A stretch of DNA of 64,000 bases from Eledone cirrhosa. Taxonomy: Eukaryota. The DNA lies in contig OZ024756.1 of the NCBI GenBank assembly GCA_964016885.1, positions 4,960,001 to 5,024,000 of the forward strand, written 5' to 3'. A program made the position numbers and the translations under genes. Shown one piece after another: positions 1-64,000 of the stretch. Below the pieces are notes generated by a model. The model did no database searches, was not told where the DNA came from, and saw only the letters and a list, made by a program, of their open reading frames with translations. Position 1 is the stretch's first letter. Every line of letters begins with the position of its first letter.

Positions 1-3000
1 TACTGTTGTTGTGAGGTATATTTGATTGTTGGTTCATTGCTATCTCTACTACTGTTGTTGTGAGGTATATTTGATTGTTGGTTCATTGCTATCTCTACTA
101 CTGTTGTGATGTATATTTGATTGTTGGTTCATTGCTATCTCTAGTACTGTTGTTGTCAGGTATATTTGATTGTTGGTTCATTGCTATCTCTACTACTGTT
201 GTTGTGAGGTATATTTGATTGTTAGTTCATTGCTATCTCTACTACTGTTGTTGTGAGGTATATTTGATTGTTGGTTCATTGTTACCTCTACTACTGTTGT
301 TGTGATGTATATTTGATTGTTGGTTCATTGCTATCTCTACTACTGTTATTGTGAGGTATATTTGATTGTTGGTTCATTGCTATCTCTACTACTGTTGTTG
401 TGAGGTATATTTGATTGTTAGTTCATTGCTATCTCTACTACTGTTGTTGTGAGGTATATTTGATTGTTGGTTCATTGCTATCTCTACTACTGTTGTTGTG
501 ATCTATATTTGATTGTTGGTTCATTGCTATCTCTACTACTGTTGTTGTGAGGTATATTTGATTGTTGGTTCATTGCTATCTCTACTACTGTTGTTGTGAT
601 GTATATTTGATTGTTGGTTCATTGCTATCTCTACTACTGTTGTTGTGAGGTATATTTGATTGTTGGTTCATTGCTATCTCTGCTACTGTTGTTGTGAGGT
701 ATATTTGATTGTTGTTTCATTGCTATCTCTAATACTGTTGTTGTGAGGTATATTTGATTGTTGTTTCATTGCTATCTCTAGTACTGTTGTTGTGAGGTAT
801 ATTTGATTGTTGTTTCATTGCTATCTCTAGTGCTGTTGTTGTGATGTATATTTGATTGTTGGTTCATTGCTATCTCTACTACTGTTGTGATGTATATTTA
901 ATTGTTGGTTCATTGCTATCTCTACTACTGTTGTGAGGTATATTTGATTGTTGTTTCATTGCTATCTCTACTACTGTTGTTGTGAGGTATATTTGATTGT
1001 TGTTTCATTGCTATCTCTAGTACTGTTGTTGTGAGGTATATTTGATTGTTGTTTCATTGCTATCTCTAGTGCTGTTGTTGTGATGTATATTTGATTGTTG
1101 GTTTATTGCTATCTCTAGTACTGTTGTTGTGAGGTATATTTGATTGTTGTTTCATTGCTATCTCTAGTACTGTTGTTGTGATGTATATTTGATTGTTGTT
1201 TCATTGCTATCTCTAATACTGTTGTTGTGAGGTATATTTGATTGTTGGTTCATTGCTATCTCTACTACTGTTGTTGTGAGGTATATTTGATTGTTGTTTC
1301 ATTGCTATCTCTACTACAGTTGTTGTGAGGTATATTTGATTGTTGGTTCATTGCTATCTCTACTACTGTTGTTGTGAGGTATATTTGATTGTTGGTTCAT
1401 TGCTATCTCTACTACTGTTGTTGTGAGGTATATTTGATTGTTGGTTCATTGCTATCTCTACTACTGTTGTGATGTATATTTGATTGTTGGTTCATTGCTA
1501 TCTCTACTACTGTTGTTGTGAGGTATATTTGATTGTTGGTTCATTGCTATCTCTACTACTGTTGTTGTGATGTATATTTGATTGTTGGTTCATTGCTATC
1601 TCTAGTACTGTTGTTGTGATGTATATTTGATTGTTGGATCATTGCTATCTCTAGTACTGTTGTTGTGATGTATATTTGATTGTTGGTTCATTGCTATCTC
1701 TACTACTGTTGTTGTGATGTATATTTGATTGTTGGTTCATTGCTATCTCTACTACTGTTGTTGTGATGTATATTTGATTGTTGGTTCATTGCTATCTCTA
1801 CTACTGTTGTTGTGAGGTATATTTGATTGTTGGTTCATTGCTATCTCTACTACTGTTGTTGTGAGGTATATTTGATTGTTGGTTCATTGCTATCTCTACT
1901 ACTGTTGTTGTGAGGTATATTTGATTGTTGGTTCATTGCTATCTCTACTACTGTTGTGATGTATATTTGATTGTTGGTTCATTGCTATCTCTAGTACTGT
2001 TGTTGTCAGGTATATTTGATTGTTGGTTCATTGCTATCTCTACTACTGTTGTTGTGAGGTATATTTGATTGTTAGTTCATTGCTATCTCTACTACTGTTG
2101 TTGTGAGGTATATTTGATTGTTGGTTCATTGTTACCTCTACTACTGTTGTTGTGATGTATATTTGATTGTTGGTTCATTGCTATCTCTACTACTGTTATT
2201 GTGAGGTATATTTGATTGTTCGTTCATTGCTATCTCTACTACTGTTGTTGTGATGTATATTTGATTGTTGGTTCATTGCTGTCTCTACTACTGTTGTTGT
2301 GAGGTATATTTGATTGTTAGTTCATTGCTATCTCTACTACTGTTGTTGTGAGGTATATTTGATTGTTGGTTCATTGCTATCTCTACTACTGTTGTTGTGA
2401 TCTATATTTGATTGTTGGTTCATTGCTATCTCTACTACTGTTGTTGTGAGGTATATTTGATTGTTGGTTCATTGCTATCTCTACTACTGTTGTTGTGATG
2501 TATATTTGATTGTTGGTTCATTGCTATCTCTACTACTGTTGTTGTGAGGTATATTTGATTGTTGGTTCATTGCTATCTCTGCTACTGTTGTTGTGAGGTA
2601 TATTTGATTGTTGTTTCATTGCTATCTCTAATACTGCTGTTGTGAGGTATATTTGATTGTTGTTTCATTGCTATCTCTAATACTGTTGTTGTGAGGTATA
2701 TTTGATTGTTGTTTCATTGCTATCTCTAGTACTGTTGTTGTGAGGTATATTTGATTGTTGTTTCATTGCTATCTCTAGTGCTGTTGTTGTGATGTATATT
2801 TGATTGTTGGTTCATTGCTATCTCTACTACTGTTGTGATGTATATTTGATTGTTGGTTCATTGCTATCTCTACTACTGTTGTGAGGTATATTTGATTGTT
2901 GTTTCATTGCTATCTCTACTACTGTTGTTGTGAGGTATATTTGATTGTTGTTTCATTGCTATCTCTAGTACTGTTGTTGTGAGGTATATTTGATTGTTGT

Positions 3001-6000
3001 TTCATTGCTATCTCTAGTGCTGTTGTTGTGAGGTATATTTGATTGTTGGTTTATTGCTATCTCTAGTACTGTTGTTGTGAGGTATATTTGATTGTTGTTT
3101 CATTGCTATCTCTAGTACTGTTGTTGTGAGGTATATTTGATTGTTGTTTCATTGCTATCTCTACTACTGTTGTTGTGAGGTATATTTGATTGTTGGTTCA
3201 TTGCTATCTCTACTACTGTTGTGATGTAGTTCATTGCTATCTCTACTACTGTTGTTGTGAGGTATATTTGATTGTTGGTTCATTGCTATCTCTACTACTG
3301 TTGTTGTGATGTATATTTGATTGTTGGTTCATTGCTATGTCTAGTACTGTTGTTGTGATGTATATTTGATTGTTGGTTCATTGCTATCTCTAGTACTGTT
3401 GTTGTGATGTATATTTGATTGTTGTTTCATTGCTATCTCTAGTACTGTTGTTGTGATGTATATTTGATTGTTGGTTCATTGCTATCTCTACTACTGTTGT
3501 TGTGAGGTATATTTGATTGTTGTTTCATTGTTATCTCTACTACTGTTGTTGTGATGTATATTTGATTGTTGGTTCATTGCTATCTCTAGTACTGTTGTTG
3601 TGAGGTATATTTGATTGTTGGTTCATTGCTATCTCTACTACTGTTGTTGTGATGTATATTTGATTGTTTAGTTCATTGCTATCTCTACTACTGTTGTTGT
3701 GATGTATATTTGATTGTTTGTTCATTGCTATCTCTACTACTGTTGTTGTGATGTATATTTGATTGTTAGTTCATTGCTATCTCTACTACTGTTGTTGTGA
3801 TGTATATTTGATTGTTAGTTCATAGCTATCTCTAGTACTGTTGTTGTGATGTATATTTGATTGTTTGTTCATTGCTATCTCTACTACTGTTGTTGTGATG
3901 TATATTTGATTGTTAGTTCATTGCTATCTCTACTACTGTTGTTGTGATGTATATTTGATTGTTGGTTCATTGCTATCTCTAGTACTGTTGTTGTGATGTA
4001 TATTTGATTGTTGGTTCATTGCTATCTTTAGTACTGTTGTTGTGATGTATATTTGATTGTTGGTTCATTGCTATCTCTAGTACTGTTGTTGTGATGTATA
4101 TTTGATTGTTGGTTCATTGCTATCTCTACTACTGTTGTTGTGAGGTATATTTGATTGTTGGTTCATTGCTATCTCTACTACTGTTGTTGAGATGTATATT
4201 TGATTGTTAGTTCATTGCTATCTCTACTAATGTTGTTGCGATGTATATTTGATTGTTGGTTCCTTGCTATCTCTACTACTGTTGTTGTGATGTATATTTG
4301 ATTGTTAGTTCATTGCTATCTCTACTACTGTTGTTGTGAGGTATATTTGATTGTTGGTTCATTGCTATCTCTACTACTGTTGTTGTGATGTATATTTGAT
4401 TGTTAGTTCATTGCTATCTCTACTACTGTTGTTGTGATGTATATTTGATTGTTAGTTCATTGCTATCTCTACTACTGTTGTTGTGAGGTATATTTGATTG
4501 TTGGTTCATTGCTATCTCTACTACTGCTGTTGTGAGGTATATTTGATTGTTGTTTCATTGCTATCTCTACTACTGTTGTTGTGAGGTATATTTGATTGTT
4601 GTTTCATTGCTATCTCTACTACTGTTGTTGTGAGGTATATTTGATTGTTGTTTCATTGCTATCTCTACTACTGTTGTTGTGAGGTATATTTGATTGTTGT
4701 TTCATTACTATCTCTACTACTGTTGTTGTGAGGTATATTTGATTGTTGTTTCATTGCTATCTCTACTACTGTTGTTGTGAGGTATATTTGATTGTTGTTT
4801 CATTACTATCTCTACTACTGTTGTTGTGAGGTATATTTGATCGTTGTTTCATTGCTATCTCTACTACTGTTGTTGTGAGGTATATTGATTGTTAGTTCAT
4901 TGCTATCTCTACTACTGTTGTTGTGAGGTATATTTGATTGTTGGTTCATTGCTATCTCTACTACTGTTGTTGTGATGTATATTTGATTGTTAGTTCATTG
5001 CTATCTCTACTACTGTCGTTGTGAGGTATATTTGATTGTTGGTTCATTGCTATCTCTACTACTGTTGTTGTGATGTATATTTGATTGTTAGTTCATTGCT
5101 ATCTCTACTACTGTTGTTGTGAGGTATATTTGATTGTTGGTTCATTGCTATCTCTACTACTGTTGTTGTGATGTATATTTGATTGTTAGTTCATTGCTAT
5201 CTCTACTTCTGTTGTTGTGAGGTATATTTGATTGTTGGTTCATTGCTATCTCTACTACTGTTGTTGAGATGTATATTTGATTGTTAGTTCATTTCTATCT
5301 CTACTAATGTTGTTGCGATGTATATTTGATTGTTGGTTCATAGCTATCTCTACTACTGTTGTTGTGATGTATATTTGATTGTTAGTTCATTGCTATCTCT
5401 ACTACTGTTGTTGTGAGGTATATTTGATTGTTGGTTCATTGCTATCTCTACTACTGTTGTTGTGATGTATATTTGATTGTTAGTTCATTGCTATCTCTAC
5501 TACTGTTCTTGTGAGGTATATTTGATTGTTGGTTCATTGTTATCTCTGCTACTGTTGTTGTGATGTATATTTGATTGTTAGTTCATTGTTATCTCTACTA
5601 CTGTTGTTGTGAGGTATATTTGATTGTTTGTTCATTGCTATCTCTACTACTGTTGTTGTGAGGTATATTTGATTGTTGGTTCATTGCTATCTCTACTACT
5701 GTTGTTGTGATGTATATTTGATTGTTAGTTCATTGCTATCTCTACTACTGTTGTTGTGAAGTATATTTGATTGTTGGTTCATTGCTATCTCTACTACTGT
5801 TGTTGTGAGGTATATTTGATTGTTGTTTCATTGCTATCTCTACTACTGTTGTTGTGAGGTATATTTGATTGTTGGTTCATTGCTATCTCTACTACTGTTG
5901 TTGTGATGTATATTTGATTGTTGGTTCATTGCTATCTCTACTACTGTTGTTGTGATGTATATTTGATTGTTAGTTCATTGCTATCTCTACTACTGTTGTT

Positions 6001-9000
6001 GTGAGGTATATTTGATTGTTGGTTCATTGCTATCTCTACTACTGTTGTTGTGAGGTATATTTGATTGTTGTTTCATTGCTATCTCTACTACTGTTGTTGT
6101 GAGGTATATTTGATTGTTGTTTCATTGCTATCTCTACTACTGTTGTTGTGAGGTATACTTGATTGTTGTTTCATTGCTATCTCTACTACTGTTGTTGTGA
6201 GGTATATTTGATTGTTGTTTCATTACTATCTCTACTACTGTTGTTGTGAGGTATATTTGTTTGTTGTTTCATTGCTATCTCCACTACTGTTGTTGTGAGG
6301 TATATTTGATTGTTGGTTCATTGCTATCTCTACTATTGTTGTTGTGAGGTATATTTGATTGTTGTTTCATTGCTATCTCTACTACTGTTGTTGTGAGGTA
6401 TATTTGATTGTTTGTTCATTGCTATCTCTACTACTGTTGTTGTGATGTATATTTGATTGTTAGATCATTGCTATCTCTACTACTGTTGTTGTGAGGTATA
6501 TTTGATTGTTGGTTCATTGCTATCTCTACTACTGTTGTTGTGAGGTATATTTGATTGTTGTTTCATTGCTATCTCTACTACTGTTGTTGTGAGGTATATT
6601 TGATTGTTGTTTCATTGCTATCTCTACTACTGTTGTTGTGAGGTATATTTGATTGTTGTTTCATTGCTATCTCTACTACTGTTGTTCTGAGGTATATTTG
6701 ATTGTTGTTTCATTACTATCTCTACTACTGTTGTTGTGAGGTATATTTGATTGTTGTTTCATTGCTATCTCTACTACTGTTGTTGTGAGGTATATTTGAT
6801 TGTTGTTTCATTACTATCTCTACTACTGTTGTTGTGAGGTATATTTGATCGTTGTTTCATTGCTATCTCTACTACTGTTGTTGTGAGGTATATTTGATTG
6901 TTAGTTCATTGCTATCTCTACTACTGTTGTTGTGAGGTATATTTGATTTTTGGTTCATTGATATCTCTACTACTGTTGTTGTGATGTATATTTGATTGTT
7001 AGTTCAATGCTATCTCTACTTCTGTTGTTGTGAGGTATATTTGATTGTTGGTTCATTGCTATCTCTACTACTGTTGTTGAGATGTATATTTGATTGTTAG
7101 TTCATTGCTATCTCTACTAATGTTGTTGCGATGTATATTTGATTGTTGGTTCATTGCTATCTCTACTACTGTTGTTGTGATGTATATTTGATTGTTAGTT
7201 CATTGTTATCTCTACTACTGTTGTTGTGAGGTATATTTGATTGTTGGTTCATTGCTATCTCTACTACTGTTGTTCTGATTGTTATTTGATTGTTAGTTCA
7301 TTGCTATCTCTACTACTGTTCTTGTGAGGTATATTTGATTGTTGGTTCATTGTTATCTCTGCTACTGTTGTTGTGATGTATATTTGATTGTTAGTTCATT
7401 GCTATCTCTACTACTGTTGTTGTGAGGTATATTTGATTGTTTGTTCATTGCTATCTCTACTACTGTTGTTGTGATGTATATTTGATTGTTGGTTCATTGC
7501 TATCTCTGCTACTGTTGTTGTGATGTATATTTGATTGTTAGTTCATTGCTATCTCTACTACTGTTGTTGTGAGGTATATTTGATTGTTTGTTCATTGCTA
7601 TCTCTACTACTGTTGTTGTGAGGTATATTTGATTGTTGGTTCATTGCTATCTCTACTACTGTTGTTGTGTGATATATTTGATTGTTGGTTCATTGCTATC
7701 TCTACTACTGTTGTGAGGTATATTTGATTGTTGGTTCATTGCTATCTCTACTACTGTTGTTGTGATGTATATTTGATTGTTAGTTCATTGCTATCTCTAC
7801 TACTGTTGTTGTGATGTATATTTGATTGTTAGTTCATTGCTATCTCTACTACTGTTGTTGTGATGTATATTTGATTGTTGGTTCATTGCTATCTCTAGTA
7901 CTGTTGTTGTGAGGTATATTTGATTGTTGGTTCATTGTTATCTCTGCTACTGTTGTTGTGATGTATATTTGATTGTTAGTTCATTGCTATCTCTACTACT
8001 GTTGTTGTGATGTATATTTGATTGTTAGTTCATTGCTATCTCTACTACTGTTGTTGTGAGGTATATTTGATTGTTGGTTCATTGCTATCTCTACTACTGT
8101 TGTTGTGATGTATATTTGATTGTTAGTTCATTGCTATCTCTACTACTGTTGTGAGGTATATTTGATTGTTGGTTCATTGCTATCTCTACTACTGTTGTTG
8201 TGAGGTATATTTGATTGTTGTTTCATTGCTATCTCTACTACTGTTGTTGTGAGGTATATTTGATTGTTGGTTCATTGCTATCTCTACTACTGTTGTTGTG
8301 ATGTATATTTGATTGTTAGTTCATTGCCATCTCTACTACTGTTGTTGTGAGGTATATTTGATTGTTGGTTCATTGCTATCTCTACTACTGTTGTTGTGAG
8401 GTATATTTGATTGTTGTTTCATTGCTATCTCTACTACTGTTGTTGTGAGGTATATTTGATTGTTGTTTCATTGCTATCTCTACTACTGTTGTTGTGAGGT
8501 ATATTTGATTGTTGTTTCATTGCTATCTCTACTACTGTTGTTGTGAGGTATATTTGATTGTTGTTTCATTACTATCTCTACTACTGTTGTTGTGAGGTAT
8601 ATTTGATTGTTGTTTCATTGCTATCTCTACTACTGTTGTTGTGAGGTATATTTGATTGTTGTTTCATTACTATCTCTACTACTGTTGTTGTGAGGTATAT
8701 TTGATTGTTGTTTCATTGCTATCTCTACTACTGTTGTTGTGAGGTATATTTGATTGTTAGTTCATTGTTATCTCTACTACTGTTGTTGTGAGGTATATTT
8801 GATTGTTGGTTCATTGCTATCTCTACTACTGTTGTTGTGATGTATATTTGATTGTTAGTTCATTGCTATCTCTACTACTGTCGTTGTGAGGTATATTTGA
8901 TTGTTGGTTCATTGCTATCTCTACTACTGTTGTTGTGATGTATATTTGATTGTTAGTTCATTGCTATCTCTACTACTGTTGTTGTGAGGTATATTTGATT

Positions 9001-12000
9001 GTTGGTTCATTGCTATCTCTACTACTGTTGTTGTGATGTATATTTGATTGTTAGTTCATTGCTATCTCTACTTCTGTTGTTGTGAGGTATATTTCATTGT
9101 TGGTTCATTGCTATCTCTACTACTGTTGTTATGATGTATATTTGATTGTTAGTTCATTGCTATCTCTACTAATGTTGTTGCGATGTATATTTGATTGTTG
9201 GTTCATTGCTATCTCTACTACTGTTGTTGTGATGTATATTTGATTGTTAGTTCATTGCTATCTCTACTACTGTTGTTGTGAGGTATATTTGATTGTTGGT
9301 TCATTGCTATCTCTACTACTGTTGTTGTGATGTATATTTGATTGTTAGTTCATTGCTATCTCTACTACTGTTCTTGTGAGGTATATTTGATTGTTGGTTC
9401 ATTGTTATCTCTGCTACTGTTGTTGTGATGTATATTTGATTGTTAGTTCATTGCTATCTCTACTACTGTTGTTGTGAGGTATATTTAATTGTTTGTTCAT
9501 TGCTATCTCTACTACTGTTGTTGTGATGTATATTTGATTGTTGATTCATTGCTATCTCTACTACTGTTGTTGTGATGTATATTTGATTGTTGGTTCATTG
9601 CTATCTCTGCTACTGTTGTTGTGATGTATATTTGATTGTTAGTTCATTGCTATCTCTACTACTGTTGTTGTGAGGTATATTTGATTGTTTGTTCATTGCT
9701 ATCTCTACTACTGTTGTTGTGAGGTATATTTGATTGTCGGTTCATTGCTATCTCTACTACTGTTGTTGTGTGGTATATTTGATTGTTGGTTCATTGCTAT
9801 CTCTACTACTGTTGTGAGGTATATTTGATTGTTGGTTCATTGCTATCTCTAATACTGTTGTTGTGATGTATATTTGATTGTTAGTTTATTGCTATCTCTA
9901 CTACTGTTGTTGTGATGTATATTTGATTGTTAGTTCATTGCTATCTCTACTACTGTTGTTGTGATGTATATTTGATTGTTGGTTCATTGCTATCTCTAGT
10001 ACTGTTGTTGTGAGGTATATTTGATTGTTGGTTCATTGTTATCTCTGCTACTGTTGTTGTGATGTATATTTGATTGTTAGTTCATTGCTATCTCTACTAC
10101 TGTTGTTGTGATGTATATTTGATTGTTAGTTCATTGCTATATCTACTACTGTTGTTGTGAGGTATATTTGATTGTTGTTTCATTGCTATCTCTACTACTG
10201 TTGTTGTGAGGTATATTTGATTGTTTGTTCATTGCTATCTCTACTACTGTTGTTGTGATGTATATTTGATTGTTTGTTCATTGCTATCTCTAGTACTGTT
10301 GTTGTGATGTATATTTGATTGTTGGTTCATTGCTATCTCTACTACTGTTGTTGTGATGTATATTTGATTGTTGGTTCATTGCTATCTCTACTACTGTTGT
10401 TGTGATGTATATTTGATTGTTGGTTCATTGCTATCTCTAGTACTGTTGTTGTGAGGTATATTTGATTGTTGGTTCATTGCTATCTCTACTACTGTTGTTG
10501 TGAGGTATATTTGATTGTTAGTTCATTGCTATCTCTACTACTATTGTTGTGATGTATATTTGATTGTTAGTTCATTGCTATCTCTAGTACTGTTGTTGTG
10601 AGGTATATTTGATTGTTGGTTCATTGCTATCTCTACTACTGTTGTTGTGTGGTATATTTGATTGTTGGTTCATTGCTATCTCTACTACTGTTGTGAGGTA
10701 TATTTGATTGTTGGTTCATTGCTATCTCTAATACTGTTGTTGTGATGTATATTTGATTGTTAGTTCATTGCTATCTCTACTACTGTTGTTGTGATGTATA
10801 TTTGATTGTTGGTTCATTGCTATCTCTAGTACTGTTGTTGTGAGGTATATTTGATTGTTGGTTCATTGCTATCTCTACTACTGTTGTTGTGAGGTATATA
10901 TGATTGTTGGTTCATTGCTATCTCTACTAGTGTTGTTGTGATGTATATTTGATTGTTGGTTCATTGCTATCTCTGCTACTGTTGTTGTGATGTATATTTG
11001 ATTGTTAGTTCATTGCTATCTCTACTACTGTTGTTGTTAGGTATATTTGATTGTTGTTTCATTGCTATCTCTACTACTGTTGTTGTGATGTATATTTGAT
11101 TGTTGGTTCATTGCTATCTCTACTACTGTTGTTGTGATGTATATTTGACTGTTGGTTCATTGCTATCTCTGCTACTGTTGTTGTGATGTATATTTGATTG
11201 TTAGTTCATTGCTATCTCTATTACTGTTGTTGTGAGGTATATTTGATTGTTGGTTCATTGCTATCTCTACTACTGTTGTTGTGAGGTATATTTGATTGTT
11301 GGTTCATTGCTATCTCTACTACTGTTGTTGTGATGTATATTTGACTGTTGGTTCATTGCTATCTCTAGTACTGTTGTTGTGATGTATATTTGATTGTTGG
11401 TTCATTGCTATCTCTAGTACTGTTGTTGTGAGGTATATTTGATTGTTGGTTCATTGCTATCTCTAGTACTGTTGTTGTGATGTATATTTGATTGTTGGTT
11501 CATTGCTATCTCTACTACTGTTGTTGTGATGTATATTTGATAGTTGGTTCATTGCTATCTCTAGTACTGTTGTTGTGAGGTATATTTGATTGTTGGTTCA
11601 TTGCTATCTCTAGTACTGTTTTTGTGATGTATATTTGATTGTTGGTTCATTGCTATCTCTACTACTGTTGTTGTGATGTATATTTGATTGTTAGTTCATT
11701 GCTATCTCTACTACTGTTGTTGTGAGGTATATTTGATTGTTGGTTCATTGCTATCTCTAGTACTGTTGTTGTGATGTATATTTGATTGTTGGTTCATTGC
11801 TATCTCTACTATTGTTGTTGTGATGTATATTTGATTGTTGGTTTATTGCTATCTCTACTACTGTTGTTGTGATGTATATTTGATTGTTGGTTCATTGCTA
11901 TCTCTACTACTGTTGTTGTGAGGTATATTTGATTGTTGGTTCATTGCTATCTCTACTACTGTTGTTGTGATGTATATTTGATTGTTGGTTCATTGCTATC

Positions 12001-15000
12001 TCTACTACTGTTGTTGTGATGTATATTTGATTGTTGGTTCATTGCTATCTCTGCTACTGTTGTTGTGATGTATATTTGATTGTTGGTTCATTGCTATCTC
12101 TACTACTGTTGTTGTGATGTATATTTTATTGTTGGTTTATTGCTATCTCTACTACTGTTGTTGTGATGTATATTTGATTGTTGGTTCATTGCTATCTCTG
12201 CTACTGTTGTTGTGATGTATATTTGATTGTTGGTTCATTGCTATCTCTACTACTGTTGTTGTGAGGTATATTTGATTGTTGGTTCATTGTTATCTCTACT
12301 ACTGTTGTTGTGATGTATATTTGATTGTTGGTTCATTGTTATCTCTACTACTGTTGTTGTGATGTATATTTGATTGTTGGTTCATTGCTATCTCTACTAC
12401 TGTTGTTGTGAGGTATATTTGATTGTTGGTTCATTGTTATCTCTACTACTGTTGTTGTGATGTATATTTGATTGTTGGTTCATTGCTATCTCTACTACTG
12501 TTGTTGTGAGGTATATTTGATTGTTAGTTCATTGCTATCTCTACTACTGTTGTTGTGATGTATATTTGATTGTTAGTTCATTGCTATCTCTACTACTGTT
12601 GTTATGATGTATATTTGATTGTTGGTTCATTGCTATCTCTACTACTGTTGTTGTGATGTATATTTGATTGTTGGTTCATTGCTATCTCTAGTACTGTTGT
12701 TGTGATGTATATTTGATTGTTGGTTCATTGCTATCTCTAGTACTGTTGTTGTGAGGTATATTTGATTGTTGGTTCATTGCTACCTCTAGTACTGTTGTTG
12801 TGAGGTATATTTGATTGTTGGTTCATTGCTATCTCTACTACTGTTGTTGTGATGTACATTTGATTGTTGGTTCATTGCTATCTCTACTACTGTTGTTGTG
12901 ATGTATATTTGATTGTTGGTTCATTGCTATCTCTAGTACTGTTGTTGTGATGTATATTTGATTGTTGGTTCATTGCTACCTCTAGTACTGTTGTTGTGAT
13001 GTATATTTGATTGTTGGTTCATTGCTATCTCTACTACTGTTGTTGTGACGTATATTTGATTGTTAGTTCATTGCTATCTCTAGTACTGTTGTTGTGATGT
13101 ATATTTCATTGTTAGTTCATTGCTATCTCTAGTACTGTTGTTGTGAGGTATATTTGATTGTTGGTTCATTGCTATCTCTACTACGGTTGTTGTGAGGTAT
13201 ATTTGATTGTTGGTTCATTGTTATCTCTGCTACTGTTGTTGTGATGTATATTTGATTGTTAGTTCATTGCTATCTCTACTACTGTTGTTGTGAGGTATAT
13301 TTGATTGTTGGTTCATTGTTATCTCTGCTACTGTTGTTGTGATGTATATTTGATTGTTAGTTCATTGCTATCTCTACTACTGTTGTTGTTAGGTATATTT
13401 GATTGTTGTTTCATTGCTATCTCTACTACTGTTGTTGTGATGTATATTTGATTGTTGGTTCATTGCTATCTCTACTACTGTTGTTGTGATGTATATTTGA
13501 CTGTTGGTTCATTGCTATCTCTGCTACTCTTGTTGTGATGTATATTTGATTGTTAGTTCATTGCTATCTCTACTACTGTTGTTGTGAGGTATATTTGATT
13601 GTTGGTTCATTGCTATCTCTACTACTGTTGTTGTGAGGTATATTTGATTGTTGGTTCATTGCTATCTCTACTACTGTTGTTGTGATGTATATTTGACTGT
13701 TGGTTCATTGCTATCTCTACTACTGTTGTTGTGATGTATATTTGATTGTTAGTTCATTGCTATCTCTACTACTGTTGTTGTGAGGTATATTTGATTGTTG
13801 GTTCATTGTTATCTCTGCTACTGTTGTTGTGATGTATATTTGATTGTTAGTTCATTGCTATCTCTACTACTGTTGTTGTGAGGTATATTTGATTGTTGGT
13901 TCATTGCTATCTCTACTACTGTTGTTGTGAGGTATATTTGATTGTTAGTTCATTGCTATCTCTAGTACTGTTGTTGTGAGGTATATTTGATTGTTGGTTC
14001 ATTGTTATCTCTGCTACTGTTGTTGTGATGTATATTTGATTGTTAGTTCATTGCTATCTCTACTACTGTTGTTGTTAGGTATATTTGATTGTTGTTTCAT
14101 TGCTATCTCTACTACTGTTGTTGTGATGTATATTTGATTGTTGGTTCATTGCTATCTCTACTACTGTTGTTGTGATGTATATTTGACTGTTGGTTCATTG
14201 CTATCTCTGCTACTGTTGTTGTGATGTATATTTGATTGTTAGTTCATTGCTATCTCTACTACTGTTTTTGTGAGGTATATTTGATTGTTGGTTCATTGCT
14301 ATCTCTACTACTGTTGTTGTGAGGTATATTTGATTGTTGGTTCATTGCTATCTCTACTACTGTTGTTGTGATGTATATTTGACTGTTGGTTCATTGCTAT
14401 CTCTACTACTGTTGTTGTGATGTATATTTGATTGTTAGTTCATTGCTATCTCTACTACTGTTGTTGTGAGGTATATTTGATTGTTGGTTCATTGTTATCT
14501 CTGCTACTGTTGTTGTGATGTATATTTGATTGTTAGTTCATTGCTATCTCTACTACTGTTGTTGTGAGGTATATTTGATTGTTGGTTCATTGCTATCTCT
14601 ACTACTGTTGTTGTGATGTATATTTGGTTGTTGGTTCATTGCTATCTCTAGTACTGTTGTTGTGATGTATATTTGATTGTTGGTTCATTGCTATCTCTAG
14701 TACTGTTGTTGTGAGGTATATTTGATTGTTGGTTCATTGCTATCTCTAGTACTGTTGTTGTGATGTATATTTGATTGTTGGTTCATTGCTATCTCTACTA
14801 CTGTTGTTGTGATGTATATTTGATAGTTGGTTCATTGCTATCTCTAGTACTGTTGTTGTGAGGTATATTTGATTGTTGGTTCATTGCTATCTCTAGTACT
14901 GTTTTTGTGATGTATATTTGATTGTTGGTTCATTGCTATCTCTACTACTGTTGTTGTGATGTATATTTGATTGTTAGTTCATTGCTATCTCTACTACTGT

Positions 15001-17970
15001 TGTTGTGAGGTATATTTGATTGTTGGTTCATTGCTATCTCTAGTACTGTTGTTGTGATGTATATTTGATTGTTGGTTCATTGCTATCTCTACTATTGTTG
15101 TTGTGATGTATATTTGATTGTTGGTTCATTGCTATCTCTACTACTGTTGTTGTGATGTATATTTGATTGTTGGTTCATTGCTATCTCTACTACTGTTGTT
15201 GTGAGGTATATTTGATTGTTGGTTCATTGCTATCTCTACTACTGTTGTTGTGATGTATATTTGATTGTTGGTTCATTGCTATCTCTACTACTGTTGTTGT
15301 GATGTATATTTGATTGTTGGTTCATTGCTATCTCTGCTACTGTTGTTGTGATGTATATTTGATTGTTGGTTCATTGCTATCTCTACTACTGTTGTTGTGA
15401 TGTATATTTTATTGTTGGTTTATTGCTATCTCTACTACTGTTGTTGTGATGTATATTTGATTGTTGGTTCATTGCTATCTCTGCTACTGTTGTTGTGATG
15501 TATATTTGATTGTTGGTTCATTGCTATCTCTACTACTCTTGTTGTGAGGTATATTTGATTGTTGGTTCATTGTTATCTCTACTACTGTTGTTGTGATGTA
15601 TATTTGATTGTTGGTTCATTGTTATCTCTACTACTGTTGTTGTGATGTATATTTGATTGTTGGTTCATTGCTATCTCTACTACTGTTGTTGTGAGGTATA
15701 TTTGATTGTTGGTTCATTGTTATCTCTACTACTGTTGTTGTGATGTATATTTGATTGTTGGTTCATTGCTATCTCTACTACTGTTGTTGTGAGGTATATT
15801 TGATTGTTGGTTCATTGCTATCTCTACTACTGTTGTTGTGATGTATATTTGATTGTTGGTTCATTGCTATCTCTGCTACTGTTGTTGTGATGTATATTTG
15901 ATTGTTAGTTCATTGCTATCTCTACTACTGTTGTTGTGATGTATATTTGATTGTTAGTTCATTGCTATCTCTACTACTGTTGTTGTGATGTATATTTGAT
16001 TGTTGGTTCATTGCTATCTCTACTACTGTTGTTGTGATGTATATTTGATTGTTGGTTCATTGCTATCTCTAGTACTGTTGTTGTGAGGTATATTTGATTG
16101 TTGGTTCATTGCTACCTCTAGTACTGTTGTTGTGAGGTATATTTGATTGTTGGTTCATTGCTATCTCTACTACTGTTGTTGTGATGTATATTTGATTGTT
16201 GGTTCATTGCTATCTCTACTACTGTTGTTGTGATGTATATTTGATTGTTGGTTCATTGCAATCTCTAGTACTGTTGTTGTGATGTATATTTGATTGTTGG
16301 TTCATTGCTACCTCTAGTACTATTGTTGTGATGTATATTTGATTGTTGGTTCATTGCTATCTCTACTACTGTTGTTGTGACGTATATTTGATTGTTAGTT
16401 CATTGCTATCTCTAGTACTGTTGTTGTGATGTATATTTGATTGTTGGTTCATTGCTATCTCTACTACTGTTGTTGTGATGTATATTTGATTGTTGGTTCA
16501 TTGCTATCTCTACTACTGTTGTTGTGATGTATATTTGATTGTTGGTTCATTGCTATCTCTAGTACTGTTGTTGTGAGGTATATTTGATTGTTGGTTCATT
16601 GCTATCTCTACTACTGTTGTTGTGAGGTATATTTGATTGTTAGTTCATTGCTATCTCTACTACTGTTGTTGTGATGTATATTTGATTGTTAGTTCATTGC
16701 TATCTCTAGTACTGTTGTTGTGAGGTATATTTGATTGTTGGTTCATTGCTATCTCTACTACTGTTGTTGTGAGGTATATTTGATTGTTAGTTCATTGCTA
16801 TCTCTACTACTGTTGTTGTGATGTATATTTGATTGTTAGTTCATTGCTATCTCTAGTACTGTTGTTGTGAGGTATATTTGATTGTTGGTTCATTGCTATC
16901 TCTACTACTGTTGTTGTGAGGTATATTTGATTGTTAGTTCATTTGTATCTCTACTACTGTTGTTGTGATGTATATTTGATTGTTAGTTCATTGCTATCTC
17001 TACTACTGTTGTTGTGATGTATATTTGATTGTTAGTTCATTGCTATCTCTAGTACTGTTGTTGTGAGGTATATTTGATTGTTGGTTCATTGCTATCTCTA
17101 CTACTGTTGTCGTGAGGTATATTTGATTGTTAGTTCATTGCTATCTCTACTACTGTTGTTGTGATGTATATTTGATTGTTGGTTCATTGCTATCTCTGCT
17201 ACTGTTGTTGTGATGTATATTTGATTGTTAGTTCATTGCTATCTCTACTACTGTTGTTGTGATGTATATTTGATTGTTAGTTCATTGCTATCTCTACTAC
17301 TGTTGTTGTGATGTATATTTGATTGTTGGTTCATTGCTATCTCTACTACTGTTGTTGTGATGTATATTTGATTGTTGGTTCATTGCTATCTCTAGTACTG
17401 TTGTTGTGATGTATATTTGATTGTTGGTTCATTGCTACCTCTAGTACTGTTGTTGTGAGGTATATTTGATTGTTGGTTCATTGCTATCTCTACTACTGTT
17501 GTTGTGATGTATATTTGATTGTTGGTTCATTGCTATCTCTACTACTGTTGTTGTGAGGTATATTTGATTGTTGGTTCATTGCTATCTCTACTACTGTTGT
17601 GAGGTATATTTGATTGTTAGTTCATTGCCATCTCTACTACTGTTGTTGTGATGTATATTTGATTGTTAGTTCATTGCTATCTCTACTACTGTTGTTGTGA
17701 TGTATATTTGATTGTTGGTTCATTGCTATCTCTACTACTGTTGTTGTGATGTATATTTGATTGTTAGTTCATTGCTATCTCTACTACTGTTGTTGTGATG
17801 TATATTTGATTGTTGGTTCATTGCTATCTCTACTACTGTTGTTGTGATGTATATTTGATTGTTAGTTCATTGCTATCTCTACTACTGTTGTTGTGATGTA
17901 TATTTGATTGTTGGTTCATTGCTATCTCTACTACTGTTGTTGTGATGTATATTTGATTGTTGATTCATTG
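1..17970. repeat. 49-bp satellite array, about 365 monomers, running off the left edge
   Basis: Unit TACTGTTGTTGTGA(G/T)GTATATTTGATTGTT(G/A)GTTCATTGCTATCTCTAC recurs with period 49 (positions 1 and 50). Occasional monomers lack one GTT. Confidence 0.99.
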
Positions 17971-17999
17971 TATATGTTGCCAAACTTGAGGGGCGGTGG

Positions 18000-18200
18000 A
18001 TTGACTATATCGGTGGAGAGTCGGACACCATGTTTTGCACCATAGAGTTACGGTCTTTTACAGTCTGAGTTCAAATCCCACCGAGGTTAGCCTTGCCTTT
18101 CATCCCTACGGGGACGATAACAAAAGTACCAGTAACGCAATGGCGTCGATCTAATCGACCCCCCACCAATTACTGGCCTTGTGCCTATACTAGAAATCCT
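18000..18200 (+). mobile_element. tRNA-derived SINE
   Basis: B-box-like GAGTTCAAATCCC, then core GCCTTTCATCCCTACGGGGACGATAA..AAGTACCAG and tail CTGGCCTTGTGCC. Diverged copies recur across the window. Confidence 0.8.
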
Positions 18201-18366
18201 ATTTTGCCAAACTTGTTTTATTTTCAGTTATATTCAAATGATGAGTTCCGTCTCAGTTTTCCATTAATACCAGTTAACAAATTCTCAGCTTCATATCTGT
18301 TTCTATATTTCTTATTTAACTCTTCTTCTTGATGCATTTAATATTCGTCCCTCTTATGTTACTGTA

Positions 18367-18420
<54 letters not shown>

Positions 18421-18422
<2 letters not shown>

Positions 18423-18686
18423 AAGGCGGGTAAAATTCCCGAGATCCATGGACGAGTTCTCTCCAGCGGTCTCTGTCCCTCATTATCGCTGCCATGTCCT
18501 GCGTCTCCAACAGACCAGTGTCTGTCCTAAGGGCATCAACATACGTTAATCTTGGTCTTCCTCTTTTAGTGTGTCCATGTAGGGGCTCCCAAAGGAGCAC
18601 TGAGTGCAATGTCAACTCTGGATGTCGGTGAGGATGTCCAGCTAACCTCAGTCTCCCCTGTGTCACTTTTGAGCTGACTTTTGGGA
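18421..18686 (-). pseudogene. 3' fragment of an RTE-type non-LTR retrotransposon ORF, embedded in (TA)n
   Basis: Translation RLRLAGH..LLWEP..GRPRLTYVDAL..D.G..MRDRDRWRELV is a typical RTE post-RT C-terminus. The stop codon abuts (TA)n, and TA also flanks the 5' end. Confidence 0.8.
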
Positions 18687-18696
18687 TATATATATA

Positions 18697-18950
18697 TCAA
18701 TGATATTAATAAAAGGAAACTATATTTATAACACCATATTTATTCTATTATATATATTTTAACTTTGGTGCGCACTCATTAGATAAAATACAAAGTTTGT
18801 TTTATAAATATTGACATGTCCAGGAACGAGACCTTCACGGTTCACGTTTTACCTGATATTATACTCCAGAAAACTTGTCGAGTGCTTCGAATCAGTTATA
18901 AATATATATATTTGTTGAACTACCAAACAATTAAATATTCCTTTGTTTAT
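18697..18950. mobile_element. HHR family 1 element with inverted 5' part and degenerate ribozyme
   Basis: 18697-18853 matches 22165-22331 in the same orientation, while 18856-18950 matches the reverse complement of 22073-22165. The core is mutated (CTAATGA on minus) and partly deleted. Confidence 0.75.
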
Positions 18951-18972
18951 ATATGTATATATATATATACAA

Positions 18973-19166
18973 AAATATTTAACCCCGACGGCAGAGCTCA
19001 AGCCGTTTCGACGGCTATTTCTGGACTCAGAGTCCAGAAATAGCCGTCGAGACGGCTTGAGCTCTGTCGTCGAGGTTAAACATTTTCCTATTACTGACTC
19101 TACTACCCTAACTATTGAGTACTCTGGTGCGTTATGGTCCACCTGGTTCCTTACCACACCTACTTT
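18973..19166. mobile_element. HHR family 2 hairpin element (3' half of a hammerhead) in (TA)n
   Basis: About 55-bp inverted arms are centred near 19030. The minus arm reads GAAA-CGGC-TTGAGCTCT-GCCG-TC. The tail is homologous to 34420-34500 and 53200-53285. Confidence 0.75.
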
Positions 19167-19227
19167 ATATATATATATATAATCGAATATAAAAGAAAGA
19201 TAAACACAGATATAAACATATGTATTC

Positions 19228-19352
19228 AAATCGTAAGCTTTGCCTTTCATTTTTACGAGGCCGGAGTCTATAAAATAAAGTACCAGTCATGCACTGGGGG
19301 CGATTTAATTGACTTTCCTCACCCCCGAAATTGTTGGCCTTGGGGCTAAATC
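19228..19352 (+). mobile_element. Partial SINE copy
   Basis: TTTGCCTTTCAT..TATAAAATAAAGTACCAG..CACTGGGG..TTGGCCTTG matches the SINE core. Confidence 0.65.
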
Positions 19353-19453
19353 AGAGGGACAGTTTTACTATCAATAATGGCATCTTTACAATCCGTAATG
19401 GCAGCAGCCTAGACATATATATATATTTATATATATATATATATAGATGTATG

Positions 19454-19513
<60 letters not shown>

Positions 19514-19551
19514 ATATTAATAAATGGAAACTATATTTATAAAACCATATT

Positions 19552-19616
19552 TATTTCATTATATATATTTCAAGGATACCAAGTTAAATCATGGTATGCC
19601 TTCATCAGACAAATTA
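19552..19616 (-). ncRNA. Type I minimal hammerhead ribozyme (family 1)
   Basis: Reverse-complement copy of 19698-19762 with intact CTGATGA and GAAA. Confidence 0.75.
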
Positions 19617-19697
19617 CAATATATAACAGTTTTACAAATAGATATTGACGTACCCTTTCAAAAAGATGACCGTTGCTTTTGGAGGCCATCCAAATTG

Positions 19698-19762
19698 TAT
19701 TTTGTCTGATGAAGGCATACCATGATTTAACTTGGTATCCTTGAAATATATATAATGAAATA
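19698..19762 (+). ncRNA. Type I minimal hammerhead ribozyme (family 1)
   Basis: TATTTTGT-CTGATGA-AGG(C)ATACCA..TGGTATCCTT-GAAA-T-ATAT-A-TA|ATGAAATA. Stem I has 8 bp including 2 GU, stem II is long, and stem III is palindromic. Confidence 0.8.
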
Positions 19763-19918
19763 AATATGGTTTTATAAATATAGTTTCCATTTATTAATAT
19801 TGTATATCTACTCCAAATATTTGTCGAGTGCTTTATATCAGTTATAATAATATTTGCTTGTTGTATCCCAACAATTTAAATAGAACTTTTGCATATATAT
19901 ATATATATATATATATAT

Positions 19919-20444
19919 GGTGGTAGAATACTGGAAGCTAATATCCGTAGTGGTTGAGCACTCAGTCCATGGGACGAGTTAGGTAGAAGTGGTTACACAA
20001 CAGTTAGTTCCCCATACCGAGAACAATTGTTTCACCTTAACGGATCCTCACCTCGTAATGGGCATGGTTATACGGAACAGGAATACAACCGTACGAACGC
20101 GCATGCGCAGAAACCCGTCACTTCACACAGGCAATTAATTTTTCACACGTTGTCCACACGTCTCGAAGCACCTATTGCATATCTACAAACCTCCGGATTG
20201 GATGAATTATTGTAACATCAATATTTTTTCTTATCAACTAAAAACTTTTCGGACTTTCGCAGTTATCTTCCTTACATCTCTGGCACGCATTTTAGTATTG
20301 CCAGTGTGAAGTGACGGGTTTCTGCGCATGCGCGTTCGTACGGTTGTCCTTCCTGTTCCGTATAACCATGCCCATTACGAGCTGAGGATCCGCTAAGGTG
20401 AAACAATTGTTCTCGCTATAGTGAACTAACTGTTGTGTAACCAC

Positions 20445-20448
<4 letters not shown>
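19919..20448. mobile_element. HHR family 4 inverted-duplication element in (TA)n
   Basis: About 150-bp inverted arms at 19984-20135 and 20297-20448, with an extra tail at 19919-19983 on the left arm. Confidence 0.85.
20378..20415 (+). ncRNA. Type I minimal hammerhead ribozyme (family 4)
   Basis: CGAG-CTGAGGA-TCC GCTAA GGT-GAAA-C-AATT-G-TT|CTCG. The inverted copy at 20018-20055 has the core mutated to GTGAGGA. Confidence 0.8.
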
Positions 20449-20505
<57 letters not shown>

Positions 20506-20508
<3 letters not shown>

Positions 20509-20885
20509 ATGTCTTATGATAGCTAGGATGCGTCCAAAAGCGGTATGCTGGTTGAGCACTCTATGCTCCTACGGAGCAGAGTATGATAGAATGGAAAACG
20601 AAGAATCAGTGATGCATCCAAACTCAATTTATTACGTATTACAATTGTTTACCCGGCGAACAGCTCGTGGTGCGATCTGTATATGGATCTAACCAGACTC
20701 TGATTCCAGAGCAAATCCTTGCAAATTTGCTCTGATATCAATAGACCTGTCTGAGGAACCTACGAATCCAGAGTCAGGTTCGATCCATACACAGTTCGCA
20801 TCTCGAGCTGTTCGCCGGGGAAACAATTGTAATACGTAATAAATTGAGTTCCGATGCATCACTGATTCTTCGTTTTCCATTCTAC
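20506..20885. mobile_element. HHR family 5 inverted-duplication element in (TA)n
   Basis: Inverted arms at about 20587-20705 and 20765-20884, with a tail at 20506-20586. A diverged homolog lies at 55186-55292. Confidence 0.8.
20746..20836 (+). ncRNA. Type I minimal hammerhead ribozyme (family 5) with long stem II insert
   Basis: CCTGT-CTGAGGA-ACC..GGG-GAAA-C-AATT-G-TA|ATACG. Stem I is imperfect in this copy. Confidence 0.6.
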
Positions 20886-21195
20886 ACACACACAAATATA
20901 TATATATATATATATATATACACATCTTCCGTATTGCCAATCTTTGCTCCCAAATACAAGAGGTCCTCAACCAATTCTAGCGGCTTTCCGCCTACATTAG
21001 TGATCCCCTCTGGCTTCTCAACATTCTCTACCATTTATTTTGTTTTAGTCGCATTCATTCATATGGAATGATGATGTGGTTGAGAGGAAGAGCAAAGCTA
21101 GTGTATGGAATCTATAACCTATGAAAGGCAGGGTAGACACACGATAATTAAAAATATAAATTAAAGTTTATATACATACCTCTATAACTATATAA

Positions 21196-21276
21196 CACAC
21201 GTACAAATCCAAAGAGATCTGTTTCGCCAAGAAGTCGTTGACTGAAATGAAATAGCCCATGGTTCATCAGCGTGAG
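21196..21276 (-). ncRNA. Type I hammerhead ribozyme with full stem III (family 6)
   Basis: CACG-CTGATGA-ACCA..TGGC-GAAA-CAGATC TCTTTG GATTTG-TA|CGTG. Confidence 0.85.
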
Positions 21277-21697
21277 TAAGGCTATACATTCCAGACAACT
21301 CTAAGAGAATCTAAAGCGACCGTCCAGCTACACGTGGGAGAGGGATGTCACAGCATGTTTAGGGCAGGGAACCAGTGGTGTCTGAGGGACAAGCTGCTAG
21401 AAAGGGCAGCCCAAAACCACTCAGAGAAGTGTGCTCAACCAAACAGAGAGAGGAAAGACTGTTATAAGGAGCGAAATATCACGATAAATTAACGGAGCCA
21501 TAGACTCTCGCTATTCCCTGTCAATAATATGCTCAAAGGAGAAGGAATCCTGAGCTCTCTAAAATACAATATGTTGAAAAGAGAGAGATAGTGCGCCACT
21601 GGTTCCCTGCCCTAAACACGCTGTGACATCTCTCTCCCGCGTGTAGCTGGACAGTCGCTTTAAATTCTCTTAGAGTTGTCTGAAATGTATAGCCCTG

Positions 21698-21778
21698 CAC
21701 GCGCTGATGAACCATGGGCTATTCCATTTCAGTCAACAACTTCTTGGCGAAACAGATTTCTTTGGATTTGTACGCGTG
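21698..21778 (+). ncRNA. Type I hammerhead ribozyme with full stem III (family 6)
   Basis: CACGCG-CTGATGA-ACCA..TGGC-GAAA-CAGATTT CTTT GGATTTG-TA|CGCGTG. Perfect 6-bp stem I and a GUA cleavage triplet. Confidence 0.88.
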
Positions 21779-22006
21779 TCCTATATAGTTATAGAGGTGT
21801 GTATATACATTTTAATTTATATTTTTAATTGTGTGTCTACCCTGCCTTTCATAGGTTATAGATTCTATACACTGGTGGTTTTTCCCTGTTTTATTGATGG
21901 CGCACTATCTCTCTCTAGTGTGTTACCTTAAAGAGCTCAGGATTGCTTTTCCTTTGAGCACATTATTGACAGGGAATAGCGAGAGTCTATGGCTCCCTTA
22001 ATTTAT

Positions 22007-22072
<66 letters not shown>

Positions 22073-22075
<3 letters not shown>

Positions 22076-22335
22076 CAAAGGGATATTTAATTTGTTGGTA
22101 ATTCAACAAATATATATATTTATAACAGATTCGAAGCACTCGACAAGTTTTCTGGAGTATAATATTAATGATATTAATAAATGGAAACTATGTTTATAAA
22201 ACCATATTTATTCTATTATATATATATTTCAAGGGTACCAAAACTTTGTTACGCCCTCATCAGATAAAATACAAAGTTTCTTTTATAGATGACATATCCA
22301 GGAATGAGACCTTCACGGTTCAGGTTTTACCGTTA
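22073..22335 (-). mobile_element. HHR family 1 element, colinear copy
   Basis: Contiguous homolog of 18697-18950 and 19510-19892. The 3' end abuts (TA)n. Confidence 0.8.
22209..22271 (-). ncRNA. Type I hammerhead ribozyme (family 1 variant)
   Basis: TATTTTAT-CTGATGA-GGGCGTAACAAAG..TTTTGGTACCCTT-GAAA-TATATATA-TA|ATAGAATA. Stem I pairs over 8 bp. Confidence 0.78.
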
Positions 22336-22340
22336 TATTA

Positions 22341-22414
<74 letters not shown>

Positions 22415-22608
22415 GATAAATCTACCACTCAATGGTAGGGTCTAAACCGTATAAAGAACTCAATGTAATCCGTATGTAGAAGTCGTGAAGCAAAGTTTAA
22501 AATACAAAATTTTTTATCAACGATATAATTCAATTGGATACAGAGTCAAAATAGAAATATTAAAACAATGAAATTAAACACAAAACTGTTAATTCATAGT
22601 AAAACACA

Positions 22609-22742
22609 ATATTTTACGATCGTTTCTGGGGGGTAGTTCCCTGTATGTTCATTCAATTATTGATCTATGTAAAACATATTACAAAATATCATAGTAAGAA
22701 AAATATACATACGTCTTCACTACCCGCCGTCTTCAGAAATAA
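22609..22742 (-). ncRNA. Type I minimal hammerhead ribozyme with about 100-nt stem II domain (family 7)
   Basis: TTATTT-CTGAAGA-CGGCGGGTAG..CTACCCCCCA-GAAA-C-GATC-G-TA|AAATA. Confidence 0.78.
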
Positions 22743-22744
22743 GA

Positions 22745-22883
22745 TTATTTCTGAAGACAGCGGGTAGTGAAGACGTATGTATATTTTTCTTACTATAATA
22801 TTTTGTAATATGTTTTACATAGATCAATAATTGAATGAACATACAGGGAACTACCCCTACCCCCAGAAACGATCGTAAAATAA
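22745..22883 (+). ncRNA. Type I minimal hammerhead ribozyme with about 100-nt stem II domain (family 7)
   Basis: TTATTT-CTGAAGA-..GGGTAG..CTACCC..-GAAA-C-GATC-G-TA|AAATAA. Confidence 0.78.
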
Positions 22884-22951
22884 TGTGTTTTACTATGAAT
22901 TAGCAGTTTTGTGTTTAATTTCACGGTTTTAATATTTCTCTCTCTATATAT

Positions 22952-23262
22952 AAAGTGGCTTCCTTGTTCAATCATCTTACCAGAAGCCTGACATTATTTA
23001 TGTAAGCGGACGGTACTTGATTTAGGAGCCGCAGAAACCCATATACTGGATTTTACCAACCTTCCAGGGGTCCGGGTAAATGTTCAATACCCGAATTACT
23101 TGATCGTTTTTTTGGCTATGCGAATGACTGTTTAACCATCGTCTCAGTGTGTTTGGCCTTTAACGTTTGTTATAGCTCTGGTTCATCTGAATCATCGAGC
23201 ACTTTCCTCACATCTCGGAGGTTGTTTTTCGTTATTTCGTGGGCCGAAATGCGAATCTCGAT
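22952..23262 (+). repeat. Unclassified interspersed repeat, homologous to 52235-52570 on the minus strand
   Basis: Shared blocks such as AAGTGGCTTCCTTGTTCAATCAT / AAGTGGCAGCCTTGTTCGATCAT, CCAGGGGTCCGGGTAAAT and GCCGAAATGCGAATCTCG. Both copies are TA-flanked. Confidence 0.65.
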
Positions 23263-23292
23263 AATTTATGTTTGTTTATATATATATATATC

Positions 23293-23332
<40 letters not shown>

Positions 23333-23634
23333 CGAGAGAGAAAGGGTTAGAGAACTTTATGTCAATTCTGACATCCATAGAAACAACTGGACTATCCATA
23401 TCAACCAACTTCTTCCAGAGAGAGGGGAGGTAAGAAAGAGACAGATACAGAGAGGTGGGAGTGAGAAAGAGATAGAGAGAGAGGTAGTGAGAGGGAAATA
23501 CGAAAGAATTGGTTTCGTAATGCATTTATCAACCTTACAAAGATGAAAGACTAAGTTGACGTGAGTCGGAAGAAATACTGCGAAGCTATTCTACCCAGCT
23601 CCACTAATTCGCCTGGATATCTCCACGTCACGAT

Positions 23635-23639
<5 letters not shown>

Positions 23640-23667
<28 letters not shown>

Positions 23668-23679
23668 CTGGTATGTGTG

Positions 23680-23777
<98 letters not shown>

Positions 23778-23873
23778 TACCAGACACACAAATACACACA
23801 CACATATATATATATACACACACCAGACACACACTTACTAGACACATACACACACACACACATCACGTTCGAT

Positions 23874-23941
<68 letters not shown>

Positions 23942-24013
23942 CACACATACCAGACACAAATACACACACACATATATATATATACACACACCAGACACAC
24001 ACACACTTACTAG

Positions 24014-24050
<37 letters not shown>

Positions 24051-24170
24051 TCACGTTCGATTATATATATATTAGTATATATATACTATCACTCTCGCTT
24101 ATACATGCATACATACGTACGTATATATGTATGTACACAAATACACACACACACACCTCACACACACACA

Positions 24171-24201
<31 letters not shown>

Positions 24202-24273
24202 TTGTATATCTATCACGCTCGCTTATACACACACACACACACTTATATATACTGAATATCTATCACGCTTGCT

Positions 24274-24311
<38 letters not shown>

Positions 24312-24312
24312 C

Positions 24313-24382
<70 letters not shown>

Positions 24383-24471
24383 TAAATCTATCACGCACGC
24401 TTATACACACACACACTGTATATCTATCACGCACGCTTATACACACATACTGTATATCTATCACGCTCGCT

Positions 24472-24536
<65 letters not shown>

Positions 24537-24810
24537 TATATCTATCACGCTCGCTTATACACACACACGCACACGCACACTTATATATATACTGTATATC
24601 TATCACGCTCGCTTATATATACACACACACACACACACATATATATACTGTATATCTATCACGCTCGCTTATACACACACACACACTGTATATCTATCAC
24701 GCTCTCTTATACACACACACACACACACACACACATACACACACACATACACACATTCATACTGTATACCTATCACGCTCGCTCATATACACCCTCCCCC
24801 CCACACACAC
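23640..24810. repeat. Compound (CA)n/(TA)n microsatellite with recurring spacer CTGTATATCTATCACGCTCGCTTATA
   Basis: The spacer recurs more than 10 times between variable-length CA tracts at 24200-24790. Confidence 0.9.
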
Positions 24811-24961
24811 GTATGTATAATTTATTCCCTTAGTTTGTCTTATCTTCCTGGGTATATCATCTCGCATATCTTCTCTGTTCTATACAATCTCTATATTTGT
24901 TGTCTAACCTTCCTTATAACATCCTTATTAACTTGTTGATGTAAACACAGACTCCTCTCAT

Positions 24962-27870
24962 ACACCACTGTCTTACAACACCACTGTCTTACAACACCAC
25001 TGTGTTACAACACCACTCTGTTACAACACCACTCCGTTACAACAGCACTCCGTTACAACACCACTCCGTTACAACACCACTCCGTTACAACACCACTCCG
25101 TTACAACACCACTCTGTTACAACACGACTCTGTTACAACACGACTCTGTTACAACACCACTCCGTTACAACACCACTCTGTTACAACACCACTCTGTTAC
25201 AACACCACTCTGTTACAACACCACTCTGTTACAACACCACTCTGTTACAACACCACTCCGTTACAACACCACTCCGTTACAACACCACTCCGTTACAACA
25301 CCACTCCGTTACAACACCACTCCGTTACAACACCACTCCGTTACAACTCCACTCTGTTACAACACCACTCTGTTACAACACCACTCCGTTACAACACCAC
25401 TCCATTACAACTCCACTCTGTTACAACTCCACTCTGTTACAACTCCACTCTGTTACAATTCCACTCTGTTACAACTCCACTCCGTTACAACACCACTCCG
25501 TTACAACTCCACTCTGTTACAACTCCACTCTGTTACAACTCCACTCTGTTACAACTCCATTCTGTTACAACTCCACTCTGTTACAACTCCACTCTGTTAC
25601 AACTCCACTCTGTTACAACTCCACTCCGTTACAACACCACTCCGTTACAACTCCACTCAGTTACATCACTCCGTTACAACACCACTCTGTTACAACACCA
25701 CTCCGTTACAACACCACTCTGTTACAACACCACTCCGTTACAACACCACTCCGTTACAACTCCACTCCGTTACAACACCACTCCGTTACAACTCCACTCT
25801 GTTACAACTCCACTCCGTTACAACTCCACTCCGTTACAACTCCACTCCGTTACAACTCCACTCCGTTACAACTCCACTCTGTTACAACTCCACTCTGTTA
25901 CAACTCCACTCTGTTACAACTCCACTCTGTTACAACTCCACTCCGTTACAACTCCACTCCGTTACAACTCCACTCCGTTACAACTCCACTCCGTTACAAC
26001 TCCACTCCGTTACAACTCCACTCCGTTACAACTCCACTCCGTTACAACTCCACTCTGTTACAACTCCACTCTGTTACAACTCCACTCCGTTACAACGCCA
26101 CTCCGTTACAACGCCACTCCGTTACAACGCCACTCCGTTACAACGCCACTCCGTTACAACGCCACTCCGTTACAACGCCACTCCGTTACAACGCCACTCC
26201 GTTACAACACCACTCCGTTACAACTCCACTCCGTTACAACTCCACTCCGTTACAACACCACTCAGTTACAACTCCACTCCGTTACAACACCACTCCGTTA
26301 CAACTCCACTCTGTTACAACTCCACTCTGTTACAACTCCACTCCGTTACAACTCCACTCCGTTACAACTCCACTCTGTTACAACACCACTCCGTTACAAC
26401 ACCACTCCGTTACAACACCACTCCGTTACAACTCCACTCCGTTACAACTCCACTCTGTTACAACTCCACTCCGATACAACTCCGCTCTGTTACAACACCA
26501 CTCTGTTACAACACCACTCTGTTACAACACCGCTCTGTTACAACACCACTCTGTTACAACACCACTCCGTTACAACACCACTCCGTTACAACACCACTCC
26601 GTTACAACTCCACTCCGTTACAACTCCACTCTGTTACAACTCCACTCTGTTACAACTCCACTCCGTTACAACACCACTCCGTTACAGCACCACTCCGTTA
26701 CAACACCACTCCGTTACAACACCACTCCGTTACAACACCACTCCGTTACAACACCACTCCGTTACAACACCACTCCGTTACAACTCCACTCCGTTACAAC
26801 TCCACTCCGTTACAACTCCACTCCGTTACAACACCACTCTGTTACAACACCACTCCGTTACAACACCACTCCGTTACAACACCACTCCGTTACAACACCA
26901 CTCCGTTACAACTCCACTCCGTTACAACTCCACTCCGTTACAACTCCACTCCGTTACAACACCACTCCGTTACAACACCACTCCGTTACAACTCCACTCC
27001 GTTACAACACCACTTTGTTACAACACCACTCTGTTACAACACCACTCCGTTACAACACCACTCCGTTACAACACCACTCCGTTACAACACCACTCTGTTA
27101 CAACACCACTCTGTTACAACACTACTCCGTTACAACACTACTCCGTTACAACTCCACTCCGTTACAACTCCACTCCGTTACAACTCCACTCCGTTACAAC
27201 TCCACTCCGTTACAACTCCACTTCGTTACAACTCCACTCCGTTACAACACCACTCCGTTACAACACCACTCCGTTACAACACCACTCAGTTACATCTCCA
27301 CCCCGTTACAACACCACTCCATTACAACTCCACTCTGTTACAACTCCACTCTGTTACAACTCCACTCTGTTACAACTCCACTCCGTTACAACTCCACTCC
27401 GTTACAACTCCACTCCGTTACAACACCACTCCGTTACAACTCTACTCTGTTACAACTCCACTCTGTTACAACTCCACTCCGTTACAACTCCACTCCGTTA
27501 CAACTCCACTCCGTTACAACACCACTCTGTTACAACACCACTCTGTTACAACACCACTCTGTTACAACACCACTCCGTTACAACGCCACTCCGTTACAAC
27601 TCCACTCCGTTACAACTCCACTCCGTTACAACACCACTCCGTTACAACACCACTCCGTTACAACACCACTCCGTTACAACTTCACTCCGTTACAACACCA
27701 CTCTGTTACAACACCACTCTGTTACAACACCACTCTGTTACAACACCACTCTGTTACAACACCACTCCGTTACAACTCCACTCCATTACAACTCCACTCC
27801 GTTACAACTCCACTCTGTTACAACTCGACAACTCCACTCCGTTACAACACCACCCCCGTTACAACACCCC
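24962..27870. repeat. 16-bp minisatellite, about 180 copies
   Basis: Unit TTACAAC(A/T)CCACTC(C/T)G. The 16-aa periodicity of the 1093-aa ORF equals three units. Confidence 0.97.
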
Positions 27871-27913
27871 ACACCTTCCATTTGGTCTGTATTCCTCAAG
27901 AAATTACTTCTCT

Positions 27914-28288
27914 GGTAGTGATGGTGGAGGTGGTATTGGTGGTGATGGTAGTGTTGGTGGTGGTGTTGATGGTAGTGGTGTTGATGGTGGTGGTGATGGT
28001 GGAGCTGGTGTTGATGGTGGTGATGGTGGTGGTGGCGCTGGTGTTGCTTGTGGTGGTGATGATGGTGGTGGAGCTGGTGGTGGTGGTGTTGGTGTTGGTG
28101 GTGCTGGTGGTGGTGATGGTGTTGGTGGTGATGTTGGTGTTGGTGGCGTTGGTTGCTGGTGGTGATGTGGTGATGATGATGATGGTGGCGGTGGTGGTGG
28201 CGCTGGTGATGATGGTGGTGGTGGTGATGATAGTGATGATAGTGTTGATGGCGGTGATGGTGGCAATGGGGTGGTGTTGGTGATGATC
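27914..28288. repeat. GGT/GAT trinucleotide low-complexity tract
   Basis: Direct inspection. Confidence 0.9.
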
Positions 28289-28502
28289 TGTGCCTGTTTA
28301 ACAATAACTTGTTCAATCCTACCAACTGCTGTTGATGTAAGCCGTTTGCCAGAGAATTCTAATCTTGTCAGTTGCTTTCTGCTAAGATCGAGTAAATACT
28401 TTTGTTTACTCTTCGCTTTTAACAACAGTTTGTTTTCAAAATGGCGGATTACTAACGAGCCTAGATAATTTCGTTTAGTGTCTTACCATGACTTGTTCTC
28501 CC

Positions 28503-28543
<41 letters not shown>

Positions 28544-28634
28544 GTCTGTCTGTCTCTATCTCTCTCTCTCTCTGTCTGTCTCTCTCTCTGGGATCAACCA
28601 GTTCACCTTTCCACCTCTACATCCCTCTTTATGC

Positions 28635-28665
<31 letters not shown>

Positions 28666-28864
28666 CGTTATTCCGGGTTGAATCGGAGGTAACCACAGTA
28701 AGTAAGGTACTCAATACATTGCAGAGTATAAAAGTTTTAATATAGATGAGATTCTACAGGACTAGAACTGTTTCATTCTTTAGAAATCATCAGGAATCAG
28801 ATTCCTGATGATTTCTAAAGAATGGAACAGTTCTAGTCCTGTAGAATCTCATCTATATTAAAAC

Positions 28865-28865
<1 letters not shown>
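28666..28865. mobile_element. HHR family 3 fold-back element in (TA)n
   Basis: Near-perfect inverted arms are centred at 28799, with a tail at 28666-28733. A homolog lies at 34131-34312. Confidence 0.85.
28750..28798 (-). ncRNA. Compact type I hammerhead ribozyme (family 3)
   Basis: GATTC-CTGATGA-TTTC TAAA GAAT-GAAA-CAG TTCTAGTC CTG-TA|GAATC. The plus-strand twin at 28800-28848 has GGAA instead of GAAA. Confidence 0.87.
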
Positions 28866-28897
<32 letters not shown>

Positions 28898-29261
28898 TTA
28901 AATATATAACATAAATATATTTATTATAAATTTCCGGTTGGCTGGTTGGTTGGTTGGTTCGTTAACCAGATGGCTGTTTATATATTGTCAAAGCTCTTTC
29001 GTCACACATTCTGACCTCCACAGTGACCAGGTTTTTATTTTGTGTCTCTCCTTTTTTTGTCCTATACCATCTTGTTTTTGTGTGTTGTATATATATATAT
29101 GTGTGTGTGTGTGTGTATGTGAGTATGTATGTATATATATATATATATATAAGGTTGAATTTCGTTGGTGGGTACATTATCATGTATATATATATATATC
29201 ATGTTGTATATATATATCATGTTGTATATATATATCATAATGTATATATACATTATCATGT

Positions 29262-29308
<47 letters not shown>

Positions 29309-29639
29309 ATGTGAGTATGTATGTATGTATATATATATATATATATATAAGGTTGAATGTCGTTAGTGGGTACATTATCATCATATCACGTATCCACTAC
29401 CCCTCCTTTGTGGAATGTATATACACATGCATAGAAAAATATAAACTCCTGAAGAATATAAAGCTATTTGTGTATACAGATGTGTGTATATAGATCATAG
29501 CGTGTGATTCTGCGTATATTTGTTTCGGCATTAGTGTATATATTTACCAAATAATAAAGACATGTAATTGTTGTGGCGTAAGATTTCTTGGAAATGTGAT
29601 AATGTTACTCTTTAGTTACCATAGAAACGGGAGTGAATG

Positions 29640-30788
29640 AAGAATTGTGGGTGAGAGGAATGGATATCTGAGTCTACAGAGTTATGTGGTGAGGTAAATT
29701 GTGGGTGAGTCTACAGAGATATGTGGTGAGGTAAATTGTGGGTGAGAGGAATTGGTGAGTCTACAGAGATATGTGGTGAGGTAAATTGTGGGTGAGAGAA
29801 GTGGGTATGTCTAGAGAGATATGTGGTAAGGTAAATTGTGGGTGAGAGAAATGGGTGTGTCTAGAGAGATATGTGGTGAGGTAAATTGTGGGTGAGAGAA
29901 GTGGGTGAGTCTAGAGAGATATGTGGTGAGGTAAATTGTGGGTGAGAGGAATGGGTGAGTCTAGAGAGATATGTGGTGAGGTAAATTGTGGGCGAGAGGA
30001 ATGGGTGTGTCTAGAGAGATATGTGGTGAGGTAAATTGTGGGTGAGAGAAGTGGGTGAGTCTAGAGAGATATGTGGTGAGGTAAATTGTGGGTGAGAGGA
30101 ATGGGTGAGTCTAGAGAGATATGTGGTGAGGTAAATTGTGGGTGAGAGGAATGGGTGAGTCTAGAGAGATATGTGGTGAGGTAAATTGTGGGTGAGAGGA
30201 ATGGGTGAGTCTAGAGAGATATGTGGTGAGGTAAATTGTGGGTGAGAGGAATGGGTGTGTCTAGAGAGATATGTGGTGAGGTAAATTGTGGGTGAGAGGA
30301 ATGGGTGAGTCTACAGAGATATGTGGTGAGGTAAATTGTGGGTGAGAGGAATGGGTGTGTCTAGAGAGATATGTGGTGAGGTAAATTGTGGGTGAGAGGA
30401 ATGGGTGTGTCTAGAGAGATATGTGGTGAGGTAAATTGTGGGTGAGAGGAATGGGTGAGTCTAGAGAGATATGTGGTGAGGTAAATTGTGGGTGAGAGAA
30501 GTGGGTGAGTCTAGAGAGATATGTGGTGAGGTAAATTGTGGGTGAGAGGAATGGGTGAGTCTACAGAGATATGTGGTGAGGTAAATTGTGTGTGAGAGAA
30601 GTGGGTGAGTCTAGAGAGATATGTGGAGAGGTAAATTGTGGGTGAGAGAAGTGGGTGAGTCTACAGAGATATGTGGTGAGGTAAATTGTGGGTGAGAGAA
30701 GTGGGTGAGTCTAGAGAGATATGTGGAGAGGTAAATTGTGGGTGAGAGAAGTGGGTGAGTCTACAGAGATATGTGGGTGAGGTAAATT
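29640..30788. repeat. 50-bp minisatellite, about 22 copies
   Basis: Unit GTAAATTGTGGGTGAGAGGAATGGGTGAGTCTAGAGAGATATGTGGTGAG. Confidence 0.97.
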
Positions 30789-30824
30789 ACCTGTACATGA
30801 TTCAATACATAGCAATAGAGTAAT

Positions 30825-31090
30825 GTCGTTGTCATCGACATTCACATCATCATCATCGTCATCATCAGCAGCAGTCATCATCAGAATCAACGTCACCATC
30901 TCTACCATCAATATCATCATCATCATTCACATCATCATCATCATAATTATTAGCGTCGTCATCATTATTAGCATCATCACCATCTTTACCATCATCATCA
31001 TTTACATCATCATTACCCACATCATCTCTACCATCATCATCATCATCATCTGCATCATCAATGTAGTCGTCATCGTCACCATCATCATCC
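30825..31090. repeat. (CAT)n-rich tract
   Basis: Direct inspection. Confidence 0.9.
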
Positions 31091-31177
31091 AAATACTTCA
31101 ACGTCTGTTTTCCCTGTTAGCAAGGGTTTGACAGGTTATCCCAGACCCAGTCAGTATTCAATCAGAGCCCCTAAGAT

Positions 31178-31580
31178 TACCTTACAGAGATCACCAGAGC
31201 TACTGGGAGTACCCTAAAGAGATCGCCAGAGTTACTGGGAGTAGCCTAAAGAGATCGCCAGAGTTACTGAGAGTACCCTAAAGAGATCGCCAGAGTTACT
31301 GGGAGTACCCTAAAGAGATCGCCAGAGTTACTGGGAGTACCCTACAGAGATTACCCGAGCTACTGGGAGTACCCTACAGAGATCACCAGAGCTACTGGGA
31401 GTAGCCTAAAGAAGTCGTCAGAGTTACTGGGAGTACCCTACAGAGATTACCCGAGCTACTGGGAGTACCCTACAGAGATTACCCGAGCTACTGGGGGTAC
31501 CCTACAAAGATTACCCGAGCTACTGGGAGTACCCTACAGAGATTACCCGAGCTACTGGGAGTACCCTACAGAGGTTACCA
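31178..31580. repeat. 32-bp minisatellite, about 12 copies
   Basis: Unit CCTACAGAGATTACCCGAGCTACTGGGAGTAC. Confidence 0.95.
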
Positions 31581-32389
31581 TACATTTTCTCATGACAACA
31601 ACATTAGAAAGTTCATCATCTGTTTTTTACCTTTCTGTGTTCAGTATTGTTTGTTATGCCGTGGCTGTTGAATTTGATTCCTGTTTTCACTTTCTCCAGA
31701 AACCTATCTAAATTATACATCTTTCTATCATATTTCACAAACACACTTGGGCTTCATGTCTTAGAAAGAAATAATTATTTATCTTCGGTGAATATGAGAA
31801 AATAGGAAAGAAAGCTTAGAAATCCCGGATTGATGTCATCATAATTTCATTTATCTGTCACAAATGTTTCAGATCTGGAATGAACTTTATTTTTCATCTT
31901 AAAAGATTAAAACTAATGTAATGGATGAATTATGTCACGTGTACCACAACAAAACAAAACAAAACAAAACAAAACAACAAAACAAAAAAAAAAAAACTAT
32001 TGAAGAAGCTGCAACTGATTTTGGCAAAATCGGAACATTATCATGTATATGATGGAGAGACAAAACAACCTAGTTTCAGTTCCCTGCAGTAACCAAGCCC
32101 GTTTATCTTACGCCGTTAATGTAAACATATTCAACAATACAGTTATTGTTATCACGTGGACAAGAAAAGATGTGGAAATAAAGGGAGGAAGACAAATAGA
32201 TATTGGAAATATAATTTAGATGATGATGACAAAAGACGAATATGCATCTTTAAGTTGGTGAATATATAGTCAGCTTTATACATACATATATATATATATA
32301 CAGTCAGCTTTATACATACATATATATATGCATACAGTCAGCTTTATACATACATATATATATATATATATATGCATACAGTCAGCTTT

Positions 32390-32436
<47 letters not shown>

Positions 32437-32457
32437 TACAGTCAGCTTTATACATAG

Positions 32458-32501
<44 letters not shown>

Positions 32502-32578
32502 ACACACACACATGCACATACATTCAGCTTTAAGTTAGTTGAGGAAAGGATTTTGAAAAACGAGCAAATAAGAATGTA

Positions 32579-32636
<58 letters not shown>

Positions 32637-32798
32637 TATATACATATATATGTGTGTGTGTCTATACACACACGCACACACATATAAGTTTATAAAATAT
32701 TAAAGTCACGAGGATGTCATGCTGGAAATGGATGTGTGAATGTTGAATGAACTCGTCCTAACTAAATGTAAAATGGACGATAAAGAACATAAAACAGC

Positions 32799-32832
<34 letters not shown>

Positions 32833-33110
32833 TACATGAATATATATGTGAGTGTTTATATGTATATGGATGTTTATACATGAATATATGTGTGAATGTG
32901 TTTGTGTATATGTGTGCGCTTATATGTATATGTATGTTTATTTATATATATGTGTATGTATATATATGTGTGTGTGAATGTGTGTATTTATACATATGTA
33001 TGTATATGCATATATATCACCACAATCATTTACACACACACACTCTCATATATATATATATGTGTGTGTGTCTATATGTCTATATACATATATATGTGTG
33101 TGTGTGTGTC

Positions 33111-33152
<42 letters not shown>

Positions 33153-33208
33153 AGTTTATAAAATATTAAAGCCACGAGGATGTCATGCTGGAAATGGATG
33201 TGTGAATG

Positions 33209-33259
<51 letters not shown>

Positions 33260-33661
33260 CTATATCAATAAATTCATATATGTGTGTTTCTTTTTACAGA
33301 GGGCAAAAAATATAAGTTGAAAAATATGAAGCGTTCTAAATATATTTCTGAAACGTTTTACTTTTTATTTTGACTGTGTATTCCTAGTAATGGCCTGCAA
33401 GAAAACATACTGTGTAGAATATATAGAGTATGGCAATATCTTTTAATAGTCTCACTGCTAAAGTTACTAAAGTACTGACACTACAGGCTTTATCTTAGCG
33501 AAGGTTTTATTCAATTATATTATACTCTATTTCAGGTTTCATCAGAGCTGAAGGAATATCTTCTGTCCACAGAGAGTTCGTTTCATATTAGCTTATTTAT
33601 AGCATATTTCAAAGTAGGATTCAACTTAACTGTACAGACTAATTCAAATAGTATTTGTATA

Positions 33662-33826
33662 TACTAGGGTTGGCTTAAATGTCCATAGGATGACAATGAA
33701 GCAGTGATGCTAGAGCTGTGAAATCCTGCATGCATAAATTTCAACTATTCTTATCTAATAACTGCAATGTTTTTTGGGAATTATGTTGAAAAATAGACCT
33801 CATTTGATCATACCATGAAAGTATAG

Positions 33827-33830
<4 letters not shown>
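33662..33830 (+). mobile_element. Mariner-type MITE, 3' end truncated at (TA)n
   Basis: Starts TACTAGGGTTGGCTTAAATGTCCATAGGATGAC. The body is homologous to 34706-34903. Confidence 0.6.
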
Positions 33831-33871
<41 letters not shown>

Positions 33872-33873
<2 letters not shown>

Positions 33874-34088
33874 GATATTACATAAATGGAAACTATATTT
33901 ATAAAACCATATTTATTTCATTATACATATTTCAGGGATACAACAAGTATAATGAAATAAATATGGTTTTATAAATATAGTTTCCATTTATTTAATATCG
34001 TATATCTACTCCCAAAACTTGTCGAGTGCTTTATATCAGTTATAAAATATTTACTTGTTGTATCCCAACAATTTTAAATAGAACTTGT
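33872..34088. mobile_element. HHR family 1 inverted-duplication element, ribozyme truncated
   Basis: Inverted arms at 33872-33926 and 33947-34001. The tail matches 19804-19892. Confidence 0.8.
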
Positions 34089-34089
34089 G

Positions 34090-34130
<41 letters not shown>

Positions 34131-34312
34131 ATCCCGGGTTCAATCGGGGGTAACCAGTAAGTAAGGTACTCAATACATAGCAGAGTATAAATATTTAATA
34201 TAGAAATAGCTTCTACAGGACTAGAACTGTTTCATTCGGGAGAAATCATTAGGAAGCCCATCATACTCCCGAATGAAACAGTTCTAGTCCTGTAGAAGCT
34301 ATTTCTATATTA
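34131..34312. mobile_element. HHR family 3 fold-back element
   Basis: Minus 34209-34257 reads GCTTC-CTAATGA-TTTC TCCC GAAT-GAAA-CAG..CTG-TA|GAAGC (one core mutation). The inverted arm is 34266-34311. Confidence 0.82.
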
Positions 34313-34318
34313 TATATA

Positions 34319-34502
34319 GGAAAAGATTCAGGACCCCGACGGTAGAGCTCCTGTCGTTTTGACAGCTAGGTCCGGATCTGTCGAAACGGCTGGAGCTCAG
34401 CCGTCGGGGTCCTGAATCTCTTCATATTACCCACTCTACTACCCCAAGTATTGAGTACTCTGGTGGGTTATGGTCCACCTGGTATCTTACCACACCTTCT
34501 CT
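34319..34502. mobile_element. HHR family 2 fold-back element
   Basis: Inverted arms around 34370. The plus arm reads GAAA-CGGCTG GAGCT CAGCCG-TC|GGGGTCC. Confidence 0.8.
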
Positions 34503-34503
34503 G

Positions 34504-34535
<32 letters not shown>

Positions 34536-34705
34536 ATATGTCTGTATGTATATATGTCTGTATGTATGTATATATGTCTGTATATATATCTGTATAAATA
34601 TATGTATGTATGTATATATGTCTGTATATATATCTGTATATATATGTATGTATGTATATATGTCTGTATATATATATTTGTATGTATATATACGTATATG
34701 ATGGT

Positions 34706-34903
34706 ATACACAGGAGGTTGAACTAAACAATTTATAGGTTGACTATGAAATAATGTTTATGAAGGAGTGTTGCTAGAGCTGTGAAATTTTGTACGCATTA
34801 GTTTCAACTCTTACTGCAATGATACTGTTGAAAAATAAACCTCATTCGGTCACTCCATGAGAGTATCTTGGTCAGCCTACGAACTGTTCCACCGACCCTC
34901 GTA
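34706..34903 (+). mobile_element. Mariner-type MITE, about 200 bp
   Basis: The 3' end GTCAGCCTACGAACTGTTCCACCGACCCTCGTA is the approximate reverse complement of the 5' ends here and at 33662, and ends in TA. Confidence 0.65.
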
Positions 34904-35714
34904 TGTTGTCAACATGGATTAATTAATTCATTCATAGTGCAACACAGATAATTTGTTGATAATTTGAAATCTAAGGCCCTTCTATAATAGACATTCATTT
35001 TTCCTTCACTATGGCAAAGGTCAAATATGATATCGCCGTGGTTAGAAGACATTTAGATTGATCAAACTTATTTTCGTACTTCTTAGAGCTCTTCCAGTTA
35101 GCTGTGTTCTAGTTTGTATAAATTATAAATAACTATAAGCTACAACTTTCTTCGTGGACAGAAGATGGATTTTTTTCTTCTCTGATGAAGCTCTAAGAAA
35201 GGCCAAAACATGTCAAATAGTTACCATTTAGGCCGCTCCCAGATAGATAAACCATGTTTATATATAGAACTTATTTAATCGGATAATGTTGGTGCTGCCC
35301 TCTAAAGTTTTTTTTTTAGGCAAACCAAAACATTATCGTGGGTGATATCAAGTCCCTCATTTACGCACAAGAATTGCTGGTGGTATCCCTCTAACTTTTT
35401 TTTAGGCAAACCAAGGTAACATTACTGTGGGTGATATCAAGTCCACCAATTACACACAAGAACCTAGGCTGCGCCCAGGTAGATAAAACGTGCTTTATCT
35501 ACTATTTTTAATATTATATTGTGAGACTAACTTTGTATATTTATTAAAATGTAAACCGTATACTTTAAATTATTCCCAAATTCTGAACAGTTTAACATAG
35601 ACCGATTTAACCGAATGTCACCATTCGAGAGATTGAGCGAGAGAGATCGATGGATGACCTTATCTCATTATGGAAAACAATAATGATTTATAGATCGGGT
35701 GGTGGTGGCCATTG

Positions 35715-35862
35715 AATTGGCGGTTTGGTTAGGACGTAGGGTAATATTTAGATATAGCCGTTGACGTTCAGTTTACATATAGCACCGAGATCAACTTTGC
35801 CTTTCCTTCGTCGAGGGTCGATTAAATAATAACCAGTTATATACTGGGGTTTTATTTGACTA
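35715..35862 (+). mobile_element. Degenerate SINE copy
   Basis: CCGAGATCAACTTTGCCTTTCCTTCG..GGGTCGATTAAATAATAACCAG..ACTGGGG. Confidence 0.6.
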
Positions 35863-36136
35863 TCTTCACTTCTTTTCTGTTACTATGTTGCACCGTCCTT
35901 CTTTGACGGTTCCATGACACAACAGTTGACATTGGGTCGTCATTTGTCAAGTACTGTAGTATATGAGTTTTTCTATGTAAAGAAGCTGCTAATCCTTCAC
36001 TCAACCCTTCTCCATTTCTGTGGAAAATAAGGTCATGGGCTGGCCCCTTCCATCATTCTCACTGCACAACGTAGATGGTTTCGAGAGGGAGAGAGGGGAG
36101 CAATAAAAGTAAGAGAAAAGGGAGGAAAAAAAGAGA

Positions 36137-36139
<3 letters not shown>

Positions 36140-36183
<44 letters not shown>

Positions 36184-36475
36184 GGGGTGTGCCCGAGAGT
36201 GTGTGTGTGAGAAAGAGTGTGTGTGTGTGTTAGAGAGAGATAGTGTGTGTGTGTGTGTAAGAAAGAAAGAAAGAGATAGTGTGTGTGTGTGTGTGTGTGA
36301 AAGAAAGAGAGATAGTGTGTGTGAAAGAAAGAGAGATAGTGTGTGTGTAAGAAAGAAAGAGACAGTGTGTGTGTGTGTAAGAAAGAAAGAGATAGTGTAA
36401 GAGAGATAGTGTCTGTGTAAGAAAGAAAGAAAGAGAGATAGTATGTGTGCGTAAGAAAGAGAGAGGGGGAGAGAG
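36140..36475. repeat. Compound (GT)n/(GA)n microsatellite
   Basis: Direct inspection. Confidence 0.9.
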
Positions 36476-37024
36476 ATTATCAATCAAAGAGAAAGCGAAA
36501 AAGCAATATAAAAACAAAGAAAAGAAAAACCGATCCAGTATTTTACTGTTACATAATTTATCGATCTCTGAAGGATGATAAAAATAAGTATCAGTCAAGT
36601 ACTGATATCGATTTAATCCAGTAAACCATCTCCTTAATATCTTGGCCCAGTACCCACGTTAGAAATAAATTACTATTATTTGTAGACTAAGATATATGTG
36701 GCAAATATATAAATGCGACAAATTGATATTCAGCGTTCGTGTAGTAGTATCGTTAAATGGCTACAAGAAGGAACAGCGGCGACTAACTCCAAACATAAAC
36801 GTAGTAAATATTTGTCTGTTAAGAAAAGTTTAACAGAAACTAAACATAATGTTTTTTTTATAGATAAGGAGATCAATATGATATTGTCGCCTCTGGCGAA
36901 ATGGTTACGTGAATTTAAAAACATCAACAACAACTACTACATTATCATCAACAACAATAAAAACTTCATCAGCAACAACAACATCAACAACGAATCACAA
37001 AGAAAAAAAATAATGAAGTTGCTA

Positions 37025-39859
37025 TATGAGGTGTGTCGAAAATGTATCCGACTTTATTTTATTCCTGTGGGAAGTAATGACGTTAGTGATATATGTTCTT
37101 TGGAAAGTAAAGCCTCATACGTTCATGTGGGTGTTTTTTTTTTTTTTTGGTGAGCTCGCTGGATGCGACCGTCCTTGTCAGGCAACCAGTGGGTGAGGTA
37201 CTGTACTATTTATTCATTACATTTACATTTCGGCCGCGATAACGGAACGTATAGATCACCGATCTCTCGGGATATCTGGAGACGAGATGTATGTGTACGG
37301 TTAAGACCCAGGTACCAAAGCTCAGCCGTCACAATGGAAGTATACAGCATCACCAAGACCCCTAAATCACATCAGGTGTGAGAGAAATCAAGGTGATGCT
37401 GAGCAATTTTTTTTTCGACTACTGAGGCGTTGTGCATCCTTAATACACAGCGGAAGGATAAACAGTTACGGCGGCGTACTACCAAGAAAATAATCCGACT
37501 TCGTGAAGTAGTTCGGTACAAGAGACCAGGCCTGTGTGGCTCACAAGACTGGTAGTGGTACTATGACAACATCCTGGGTCATTCGTTGAAGTTGATCCAC
37601 TGGTAGTTGTATTATGACAACACCCTGGCTCATTCGTTGAAGTTGATCCACTGGTAGTTGTATTATGACAACACCCTGGCTCATTCGTTGAAGTTGATCC
37701 ACTGGTAGTTGTATTATGACAACACCCTGGCTCATTCGTTGCAACTGATCCACTGATAGTTGTATTATGACAACACCCTGGCTCATTCGTTGAAGTTGAT
37801 CCACTGATAGTTGTATTATGACAACACCCTGGCTCATTCGTTGAAGTTGATCCACTGGTAGTTGTATTATGACAACACCCTGGCTCATTCGTTGCAACTG
37901 ATCCACTGATAGTTGTATTATGACAACACCCTGGCTCATTCGTTGAAGTTGATCCACTGATAGTTGTATTATGACAACACCCTGGCTCATTCGTTGAAGT
38001 TGATCCACTGGTAGTTGTATTATGACAACACCCTGGCTCATTCGTTGAAGTTGATCCACTGATAGTTGTATTATGACAACACCCTGGCTCATTCGTTGAA
38101 GTTGATCCACTGGTAGTTGTATTATGACAACACCCTGGCTCATTCGTTGAAGTTGATCCACTGGTAGTTGTATTATGACAACACCCTGGCTCATTCGTTG
38201 AAGTTGATCCACTGGTAGTTGTATTATGACAACACCCTGGCTCATTCGTTGAAGTTGATCCACTGGTAGTTGTATTATGACAACACCCTGGCTCATTCGT
38301 TGCAACTGATCCACTGATAGTTGTATTATGACAACACCCTGGCTCATTCGTTGCAACTGATCCACTGATAGTTGTATTAACAACACCCTGGCTCATTCGT
38401 TGAAGTTGATCCACTGGTAGTTGTATTATGACAACACCCTGGCTCATTCGTTGAAGTTGATCCACTGGTAGTTGTATTAACAACACCCTGGCTCATTCGT
38501 TGAAGTTGATCCACTGGTAGTTGTATTATGACAACACCCTGGCTCATTCGTTGCAACTGATCCACTGATAGTTGTATTATGACAACACCCTGGCTCATTC
38601 GTTGCAACTGATCCACTGATAGTTGTATTAACAACACCCTGGCTCATTCGTTGAAGTTGATCCACTGGTAGTTGTATTATGACAACACCCTGGCTCATTC
38701 GTTGCAACTGATCCACTGATAGTTGTATTAACAACACCCTGGCTCATTCGTTGAAGTTGATCCACTGGTAGTTGTATTATGACAACACCCTGGCTCATTC
38801 GTTGCAACTGATCCACTGATAGTTGTATTGACAACACCCTGGCTCATTCGTTGAAGTTGATCCACTGGTAGTTGTATTATGACAACACCCTGGCTCATTC
38901 GTTGCAACTGATCCACTGATAGTTGTATTAACAACACCCTGGCTCATTCGTTGAAGTTGATCCACTGGTAGTTGTATTATGACAACACCCTGGCTCATTC
39001 GTTGAAGTTGATCCACTGGTAGTTGTATTATGACAACACCCTGGCTCATTCGTTGAAGTTGATCCACTGGTAGTTGTATTATGACAACACCCTGGCTCAT
39101 TCGTTGAAGTTGATCCACTGGTAGTTGTATTATGACAACACCCTGGCTCATTCGTTGCAACTGATCCACTGGTAGTTGTACTATGACAACACCCTGGCTC
39201 ATTCGTTGAAGTTGATCCACTGGTAGTTGTATTATGACAACACCCTGGCTCATTCGTTGAACCTGATCCACTGGTAGTTGTACTATGACAACACCCCGGC
39301 TCATTCGTTGCAACTGATCCACTGATAGTTGTATTATGACAACACCCTGGCTCATTCGTTGAACCTCATCCACTGGTAGTTGTACTATGACAACACCCTG
39401 GCTCATTCGTTGAACCTCATCCACTGGTAGTTGGATTATGACAACACCCCGGCTCATTCATTGCAGCTGATCCAAGGGGTTTTTGGTGCAAAGAAAGTTT
39501 CATTCATCAGGCTCCCTGACACCCGAGATGCAGCTTCATCTGACTTCTGATTCTTCCCCATAATGAAGAAGTCCCTGAAAGACTCTCGCTTTGAGAGCCG
39601 AGAGGACATCGTGCGGACTGCAATGTCATAGATGAGAGCCATTATGGAAGAAACATTTCAAACGTGATTCGAGCGGTCGTGGTTCGATCTCTGGTGGAAG
39701 TGTACAGAAGCATAAGGAGCCTACTTCGAAAGGGAGTAAACAACTGAAACCCGACCTCATCTCGTACCACTCCCTCCACCACTACTCACCCAGTACAAAG
39801 CCCTCCACCCGTGCCCGCCCCCAAGCATAAGGTCGGATATATTTACGACAGCCCTGTTA
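37025..39859 (+). mobile_element. Decayed mariner (DD34D-type) DNA transposon with an internal minisatellite
   Basis: Degenerate TIRs: TATGAGGTGTGTCGAAAATGTATCCGAC (37025-37052) and GTCGGATATATTTACGACAGCCCTGTTA (39832-39859). Pseudo-translation gives ISGDEMYVYG*DPGTKAQPSQWK, IKVMLSNFFFDY*GVVH, RLREVVRYKRPGL, DNTPAHS, DF*FFPIMKKSLK and WKCTEA*GAYFE. The N-terminal HTH region is deleted. Confidence 0.9.
37547..39474. repeat. 51-bp minisatellite, about 38 copies, inside the mariner transposase
   Basis: Unit TGGTAGTTGTATTATGACAACACCCTGGCTCATTCGTTGAAGTTGATCCAC. Some 49-bp variants give a 100-bp dimer period at 38.4-38.9 kb. Confidence 0.98.
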
Positions 39860-39997
39860 TGTTTTGTCCGCTCTGAAACAGCGAGTGCAGCGAAGGTATG
39901 CAATTATGGCAGCCACTTTCAGGCAATCATTTCATGCTCAGTCAACCAGATCATCTAAAATCTATCGCTTCTTATTGATTTTTATGACGTTTAGGAA

Positions 39998-40078
<81 letters not shown>

Positions 40079-40179
40079 AGAAAAGACAGATGGTAAAAAA
40101 ATTCTGATGCATTTTGTTTTTGTTCTTGTTTCCTTTATTGTTGTTGTTTGTTCTGAACTGGAAGTAAAAAGTCTAAGAC

Positions 40180-42148
40180 ATTGGTGGTGCTGGGGAGTGG
40201 GGTGGTGGTAGTGGTGAGTGGGGTGGTGCTGGTGAGTGGGGTGGCGGTGGTAGTGGTGAGTGGGGTGGTGGTGCTGGTGAGTGGGGTGGTGGTGGTGGTG
40301 AGTGGGGTGGTGCTGGTAAGTGGGGTGGCGGTGGTAGTGGGGTGGTGGTGCTGGTGAGTGGGGTGGTGGTGGTGGTGGTGGTGAGTGGGGTGGCGGTGGT
40401 AGTGGTGAGTGGGGTGTTGCTGGTGGTGGTGAGTGGGGTGGTGGTGGTGCTGGTGAGTGGGGTGGTGGTTCTGGTGAGTGGGGGTGTTGCTGGGGTGGTG
40501 AGTGTGGTGGTGTTTCTGGTGGAGGTGGGGTGGCGTTGGTTTTGGTGCTGTTGTTGGTAGTTCTGGTAATAGTAGTGGTGTTGATGTTGGTATGAAGTAG
40601 TGGTGTTGATGGTGGTGATGGTGATGGTGGTATGTAGTGGTGGTGATGGTGGTATGTAGTGGCGGTGAGGGTGGTGTTGATGGTATGTAGTAGAGGTTGT
40701 ACTGGTGGTGGTATGTAGTGGTGATGATGGTATGTAGTAGCGGTTGTAAGGGTGGTGGTGATGGTGGTTGTACTGGTGGTGGTATGTAGTGGTGGTTGTG
40801 GTGATGATGATGGTATGTAGTGGTGGTTGTGGTGATGGTGATGATGGTATGTAGTGGCGGTGGTGATGGTGGTGGTATGTAGTGGTGGTTGTGGTGGTAT
40901 GTAGTGGTGGTTGTGGTGGTATGTAGTGGTGGTTGTGGTGATGGTGATGATGGTATGTAGTAGTGGTTGTACTGGTGGTAGTGATGGTGGTATGCAGTAG
41001 TGGTATGCAGTAGTGGTTGTAATGGTGGTAGTGATGGTGGTATGCAGTAGTGGTATGCAGTAGTGGTTGTAATGGTGGTAGTGATGGTGGTGGTATGTAG
41101 TGGTGGTTGTGGTGATGGTGGTGATGGTATGTAGTAGTGGTTGTACTGGTGGTAGTGATGGTATGTAGTAGTGGTTGTACTGGTGGTAGTGATGGTAGTT
41201 GTAATGGTGGTGGTGATGGTGGTGGTATGCAGTGGTGGTTGTGGTGATGGTGGTGATGGTGGTGGTATGCAGTGGTGGTTGTGGTGATGGTGGTGATGGT
41301 ATGTAGTAGTGGTTGTACTGGTGGTAGTGATGGTAGTTGTAATGGTGGTGGTGATGGTGGTGGTATGCAGTGGTGGTTGTGGTGATGGTGGTGATGGTGG
41401 TGGTATGTAGCAGTGTTTGTACTGGTGGTAGTGATGGTAGTATGCAGTAGTGGTTGTAATGGTGGTGGTGATGGTGGTGGTATGTAGTGGTGGTTGTGGT
41501 GATGGTGGTGATGGTATGTAGTAGTGGTTGTACTGGTTGTAGTGATGATGGTTGTAATGGTGGTGGTGATGGTGGTGGTATGTAGTGGTGGTTGTGGTGA
41601 TGGTGGTGATGGTATGTAGTAGTGGTTGTACTGGTGGTAGTGATGATGGTTGTAATGGTGGTGGTGATGGTATGTAGTGGTGGTTGTGGTGATAGTGGTG
41701 ATGGTATGTAGTAGTGGTTGTAATGGTGGTGGTGATGGTGTGTAGCAGTGGTTGTACTGGTGGTAGTGATGGTGGTGATATGTAGTGGTGGTTGTGGTGA
41801 TGGTGGTGATGGTGTGTAGCAGTGGTTGTACTGGTGGTAGTGATGGTGGTGGTATGTAGTGGTGGTTGTGGTGATGGTGGTGATGGTGTGTAGCAGTGGT
41901 TGTACTGGTGGTAGTGATGGTGGTGGTATGTAGTGGTGGTTGTGGTGATGATGGTGATGGTATGTAGTGGTGGTTGACGTGGTGGTGGTGGTGGTATGTA
42001 GTGGTGGTTGTGGTGATGATGGTATGTAGTGGTGGTTGTGGTGATGGTGGTGATGGTATGTAGTGGTGGTTGACGTGGTGGTGGTGGTGGTATGTAGTAG
42101 TGGTTGTACTGGTGGTGGTGATGGTGGTGGTATGTAGTAATGGTTGTG
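40180..42148. repeat. GGT/TAG/GAT-rich cryptic trinucleotide repeat
   Basis: Degenerate modules such as GGTATGTAGTGGTGGTTGT and GGTGAGTGGG. Confidence 0.9.
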
Positions 42149-42444
42149 AAGTGTATTGTCATATCGACTGCTGCCAAATTTGCTATTACCTTCCTCCAGT
42201 AATCCCCCCTCAACATTTTCTGTACACACACACACACACACACACACACCTCACATACACACACTTCACACGCACACCTCTCTCTCTTTCTTTTTCTCTC
42301 TCTCTCTCTGTCTGTATATATCTATGTATATCTTAGCACACACACATGTATGTATATGTATGCATGTATATGTGTATACATTCCTGACAGGTGGATTTCT
42401 TTCGGATACAGTTTAAAATGTTTGTGTACATGTGCGATTGTGTG

Positions 42445-42498
<54 letters not shown>

Positions 42499-42658
42499 CG
42501 TGTGTGTGAGCATGTGTGTCTGTGTGTGCACCTACAGCAATCCAGATGTGATGATTAGACAAATATCCTAATTCATATTTGATTAGAAACTGCAAAGGGA
42601 CGGAATATCTTCTGGTTTTTGAGATATGAGAAAGTCTGACCTTTATGATTTACAGATA

Positions 42659-43710
42659 AATATTAGCAACATAAGCTAGGCTCAAGAGGGAACCAGTAGG
42701 TTAGATACTAGGTTTGTATTGTACAGTCATACGTAGACACTTCTACACTTGTAATATTAGCAACATAAGCTAGGCTCAAGGGGGAACCAGTAGGTTAGAT
42801 ACTAGGTTTGTATTTTACAGTCATACTTAGACACTTCCACACTTGTAATATTAGCAACATAAGCTAGGCTCAAGGAGGAACCAGTAGGTTAGATACTAGG
42901 TTTGTATTGTACAGTCATACGTAGACACTTCTACACTTGTAATATTAGCAACATAAGCTAGGCTCAAGGAGGAACCAGTAGGTTAGAAACTAGGTTTATA
43001 TTTTACAGTCATACTTAGACATTTCTACACTTGTAATATTAGCAACATAAGCTAGACTCAAGGGGGAACCAGTAGGTTAGAAACTAGGTTTATATTTTAC
43101 AGTCATACTTAGACATTTCTACACTTGTAATATTAGCAACATAAGCTAGACTCAAGGGGGAACCAGTAGGTTAGAAACTAGGTTTATATTTTACAGTCAT
43201 ACTTAGACACTTCTACACTTGTAATATTAGCAACATAAGCTAGGCTCAAGGGGGAACCAGTAGGTTAGAAACTAGGTTTATATTTTACAGTCATACTTAG
43301 ACATTTCTACACTTGTAATATTAGCAACATAAGCTAGACTCAAGGGGGAACCAGTAGGTTAGAAACTAGGTTTATATTTTACAGTCATACTTAGACATTT
43401 CTACACTTGTAATATTAGCAACATAAGCTAGACTCAAGGGGGAACCAGTAGGTTAGATACTAGGTTTGTATTTTACAGTCATACTTAGACACTTCTACAC
43501 TTGTAATATTAGCAACATAAGCTAGGCTCAAGGGGGAACCAGCAGGTTAGATACGAGGTTTATATTTTACAGTCATACTTAGACACTTCTACACTTGTAA
43601 TATTAGCAACATAAGCTAGGCTCAAGGGGGAACCAGTAGGTTAGATACTAGGTTTGTATTGTACAGTCATACTTAGATACTTAGACATACTTCATACTTC
43701 TACACTTGCA
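42659..43710. repeat. 94-bp tandem repeat, about 11 copies
   Basis: Unit begins AATATTAGCAACATAAGCTAGGCTCAAGGGGGAACCAGTAGG, with starts at 42753 and 42847. Confidence 0.97.
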
Positions 43711-43855
43711 ATTGTAACATTGATAAAATACATTTATTTACTTGGTTTATGTTGTCGAGATATAGTCAAACTAGATAGATGGATGAATGGATAGGTAGGC
43801 AGGCTCATAGATAGATGGATAGATAGATAGATGGATAGATAGGTGGATAGATATA

Positions 43856-44940
43856 TTTCTTTATTTGCCACAAGGGCGCACAAGTAAAGGGGGACAAAAC
43901 AAAGACACATGCCGGGGATTTTACATACAATCGTGTATAAATATTGAAACAAACAAATTAAACAATCGAAATCCCAAATAGGGGAAGGCGCCACAAATGA
44001 CTTGTTTAATACCCCGTAGATAGAACAACCCTCAACTTCAGGAGCGTGTTGTGCAAGTGCTCCTTTCTTCCTTTTGCTCTCTTCTTCAACCTACAGGTTT
44101 ATATATAGAGAAGGCCCAATCACTCGGGCCATTTTTGCTACATTCAAACACCTTTTCAGTAAATTTACTGGGGTGCAGTGCCTCTATCTCCACTCTGATT
44201 CTCCTTCTAAAGTGGTACCTAAAGAAGGGAATGAGTTGTTGTCCGGAGATAAAGGCATCTGTCCTCAGTCCTCTCAATCTCGTCCACCATATAACCTCTT
44301 TCACCATAGCCACTATACAGAGGAAAACCGCCTCTCTTTCGTTTTTGAAAGTAGTTGGCGGTTTGATCCTTACTATGGACTCGGCAGTCAACTGGATTTG
44401 CCCCATACGTGACAGCAGTTGTTCTGTGTAGCTCCATAGGTCAGTTACGCCCGGGCAGTGTACAATTGCGTGCAAGACAGTTTCAATGTCCCACCCGCAT
44501 CTTGTACACGTCCTCTTGGAAGGATCCCTGCCGAGGCGTCCGTGCCTGTAGATCTTGTCACGAATGGTAGAGCTCCTCGGGAACACTGCCAGGCCAGGGA
44601 CCTTAGGAAGTTGTCCATAGGTCCCGGGCGGAAAGTCCTACCGAACAGACTGGTGAGTCCGTCGCCCTCGACGCCCAGAGTCTCTCCGAGCACGTCGTCG
44701 CCCTCGACGCCCAGAGTCTCTCCGAGCAGGTCGTCGCCCTCGTGGCGTACTAACCCTCTATAGAATGTCGAAGTGGAGTCTCTACTGATTGCTGTGCCCG
44801 CTTGACAGAGGACTGTGAGCGCTTGAGGGCATTCAATGTGCCAGGCGCACATCTTCTTCGGTCTCCGCTTGATCCAGGACTCCAGCTCCGTCAGCGAGAC
44901 AAGTTGCGGGCAGGCCTGTCTCACAAACGGTGCCCACACC
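43856..44940 (-). pseudogene. 5'-truncated L1/Tx1-like LINE: ORF2 C-terminus with zinc-binding region, plus 3' UTR
   Basis: NFLRSLAWQCSRGALP/(frameshift)RDKIYRHG..CTRCGWDIETVLHAIVHC..LW is a zf-RVT-like CxxC-H-C. AATAAA lies at the 3' end, and GATA/GGAT repeats flank both sides. There is an internal 33-bp duplication near 44660-44740. Confidence 0.82.
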
Positions 44941-45609
44941 GGGATAGATGGGTGGATGGCTAGATAGAGCTGACTATACAATACATGCTCTATCACTTAA
45001 CACAGTATAGAATAACAGTGTGAAGGTATGTGGTGGAGTGGTGGGGGTATTTGTCACACAATCCTAAGTGCGGGTGTTCAATTCCCAGTAGCTTATTATG
45101 TTCGGGAAGAAGACATTTTATTTCATCACGCTTCAGTCTCCTCAGGTGGCAAAAAAAAGGTGAGCTGTACCTGTTAATTAAAAGGTCAGCCTTGTCACAC
45201 TCTGTGTCATGCTGAATCTGCCTGAGAACCACGTTAAGGGTACACGTGTCTGTGGAATGATCAACTAACTGCCCGTTAATTTCACGAGGAGGCTGGTTCA
45301 AGTTGACAGTATTAACTTGAACACTGGTCGTCGGAACCGCTGCTGGTTTGTTGTTGTTGTTGTTGGTGGCGGTGGCGGCGGCGGTGGTGGCGGTGGCGGC
45401 GGCGGTGGTGGTGGTTAAAATAGCCTTTCAGAATCAGTGTTCCTCATCCTTTTCCCTACACACATACACATTATTTGTGTGTGTGTGTGTGTGGTCGTTT
45501 TGATGCACGCTTGTGTGTGCATTTACATACATACAAACACACACACACAAACACACACACGTACATAGATACCTCCACACATCCACCCACACTCATAGAT
45601 ATATACATT

Positions 45610-45650
<41 letters not shown>

Positions 45651-46169
45651 TTATATCCATAAATGTCTCTCTGTGGCTGTATATGTATGTTTCTGTGTAT
45701 ATATTTATCTGTGAATGTGTGTGTATGTGTGTATGTATGGGACTTGGTAAACGTGAAATAACCACAATAGTAGTAGTAGTAGTAGCAGCAGCAGCAGCAG
45801 TAGTAGCAGTAATAGTAGTAGCAGTAGCAGTACTGTGTATATAGATAGGTATAGCTGCAGGCATCAATTAGCGGGACTGTACGGAGTTTCAACAGGACTA
45901 TAGCCCCAGGGTACATAGATTTTCTATGAGAAGGAAGGAAGGAAGGAAGGATAGAAGGAAGGGTAAAGGTGTGGGGAAGGGGGTGTAGACATTCCACATG
46001 AAATAAATAGTTTATTTATTTTATTTTAGTTTATAAAGGGAAAAAGTAAAATAGTTTTCACGTAACATAACACTGCAAGCTACAGAATGTGGAAATAAGA
46101 AAAACTCTTCCACCCCATACTTCAGGCCACTCTCCCCCGCTTGCAGTTTTCTTGCCATTAGTGGTCGCC

Positions 46170-47879
46170 ATTGTGTATGTATGTATTTAGATGTAGATAT
46201 ATGTATGTATGTTTGTATGTATGAAGATATATATATATGTTTGTATCTATGTATGTATCTAGATATGTAGATATATGTATGTATGTTTGTATGTATGAAG
46301 ATATATGTATGTATGTTTGTATGTATGTAGATATATGTATGTATGTTTGTGTGTATGTAGATATATGTACGTTTGTATGTATGTATCTAGATATGTAGAT
46401 ATATGTATGTATGTAGATATATGTATGTATGTTTGTCTGTATGTATGTATGTAGATATATATATATGTATGTTTGTATGTATATATATGTATGTATGTTT
46501 GTATGTATGTATGTATCTAGATATGTAGATATATGTATGTATGTTTGTATGTATGAAGATATATGTATGTATGTTTGTGTGTATGTAGATATATGTATGT
46601 ATGTTTGTATGTATGTAGATATATGTATGTATGTTTGTGTGTATGTAGATATATGTACGTTTGTATGTATGTATCTAGATATGTAGATATATGTATGTAT
46701 GTAGATATATGTATGTATGTTTGTCTGTATGTATGTATGTAGATATATATATATGTATGTTTGTATGTAGATATATGTATGTATGTTTGTATGTATGAAG
46801 ATATATGTATGTATGTTTGTGTGTATGTAGATATATGTACGTTTGTATGTAAGTATCTAGATATGTAGATATATGTATGTATGTATGTATGTAGATATAT
46901 GTACGTTTGTATGTGTGTAGATATATGTATGTTTGTAATTATGTAGATATATGTATGTATGTTTGTGTGTATGTAGATATATGTATGTATGTTTGTGTGT
47001 ATGTAGATATATGTATGTATGTTTGTGTGTATGTAGATATATGTACGTTTGTATGTATCTAGATATGTAGATATATGTACGGTTGTATGTGTGTAGATAT
47101 ATATATATGTATGTTTGTATGTAGATATATGTATGTATGTTTGTATGTAGATATATGTATATTTGTATGTAAAGTGTTTGTATGTAGATATGTGTTTGTA
47201 TGTATGTAGATATATGTATGTAGATATATGTATGTATGTTTGTATGTATGTAAATAAATGTATGTATGTATCCAGATGTATGTATGTATCTAGATGTATG
47301 TATATATGTTTGTATGTATGTAGATATATGTATGCATGTATCTAGATGTATGTATGTATGTATCTAGATGTATCTAGATATGTATATATGTATGCATGTT
47401 TGTAAATGTATATGTATGCATGTTTGTATATGCACATAAAATATACATGTATATTTTGTGTGTAAGTATGAATATGTATGCATGTATGTGTGTATGTTTG
47501 TATGTATGTATGTATGTATGTATGTATGTATGTATGTTTGTATATGTATATCCGCATAAATATAAATGTATATTTTGTGTGTATGAATATGTATGCATGT
47601 ATGTAGATATATGTATGTATGTTTGTATATGCACATATAAATGTAGATTTCATGTGTATGAAAATGTATGCATGTATGTGTATATGTATGTATCAGATTG
47701 TATGTATGTATGAATATATATGTATATCTGTATGTATATATATATATATTTAATAATCATTGTATATATTCATGGAGAGATTATGTGCACATTTTACACT
47801 ACAAGTGTATGTATATTTATATATATATATATATGTGTGTATGCATATGGGTGCATATATACACCTACAAGTATGTGTG

Positions 47880-47930
<51 letters not shown>

Positions 47931-48515
47931 GTATATACATACATACATATATATTTATATATGTGTATATACATGGACACGACTCGTACTTGCTTATTAA
48001 TTTAATTATACGTTGTTATATTTTGAATGTATTTTAATGCATTTATGTATGTATGTACGTACGTATGTATGTACGTATGTATGTGTATGTGTTTATATGT
48101 ATGTTTGTATGTATATGTATTCTATGTATGTATGTATGTACGTAAGTATGTAGGTATGTATGTACGTACGTACGTATGTGTTTATATGTATGTATGTATT
48201 CATGTATGCACTGAGTGTGTATATTGGAAAGTATGTATGTCGTTATGTATGTAGTATATATCGATGTACGTATGCGTTTATGCATTCATGTATGTATGTA
48301 TCTATGTGTGAATGTATATATATATATGTATATATATGCATGCATATATGTATCCTATGTATATATATGTATATATATATATGTATATATATACATATAT
48401 GTATATATATATATATGCACGCCTATATGTATTCTCTGAATTCTGTGTATGTATGTATGCAGGTCTGTATGTATTCTCTGTATGTAGCTATGTAGATATG
48501 TATGTATGTTTATGT
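46170..48515. repeat. (TATG)n/(TA)n compound microsatellite field
   Basis: Direct inspection. Confidence 0.92.
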
Positions 48516-48516
48516 C

Positions 48517-49116
48517 AGGTCACCAGTTGGTGCTACTGGTAACATGTATCCCAGTACAACCTGTCTCATGGTCGGGTCGTTGGCGACTAAACTGGCAACC
48601 CCACCAAGGTTTCTTGGTGAGGAGGGTGACTTTGGACATCCTGCAGGACTAAAAACAAAACCTGTCAAAGGGCAAAGGAGCTTTTAAGAGTCAATGGCCA
48701 TCCAAAATCACCAAGAGAGATGACCCCTTAGCCTTTGTTAAGGCAGAATTCTAGGAGAAGGAAAACTCTGATATAACACCTGCAACCCTGATGGTATCCA
48801 ATGATGTTGACTTGTTCTTCTTTTTGGTAAATATCATCCTGGTTAAGAGAGTGGGACTGGCTTTGTGCAGTGCCTTTGCTATAAAACTTCACGGCACAGG
48901 CATTGCTTTATATCTGGAGATCTCTCTGCACTTGTCGTCACATGGTACCATGGGCCCCGCACTATGTGTCAATAATTGTCACAAGTGTAGTGTTTGTACC
49001 AGAGTTTTCAAGTCGCTGGCTGGACTAAAAAGTCACACTCGTTCAGCGCATCAGTAGGGGTTCTTCTACATGGATATAAAGTAGTGGCCGTACTCGAAAA
49101 CGAGTTGGCAGCCACC
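48517..49116 (+). mobile_element. Probable internally deleted RTE-like element
   Basis: A terminal C2H2 finger CSVCTRVFKSLAGLKSHTRSAH* resembles RTE/BovB-type C-termini. CTAGGAGAAGGAAAACTCTGA resembles RTE 5' UTRs (from recall). Similar ATGTATGTATGT(A)TTTATGT flanks lie on both sides. Confidence 0.5.
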
Positions 49117-49426
49117 ATGTATGTATGTATTTATGTATTCTGTGTATGTATGCATGCAGGTATGTATGTATTCTCTGTATGTAGCTGTGCATGTCTCCGC
49201 TATTAGTTTTCCATTCCAATCAAGAAGATCCTACAACGGATCCATCAAATATAGGAAGAACTAGAACTACATTGACAGCTTGTCATTAAATCGACGGAAT
49301 CGAATGGAACTAATTTTGCATAATCATATGCATCCTATATACATACATATATTCACGTACGTACATATATGCATACATACGTGTACGTACGTGCGTACAT
49401 ATATACGCGTACGTACGTACGTACAT

Positions 49427-49930
49427 AGCTGCCCAGCAGATGCCAATATAATATCAAAGATTAGTGAAAAGGAGAATATTTATGCAGAACTGATGAGAAA
49501 TCTGCAGATACTCCACCCTGATTACACCTTCAGATTTATGCCTGCGATTATTGGGGCACTGGGGTATGTTAGTAACTGCCTCAATACAAATCTTGAGAAG
49601 CTAGGCTTCACAGGAACAGGAAGAACACACCTAGTTAGGAAATTACAAGTACAATCCATTAATGGAACAGTAAAAATATGTAAAACATTCCAAAAACTTT
49701 GCATCTAATAACTGTATATACACATGTACAGATACAAAGCATATACACATGCACACGTACAACTCAAAATATACACATCCACACATACAATAACATCCAT
49801 ATTTACACATACATACATAATCTACCTAGTTTATGTTGTGTAAATTCCAATGAGAGAGTCTTGTATCTATGTTAGAAACCGACTCTCTCCCTCTATTGGT
49901 AAAAATTTGTGAAATTATAAAACCAGAAGA
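49427..49930 (+). pseudogene. 3' fragment of an R4/Dong-like non-LTR retrotransposon (restriction-like endonuclease C-terminus plus 3' UTR)
   Basis: CPADANIISKISEKENIYAEL..MPAIIGALG..LEKLG..KLQ..GTVKICKTF* fits the RLE tail pattern. The 3' end runs into (CATA)n. Confidence 0.72.
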
Positions 49931-50485
49931 ACATACATACATATACATACATGTACGTACGTACTTAGATACATATATATACGTGTACGTACGTGCGTAT
50001 ATACATACGTACATACATGTACGTACATACATACATATACATACATACATGTACGTACGTACTTAGATACATATATGTACGTACGTGCGTACATATATGC
50101 ATACGTGTACGCACATGCGTTAATACAGGCATACATGCAAACATACGTACGTACGTACATGCATATATATACACACATACTTACATACATATACGTACAA
50201 GCACGCGTACATTCTTTCACACACACACATATATATTATATATGCACATACATACATGCATACACACGTAAGTACGTACAAATATACATACAAACATACA
50301 TGCACGAATACATACATACTTACAAACACTCGTGCATATATATATATATACACAAACACATACATACGTACATTGATACATATGTACATACATACATGCT
50401 TACATACATACGTACGTACATACATACGTACATACATACATTCATACTTACATATGTACACATAAGTACATACATACGTACAAAC
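49931..50485. repeat. (CATA)/(CGTA) compound microsatellite
   Basis: Direct inspection. Confidence 0.9.
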
Positions 50486-51631
50486 ATAGAGGGACAGACA
50501 GACACATAAAATAAATATATACATGAATACACAACCTTTCCCTTATCTACACAACTAAAACTATACACTCACTCACCACCAACTCACCACCCAGTTATCC
50601 ACAACTATAAACGTTCATACATTTATATAGACAAGCAAAAACATGCTAGGATACGAGAGAACTGTTTTGACTTATTTCTGTCTCTTTTCATTTGTAATTT
50701 ATATATGACCATCTTCCATGTATTTCTCCTTTACAAACAGATAACATTTATTATCGTCTTCATTACGTCTTCGTTTTATTGTTATTCTTTATATGTTTGA
50801 CTACGAAAAGTTGTCTGCATATAGGATTTCTCTAATGGAAATGATGCAAGCAGACGACATTTGCGCGGTGAGTATCGTAATAAAAACCCCCCGAAAATAC
50901 TCTTCCGACTAAAGTTAGATAAGAATGACGCTAGATGGTTGGTGATAACATCAGATTAAATTAGTTTAATGAATGTTGAAAGAAGTTGTTACAGAAAAGT
51001 AACTATTTTGAGGTAGCAGCCGACAATTTGATGATGAATTACAATTAAGAATCTCAGGAAATCATAAAAGATAACAGTTCGTTGTGCTGTAGATGTCGAC
51101 TAAATAAAGAGAAAAGTTGTTAAACTAAGGTAACTACAATTCCTAATGTTTGTTAGGACCAATGTATGGTTGATAGAGATAATGAGGTGGTAGAATGGAG
51201 AAGATCAACATTGGAACTGTAATGACAACCATGATGACAATTTTAGAATTCACACACATACATATATACATATCGTAATCGGAGGCTTCATACTCCTCCC
51301 AACCACTCTCTCGCCCACACCGCCAGATATCCGCACCCACTCACTCATACACGCATGTATGTACCTACTTATATTATCTCTAAATACAACCAACCACATA
51401 TGTTACAATTATGTACAACTCAACTAATTAAAATAATGTTCATTATTAGGGATTTATTGATTGGCTTGTTGGTTGTTTAGCCCCGAGTGTAGCCCGGAGT
51501 ACGTTATCTAATATGTCCTTCTTAGAATAAAGATATTAGGGTGTGGCTATATTAGGGTGGTAGCTATTTCTAATAAGTCAAGTGACCATGTAAAGACTTC
51601 TTTGTTGACTGGTATTTTCAAGCTATAAAAA

Positions 51632-51792
51632 TTGTTTCTAACTTTGGCAAAAGACCAGCAATTTGAAGGAAGGGGAAAATCGATTATATTAACCCCAATA
51701 TTTAACTGATACCTTTTATCGATCCCGGAAGGACGAGAGTCAGACTTGGCCTCGATGGGACATGAACCCAGAATGTAAATAGCCGGAAAAAT
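51632..51792 (-). mobile_element. Degenerate SINE copy
   Basis: TTTTATCGATCCCGGAAGGA..CCTCGATGGGACATGAACCCAGAATGTAAA is the reverse complement of the SINE core. Confidence 0.65.
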
Positions 51793-52118
51793 ATAGCTGC
51801 TCCTTTGTTCGATACTGAAGAGAATTTTACTCAGAAAAATACAGAATCGAACTAAAGAATGTCAGTTTTAAAACATGGCGTCTTAACGACTGCAGCAAGT
51901 CCACAATCTCATTGTTAGATATAAGGATCTTTAATATGTAAAGTTTATATGGTCATCTATTTTCGAAGAGAGGATAATCATGTGTGTGTATGGTCCCGTA
52001 ACTCCCGATAGTCATAGGGGGTCCCGTATTGACCCACAGCGTTTCTTGGACATTTGTTTGAAGCCTGACGGCACCCACTTTTCTCCGAACAGGTATACAG
52101 CAGATTTCTCTCAGAGAA

Positions 52119-52156
<38 letters not shown>

Positions 52157-52196
52157 TGGAAATTATAAATATATATTATATATATCGCTGAAATTA

Positions 52197-52229
<33 letters not shown>

Positions 52230-52234
<5 letters not shown>

Positions 52235-52788
52235 TAATTTCAGCGAGATCGAATTTCGGCAGTGGTCAAAAACAAAGCGAAACGCAATTTTCGAGATATG
52301 CGGTAAGCGCTCAATAGACTAAAAGAAGACCGGAGCAATAAACATACGTCATAGAGGCCGAACAAACTGGAAACGGCGGTCAAGAGGCCATCAGCCACCG
52401 AAGCCAAAAAACACGAAGCAAGCTAAATAGGTCAAACGAAAGAATTTACCTGGACCCCCTGGAATTGATGGTATAATCCACTGAAGGATTTCTGCGACAT
52501 CTAAATCAATTATACTGACTGCTTACATATTAAGCTTTGGTATAATGATCGAACAAGGCTGCCACTTCGTCAACAGGTATTTTGTTGTCAGCCAGCGAGC
52601 GGGATCCCAACAGTAGTAATGTGTTGTATTGATTACCCCCACGTGTATTACCCTGCCGGGTGGTAACCCCACTTTTTGGCGGATGAATTCAGTATGTGTA
52701 AAATTTTTGCAAGAATTGCAAAAAATGTACAAACCGAATTAAGCTCTCGACCGGATTGTTTTAAAAATAAATTTAAGCAATTAATCAG

Positions 52789-52790
<2 letters not shown>
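52230..52790 (-). repeat. Unclassified TA-embedded element, homologous to 22952-23262
   Basis: Shared sequence blocks with 22952-23262. (TA)n lies on both sides, and a short inverted copy of its end sits at 52185-52204. Confidence 0.6.
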
Positions 52791-52866
<76 letters not shown>

Positions 52867-52984
52867 GTATGGATTCACCGAACATTTATTATAATGCTCG
52901 GTGTGCTTGTAAACAAACATCCCGAATTAAGCCTTACAGTGTCTAGCAACCATTGTTGCTCATTTGTTCAACACTGACAAAGGA

Positions 52985-53027
52985 ACGTTGTACGAGTTTC
53001 AAGCTTATTAGCTATCGTCAGCAACGT
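52985..53027 (-). ncRNA. 43-nt minimal hammerhead ribozyme (family 8) within TA-flanked insert 52863-53120
   Basis: ACGTTG-CTGACGA-TAGC TAATAA GCTT-GAAA-CTCG-TA|CAACGT. Perfect 6-bp stem I. Confidence 0.8.
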
Positions 53028-53128
53028 ATACCTTCCTGCCAGATGATTGAACGTCTGAAAGTATATACTTTCCTTATGAATAGAGTGGGAAATGAAATTT
53101 CGTTTCATTTTTTCCGTTTATATATACA

Positions 53129-53200
<72 letters not shown>

Positions 53201-53201
<1 letters not shown>

Positions 53202-53338
53202 CGAAGGAAATGTGGTAAGGAACCAGTTGGACCATAACGCACCAAAGTACTCAATACTTAGGGTTGTAGAGTGGGTAATAGGAACGAGTAGGACCCCGAC
53301 GGCTGAGCTCAAGCCGTTTCGACGGCTAATTCTGGACT
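53201..53338 (-). mobile_element. HHR family 2 single arm in (TA)n
   Basis: Homolog of 19030-19166 and 34375-34502, reading GAAA-CGGCT..AGCCG-TC. Confidence 0.8.
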
Positions 53339-53363
53339 ATATATATTATTATATACATGAATA

Positions 53364-53459
<96 letters not shown>

Positions 53460-53511
53460 AGAGAGAGAGAGAGAGAGAGAGAGAATGGAAATGAGAAAAA
53501 GATAGAGAGGA

Positions 53512-55020
53512 AGAATCGATCTCAGTACTAGACTGATAATGTTTCTATCGACCTTGAATGGTTGAAAGGCAAAGTTAACCTCGGTGGGATTTGAACTCAG
53601 AGAGCCGGAACGAATACAGCAAAGAGTTTCATTCGACGTTCTAATGACTTTGCTAATTCACCGTCTGATAATCCCATGTAAGGTGAGGTAAATAGACAGG
53701 CTTATTGGATAGAATGGCGTACGGTACATGTTACCTCTCGGTGCTCCGCTTTCAAATCCAAACGGTGTCAAATTTGCTTTTCATCCTCCCAAAACTTATA
53801 AATTAAGTACCAGTCATATACTGAGGTTACTCCTATTTCTTTCTTTCTCTCTTTCGTTGTGCTGCGAGAAGGGTCGCTTGAGACTGTTTATAGAGTCCCT
53901 TTCTACAAAAGTGAAGGATTAAACAGCTATCAATATTTTCTCATAAAAAAAGAGAAAATAAAACTGACGTGATACTGGAATTGTCAACAACATATAACGG
54001 ACATCAATATAATCGATTGTAATGATCCCAATACTGAGCTAGTTATTGAATTTTATCTCCCCAGGAGGGATAAAAGATAAATTGTCCAGGGTGAGATTTG
54101 AACTCCAGACGAAAGCAACGTAACTAAATAACACGAACACAATTTATGTTACTCAACGGAGTCTACCAATCAATCATACTTAATCCTCTCTGAAGTATCT
54201 TTCTCTCTTATCCAGTAACTCCTGATGGAGTCGTAAAGAAGCTGTAGTGACATACGGCATTTCTTGGGCATTTAAAAACCTTGCTGGAGCCCCTTCTTTT
54301 CAGGTTTGAAGGCAGCAGATTTCTTCCAGAGAAGGGCATAAAGTGAAAGTTAGAGATTGGAAGTGATAAAGAAATATAGAGAACGGATCGATCTCAGTAC
54401 TAGACTGTTACTTTTTTTATCGACCTCGAAAGGATGAAAGCTAAAGTCGGGCTTGGTGGGATTTGAACTCAGAGAGCGGTGAGATGGAACGTAATCCACA
54501 AAGCGTCTTATCTGACGTTCTAACAACTATGCAATAGGCTATAATCTAGATTATTGATTCCAAACAAACAATAATTGTTTCTACTTTTGGCAATTATCCC
54601 AGTGTATTACTGGTACTGTATTTTATCGACCCCGTAAGGATGAAAGTCAAAGTTAACCTCGGCGGGATTTGAACTCAGACGATAAAGGGCCGTAACTCTA
54701 TGCTGCAAAGCATGGCTTCTAACCCTCTACCGATACTGCCAATCTACCGCCATATTCCAAACAAACAATAATTGTTTCTACTTTAGGCACAAGGCCAGCA
54801 ATTACCCAGTGCATTACTGGTACAAACAAACAATAATTGTTTCTACTTTAGGCACAAGGCCAGCAATTACTCAGTGCATTACTGGTACTTTATTTTATCG
54901 ACCCCGTAAGGATGAAAGGCAAAGTCAACCTCGGCAGGATTTGAACTCAGATCGTAAAGGGACGTAACTATGCTGGAAAGCATGGCATCCGACCCTCTAC
55001 CGATACTGCCAATCCACCAA
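53512..55020. mobile_element. Cluster of six SINE copies: about 53512-53665 (-), 53710-53820 (+), 54010-54170 (-), 54385-54530 (-), 54575-54752 (-), 54835-55018 (-)
   Basis: Repeated TTTTATCGACCCCG(T/A)AAGGATGAAAGGCAAAGTCAACCTCGG..GATTTGAACTCAG. Confidence 0.8.
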
Positions 55021-55146
55021 CAATAATGGCTTGCTTACAGTAATGCAAACGGCCAACATTTTGAACATTTAATGTCACTATATCAACATACATGAATTGT
55101 CTATGTATTACTTCTGGAAGAACGAAGTTTGATATGACCACGGTTC

Positions 55147-55185
<39 letters not shown>

Positions 55186-55186
<1 letters not shown>

Positions 55187-55290
55187 CAGAAACAGAGAAT
55201 CAGTGCTGCGACGAATGGCATTTATTGGACATATTACAATCGTTTCTCTGGCGACCAGCTCGAGGCATGATCGAACCTGACTCTGAAAAT

Positions 55291-55292
<2 letters not shown>
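55186..55292 (-). mobile_element. HHR family 5 truncated arm in (TA)n
   Basis: Homologous to 20587-20705. Minus reads ..CGCCAGA-GAAA-CGATTG-TA|ATATGTCC. Confidence 0.7.
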
Positions 55293-59077
<3,785 letters not shown>

Positions 59078-59740
59078 CAGTATTTTCCGTTGTGTTGTAA
59101 TATAAATATTACACACAGTAGATTATCAGCTCACGTAGAGTTTGCTCGACGGTTCCAGTTGTAGTTCCAAAAGTAATCCGGAGAAAAATAGAAAGATTTG
59201 AATGGATACAGTTTAGTTGAAAGGAATTTATTGACACGTGTTTCTATAACAGTTACATAACCTAAAACAGCTATCTACAAACTTTTAGTTATGCAGACAT
59301 TCAATATTTCAATGTTATTATTTACTGTCATTTCATCAGAATAATATTACTGAGGACCTATTTAGTTTTTATAGAGAATATTAGGAGGGAGGGGTGAAGT
59401 TGTTAGAAGAATAGTTGAAGGAGTGGTTTTTCGATAGCAGTGAGAATTCTTGGTGGCAGTGAGTAATTAGATTCCCATCTGTTGTTTTGACATTTTTTAT
59501 AGAATATATTATTGGTTATTTTTCTAAATCTATAGAAGGATTAGAGATAGTGAAGATATGCGTGGTTGGTTTTGTGTTTGCACTTAATTAACATTCAGGC
59601 TTAAATTTTTCTTTCAAGTGTACGTATCCTTTCACCCACGCATTCACACACAAATATATTTGCACACCTCTACAAAATACATATACACACAATTCACATA
59701 TTCATACTTACATATATATACACATGCATACACATATATA

Positions 59741-61096
59741 TACGATTCGGCGGAAATAACTGATATTGTGGGGTTATTTATCGCCTTTAGACTCCAGGAA
59801 AAATTCAGCAATCTCCACGGCGGAATATACCGCGACGATGTTCTCCTCCTAGCTAAAAACCTTAATAACCAAAAACTAGAAAAACTACGCAAAGATATAA
59901 GAAAACTACTACTCGAAATAGGACTAACTATAACATATGAATACAACCTTAAAGTAGTTAACTTCCTGGATGTCACACTCAATTTAAACTCTGGTTTGAT
60001 TAAACCGTTTCATAAATTGAATGAAAATCTCAAATACGTAAATGTTGGGTCTAACCACCCCATCTCTATAATTAAATCTATCCCTAAAAATATTTCCCTT
60101 AGAATCTCGGGTCTATCTTCTAACATACAAGTATTTAAGGAACACGCCGAGTACTACGATAACGCCCTTAGTAAAGCAGGCTACCTCAACAAAATAGAGT
60201 ACATAGATGGGAACAATCAAAACACCCAAAATAAATCCCACATAGGTAGATATAATAACACAACACCAAACCACACTTACTACCATAGTATGCACACCAG
60301 TAAACCAACAAACAAAACTAATAGAAAGCGATGCAAAGAGTACTTATGGTATAACCCCGAATACAATAGCTCCATTAGTACAAATTTACCAGTACTCTTC
60401 TTTAAAATAATTAAAAGACATTTTCCCACATCACACAAATACCACAAAATCCTAAACCCTACCACTATAAGACTGTCATACTCTACAGCGTTAAACCTTG
60501 AACAACACATAAAAAAGATCAATACTAGAAGGTTAAACGAAAACACTAAGAACTTAAGTACAAAGAACACAAAAAAAACAGTAGACAATACACTACAGAA
60601 CATAAATAAACCACACCTAAGTTCGTCCGCAATACTACTCCAGAGAAAACCCAACGTACACAACTGTAACTGCACCTATCCTGACAACTGCCCCCTCGGC
60701 AATAACTGCCTGGAAAAAAATATTATTTATAAGTGTACCATTAAATCCGGAGGCAACGAGTGGTATTACGTGGGATCAACGGCAACATCGTTTAAATCTC
60801 GATTGTATAGGCATTCTTACTCAATAAAACACCAGAGCCAAAGAAATGTAACAACTCTAGCAGAAAAAGCTTGGACGCTCAGGGATAGCGATCAAAAGTT
60901 TACCCTAAAATGGGAAAAATTAGCTAAAACCCAAAGCTTTTCCAGGAGCCAAAATTTCTGCAAATTGTGTAATCTTGAGATTTATTACATAATCACACAC
61001 AAGAAGAAACTGCTGAATAACAGAATTGAACGAACATTATTCTGCCGTCACAGAACTAAAACCCTTTTTTCCCACTACAAGCCGAATATTACATAA
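59741..61096 (+). CDS. Penelope-like RT C-terminal half, thumb, Cys linker and GIY-YIG endonuclease (5'-truncated, no internal stops)
   Basis: YDSAEITDIVGL, catalytic GIYRDD (59828-59839 for YRDD), VNFLDVTLNL, SNHP, WYNPEY, CNCTYPDNCPLGNNC, IIYKC..YYVGST..FKSR...H, CKLCNLE, LNNRIE..CRH. The first 41 codons of the track ORF are non-coding inverted arm. Confidence 0.9.
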   Translation, partial: YDSAEITDIVGLFIAFRLQEKFSNLHGGIYRDDVLLLAKNLNNQKLEKLRKDIRKLLLEIGLTITYEYNLKVVNFLDVTLNLNSGLIKPFHKLNENLKYVNVGSNHPISIIKSIPKNISLRISGLSSNIQVFKEHAEYYDNALSKAGYLNKIEYIDGNNQNTQNKSHIGRYNNTTPNHTYYHSMHTSKPTNKTNRKRCKEYLWYNPEYNSSISTNLPVLFFKIIKRHFPTSHKYHKILNPTTIRLSYSTALNLEQHIKKINTRRLNENTKNLSTKNTKKTVDNTLQNINKPHLSSSAILLQRKPNVHNCNCTYPDNCPLGNNCLEKNIIYKCTIKSGGNEWYYVGSTATSFKSRLYRHSYSIKHQSQRNVTTLAEKAWTLRDSDQKFTLKWEKLAKTQSFSRSQNFCKLCNLEIYYIITHKKKLLNNRIERTLFCRHRTKTLFSHYKPNIT

Positions 61097-61420
61097 AAGA
61101 GGGACATCCCCCAACTATATAAACCTTAATCTAGTTAGAAAAATATAAAAACAATCTCTTCTCAACATATATTAATAACCTTAAATTACCATACTAATAA
61201 TGAAAAGATATGCTGATGAGAATAGGTACAAATATGCGATAATGAATGTGTCTAAAAACGTCCATAAGTATGTATATATATGTGAAAATGTATATAAATA
61301 AGTAAATATATATATATGTTTGATGTGTATAGTTAGATGTAAGTGTATTCATGTATTAAAGTGCTTATATATATATATATATATGTATATGTGTGTATAT
61401 GTATGTTTGTGTATGTATGC

Positions 61421-61462
<42 letters not shown>

Positions 61463-62046
61463 GTATATATGTATGTATATATGTGTATGTATATATGTGT
61501 ATATGGATGTGTATGTATGTGTATGTGTGTACACATGGACTAGAGGATGTATGTATATATGTGTGTGTCTATACGTGTGTATATAAAGATAAGTTGAGTA
61601 TGAAAATGTATACACATGAGCGCGTATGTATGTACATGAATACATGTGTGTATATATATGTGTATGCATGTGTATATATATGTAAGTATGAATATGTGAA
61701 TTGTGTGTATATGTATTTTGTAGAGGTGTGCAAATATATTTGTGTGTGAATGCGTGGGTGAAAGGATACGTACACTTGAAAGAAAAATTTAAGCCTGAAT
61801 GTTAATTAAGTGCAAACACAAAACCAACCACGCATATCTTCACTATCTCTAATCCTTCTATAGATTTAGAAAAATAACCAATAATATATTCTATAAAAAA
61901 TGTCAAAACAACAGATGGCAATCTAATTACTCACTGCCACCAAGAATTCTCACTGCTATCGAAAAACCACTCCTTCAACTATTCTTCTAACAACTTCACC
62001 CCTCCCTCCTAATATTCTCTATAAAAACTAAATAGGTCCTCAGTAA

Positions 62047-62095
62047 TATTATTCTGATGAAATGACAGTAAATAATAACATTGAAATATTGAATG
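62047..62095 (+). ncRNA. Hammerhead-like motif in the PLE 3' arm (twin at about 59298-59346, minus)
   Basis: TATT-CTGATGA-AATG..CATT-GAAA-TATTG-AATG. Core and stem II are present with palindrome AATATT, but the cleavage site and stem I register are ambiguous. Confidence 0.5.
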
Positions 62096-62205
62096 TCTGC
62101 ATAACTAAAAGTTTGTAGATAGCTGTTTTAGGTTATGTAACTGTTATAGAAACACGTGTCAATAAATTCCTTTCAACTAAACTGTATCCATTCAAATCTT
62201 TCTAT

Positions 62206-62242
62206 ATTTTATATATATATATATATATTTTATATATATATA

Positions 62243-62326
<84 letters not shown>

Positions 62327-62515
62327 ATATATGTATATATATATTTTATATATGTATATATATATATATTTTATATATGTATATATATATATATTTTATA
62401 TATGTATATATATATTTTATATATATATATATATATTTTATATATATATATATATATTTTATATATATATATATATATTTTATATATATATATATATATT
62501 TTATATATATATATA

Positions 62516-62582
<67 letters not shown>

Positions 62583-62880
62583 ATATATATATTGTAGACA
62601 TGTATATATATATATTTTATATATATATATATATATATATTGTATATGTATATGCATATATATATATACGCATATATATTGTAGACATGTATATATATAT
62701 ATATATATATATATAGTGAGTATATATATATATTGTGTGTATTTATATTGTGTGTATATATTATATATATTGTGTATATATATATGCACACATATATTAT
62801 ACATATTGTATATATATATATATATATATATATAATATGCATATGCATAGATGTATGTCGGTTTCGTACTTGGTTTGTGA

Positions 62881-62933
<53 letters not shown>

Positions 62934-63000
62934 GGAGGTGAGTTTTATTGTAGCACAATAAAGCAATGCAGATATGTGTGTATATATATATATACACACA
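62206..63000. repeat. Compound (TA)n field, continuation of 57440-59077
   Basis: Same TTTT(AT)n and TTGTAGACATG punctuation as on the left of the PLE. Confidence 0.9.
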
Positions 63001-63199
63001 CGACACATATGTAGTAGTCTAACGTTTCTCGTCGGCAACGAGATCTCGCACATCCTCACGTAATGGACGTCATCGCTAGAAGTATCATAACGGAATCTTA
63101 ACATACAATAAAACAAGCTAAGCAGTCTATAAAGACACTTTATTACCAACACACCTGTAAACTACGGACAGGTAACTTGTGAAACAGCGATGTGGAACA

Positions 63200-63905
63200 C
63201 TGCTGGGTGAGTGTAGGGGGTTGTGTGGTTGTAGGGGTGAGTGTGGTGGTAGGGTCAGTGTGGTTGCTGTGTCGGTTTGTAGGCGTGAGTGTTGTTGCTG
63301 AGTGTGTTTGTAGGGAGAGTGTGGTTACTGAGTGGGTTTGTAGGCGTGAGTGTGGTTGCTGATTGTGTTTGTAGGTAGAGTGTGGTTGCTGTGTCGGTTT
63401 GTAGGCGTGAGTGTTGTTGCTGAGTGTGTTTGTGGGGAGAGTGTGGTTACTGAATGGGTTTGTAGGCGTGAGTGTGGTTGCTGAGTGGGTTTGTAGGGCG
63501 AGTGTGGTTGCTGAGTGTTTGTAGGGGGGATTGTAGTTGTAGTGGGGAGTGTGGTTGCTGAGTGTGTTTGTAGGCGGGAGTTGGTTGTTGAGTGTGTTTG
63601 TAGGGTGAGTGTGGTGGTTGAGTGGGTTTGTAGGCGTGAGTGTGGTTGTTGAGGGTTTGTAGGGGGGGGGGGAGTTGCTGAGTGGGTTTCTAGGGGCGAG
63701 TGTGGTTGTAGTGGCGAGTGTGGTTGCTGAGTGGGTTTGTAGGGGGTATTGTGGTTGTATGCGTGAGTGCGTTCGCATTTGCGACTGTGGTAGTATGCGT
63801 GTGTTCGTATTTGCGTGTGTGGTTGTAGGTGCGAGTGTGTTCGTATCTGCGAGTGTGGTTGCTGGGTGTGCTCGTAGATACGAGTGTGATTGCTGAGTGT
63901 GTTTA
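63200..63905. repeat. Degenerate GT-rich minisatellite of about 31 bp
   Basis: Unit close to GTAGGCGTGAGTGTGGTTGCTGAGTGGGTTT. Confidence 0.85.
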
Positions 63906-64000
63906 CAGGTGCGTACGTAGAAATGTTTTCCTAGCCAACACAACAATGCAAGGGTATATCTTAATTTCTACAATTCATTGGTGTAGCTCAAATCATCCGC

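Follow-up and report, generated by a model that had tools for sequence, protein, structure and literature searches.

Hammerhead ribozyme (HHR) motifs recur in a 64,000-nucleotide stretch of the Eledone cirrhosa genome (contig OZ024756.1, positions 4,960,001 to 5,024,000), referred to here as the window. We consider it probable that they belong to the terminal repeats of Penelope-like retrotransposons (PLEs), that their stem differences are inherited and likely due to selection on the fold in active source elements, and that the genomic copies decay neutrally. Four parts of this account are established: the motifs are associated with PLE ORFs, they fall into subfamilies, each family has one double swap, and in copies the core decays at the flank rate.

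Predicted hammerheads in Penelope-like elements

Judged by sequence, these are predicted type I hammerhead motifs located in the pseudo-LTRs (pLTRs) of PLEs (Table 1). At the subfamily level, families 1, 3 and 6 possess the CUGANGA box, which is damaged in the copies at 34209 and 18686. They also possess the GAAA box, the A15.1-U16.1 pair and an NUH cut triplet (AUA in family 1, GUA in families 3 and 6), positions that were partly fixed by the search patterns. By inspection, three helices can pair around the core with helix I open, and the helix III loops are palindromic (UAUAUA, CUAG and AGAUCU, with GAGCUC in family 2). The G10.1-C11.1 pair is mostly absent from the three families, being U-U in family 3, mostly A-C in family 6 (G in 3 of 61 insertions) and A-U, G-U or U-U in family 1. 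Single-sequence energy folding of nine motifs did not recover the full hammerhead fold (z-scores +0.27 to -1.65), and an Rfam scan of the window gave no hammerhead family among the best 150 of 237 matches. Models of miRNAs and others accounted for those 150, almost all of which lay on microsatellites or palindromes, and every one was below the gathering score.

Table 1. Positions of hammerhead motifs, their remnants and related features in the window
Feature	Position	Strand	Remarks
Family 3 type I HHR motif	28750..28798	-	young subfamily; stem I GAUUC/GAAUC, loop II UAAA; intact core
Predicted cut in the preceding motif	between 28755 and 28754	-	after GUA
Second arm of inverted insertion 28733-28865	28800..28848	+	family 3; GGAA in place of GAAA
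Family 3 HHR motif, older subfamily	34209..34257	-	GCUUC/GAAGC, loop UCCC, core G5A (CUAAUGA)
Truncated second arm of the 34209 family 3 insertion	34258..34317	+	without CUGANGA
Family 6 HHR motif, A-U lineage	21191..21279	-	stem I CACG/CGUG; 3' arm 2 bases shorter
Family 6 HHR motif, G-C state	21695..21783	+	CGCG/CGCG; opposite arm of inverted repeat
Family 6 inverted repeat	21100-21378 / 21596-21873		opposite arms carry both window motifs
Family 1 minimal HHR motif	19552..19616	-	one arm of palindrome 19504-19810
Family 1 minimal HHR motif	19698..19762	+	other arm of palindrome 19504-19810; stem II from 19713
Family 1 HHR motif, G-C stem II lineage	22209..22271	-	private change breaks one stem II pair
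Family 1 HHR motif, CUGAAGA subfamily	58004..58069	+	long stem II
Decayed family 1 copy	18686..18790	-	G5A; stem II 3' side and GAAA box deleted
Family 1 fold-back remnant	33865..34008	.	without CUGANGA
Family 2 palindrome	18972..19086	.	only GAAA, stem III, GUC and stem I 3' arm; without CUGANGA
Family 2 palindrome, CGGCUG/CAGCCG variant	34316..34427	.	without CUGANGA
Family 2 single arm	53286..53338	-	without CUGANGA
5'-truncated PLE ORF	59588..61096	+	RT end, cysteine linker, C-terminal GIY-YIG-like endonuclease
Inverted repeats around the PLE ORF	58412-59743 / 61650-62932		carry HHR-like motifs
HHR-like motifs in these repeats	59307-59339, 62054-62086	-, +

ORFs of the RT plus GIY-YIG type are followed on their own strand, after about 1.4 kb, by family 1, and an inverted copy lies upstream (loci L253-L257). 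Family 3 precedes the start of a PLE-type ORF by about 135 bases (L103) and is also upstream of ORFs in L120 and L148, and family 6 is found 340 bases downstream of an ORF end (L063). Cysteine linker, RT and GIY-YIG-like motifs are visible in the translations of the PLE ORFs. The ORF in the window matches, at 0.91-0.98, clusters that contain HTH_animal, GIY-YIG and RVT_1 members, GIY-YIG and RVT_1 being found in a minority of members among its language-model neighbours; a Pfam hmmscan of pieces of the PLE ORF returned no match.

One exact family pattern has up to 24,794 (about 25,000) matches in the 3.0 Gb genome, compared with the 2,000-9,000 per genome given for PLE hammerheads in the sections of PMC4209133 used here. 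The majority of copies consist of nothing but pLTR sequence, 100-300 bases long. The motif fragments are short, often inverted and scattered in (TA)n tracts, and the fold-back junctions of family 3 often fall right at stem I. For the intact family 3 motif at 28750, the genome has 40 or more perfect matches over 64 bases.

Stem differences as subfamily markers

As originally predicted, the two minus-strand family 3 copies differ in stem I (GAUUC/GAAUC at 28750-28798, GCUUC/GAAGC at 34209-34257) and in the stem II loop (UAAA and UCCC). The family 6 arms were likewise located, CACG/CGUG at 21271-21274 and 21198-21201 on the minus strand and CGCG/CGCG at 21700 and 21773. The G5A change of the 34209 copy and the GGAA at 28800-28848 had been overlooked. 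The 34209 copy is likely inactive, judging from its core, and a G5A hammerhead is the inactive control in PMC4075628. CUAAUGA does not define a subfamily, as G5A is seen in 6 of the 100 copies listed, where many further core changes occur as well; an earlier excess came from the query used.

In family 3, stem I is A-U in 38, C-G in 16 and mismatched in 2 of the 56 insertions that have both letters (80 examined). The corresponding figures are A-U 35, G-C 15 and other 7 among 57 insertions for family 6 stem I (70 examined), and A-U 28, G-C 24 and other 6 among 58 for pair 5 of family 1 stem II (60 examined). In families 3 and 6 the stem I swap marks a subfamily and goes back to one event in a source lineage. 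The four families put forward as evidence are not four independent observations: families 3 and 6 are single inherited events, family 1 contributes one double swap and several G-U/A-U exchanges, and family 2, discussed below, contributes nothing. In family 1 the three distinct stem II sequences all pair as claimed. Each of them is mismatched (C-C) at the fourth pair. One pair of the 22.23k copy is broken (A-G versus C-G in relatives), and at that place the 58019 copy has an A-A mismatch common to its subfamily.

Covariation was assessed by mutual-information ranks, a tree and simulations. The covariation of the family 3 and 6 swaps does not exceed what unpaired lineage markers show. The stem pairs ranked 5/276, 108/1653 and 358/6801 among column pairs and were outranked by non-base-pairing pairs, so genome-wide covariation would mostly reflect subfamily structure. 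This is a general caution for plain covariation over transposon copies. A hand-picked family 3 alignment (n=12) has pairing in 99% of cells, with 11 of 12 pairs invariant.

Chance co-occurrence on subfamily branches could have produced the swaps with no selection on the fold. CpG transitions may have helped, as may template-switch correction of quasi-palindromes in reverse transcription, which would alter both partners together. The single event per family and the modest ranks of the stem pairs are what such an origin would give. The two window arms of family 6 differ by 18 substitutions in 281 columns, and the tree with stem I masked has two changes of the 5' letter, one on the backbone. Both changes of the family 6 swap are CpG-type transitions. 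Two private CpG decays in one arm are ruled out as the source of that swap, since many insertions share both states. In family 3, RT template switches are frequent right at stem I; its swap, however, requires two transversions, and half-changed stem I states are scattered single copies only. The family 3 swap separates the UCAC-loop subfamily from the UCAA-loop one, and these two differ at only 8 of 155 sites. Simulated for the shortest branch, the chance that any double swap occurs is 0.013 in family 3 and 0.029 in family 6; the simulations were made post hoc on families chosen because they show a swap. For the two window family 3 subfamilies alone it is P=0.13 (25 substitutions in 155 sites), and comparing two copies alone carries little information. 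Template correction, moreover, leaves unexplained why inherited core variation in two families is restricted to N7 (see below). On these grounds we regard an origin free of fold selection as improbable.

Inherited and private changes in the core

The six conserved CUGANGA positions have 0 inherited alleles and 16 rare changes, while the flanks and loop have 68 and 255, respectively (pooled Fisher P=0.049; per family P=0.31 and 0.23), with "inherited" status set by analyst-chosen copy-number thresholds. N7 has 2 inherited alleles in each of the two families. The low chance of a swap on short branches and the restriction of inherited core variation to N7 together give moderate support, at the level of sequence, to selection on the fold in source elements. 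Selection on the fold, as first proposed, is moderately supported for source retrotransposon lineages and has no support for genomic copies.

The non-canonical 10.1-11.1 pair, the folding result, the weakness of the core test in each family, the post hoc simulations, the CpG-type nature of both family 6 changes and the anole PLE, whose catalytic mutants still inserted in vitro (PMC11167929), speak against the preferred account. The constraint is also not ribozyme-specific, because between subfamilies the sequence 3' of the hammerhead is conserved as well as the hammerhead itself; in family 1 this region has 2 inherited alleles in 30 sites.

Genomic copies decay neutrally, since their catalytic positions mutate as often as the flanks: the rare-change rates of core and flank are 1.2% versus 1.7% in family 1 and 3.3% versus 2.2% in family 6. 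Among the first 100 family 3 UCCC copies listed, counted by eye, a conserved position is altered in 29 and N7 in 4.

That source elements keep the fold so that proteins can bind it or the RT can recognize the pLTR, and not for cleavage, is a little less probable still than the absence of fold selection. The non-canonical 10.1-11.1 pairs and the equally conserved downstream region would suit it, as would the low in vitro activity of minimal PLE hammerheads in the sections of PMC4209133 used and the dispensability of the hammerhead for insertion in vitro in those of PMC11167929. However, the set of invariant positions coincides exactly with the catalytic ones, the position that varies being the spacer N7 (roles from PMC4075628), and the NUH triplet remains cleavable (GUA, AUA). 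Host selection keeping the genomic copies as working ribozymes is very improbable and largely refuted for the bulk of copies: many window copies do have an intact core and pairing stems, and the copy numbers are very large, but the core changes as often as the flanks, conserved positions are damaged in 29 of the 100 UCCC copies just counted, G5A, GGAA or a broken stem pair is found in individual copies of the window named above, and the intact copies are young subfamilies with many identical members.

Under selection in source elements, the hammerhead, probably working as a dimer via the palindromic helix III, would trim the tandem transcript of the PLE so that its 5' end lies upstream of the ORF. 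Source elements with a broken fold would then leave few copies. Inverted pairs may result from target-primed reverse transcription off both nicked strands with early termination.

Relation to known elements and family 2

The kind of element and the pattern are already known: hammerheads occur in PLE repeats, and compensatory changes among PLE hammerhead families have been published (Cervera and De la Pena 2014, PMC4209133). Literature searches, with the supplements of PMC4209133 and PMC8557442 outside their scope, found no description of these particular families. Our comparisons refer to the sections of the cited papers used here. Like the hammerheads of PMC4209133, ours have type I topology, a short helix I and a palindromic helix III loop, and truncated PLEs have left many scattered copies, single or on opposite strands. 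They differ in mostly lacking the G10.1-C11.1 pair, which is highly conserved there (U-U, A-C or N-U here), and families 3 and 6 have, unlike the minimal hammerheads, a real helix III of at least 4 pairs. Neptune/Nematis-type EN+ PLEs (Craig et al. 2021, PMC8557442) are a candidate clade, judged by motifs; in contrast to these elements, most of our copies are pLTR-only fragments.

In the Anolis Poseidon PLE (PAc; PMC11167929) the hammerhead also lies at the pLTR-ORF junction, but the ORF begins within stem II, whereas the family 3 ATG is about 135 bases past the predicted cut. Cleavage of PAc has been shown and is protein-dependent; ours is predicted from sequence. Both target strands are cleaved and extended by PAc, and by analogy such a process could yield inverted pairs. 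Hammerhead catalytic mutants of the anole PLE left in vitro insertion unimpaired. Non-LTR retrozymes (bioRxiv 10.64898/2026.07.22.740005; PMC7229834) are similarly non-coding and PLE-related with a type I hammerhead, but they form head-to-tail tandem repeats with one hammerhead per unit, whereas our motifs are single or inverted. A retrozyme reading was ruled out, as no hammerhead lies in any tandem array of the window and the pairs are inverted.

According to PMC8557442, hammerhead function in PLEs is unclear, and hammerheads parasitizing PLEs are allowed. The contrast between inherited and private changes is a cheap test of the importance of the ribozyme to the PLE, and it leans towards function in source elements. 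It is conceivable, although rather doubtful, that the tens of thousands of datable PLE hammerhead copies suffice to show from their sequences that in vivo transposition needs cleavage. If true, this would settle whether the ribozymes serve PLEs or merely ride, in variants working without the G10.1-C11.1 pair.

In family 2 the predicted stem III letters are present, but the four shared pairs are identical and hence not compensated; with CUGANGA, the 5' arm of stem I and stem II absent from all three window elements, this family contributes no evidence of compensation. In the genome, 19 matches have a CUGANGA box, versus 5,696 matches to the 3' part. Neither native upstream sequence nor a link to a PLE ORF was found among the 34 arms listed, and a longer stem II or a type II order was unsupported in 19 + 30 loci. 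Its thousands of copies all start mid-core, which might point, with similar doubt, to a fixed 5' end of the RNA and to a non-autonomous element distinct from the others.

Hammerhead motifs in the window and the genome

A loose CUGANGA...GAAA scan of the window gave 18 matches, several of them inside short inverted repeats with (TA)n borders; satellites and (TA)n tracts are abundant here. In the 3.0 Gb genome, exact patterns of the hammerhead families matched 24,794 times for family 3, 16,661 times for family 1 and 534 times for family 6, with 0 matches for each reversed control. The hammerhead family was absent from the best 150 of 237 Rfam matches in the window, energy folding of the motifs did not recover the full hammerhead fold, and the window's large tandem arrays contain no hammerhead motif. 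The canonical G10.1-C11.1 pair is mostly missing in these motifs.

Further features located in the window
Feature	Position	Strand	Remarks
PLE (Penelope-like retrotransposon) ORF	59588-61096		between inverted repeats with hammerhead-like motifs
Hammerhead-like motif of this PLE	59307-59339	-	four-pair stem II
Hammerhead-like motif of this PLE	62054-62086	+	four-pair stem II
Further minimal hammerhead family	20376-20416	+	CUGAGGA, CAAUUG helix III; inverted repeat 19984-20135 / 20297-20449
Its minus arm	20030-20065	-	truncated, C3G
Third inverted piece beside family-6 arms	21476-21598 / 21898-22014		
Fold-back elements adjoining TA tracts (arm identity 82-94%) or short isolated CUGAUGA...GAAA motifs (two)	20587-20884, 22553-22939, 33530-33545, 35182-35200		
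Large tandem arrays	1-17970, 24973-27868, 29702-30788, 37548-39474, 42659-43682		periods 49, 16, 50, 51 and 94
Separate dispersed repeat family, several copies	18064-18133, 53532-53601, 54404-54473, 54609-54951		unrelated to hammerheads

The original prediction held that stem base differences in four families are compensatory and reflect selection on the ribozyme fold. Its letters were confirmed for family 3, with stem I GAUUC/GAAUC and loop UAAA at 28750-28798 (-) and GCUUC/GAAGC and loop UCCC at 34209-34257 (-), and for family 6, with CACG/CGUG in one copy and CGCG/CGCG in the other. The latter family-3 copy reads CUAAUGA, a G5A change that served as inactive control in PMC4075628, and the partner arm of the former carries GGAA (at 28800). 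The two family-6 copies are opposite arms of a single inverted repeat, with 18 substitutions in 281 columns. These arms (within 21100-22014) differ in lineage state (G-C vs A-U, with a 2-base length difference), unlike most inverted pairs; possibly two RNA templates entered one insertion, or the pair is recombinant. In family 1 the three different stems II do all pair, although a private change breaks one pair in the 22.23k copy. The fourth stem II pair is a C-C mismatch in all three window copies (19713, 22231, 58019) and in nearly all sampled subfamilies; this mismatch might represent a tertiary contact or a site of protein binding.

Family 2 shows no compensation, because four pairs are the same in every copy. 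CUGANGA is absent from its window copies (18972-19086, 34316-34427, 53286-53338); genome-wide, its 3' part has 5,696 matches and the form with CUGANGA 19. All 34 examined arms start at AGUCC, preceded by unrelated sequence such as a fold-back junction or a TA tract, and thousands of copies start there (loci including L121-L139 and L383-L412). In about half of the 19 core-bearing copies CUGAWGA lies immediately 5' of GUCC and N7 follows subfamily, so the source probably had the core. GCCGUC is present twice and could form a rival hairpin that spans the GAAA box.

Linkage of stem letters and subfamily structure

Copies were taken in genome order, nearly all from contig C1, using patterns with the tested positions left free: the first 100 of 24,794 (family 3), 70 of 534 (family 6) and, for family 1, about 70 copies from the first 100 in a list of 16,661. 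We scored one arm per locus with non-homologous flanks masked and window copies added. The family-3 stem I pair was A-U in 38, C-G in 16 and mismatched in 2 (56 of 80 scorable), and that of family 6 A-U in 35, G-C in 15, A-C in 3, G-U in 3 and G-A in 1 (57 of 70). Family-1 stem II pair 5 was A-U in 28, G-C in 24 and other in 6 (58 of 60 scorable), and pair 2 A-U in 31, G-C in 21 and G-U in 6. The linkage between paired letters is real, but the swapped pairs score lower in mutual information than some column pairs without base pairing, ranking 5 of 276, 108 of 1653 and 358 of 6801 column pairs, the family-1 ranking taking in noisy flank columns.

Stem I was masked in building a tree of 56 family-6 sequences, on which the 5' letter changed 2 times, once on the backbone, and the 3' letter 9 times, mostly at tips. 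The family-3 swap falls between the UCAC-loop and UCAA-loop subfamilies, in a mapping set that includes 20 loci chosen for rare states; half-changed states are single copies only, and one copy has both changes on the older background. These positions therefore indicate one event per family.

Source elements and decay of copies

Of 155 sites, 25 differ between the two family-3 subfamilies of the window. When 25 differences are placed at random, the probability of a double swap at any of 11 pairs is 0.13; the value is 0.013 for the shortest family-3 branch (8 differences) and 0.029 for family 6 (14 differences in 240), all from post hoc simulations with the transition share fixed at two thirds. 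With changes counted as inherited at three or more copies in family 1 and four or more in family 6, and all others as rare, no inherited change and 16 rare ones fall on the six conserved CUGANGA positions of both families, against 68 and 255 in flanks plus loop (Fisher P=0.049 pooled; 0.31 and 0.23 per family). In these counts some arms from separately retrieved loci stand as separate insertions. At spacer N7 each family shows 2 inherited alleles. Most inherited stem I variants of families 1 and 6 are either G-U/A-U exchanges or the double swap. The family-3 UUUU-loop group carries an extra U in the stem I 5' arm. Two inherited alleles occur in 30 sites 3' of the family-1 hammerhead, and because this stretch is equally conserved the constraint is not hammerhead-specific. 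Selection on the fold in source elements (the active parents of genomic copies) is thus moderately supported by these sequences, and the support owes more to the core pattern than to the four examples first put forward.

In the copies the core mutates like the flanks. Rare-change rates were 1.2% in the core vs 1.7% in the flanks for family 1, and 3.3% vs 2.2% for family 6. Among the first 100 of 1,226 family-3 UCCC copies, counted by eye, 29 carried a change at a conserved position, with 33 changes over 600 sites in total; G5A was present in 6 and a changed N7 in 4. Judged from sequence, the copies arrive dead, and the bulk of them are not host-selected ribozymes. The proposed selection is moderately supported for source elements and does not hold for copies.

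Penelope-like elements and inverted pairs

ORFs with RT motifs, a cysteine linker and a GIY-YIG-like end lie about 1.4 kb upstream of family 1, with an inverted family-1 copy upstream of them. A PLE-type ORF starts about 135 bases after family 3 in locus L103, and an ORF ends 340 bases before family 6 in L063. Clusters matched by the window PLE protein include HTH_animal, GIY-YIG and RVT_1 members, and Pfam scans of the protein gave no match. The cut triplet of the flanking motifs is not clearly NUH. The arrangement of motif and ORF is that given for Neptune/Nematis-type elements in PMC8557442, a likeness of layout. No account of these particular families was found in searches of published main texts.

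The motifs lie in pLTRs (pseudo-LTRs), and where these are in tandem the motif is 5' of the ORF. The two arms of an inverted pair usually agree in subfamily state: the loop was the same in 32 of 37 family-3 pairs, none of which straddles the stem I split, and core plus stem II were identical in 15 of 17 family-1 pairs. In the mechanism we propose, the NUH site would be cleaved in a tandem PLE transcript, probably with the palindromic helix III pairing in a dimer, as PMC4209133 proposes. For family 3, reverse transcription primed in (TA)n would begin about 85 bases beyond the predicted cut, and frequent halting near the hammerhead would leave inverted fragments. PMC11167929 describes, in a related element, extension of both strands with internal initiation, and insertion in vitro without hammerhead cleavage. 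In family-3 pairs (L095, L146, L152 and others) the arms reach about 85 vs about 15-20 bases beyond the predicted cut, a constant difference that resembles the PLE 'tail'.

Follow-up and report, generated by a model that had tools for sequence, protein, structure and literature searches.

A truncated Penelope-like element with Hydra-clade motifs and an inverted 3′ arm within a (TA)n array of Eledone cirrhosa

The Hydra clade of Penelope-like elements (PLEs) was described in 2021 (Craig et al., PMC8557442). In that description, the endonuclease is C-terminal and lacks CCHH, a CxCX5C linker is present, CxxC and CxH motifs lie around the conserved residues Glu and Asn, and the members have a divergent reverse transcriptase (RT) motif RT4(B), RWK and DKT motifs and canonical hammerheads; they insert into (TA)n, and IFD and CxC are given as absent. 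The supplement of PMC8557442 contains 27 Hydra families, 26 of them with a (TA)n preference; one is from Octopus bimaculoides, one has a 5′-truncated inverted copy attached, and octopuses have further entries for PLEs that target (TA)n. The same source suggests, from association only, that the CxCX5C linker confers the (TA)n preference. Hydra elements (an octopus family included), their (TA)n targeting and 5′-inverted copies are already published. Insertion itself was studied in vitro with a Poseidon element of the anole (Frangieh et al. 2024, PMC11167929), whose protein is reported to nick and extend both strands in AT-rich DNA. Reverse transcription of the anole element starts inside the RNA at two sites, the stretch between them forming a tail, and insertion in vitro did not require cleavage by the hammerhead.

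The locus described here lies in a stretch of 64,000 nucleotides of Eledone cirrhosa (GCA_964016885.1 OZ024756.1:4960001-5024000), referred to below as the window, whose repeat landscape resembles that of an octopus genome. The locus very probably holds a 5′-truncated copy of a PLE with Hydra motifs that was inserted into (TA)n, likely recently and by target priming on both strands, and that is predicted to have no RT of its own.

Layout of the element and its target array

The features of the locus are collected in Table 1. The two inverted arms were found to be reverse complements of each other over 556 bp with one mismatch (59474/61919), in line with the near-identical arms of the preliminary description. 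The left arm extends outward by a further 110 nt that is unmatched on the right side and has a predicted fold of −20.5 kcal/mol. In minus-strand orientation, the left part corresponds to 666 nt of the element's 3′ end, and in plus-strand orientation 59744-62205 corresponds to 2,462 nt of the element. The truncated 5′ ends of these two pieces abut at 59743/59744, both 3′ ends face outward, and the arms, which are of unequal length, are spaced by 1,906 nt of unique sequence. At the junction, the arrangement of Tyr before Asp was also present in 36 of 95 relatives. Published Hydra elements are generally short (<3 kb); the direct copy falls within this range in its truncated state, and a whole copy bearing this 3′ end would have been approximately 3.5 kb or more in length.

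Table 1. Features of the Eledone cirrhosa locus (positions counted from the first nucleotide of the window)
Feature	Position	Strand	Detail
Left part of punctuated (TA)n target array	55300-59077	.	TRF period-2 array, punctuation motifs
Short hammerhead element within left (TA)n array	near 58002-58110		hammerhead core at 58012
Candidate target-site duplication, left copy	59066-59077	+	12 bp (15 bp counting three shared bases); suffix/prefix match
Whole element	59078-62205		between two (TA)n arrays
110-nt tail, distal 3′ end	59078-59187	-	confined to inverted copy; terminates in predicted hairpin
Left arm, inverted 5′-truncated copy of the element's 3′ end	59188-59743	-	556 bp; hammerhead core at 59339
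Head-to-head junction	59741-59746	+	last codon of arm in frame is Tyr
5′-truncated ORF	59744-61096	+	450 aa; end of RT motif 4(B), YRDD, thumb, linker, endonuclease
CxCX5C linker motif, Hydra-type	60665-60691	+	aa 308-316
GIY-YIG endonuclease without CCHH	60722-61051	+	CxxC before conserved Glu, CxH after conserved Asn
Possible relic half-hammerhead	61205-61270	+	first core half 61213, 4-bp stem I, cleavage triplet, second core half broken
Internal TA/TATG microsatellite	61266-61750	+	inverted arm breaks off within (61650)
Right arm, 3′ end of direct copy	61650-62205	+	ends 110 nt before distal end; arm comparison
12-codon motif resembling N-terminus of Hydra proteins	61974-62009	+ (mirror 59419, -)	no in-frame start, then stop
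Hammerhead core	62054-62101	+ (mirror 59339)	4-bp stem II, 5-bp stem III, GUC site, no stem I
Right part of punctuated (TA)n target array	62206-62930	.	opens with candidate duplication

An 11-nt punctuation motif occurred 16 times in the window, with 14 copies in the left array (57458-58833), two in the right (62592 and 62679) and none elsewhere. A second motif of 15 nt was found in 18 copies in the left array and one in the right, and was likewise confined to these arrays. This distribution indicates that one older (TA)n array was interrupted by the element, which agrees with the earlier claim that it had landed in a pre-existing (TA)n field, and the single copy seen here therefore shows the target feature of the Hydra clade. 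The final 12–15 bases of the left flank were repeated at the start of the right flank. When this repeat was counted as a duplication, a 21-bp array unit remained, the commonest spacing of the right flank (8 of 14); when it was not, 13 or 15 bp remained, a distance seen in 0 of 36 spacings. The repeat may be a target-site duplication, mildly favored by these spacings, and is ambiguous inside a microsatellite.

Three features of the locus had been missed in the preliminary description, namely the start of the frame in the middle of the RT, the 110-nt left tail and, in both arms, the hammerhead core lacking stem I.

The truncated protein and its clade

The approximately 450 uninterrupted codons noted earlier were recovered as exactly 450 from 59744, a length expected by chance at approximately 1e-13 at the local base composition; however, they are 5′-truncated and not a whole gene. 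The stop-to-stop frame (59588-61096) comprises 502 codons, the first 52 of which lie within the inverted arm. YRDD is found at aa 29-32 (59828-59839). The ORF maps to positions 318–704 of a 706-position profile of full-length relatives, which are approximately 700–720 aa long (759 and 806 aa for the two nearest full-length ones). The aspartate of RT motif A lies near residue 250 in 7/7 full-length relatives and is absent from the window ORF, which lacks about 320 residues in all, including this first catalytic aspartate motif. The sole Met of the 450-aa frame is residue 183. The complete RT, motif A and start codon of an autonomous copy were not found in the window ORF, and because the frame starts in the middle of the RT and is missing motif A, no working RT can be encoded by the window copy. 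Neither tblastn nor a profile search found a second piece of a Hydra ORF in the 64-kb window, and thus the missing RT half is not supplied by an upstream exon or a tandem copy within 64 kb. The model of the whole protein was poor (pLDDT 64, pTM 0.34), with Z scores of 5–6 for the RT palm against many ferredoxin-like folds, and the palm is therefore unconfirmed by fold. Around the thumb and linker, two low-confidence insertions were present that are partly common to the relatives P0065 and P0058.

The endonuclease half is, judged from its residues, intact. All 12 columns that are invariant in a 98-row alignment were retained, including the two Tyr and the Arg, His, Glu and Asn of the core, to which the GIY-YIG description in PMC8557442 ascribes a catalytic role. 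The motifs IIY/YVG (aa 327-344), CxxCxxE (aa 406-412) and CxH (aa 434-436) follow one another, and the Cys and His residues of CxxC and CxH were invariant or nearly so in the same alignment. Between IIY and YVG there is a single Cys, where the canonical clades show two in the alignment of PMC8557442. The strict CxCX5C pattern was present in 33 of the 52 relative proteins that span the region. An endonuclease model built with the 98-row alignment reached a pLDDT of 92.4 and matched the catalytic domain of I-TevI with Z 9.9 and an rmsd of 2.2, 89 of 92 residues being aligned. The three rows after I-TevI scored Z 6.1–7.7, two of them titled as or known to be GIY-YIG nucleases; for residues 325–428 of the model, Z was 7.7 with T4 EndoII and 6.7 with UvrC. 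The fold is thus held in common with I-TevI, T4 EndoII and UvrC, whereas identity to them is only 13–18% and the window endonuclease has additional Cys/His motifs on both sides.

Sequence and structure databases returned little by name. Foldseek gave no match at E≤0.001 for either model, the top rows being RTs and GIY-YIG nucleases; for the endonuclease model, the proteins named above again came first, without significance. No Pfam family matched the 450-aa protein at E≤1, nor did any match its endonuclease part; among the relatives, RVT_1 matched 1 of 14 aligned members and the GIY-YIG match of P0058 was below the cut-off. No PDB entry was matched by the sequence of the window protein at E≤0.001, and with the 98-row profile retron and group II intron RTs appeared at E 0.04–0.14. 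The protein database held no close relative (best, 57% identity over 30% of the query). There, 28 relatives were found at E≤1e-3 among 6,030 candidates, the best being 36–37% identical over full length, and none of the 28 had an informative name; a profile search gave 5,072 cluster representatives at E≤1e-30. One retrieved relative, P0003, was identical by eye to the published Hydra-1_Amil at 71 of 89 residues, which ties the retrieved relatives to the published Hydra clade.

The motifs YRDD, CxCx5C, GIY-YIG and CxxCxxE..CxH, recognized in the preliminary description, were all found in one frame, with YRDD followed by the C-terminal GIY-YIG fold as in PLEs of the Hydra clade. Every Hydra protein feature that falls in the surviving half was present, and the surviving end of RT4(B) follows the Hydra rows rather than the canonical rows of the alignment in PMC8557442. 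The RWK/DKT region was lost by truncation; among 36 relatives of at least 680 aa, RWK was found in 14, DKT in 27 and DKG in none. Penelope/Poseidon, Neptune and Nematis do not match, as CCHH is lacking in the GIY-YIG core, and neither do Naiad/Chlamys, as the endonuclease is C-terminal rather than N-terminal to the RT. These comparisons support a Hydra-type PLE and not Penelope/Poseidon or Neptune, in line with the placement first proposed. The filing rests on the comparison of motifs and alignment with PMC8557442. An unrooted FastTree of 41 rows grouped the element with P0065, P0108 and P0058 (SH-like 98) on a branch of ordinary length; its rows were the 40 best plus one from the 86 proteins spanning at least 420 query residues, the other 45 being left out, and since it contains neither an outgroup nor labelled reference clades it is not a test of Hydra membership. 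The element represents a new divergent family within the known Hydra clade, a family that repeat libraries (the O. vulgaris annotation supplement, Repbase, Dfam) may already contain.

Insertion route, age and 3′ region

The outward-facing 3′ ends and the one-sided tail would be accounted for by head-to-head joining of two cDNAs primed at different start points. A full-length relative elsewhere in the genome would have made the RNA and an RT-endonuclease of approximately 770 aa. The GIY-YIG domain of this protein, going by PMC11167929 and the retained catalytic residues, would have nicked both strands of the TA array approximately 12–15 bp apart. Copying from the first nick would have been primed at the inner start (62205) and run 2,462 nt to the middle of the RT, the product seen here as the direct copy; from the second nick it would have been primed 110 nt further out (59078), run 666 nt and stopped in the internal microsatellite. 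The two unfinished cDNAs would then have been joined head to head, perhaps over three shared bases, although the possible 3-nt microhomology at the junction is weak. This route of two-strand priming is extrapolated from another clade. The window copy is best explained as a passenger whose presence testifies to recent activity of the family.

Three other origins of the inverted arm were weighed against this route. The arm might have arisen within a single insertion, by self-priming or template switching, without a second round of target priming; for head-to-head Penelope inversions with junction palindromes, PMC3846280 proposed that an antisense template primes itself, and the near identity of the arms would suit such an origin. 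However, no palindrome beyond TA repeats was found at the junction, the arm joins sequence from the middle of the ORF, and the 110 nt of the arm are missing from the direct copy, so that the latter in its present form cannot have been the template of the arm; we regard such an origin as fairly improbable. Capture of a PLE fragment by a DNA transposon, or by a foldback element, whose terminal inverted repeats measure 556 bp would likewise leave long, near-perfect inverted repeats, and possibly a TA-rich duplication. Such a capture is hardly credible, since the repeats are not terminal but overhung by 110 nt, their inner end lies inside a microsatellite, they carry a hammerhead core, and the layout is that described for PLEs. 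Long inverted repeats amid microsatellites are also hard to assemble, a difficulty noted for PLEs in PMC8557442, and an artefact of assembly or read foldback could produce an inverted arm. Against this, the arms differ at one site, are unequal in length and enclose a unique spacer, and the same layout recurs in several smaller elements of the window, making an artefact very unlikely.

Target priming on both strands remains our preferred reading. The arms provide a measure of age, their divergence being 0.18% (95% range 0.005–1.0%). With the calibration quoted for octopus elements, in which a distance of 0.09 corresponds to 25 million years (PMC13282606), the insertion would be approximately 0.25 million years old (0.006–1.4), provided that host and rate apply and that there was no later homogenization of the arms. 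The undamaged ORF frame agrees with a young insertion. The insertion is likely recent, as had been suggested from the frame and the arms, with the age taken from one mismatch; arms of greater age could appear young after homogenization by gene conversion or through polishing of the assembly.

The non-coding 3′ region was found to be 1,109 nt in length, or 1,219 nt with the tail. In order, it contains the half-hammerhead, the TA/TATG tract, the 12-codon motif, a second hammerhead core and the tail. The half-hammerhead lies 117 nt past the stop and was matched in 3 of 2000 shuffles with a descriptor picked after the site was seen; it may mark the original 3′ end. The internal microsatellite had been placed at 61270-61750 in the preliminary description and was present at about 61266-61750. 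The 12-codon motif was the top of 42,075 unmasked codon positions in the window, with 9.5 bits compared to at least 23.9 for true N-termini. With one of the three profile lengths its score was reached in 0 of 500 shuffles, and with the other two in 5–6 of 500; the motif is possibly a decayed ORF start. A further N-terminus-like motif at 61881, spotted by eye, scored −2.4 and was dropped.

The core and stem II of the hammerhead at 62054 were matched in 3 of 1000 shuffles, and the loop of its stem III is 1 nt long, a trait also of the published Hydra motifs. Its stem I has 0 bp, compared to 4–8 bp in the eight other cores that passed the same scan; its stems were not populated in the predicted ensemble, and a ribozyme fold was not predicted. 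The same defect is present in both arms, indicating that it was likely copied in that state. The 25 Rfam matches at E≤5 all fell short of the gathering scores; there was no hammerhead among them, and the microRNA matches came from the microsatellite. A bacterial promoter scan, irrelevant to a eukaryotic sequence, gave nothing above shuffles. The likeness between the two hammerhead-like sites was marginal (21–30 of 1000 shuffles, against 18 of 1000 for an unrelated site), and for the upstream sequence the value was 270 of 500.

Taken in this order, the 3′ region is suggestive, and only suggestive, of a short 3′ end that was once the element's own, followed by a former TA target and by a decayed neighbor that was captured. 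In this tentative reading, to which we give clearly less than even weight, the 3′ end was swapped by read-through of the element's own decayed hammerhead and old (TA)n landing site into an internally deleted Hydra-like neighbor, where reverse transcription now starts. The individual signals are weak, the resemblance of the two cores is marginal, and at the one locus seen a family trait is not separable from a local event. A precedent for a long composite 3′ region is the spacer of Pen1_Av of Adineta vaga (PMC3846280), in which the 3′ pLTR and the ORF lie 0.9–1.5 kb apart and the spacer is thought to be captured DNA; Pen1_Av belongs to the canonical Penelope clade and its spacer is unique host DNA, whereas that of the present element is a microsatellite and a block with possible Hydra remnants. 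The PLE and retrozyme literature searched describes no Hydra element whose composite 3′ end contains a microsatellite. If the reading is true, a 480-bp TA/TATG microsatellite would travel with each new copy to its new locus, so that the element would both target and spread TA arrays, and its protein would use a foreign 3′ end for priming, the property needed to mobilize short hammerhead families. If the composite end is a family trait, Hydra proteins would tolerate foreign 3′ ends and could seed microsatellites in TA-rich genomes.

Short hammerhead elements and comparison with described systems

The window also contains several short non-coding hammerhead elements, many of them as head-to-head pairs, and the preliminary description had put forward the element as a candidate driver. 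For the window copy this cannot be upheld: it starts at profile position 318 of 706, without motif A and with its only Met at 183, and having lost half of the copying enzyme it cannot drive short repeats. A driver role of this copy is impossible, whereas its family might still have one. The caution in the preliminary description, by which the element shows the mechanism and does not prove parentage, was right.

That the family, rather than the window copy, is the autonomous partner that mobilizes the short elements is an unlikely reading, somewhat less so than an artefactual or transposon origin of the arm. The layout that they have in common would fit it, with a hammerhead close to the 3′ terminus, inverted pairs arranged head to head, and ends in (TA)n: (TA)5 was reached within 60–310 nt by 8 of 9 other cores compared to 29% of random unmasked positions, the sites not being independent, and one short family has two stop points approximately 88 nt apart. 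Animal non-LTR retrozymes have also been argued to be PLE derivatives (bioRxiv 10.64898/2026.07.22.740005). In contrast, no significant sequence similarity was found to any short family in the window, whereas in that preprint 24 of 57 Xenopus families show homology to pLTRs. As stated earlier, the arms showed no clear homology to the short families: BLASTN of the arms against the window outside the element gave a best E of 0.29–0.43, and none of the short families was hit at better than E 0.1. Local alignment of the element with short families reached 6 of 500 shuffles in 1 of 10 comparisons, a value that loses significance once the 10 tests are allowed for; of 7 anchored comparisons with the main hammerhead core, 0 fell below 163 of 1000; and a hexamer common to the element and one short family, 63–67 nt from the 3′ end, was not significant. 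Moreover, at least five unrelated hammerhead types are present in the window, making several partners likely, and the octopus entries of PMC8557442 include other (TA)n-targeting PLEs.

The element adds one more divergent, recently active family to the 27 listed for the Hydra clade (PMC8557442), and the locus is a clean single-locus case of two-ended insertion with a one-sided tail, as the 2024 in vitro work predicts (PMC11167929). With its endonuclease intact and confidently folded, the protein is a ready substrate for asking whether CxCX5C confers (TA)n preference.

Among described systems, the Poseidon element PAc of Anolis carolinensis (PMC11167929) serves as the working model for the two-ended insertion. 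PAc belongs to another clade, with CCHH and no linker motif, its ORF begins inside the hammerhead, and its tail is 30–40 bp, which the 110-nt tail of the present element exceeds. Hydra-1_Obim of Octopus bimaculoides (PMC8557442) is of the same clade and has the same target; the first 83 residues align gap-free with 43 identical by eye, whereas the hammerhead sequence differs and the 3′ end of Hydra-1_Obim is short, and the two families are, by sequence comparison, distinct. Six published Hydra consensi in PMC8557442 have, by eye, approximately 140–310 nt of 3′ non-coding sequence; that of the present element is several times longer, contains an internal microsatellite and carries a hammerhead without stem I. 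With the Hydra clade as described there, the element holds in common the order of RT and GIY-YIG, CxCX5C, the absence of CCHH, CxxC/CxH, a divergent RT4(B) and YRDD, as well as the (TA)n target and a hammerhead core near the 3′ end, and its 5′-inverted truncated copy has the same layout as that of the Hydra family Penelope-13_HM (PMC8557442).

Hammerhead-bearing elements

The type I hammerhead of the short non-coding family was found to be well formed, with a stem I of 5-8 bp. The ends of the family lay in (TA)n, its 3' stop points fell at two alternatives with approximately 88 nt between them, and the 19513-19893 copy was a head-to-head pair. The TA array that houses the Hydra element, a 5'-truncated Hydra-type Penelope-like element (PLE) copy, also houses one copy of this family (58002-58110). 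The tails of the Hydra element and of the short family carry an identical hexamer at a distance of 63-67 nt from the 3' end, and a hairpin-like stretch comes after it in each; shuffles gave no significance for the hexamer common to the two tails.

The four additional hammerhead-core elements are likely non-autonomous PLE derivatives. An inverted-pair layout was observed in three of them.

Features by window position
Feature	Position	Strand	Remarks
Short non-coding family, well-formed type I hammerhead	19513-19893, 22074-22340, 33948-34090, 58002-58110, 18690-18945		
Four further hammerhead-core elements	21100-21873/22011, 19984-20449, 28733-28865, 52862-53031		Unrelated hammerhead types
Common hexamer, Hydra element tail	59145-59150	minus	
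Common hexamer, short type I hammerhead family tail	19823, 34021, 18877, 22144		
Separate short interspersed family	19031-19225, 34380-34584, 53119-53338		Copies 75-85% alike
Palindrome	22553-22939		390 bp, near-perfect (94%)
49-bp satellite array, 18 kb	1-17970		~367 copies, 91-95% matches
Minisatellite arrays, periods 16, 50, 51, 94 and 30/61	24962-27868, 29702-30788, 37548-39474, 42659-43682, 63238-63757		
183-codon frame	44086-44637	minus	Weak hit to zf-RVT (E 0.018) that falls short of the cut-off

Palindromic sequences

The separate interspersed family contained palindromic cores (18972-19086, 34316-34427) and was adjoined by TA runs. The hammerhead search gave no match in the 390-bp palindrome, and the second-best match in the window to the profile of the start of Hydra proteins, a weak 4.8 bits, was located there.

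Minisatellite and probable retrotransposon open frames

Long spurious open frames were present because of the minisatellite arrays. The 183-codon frame, with its weak zf-RVT match, probably represents what is left of the C-terminal end of a non-LTR retrotransposon.
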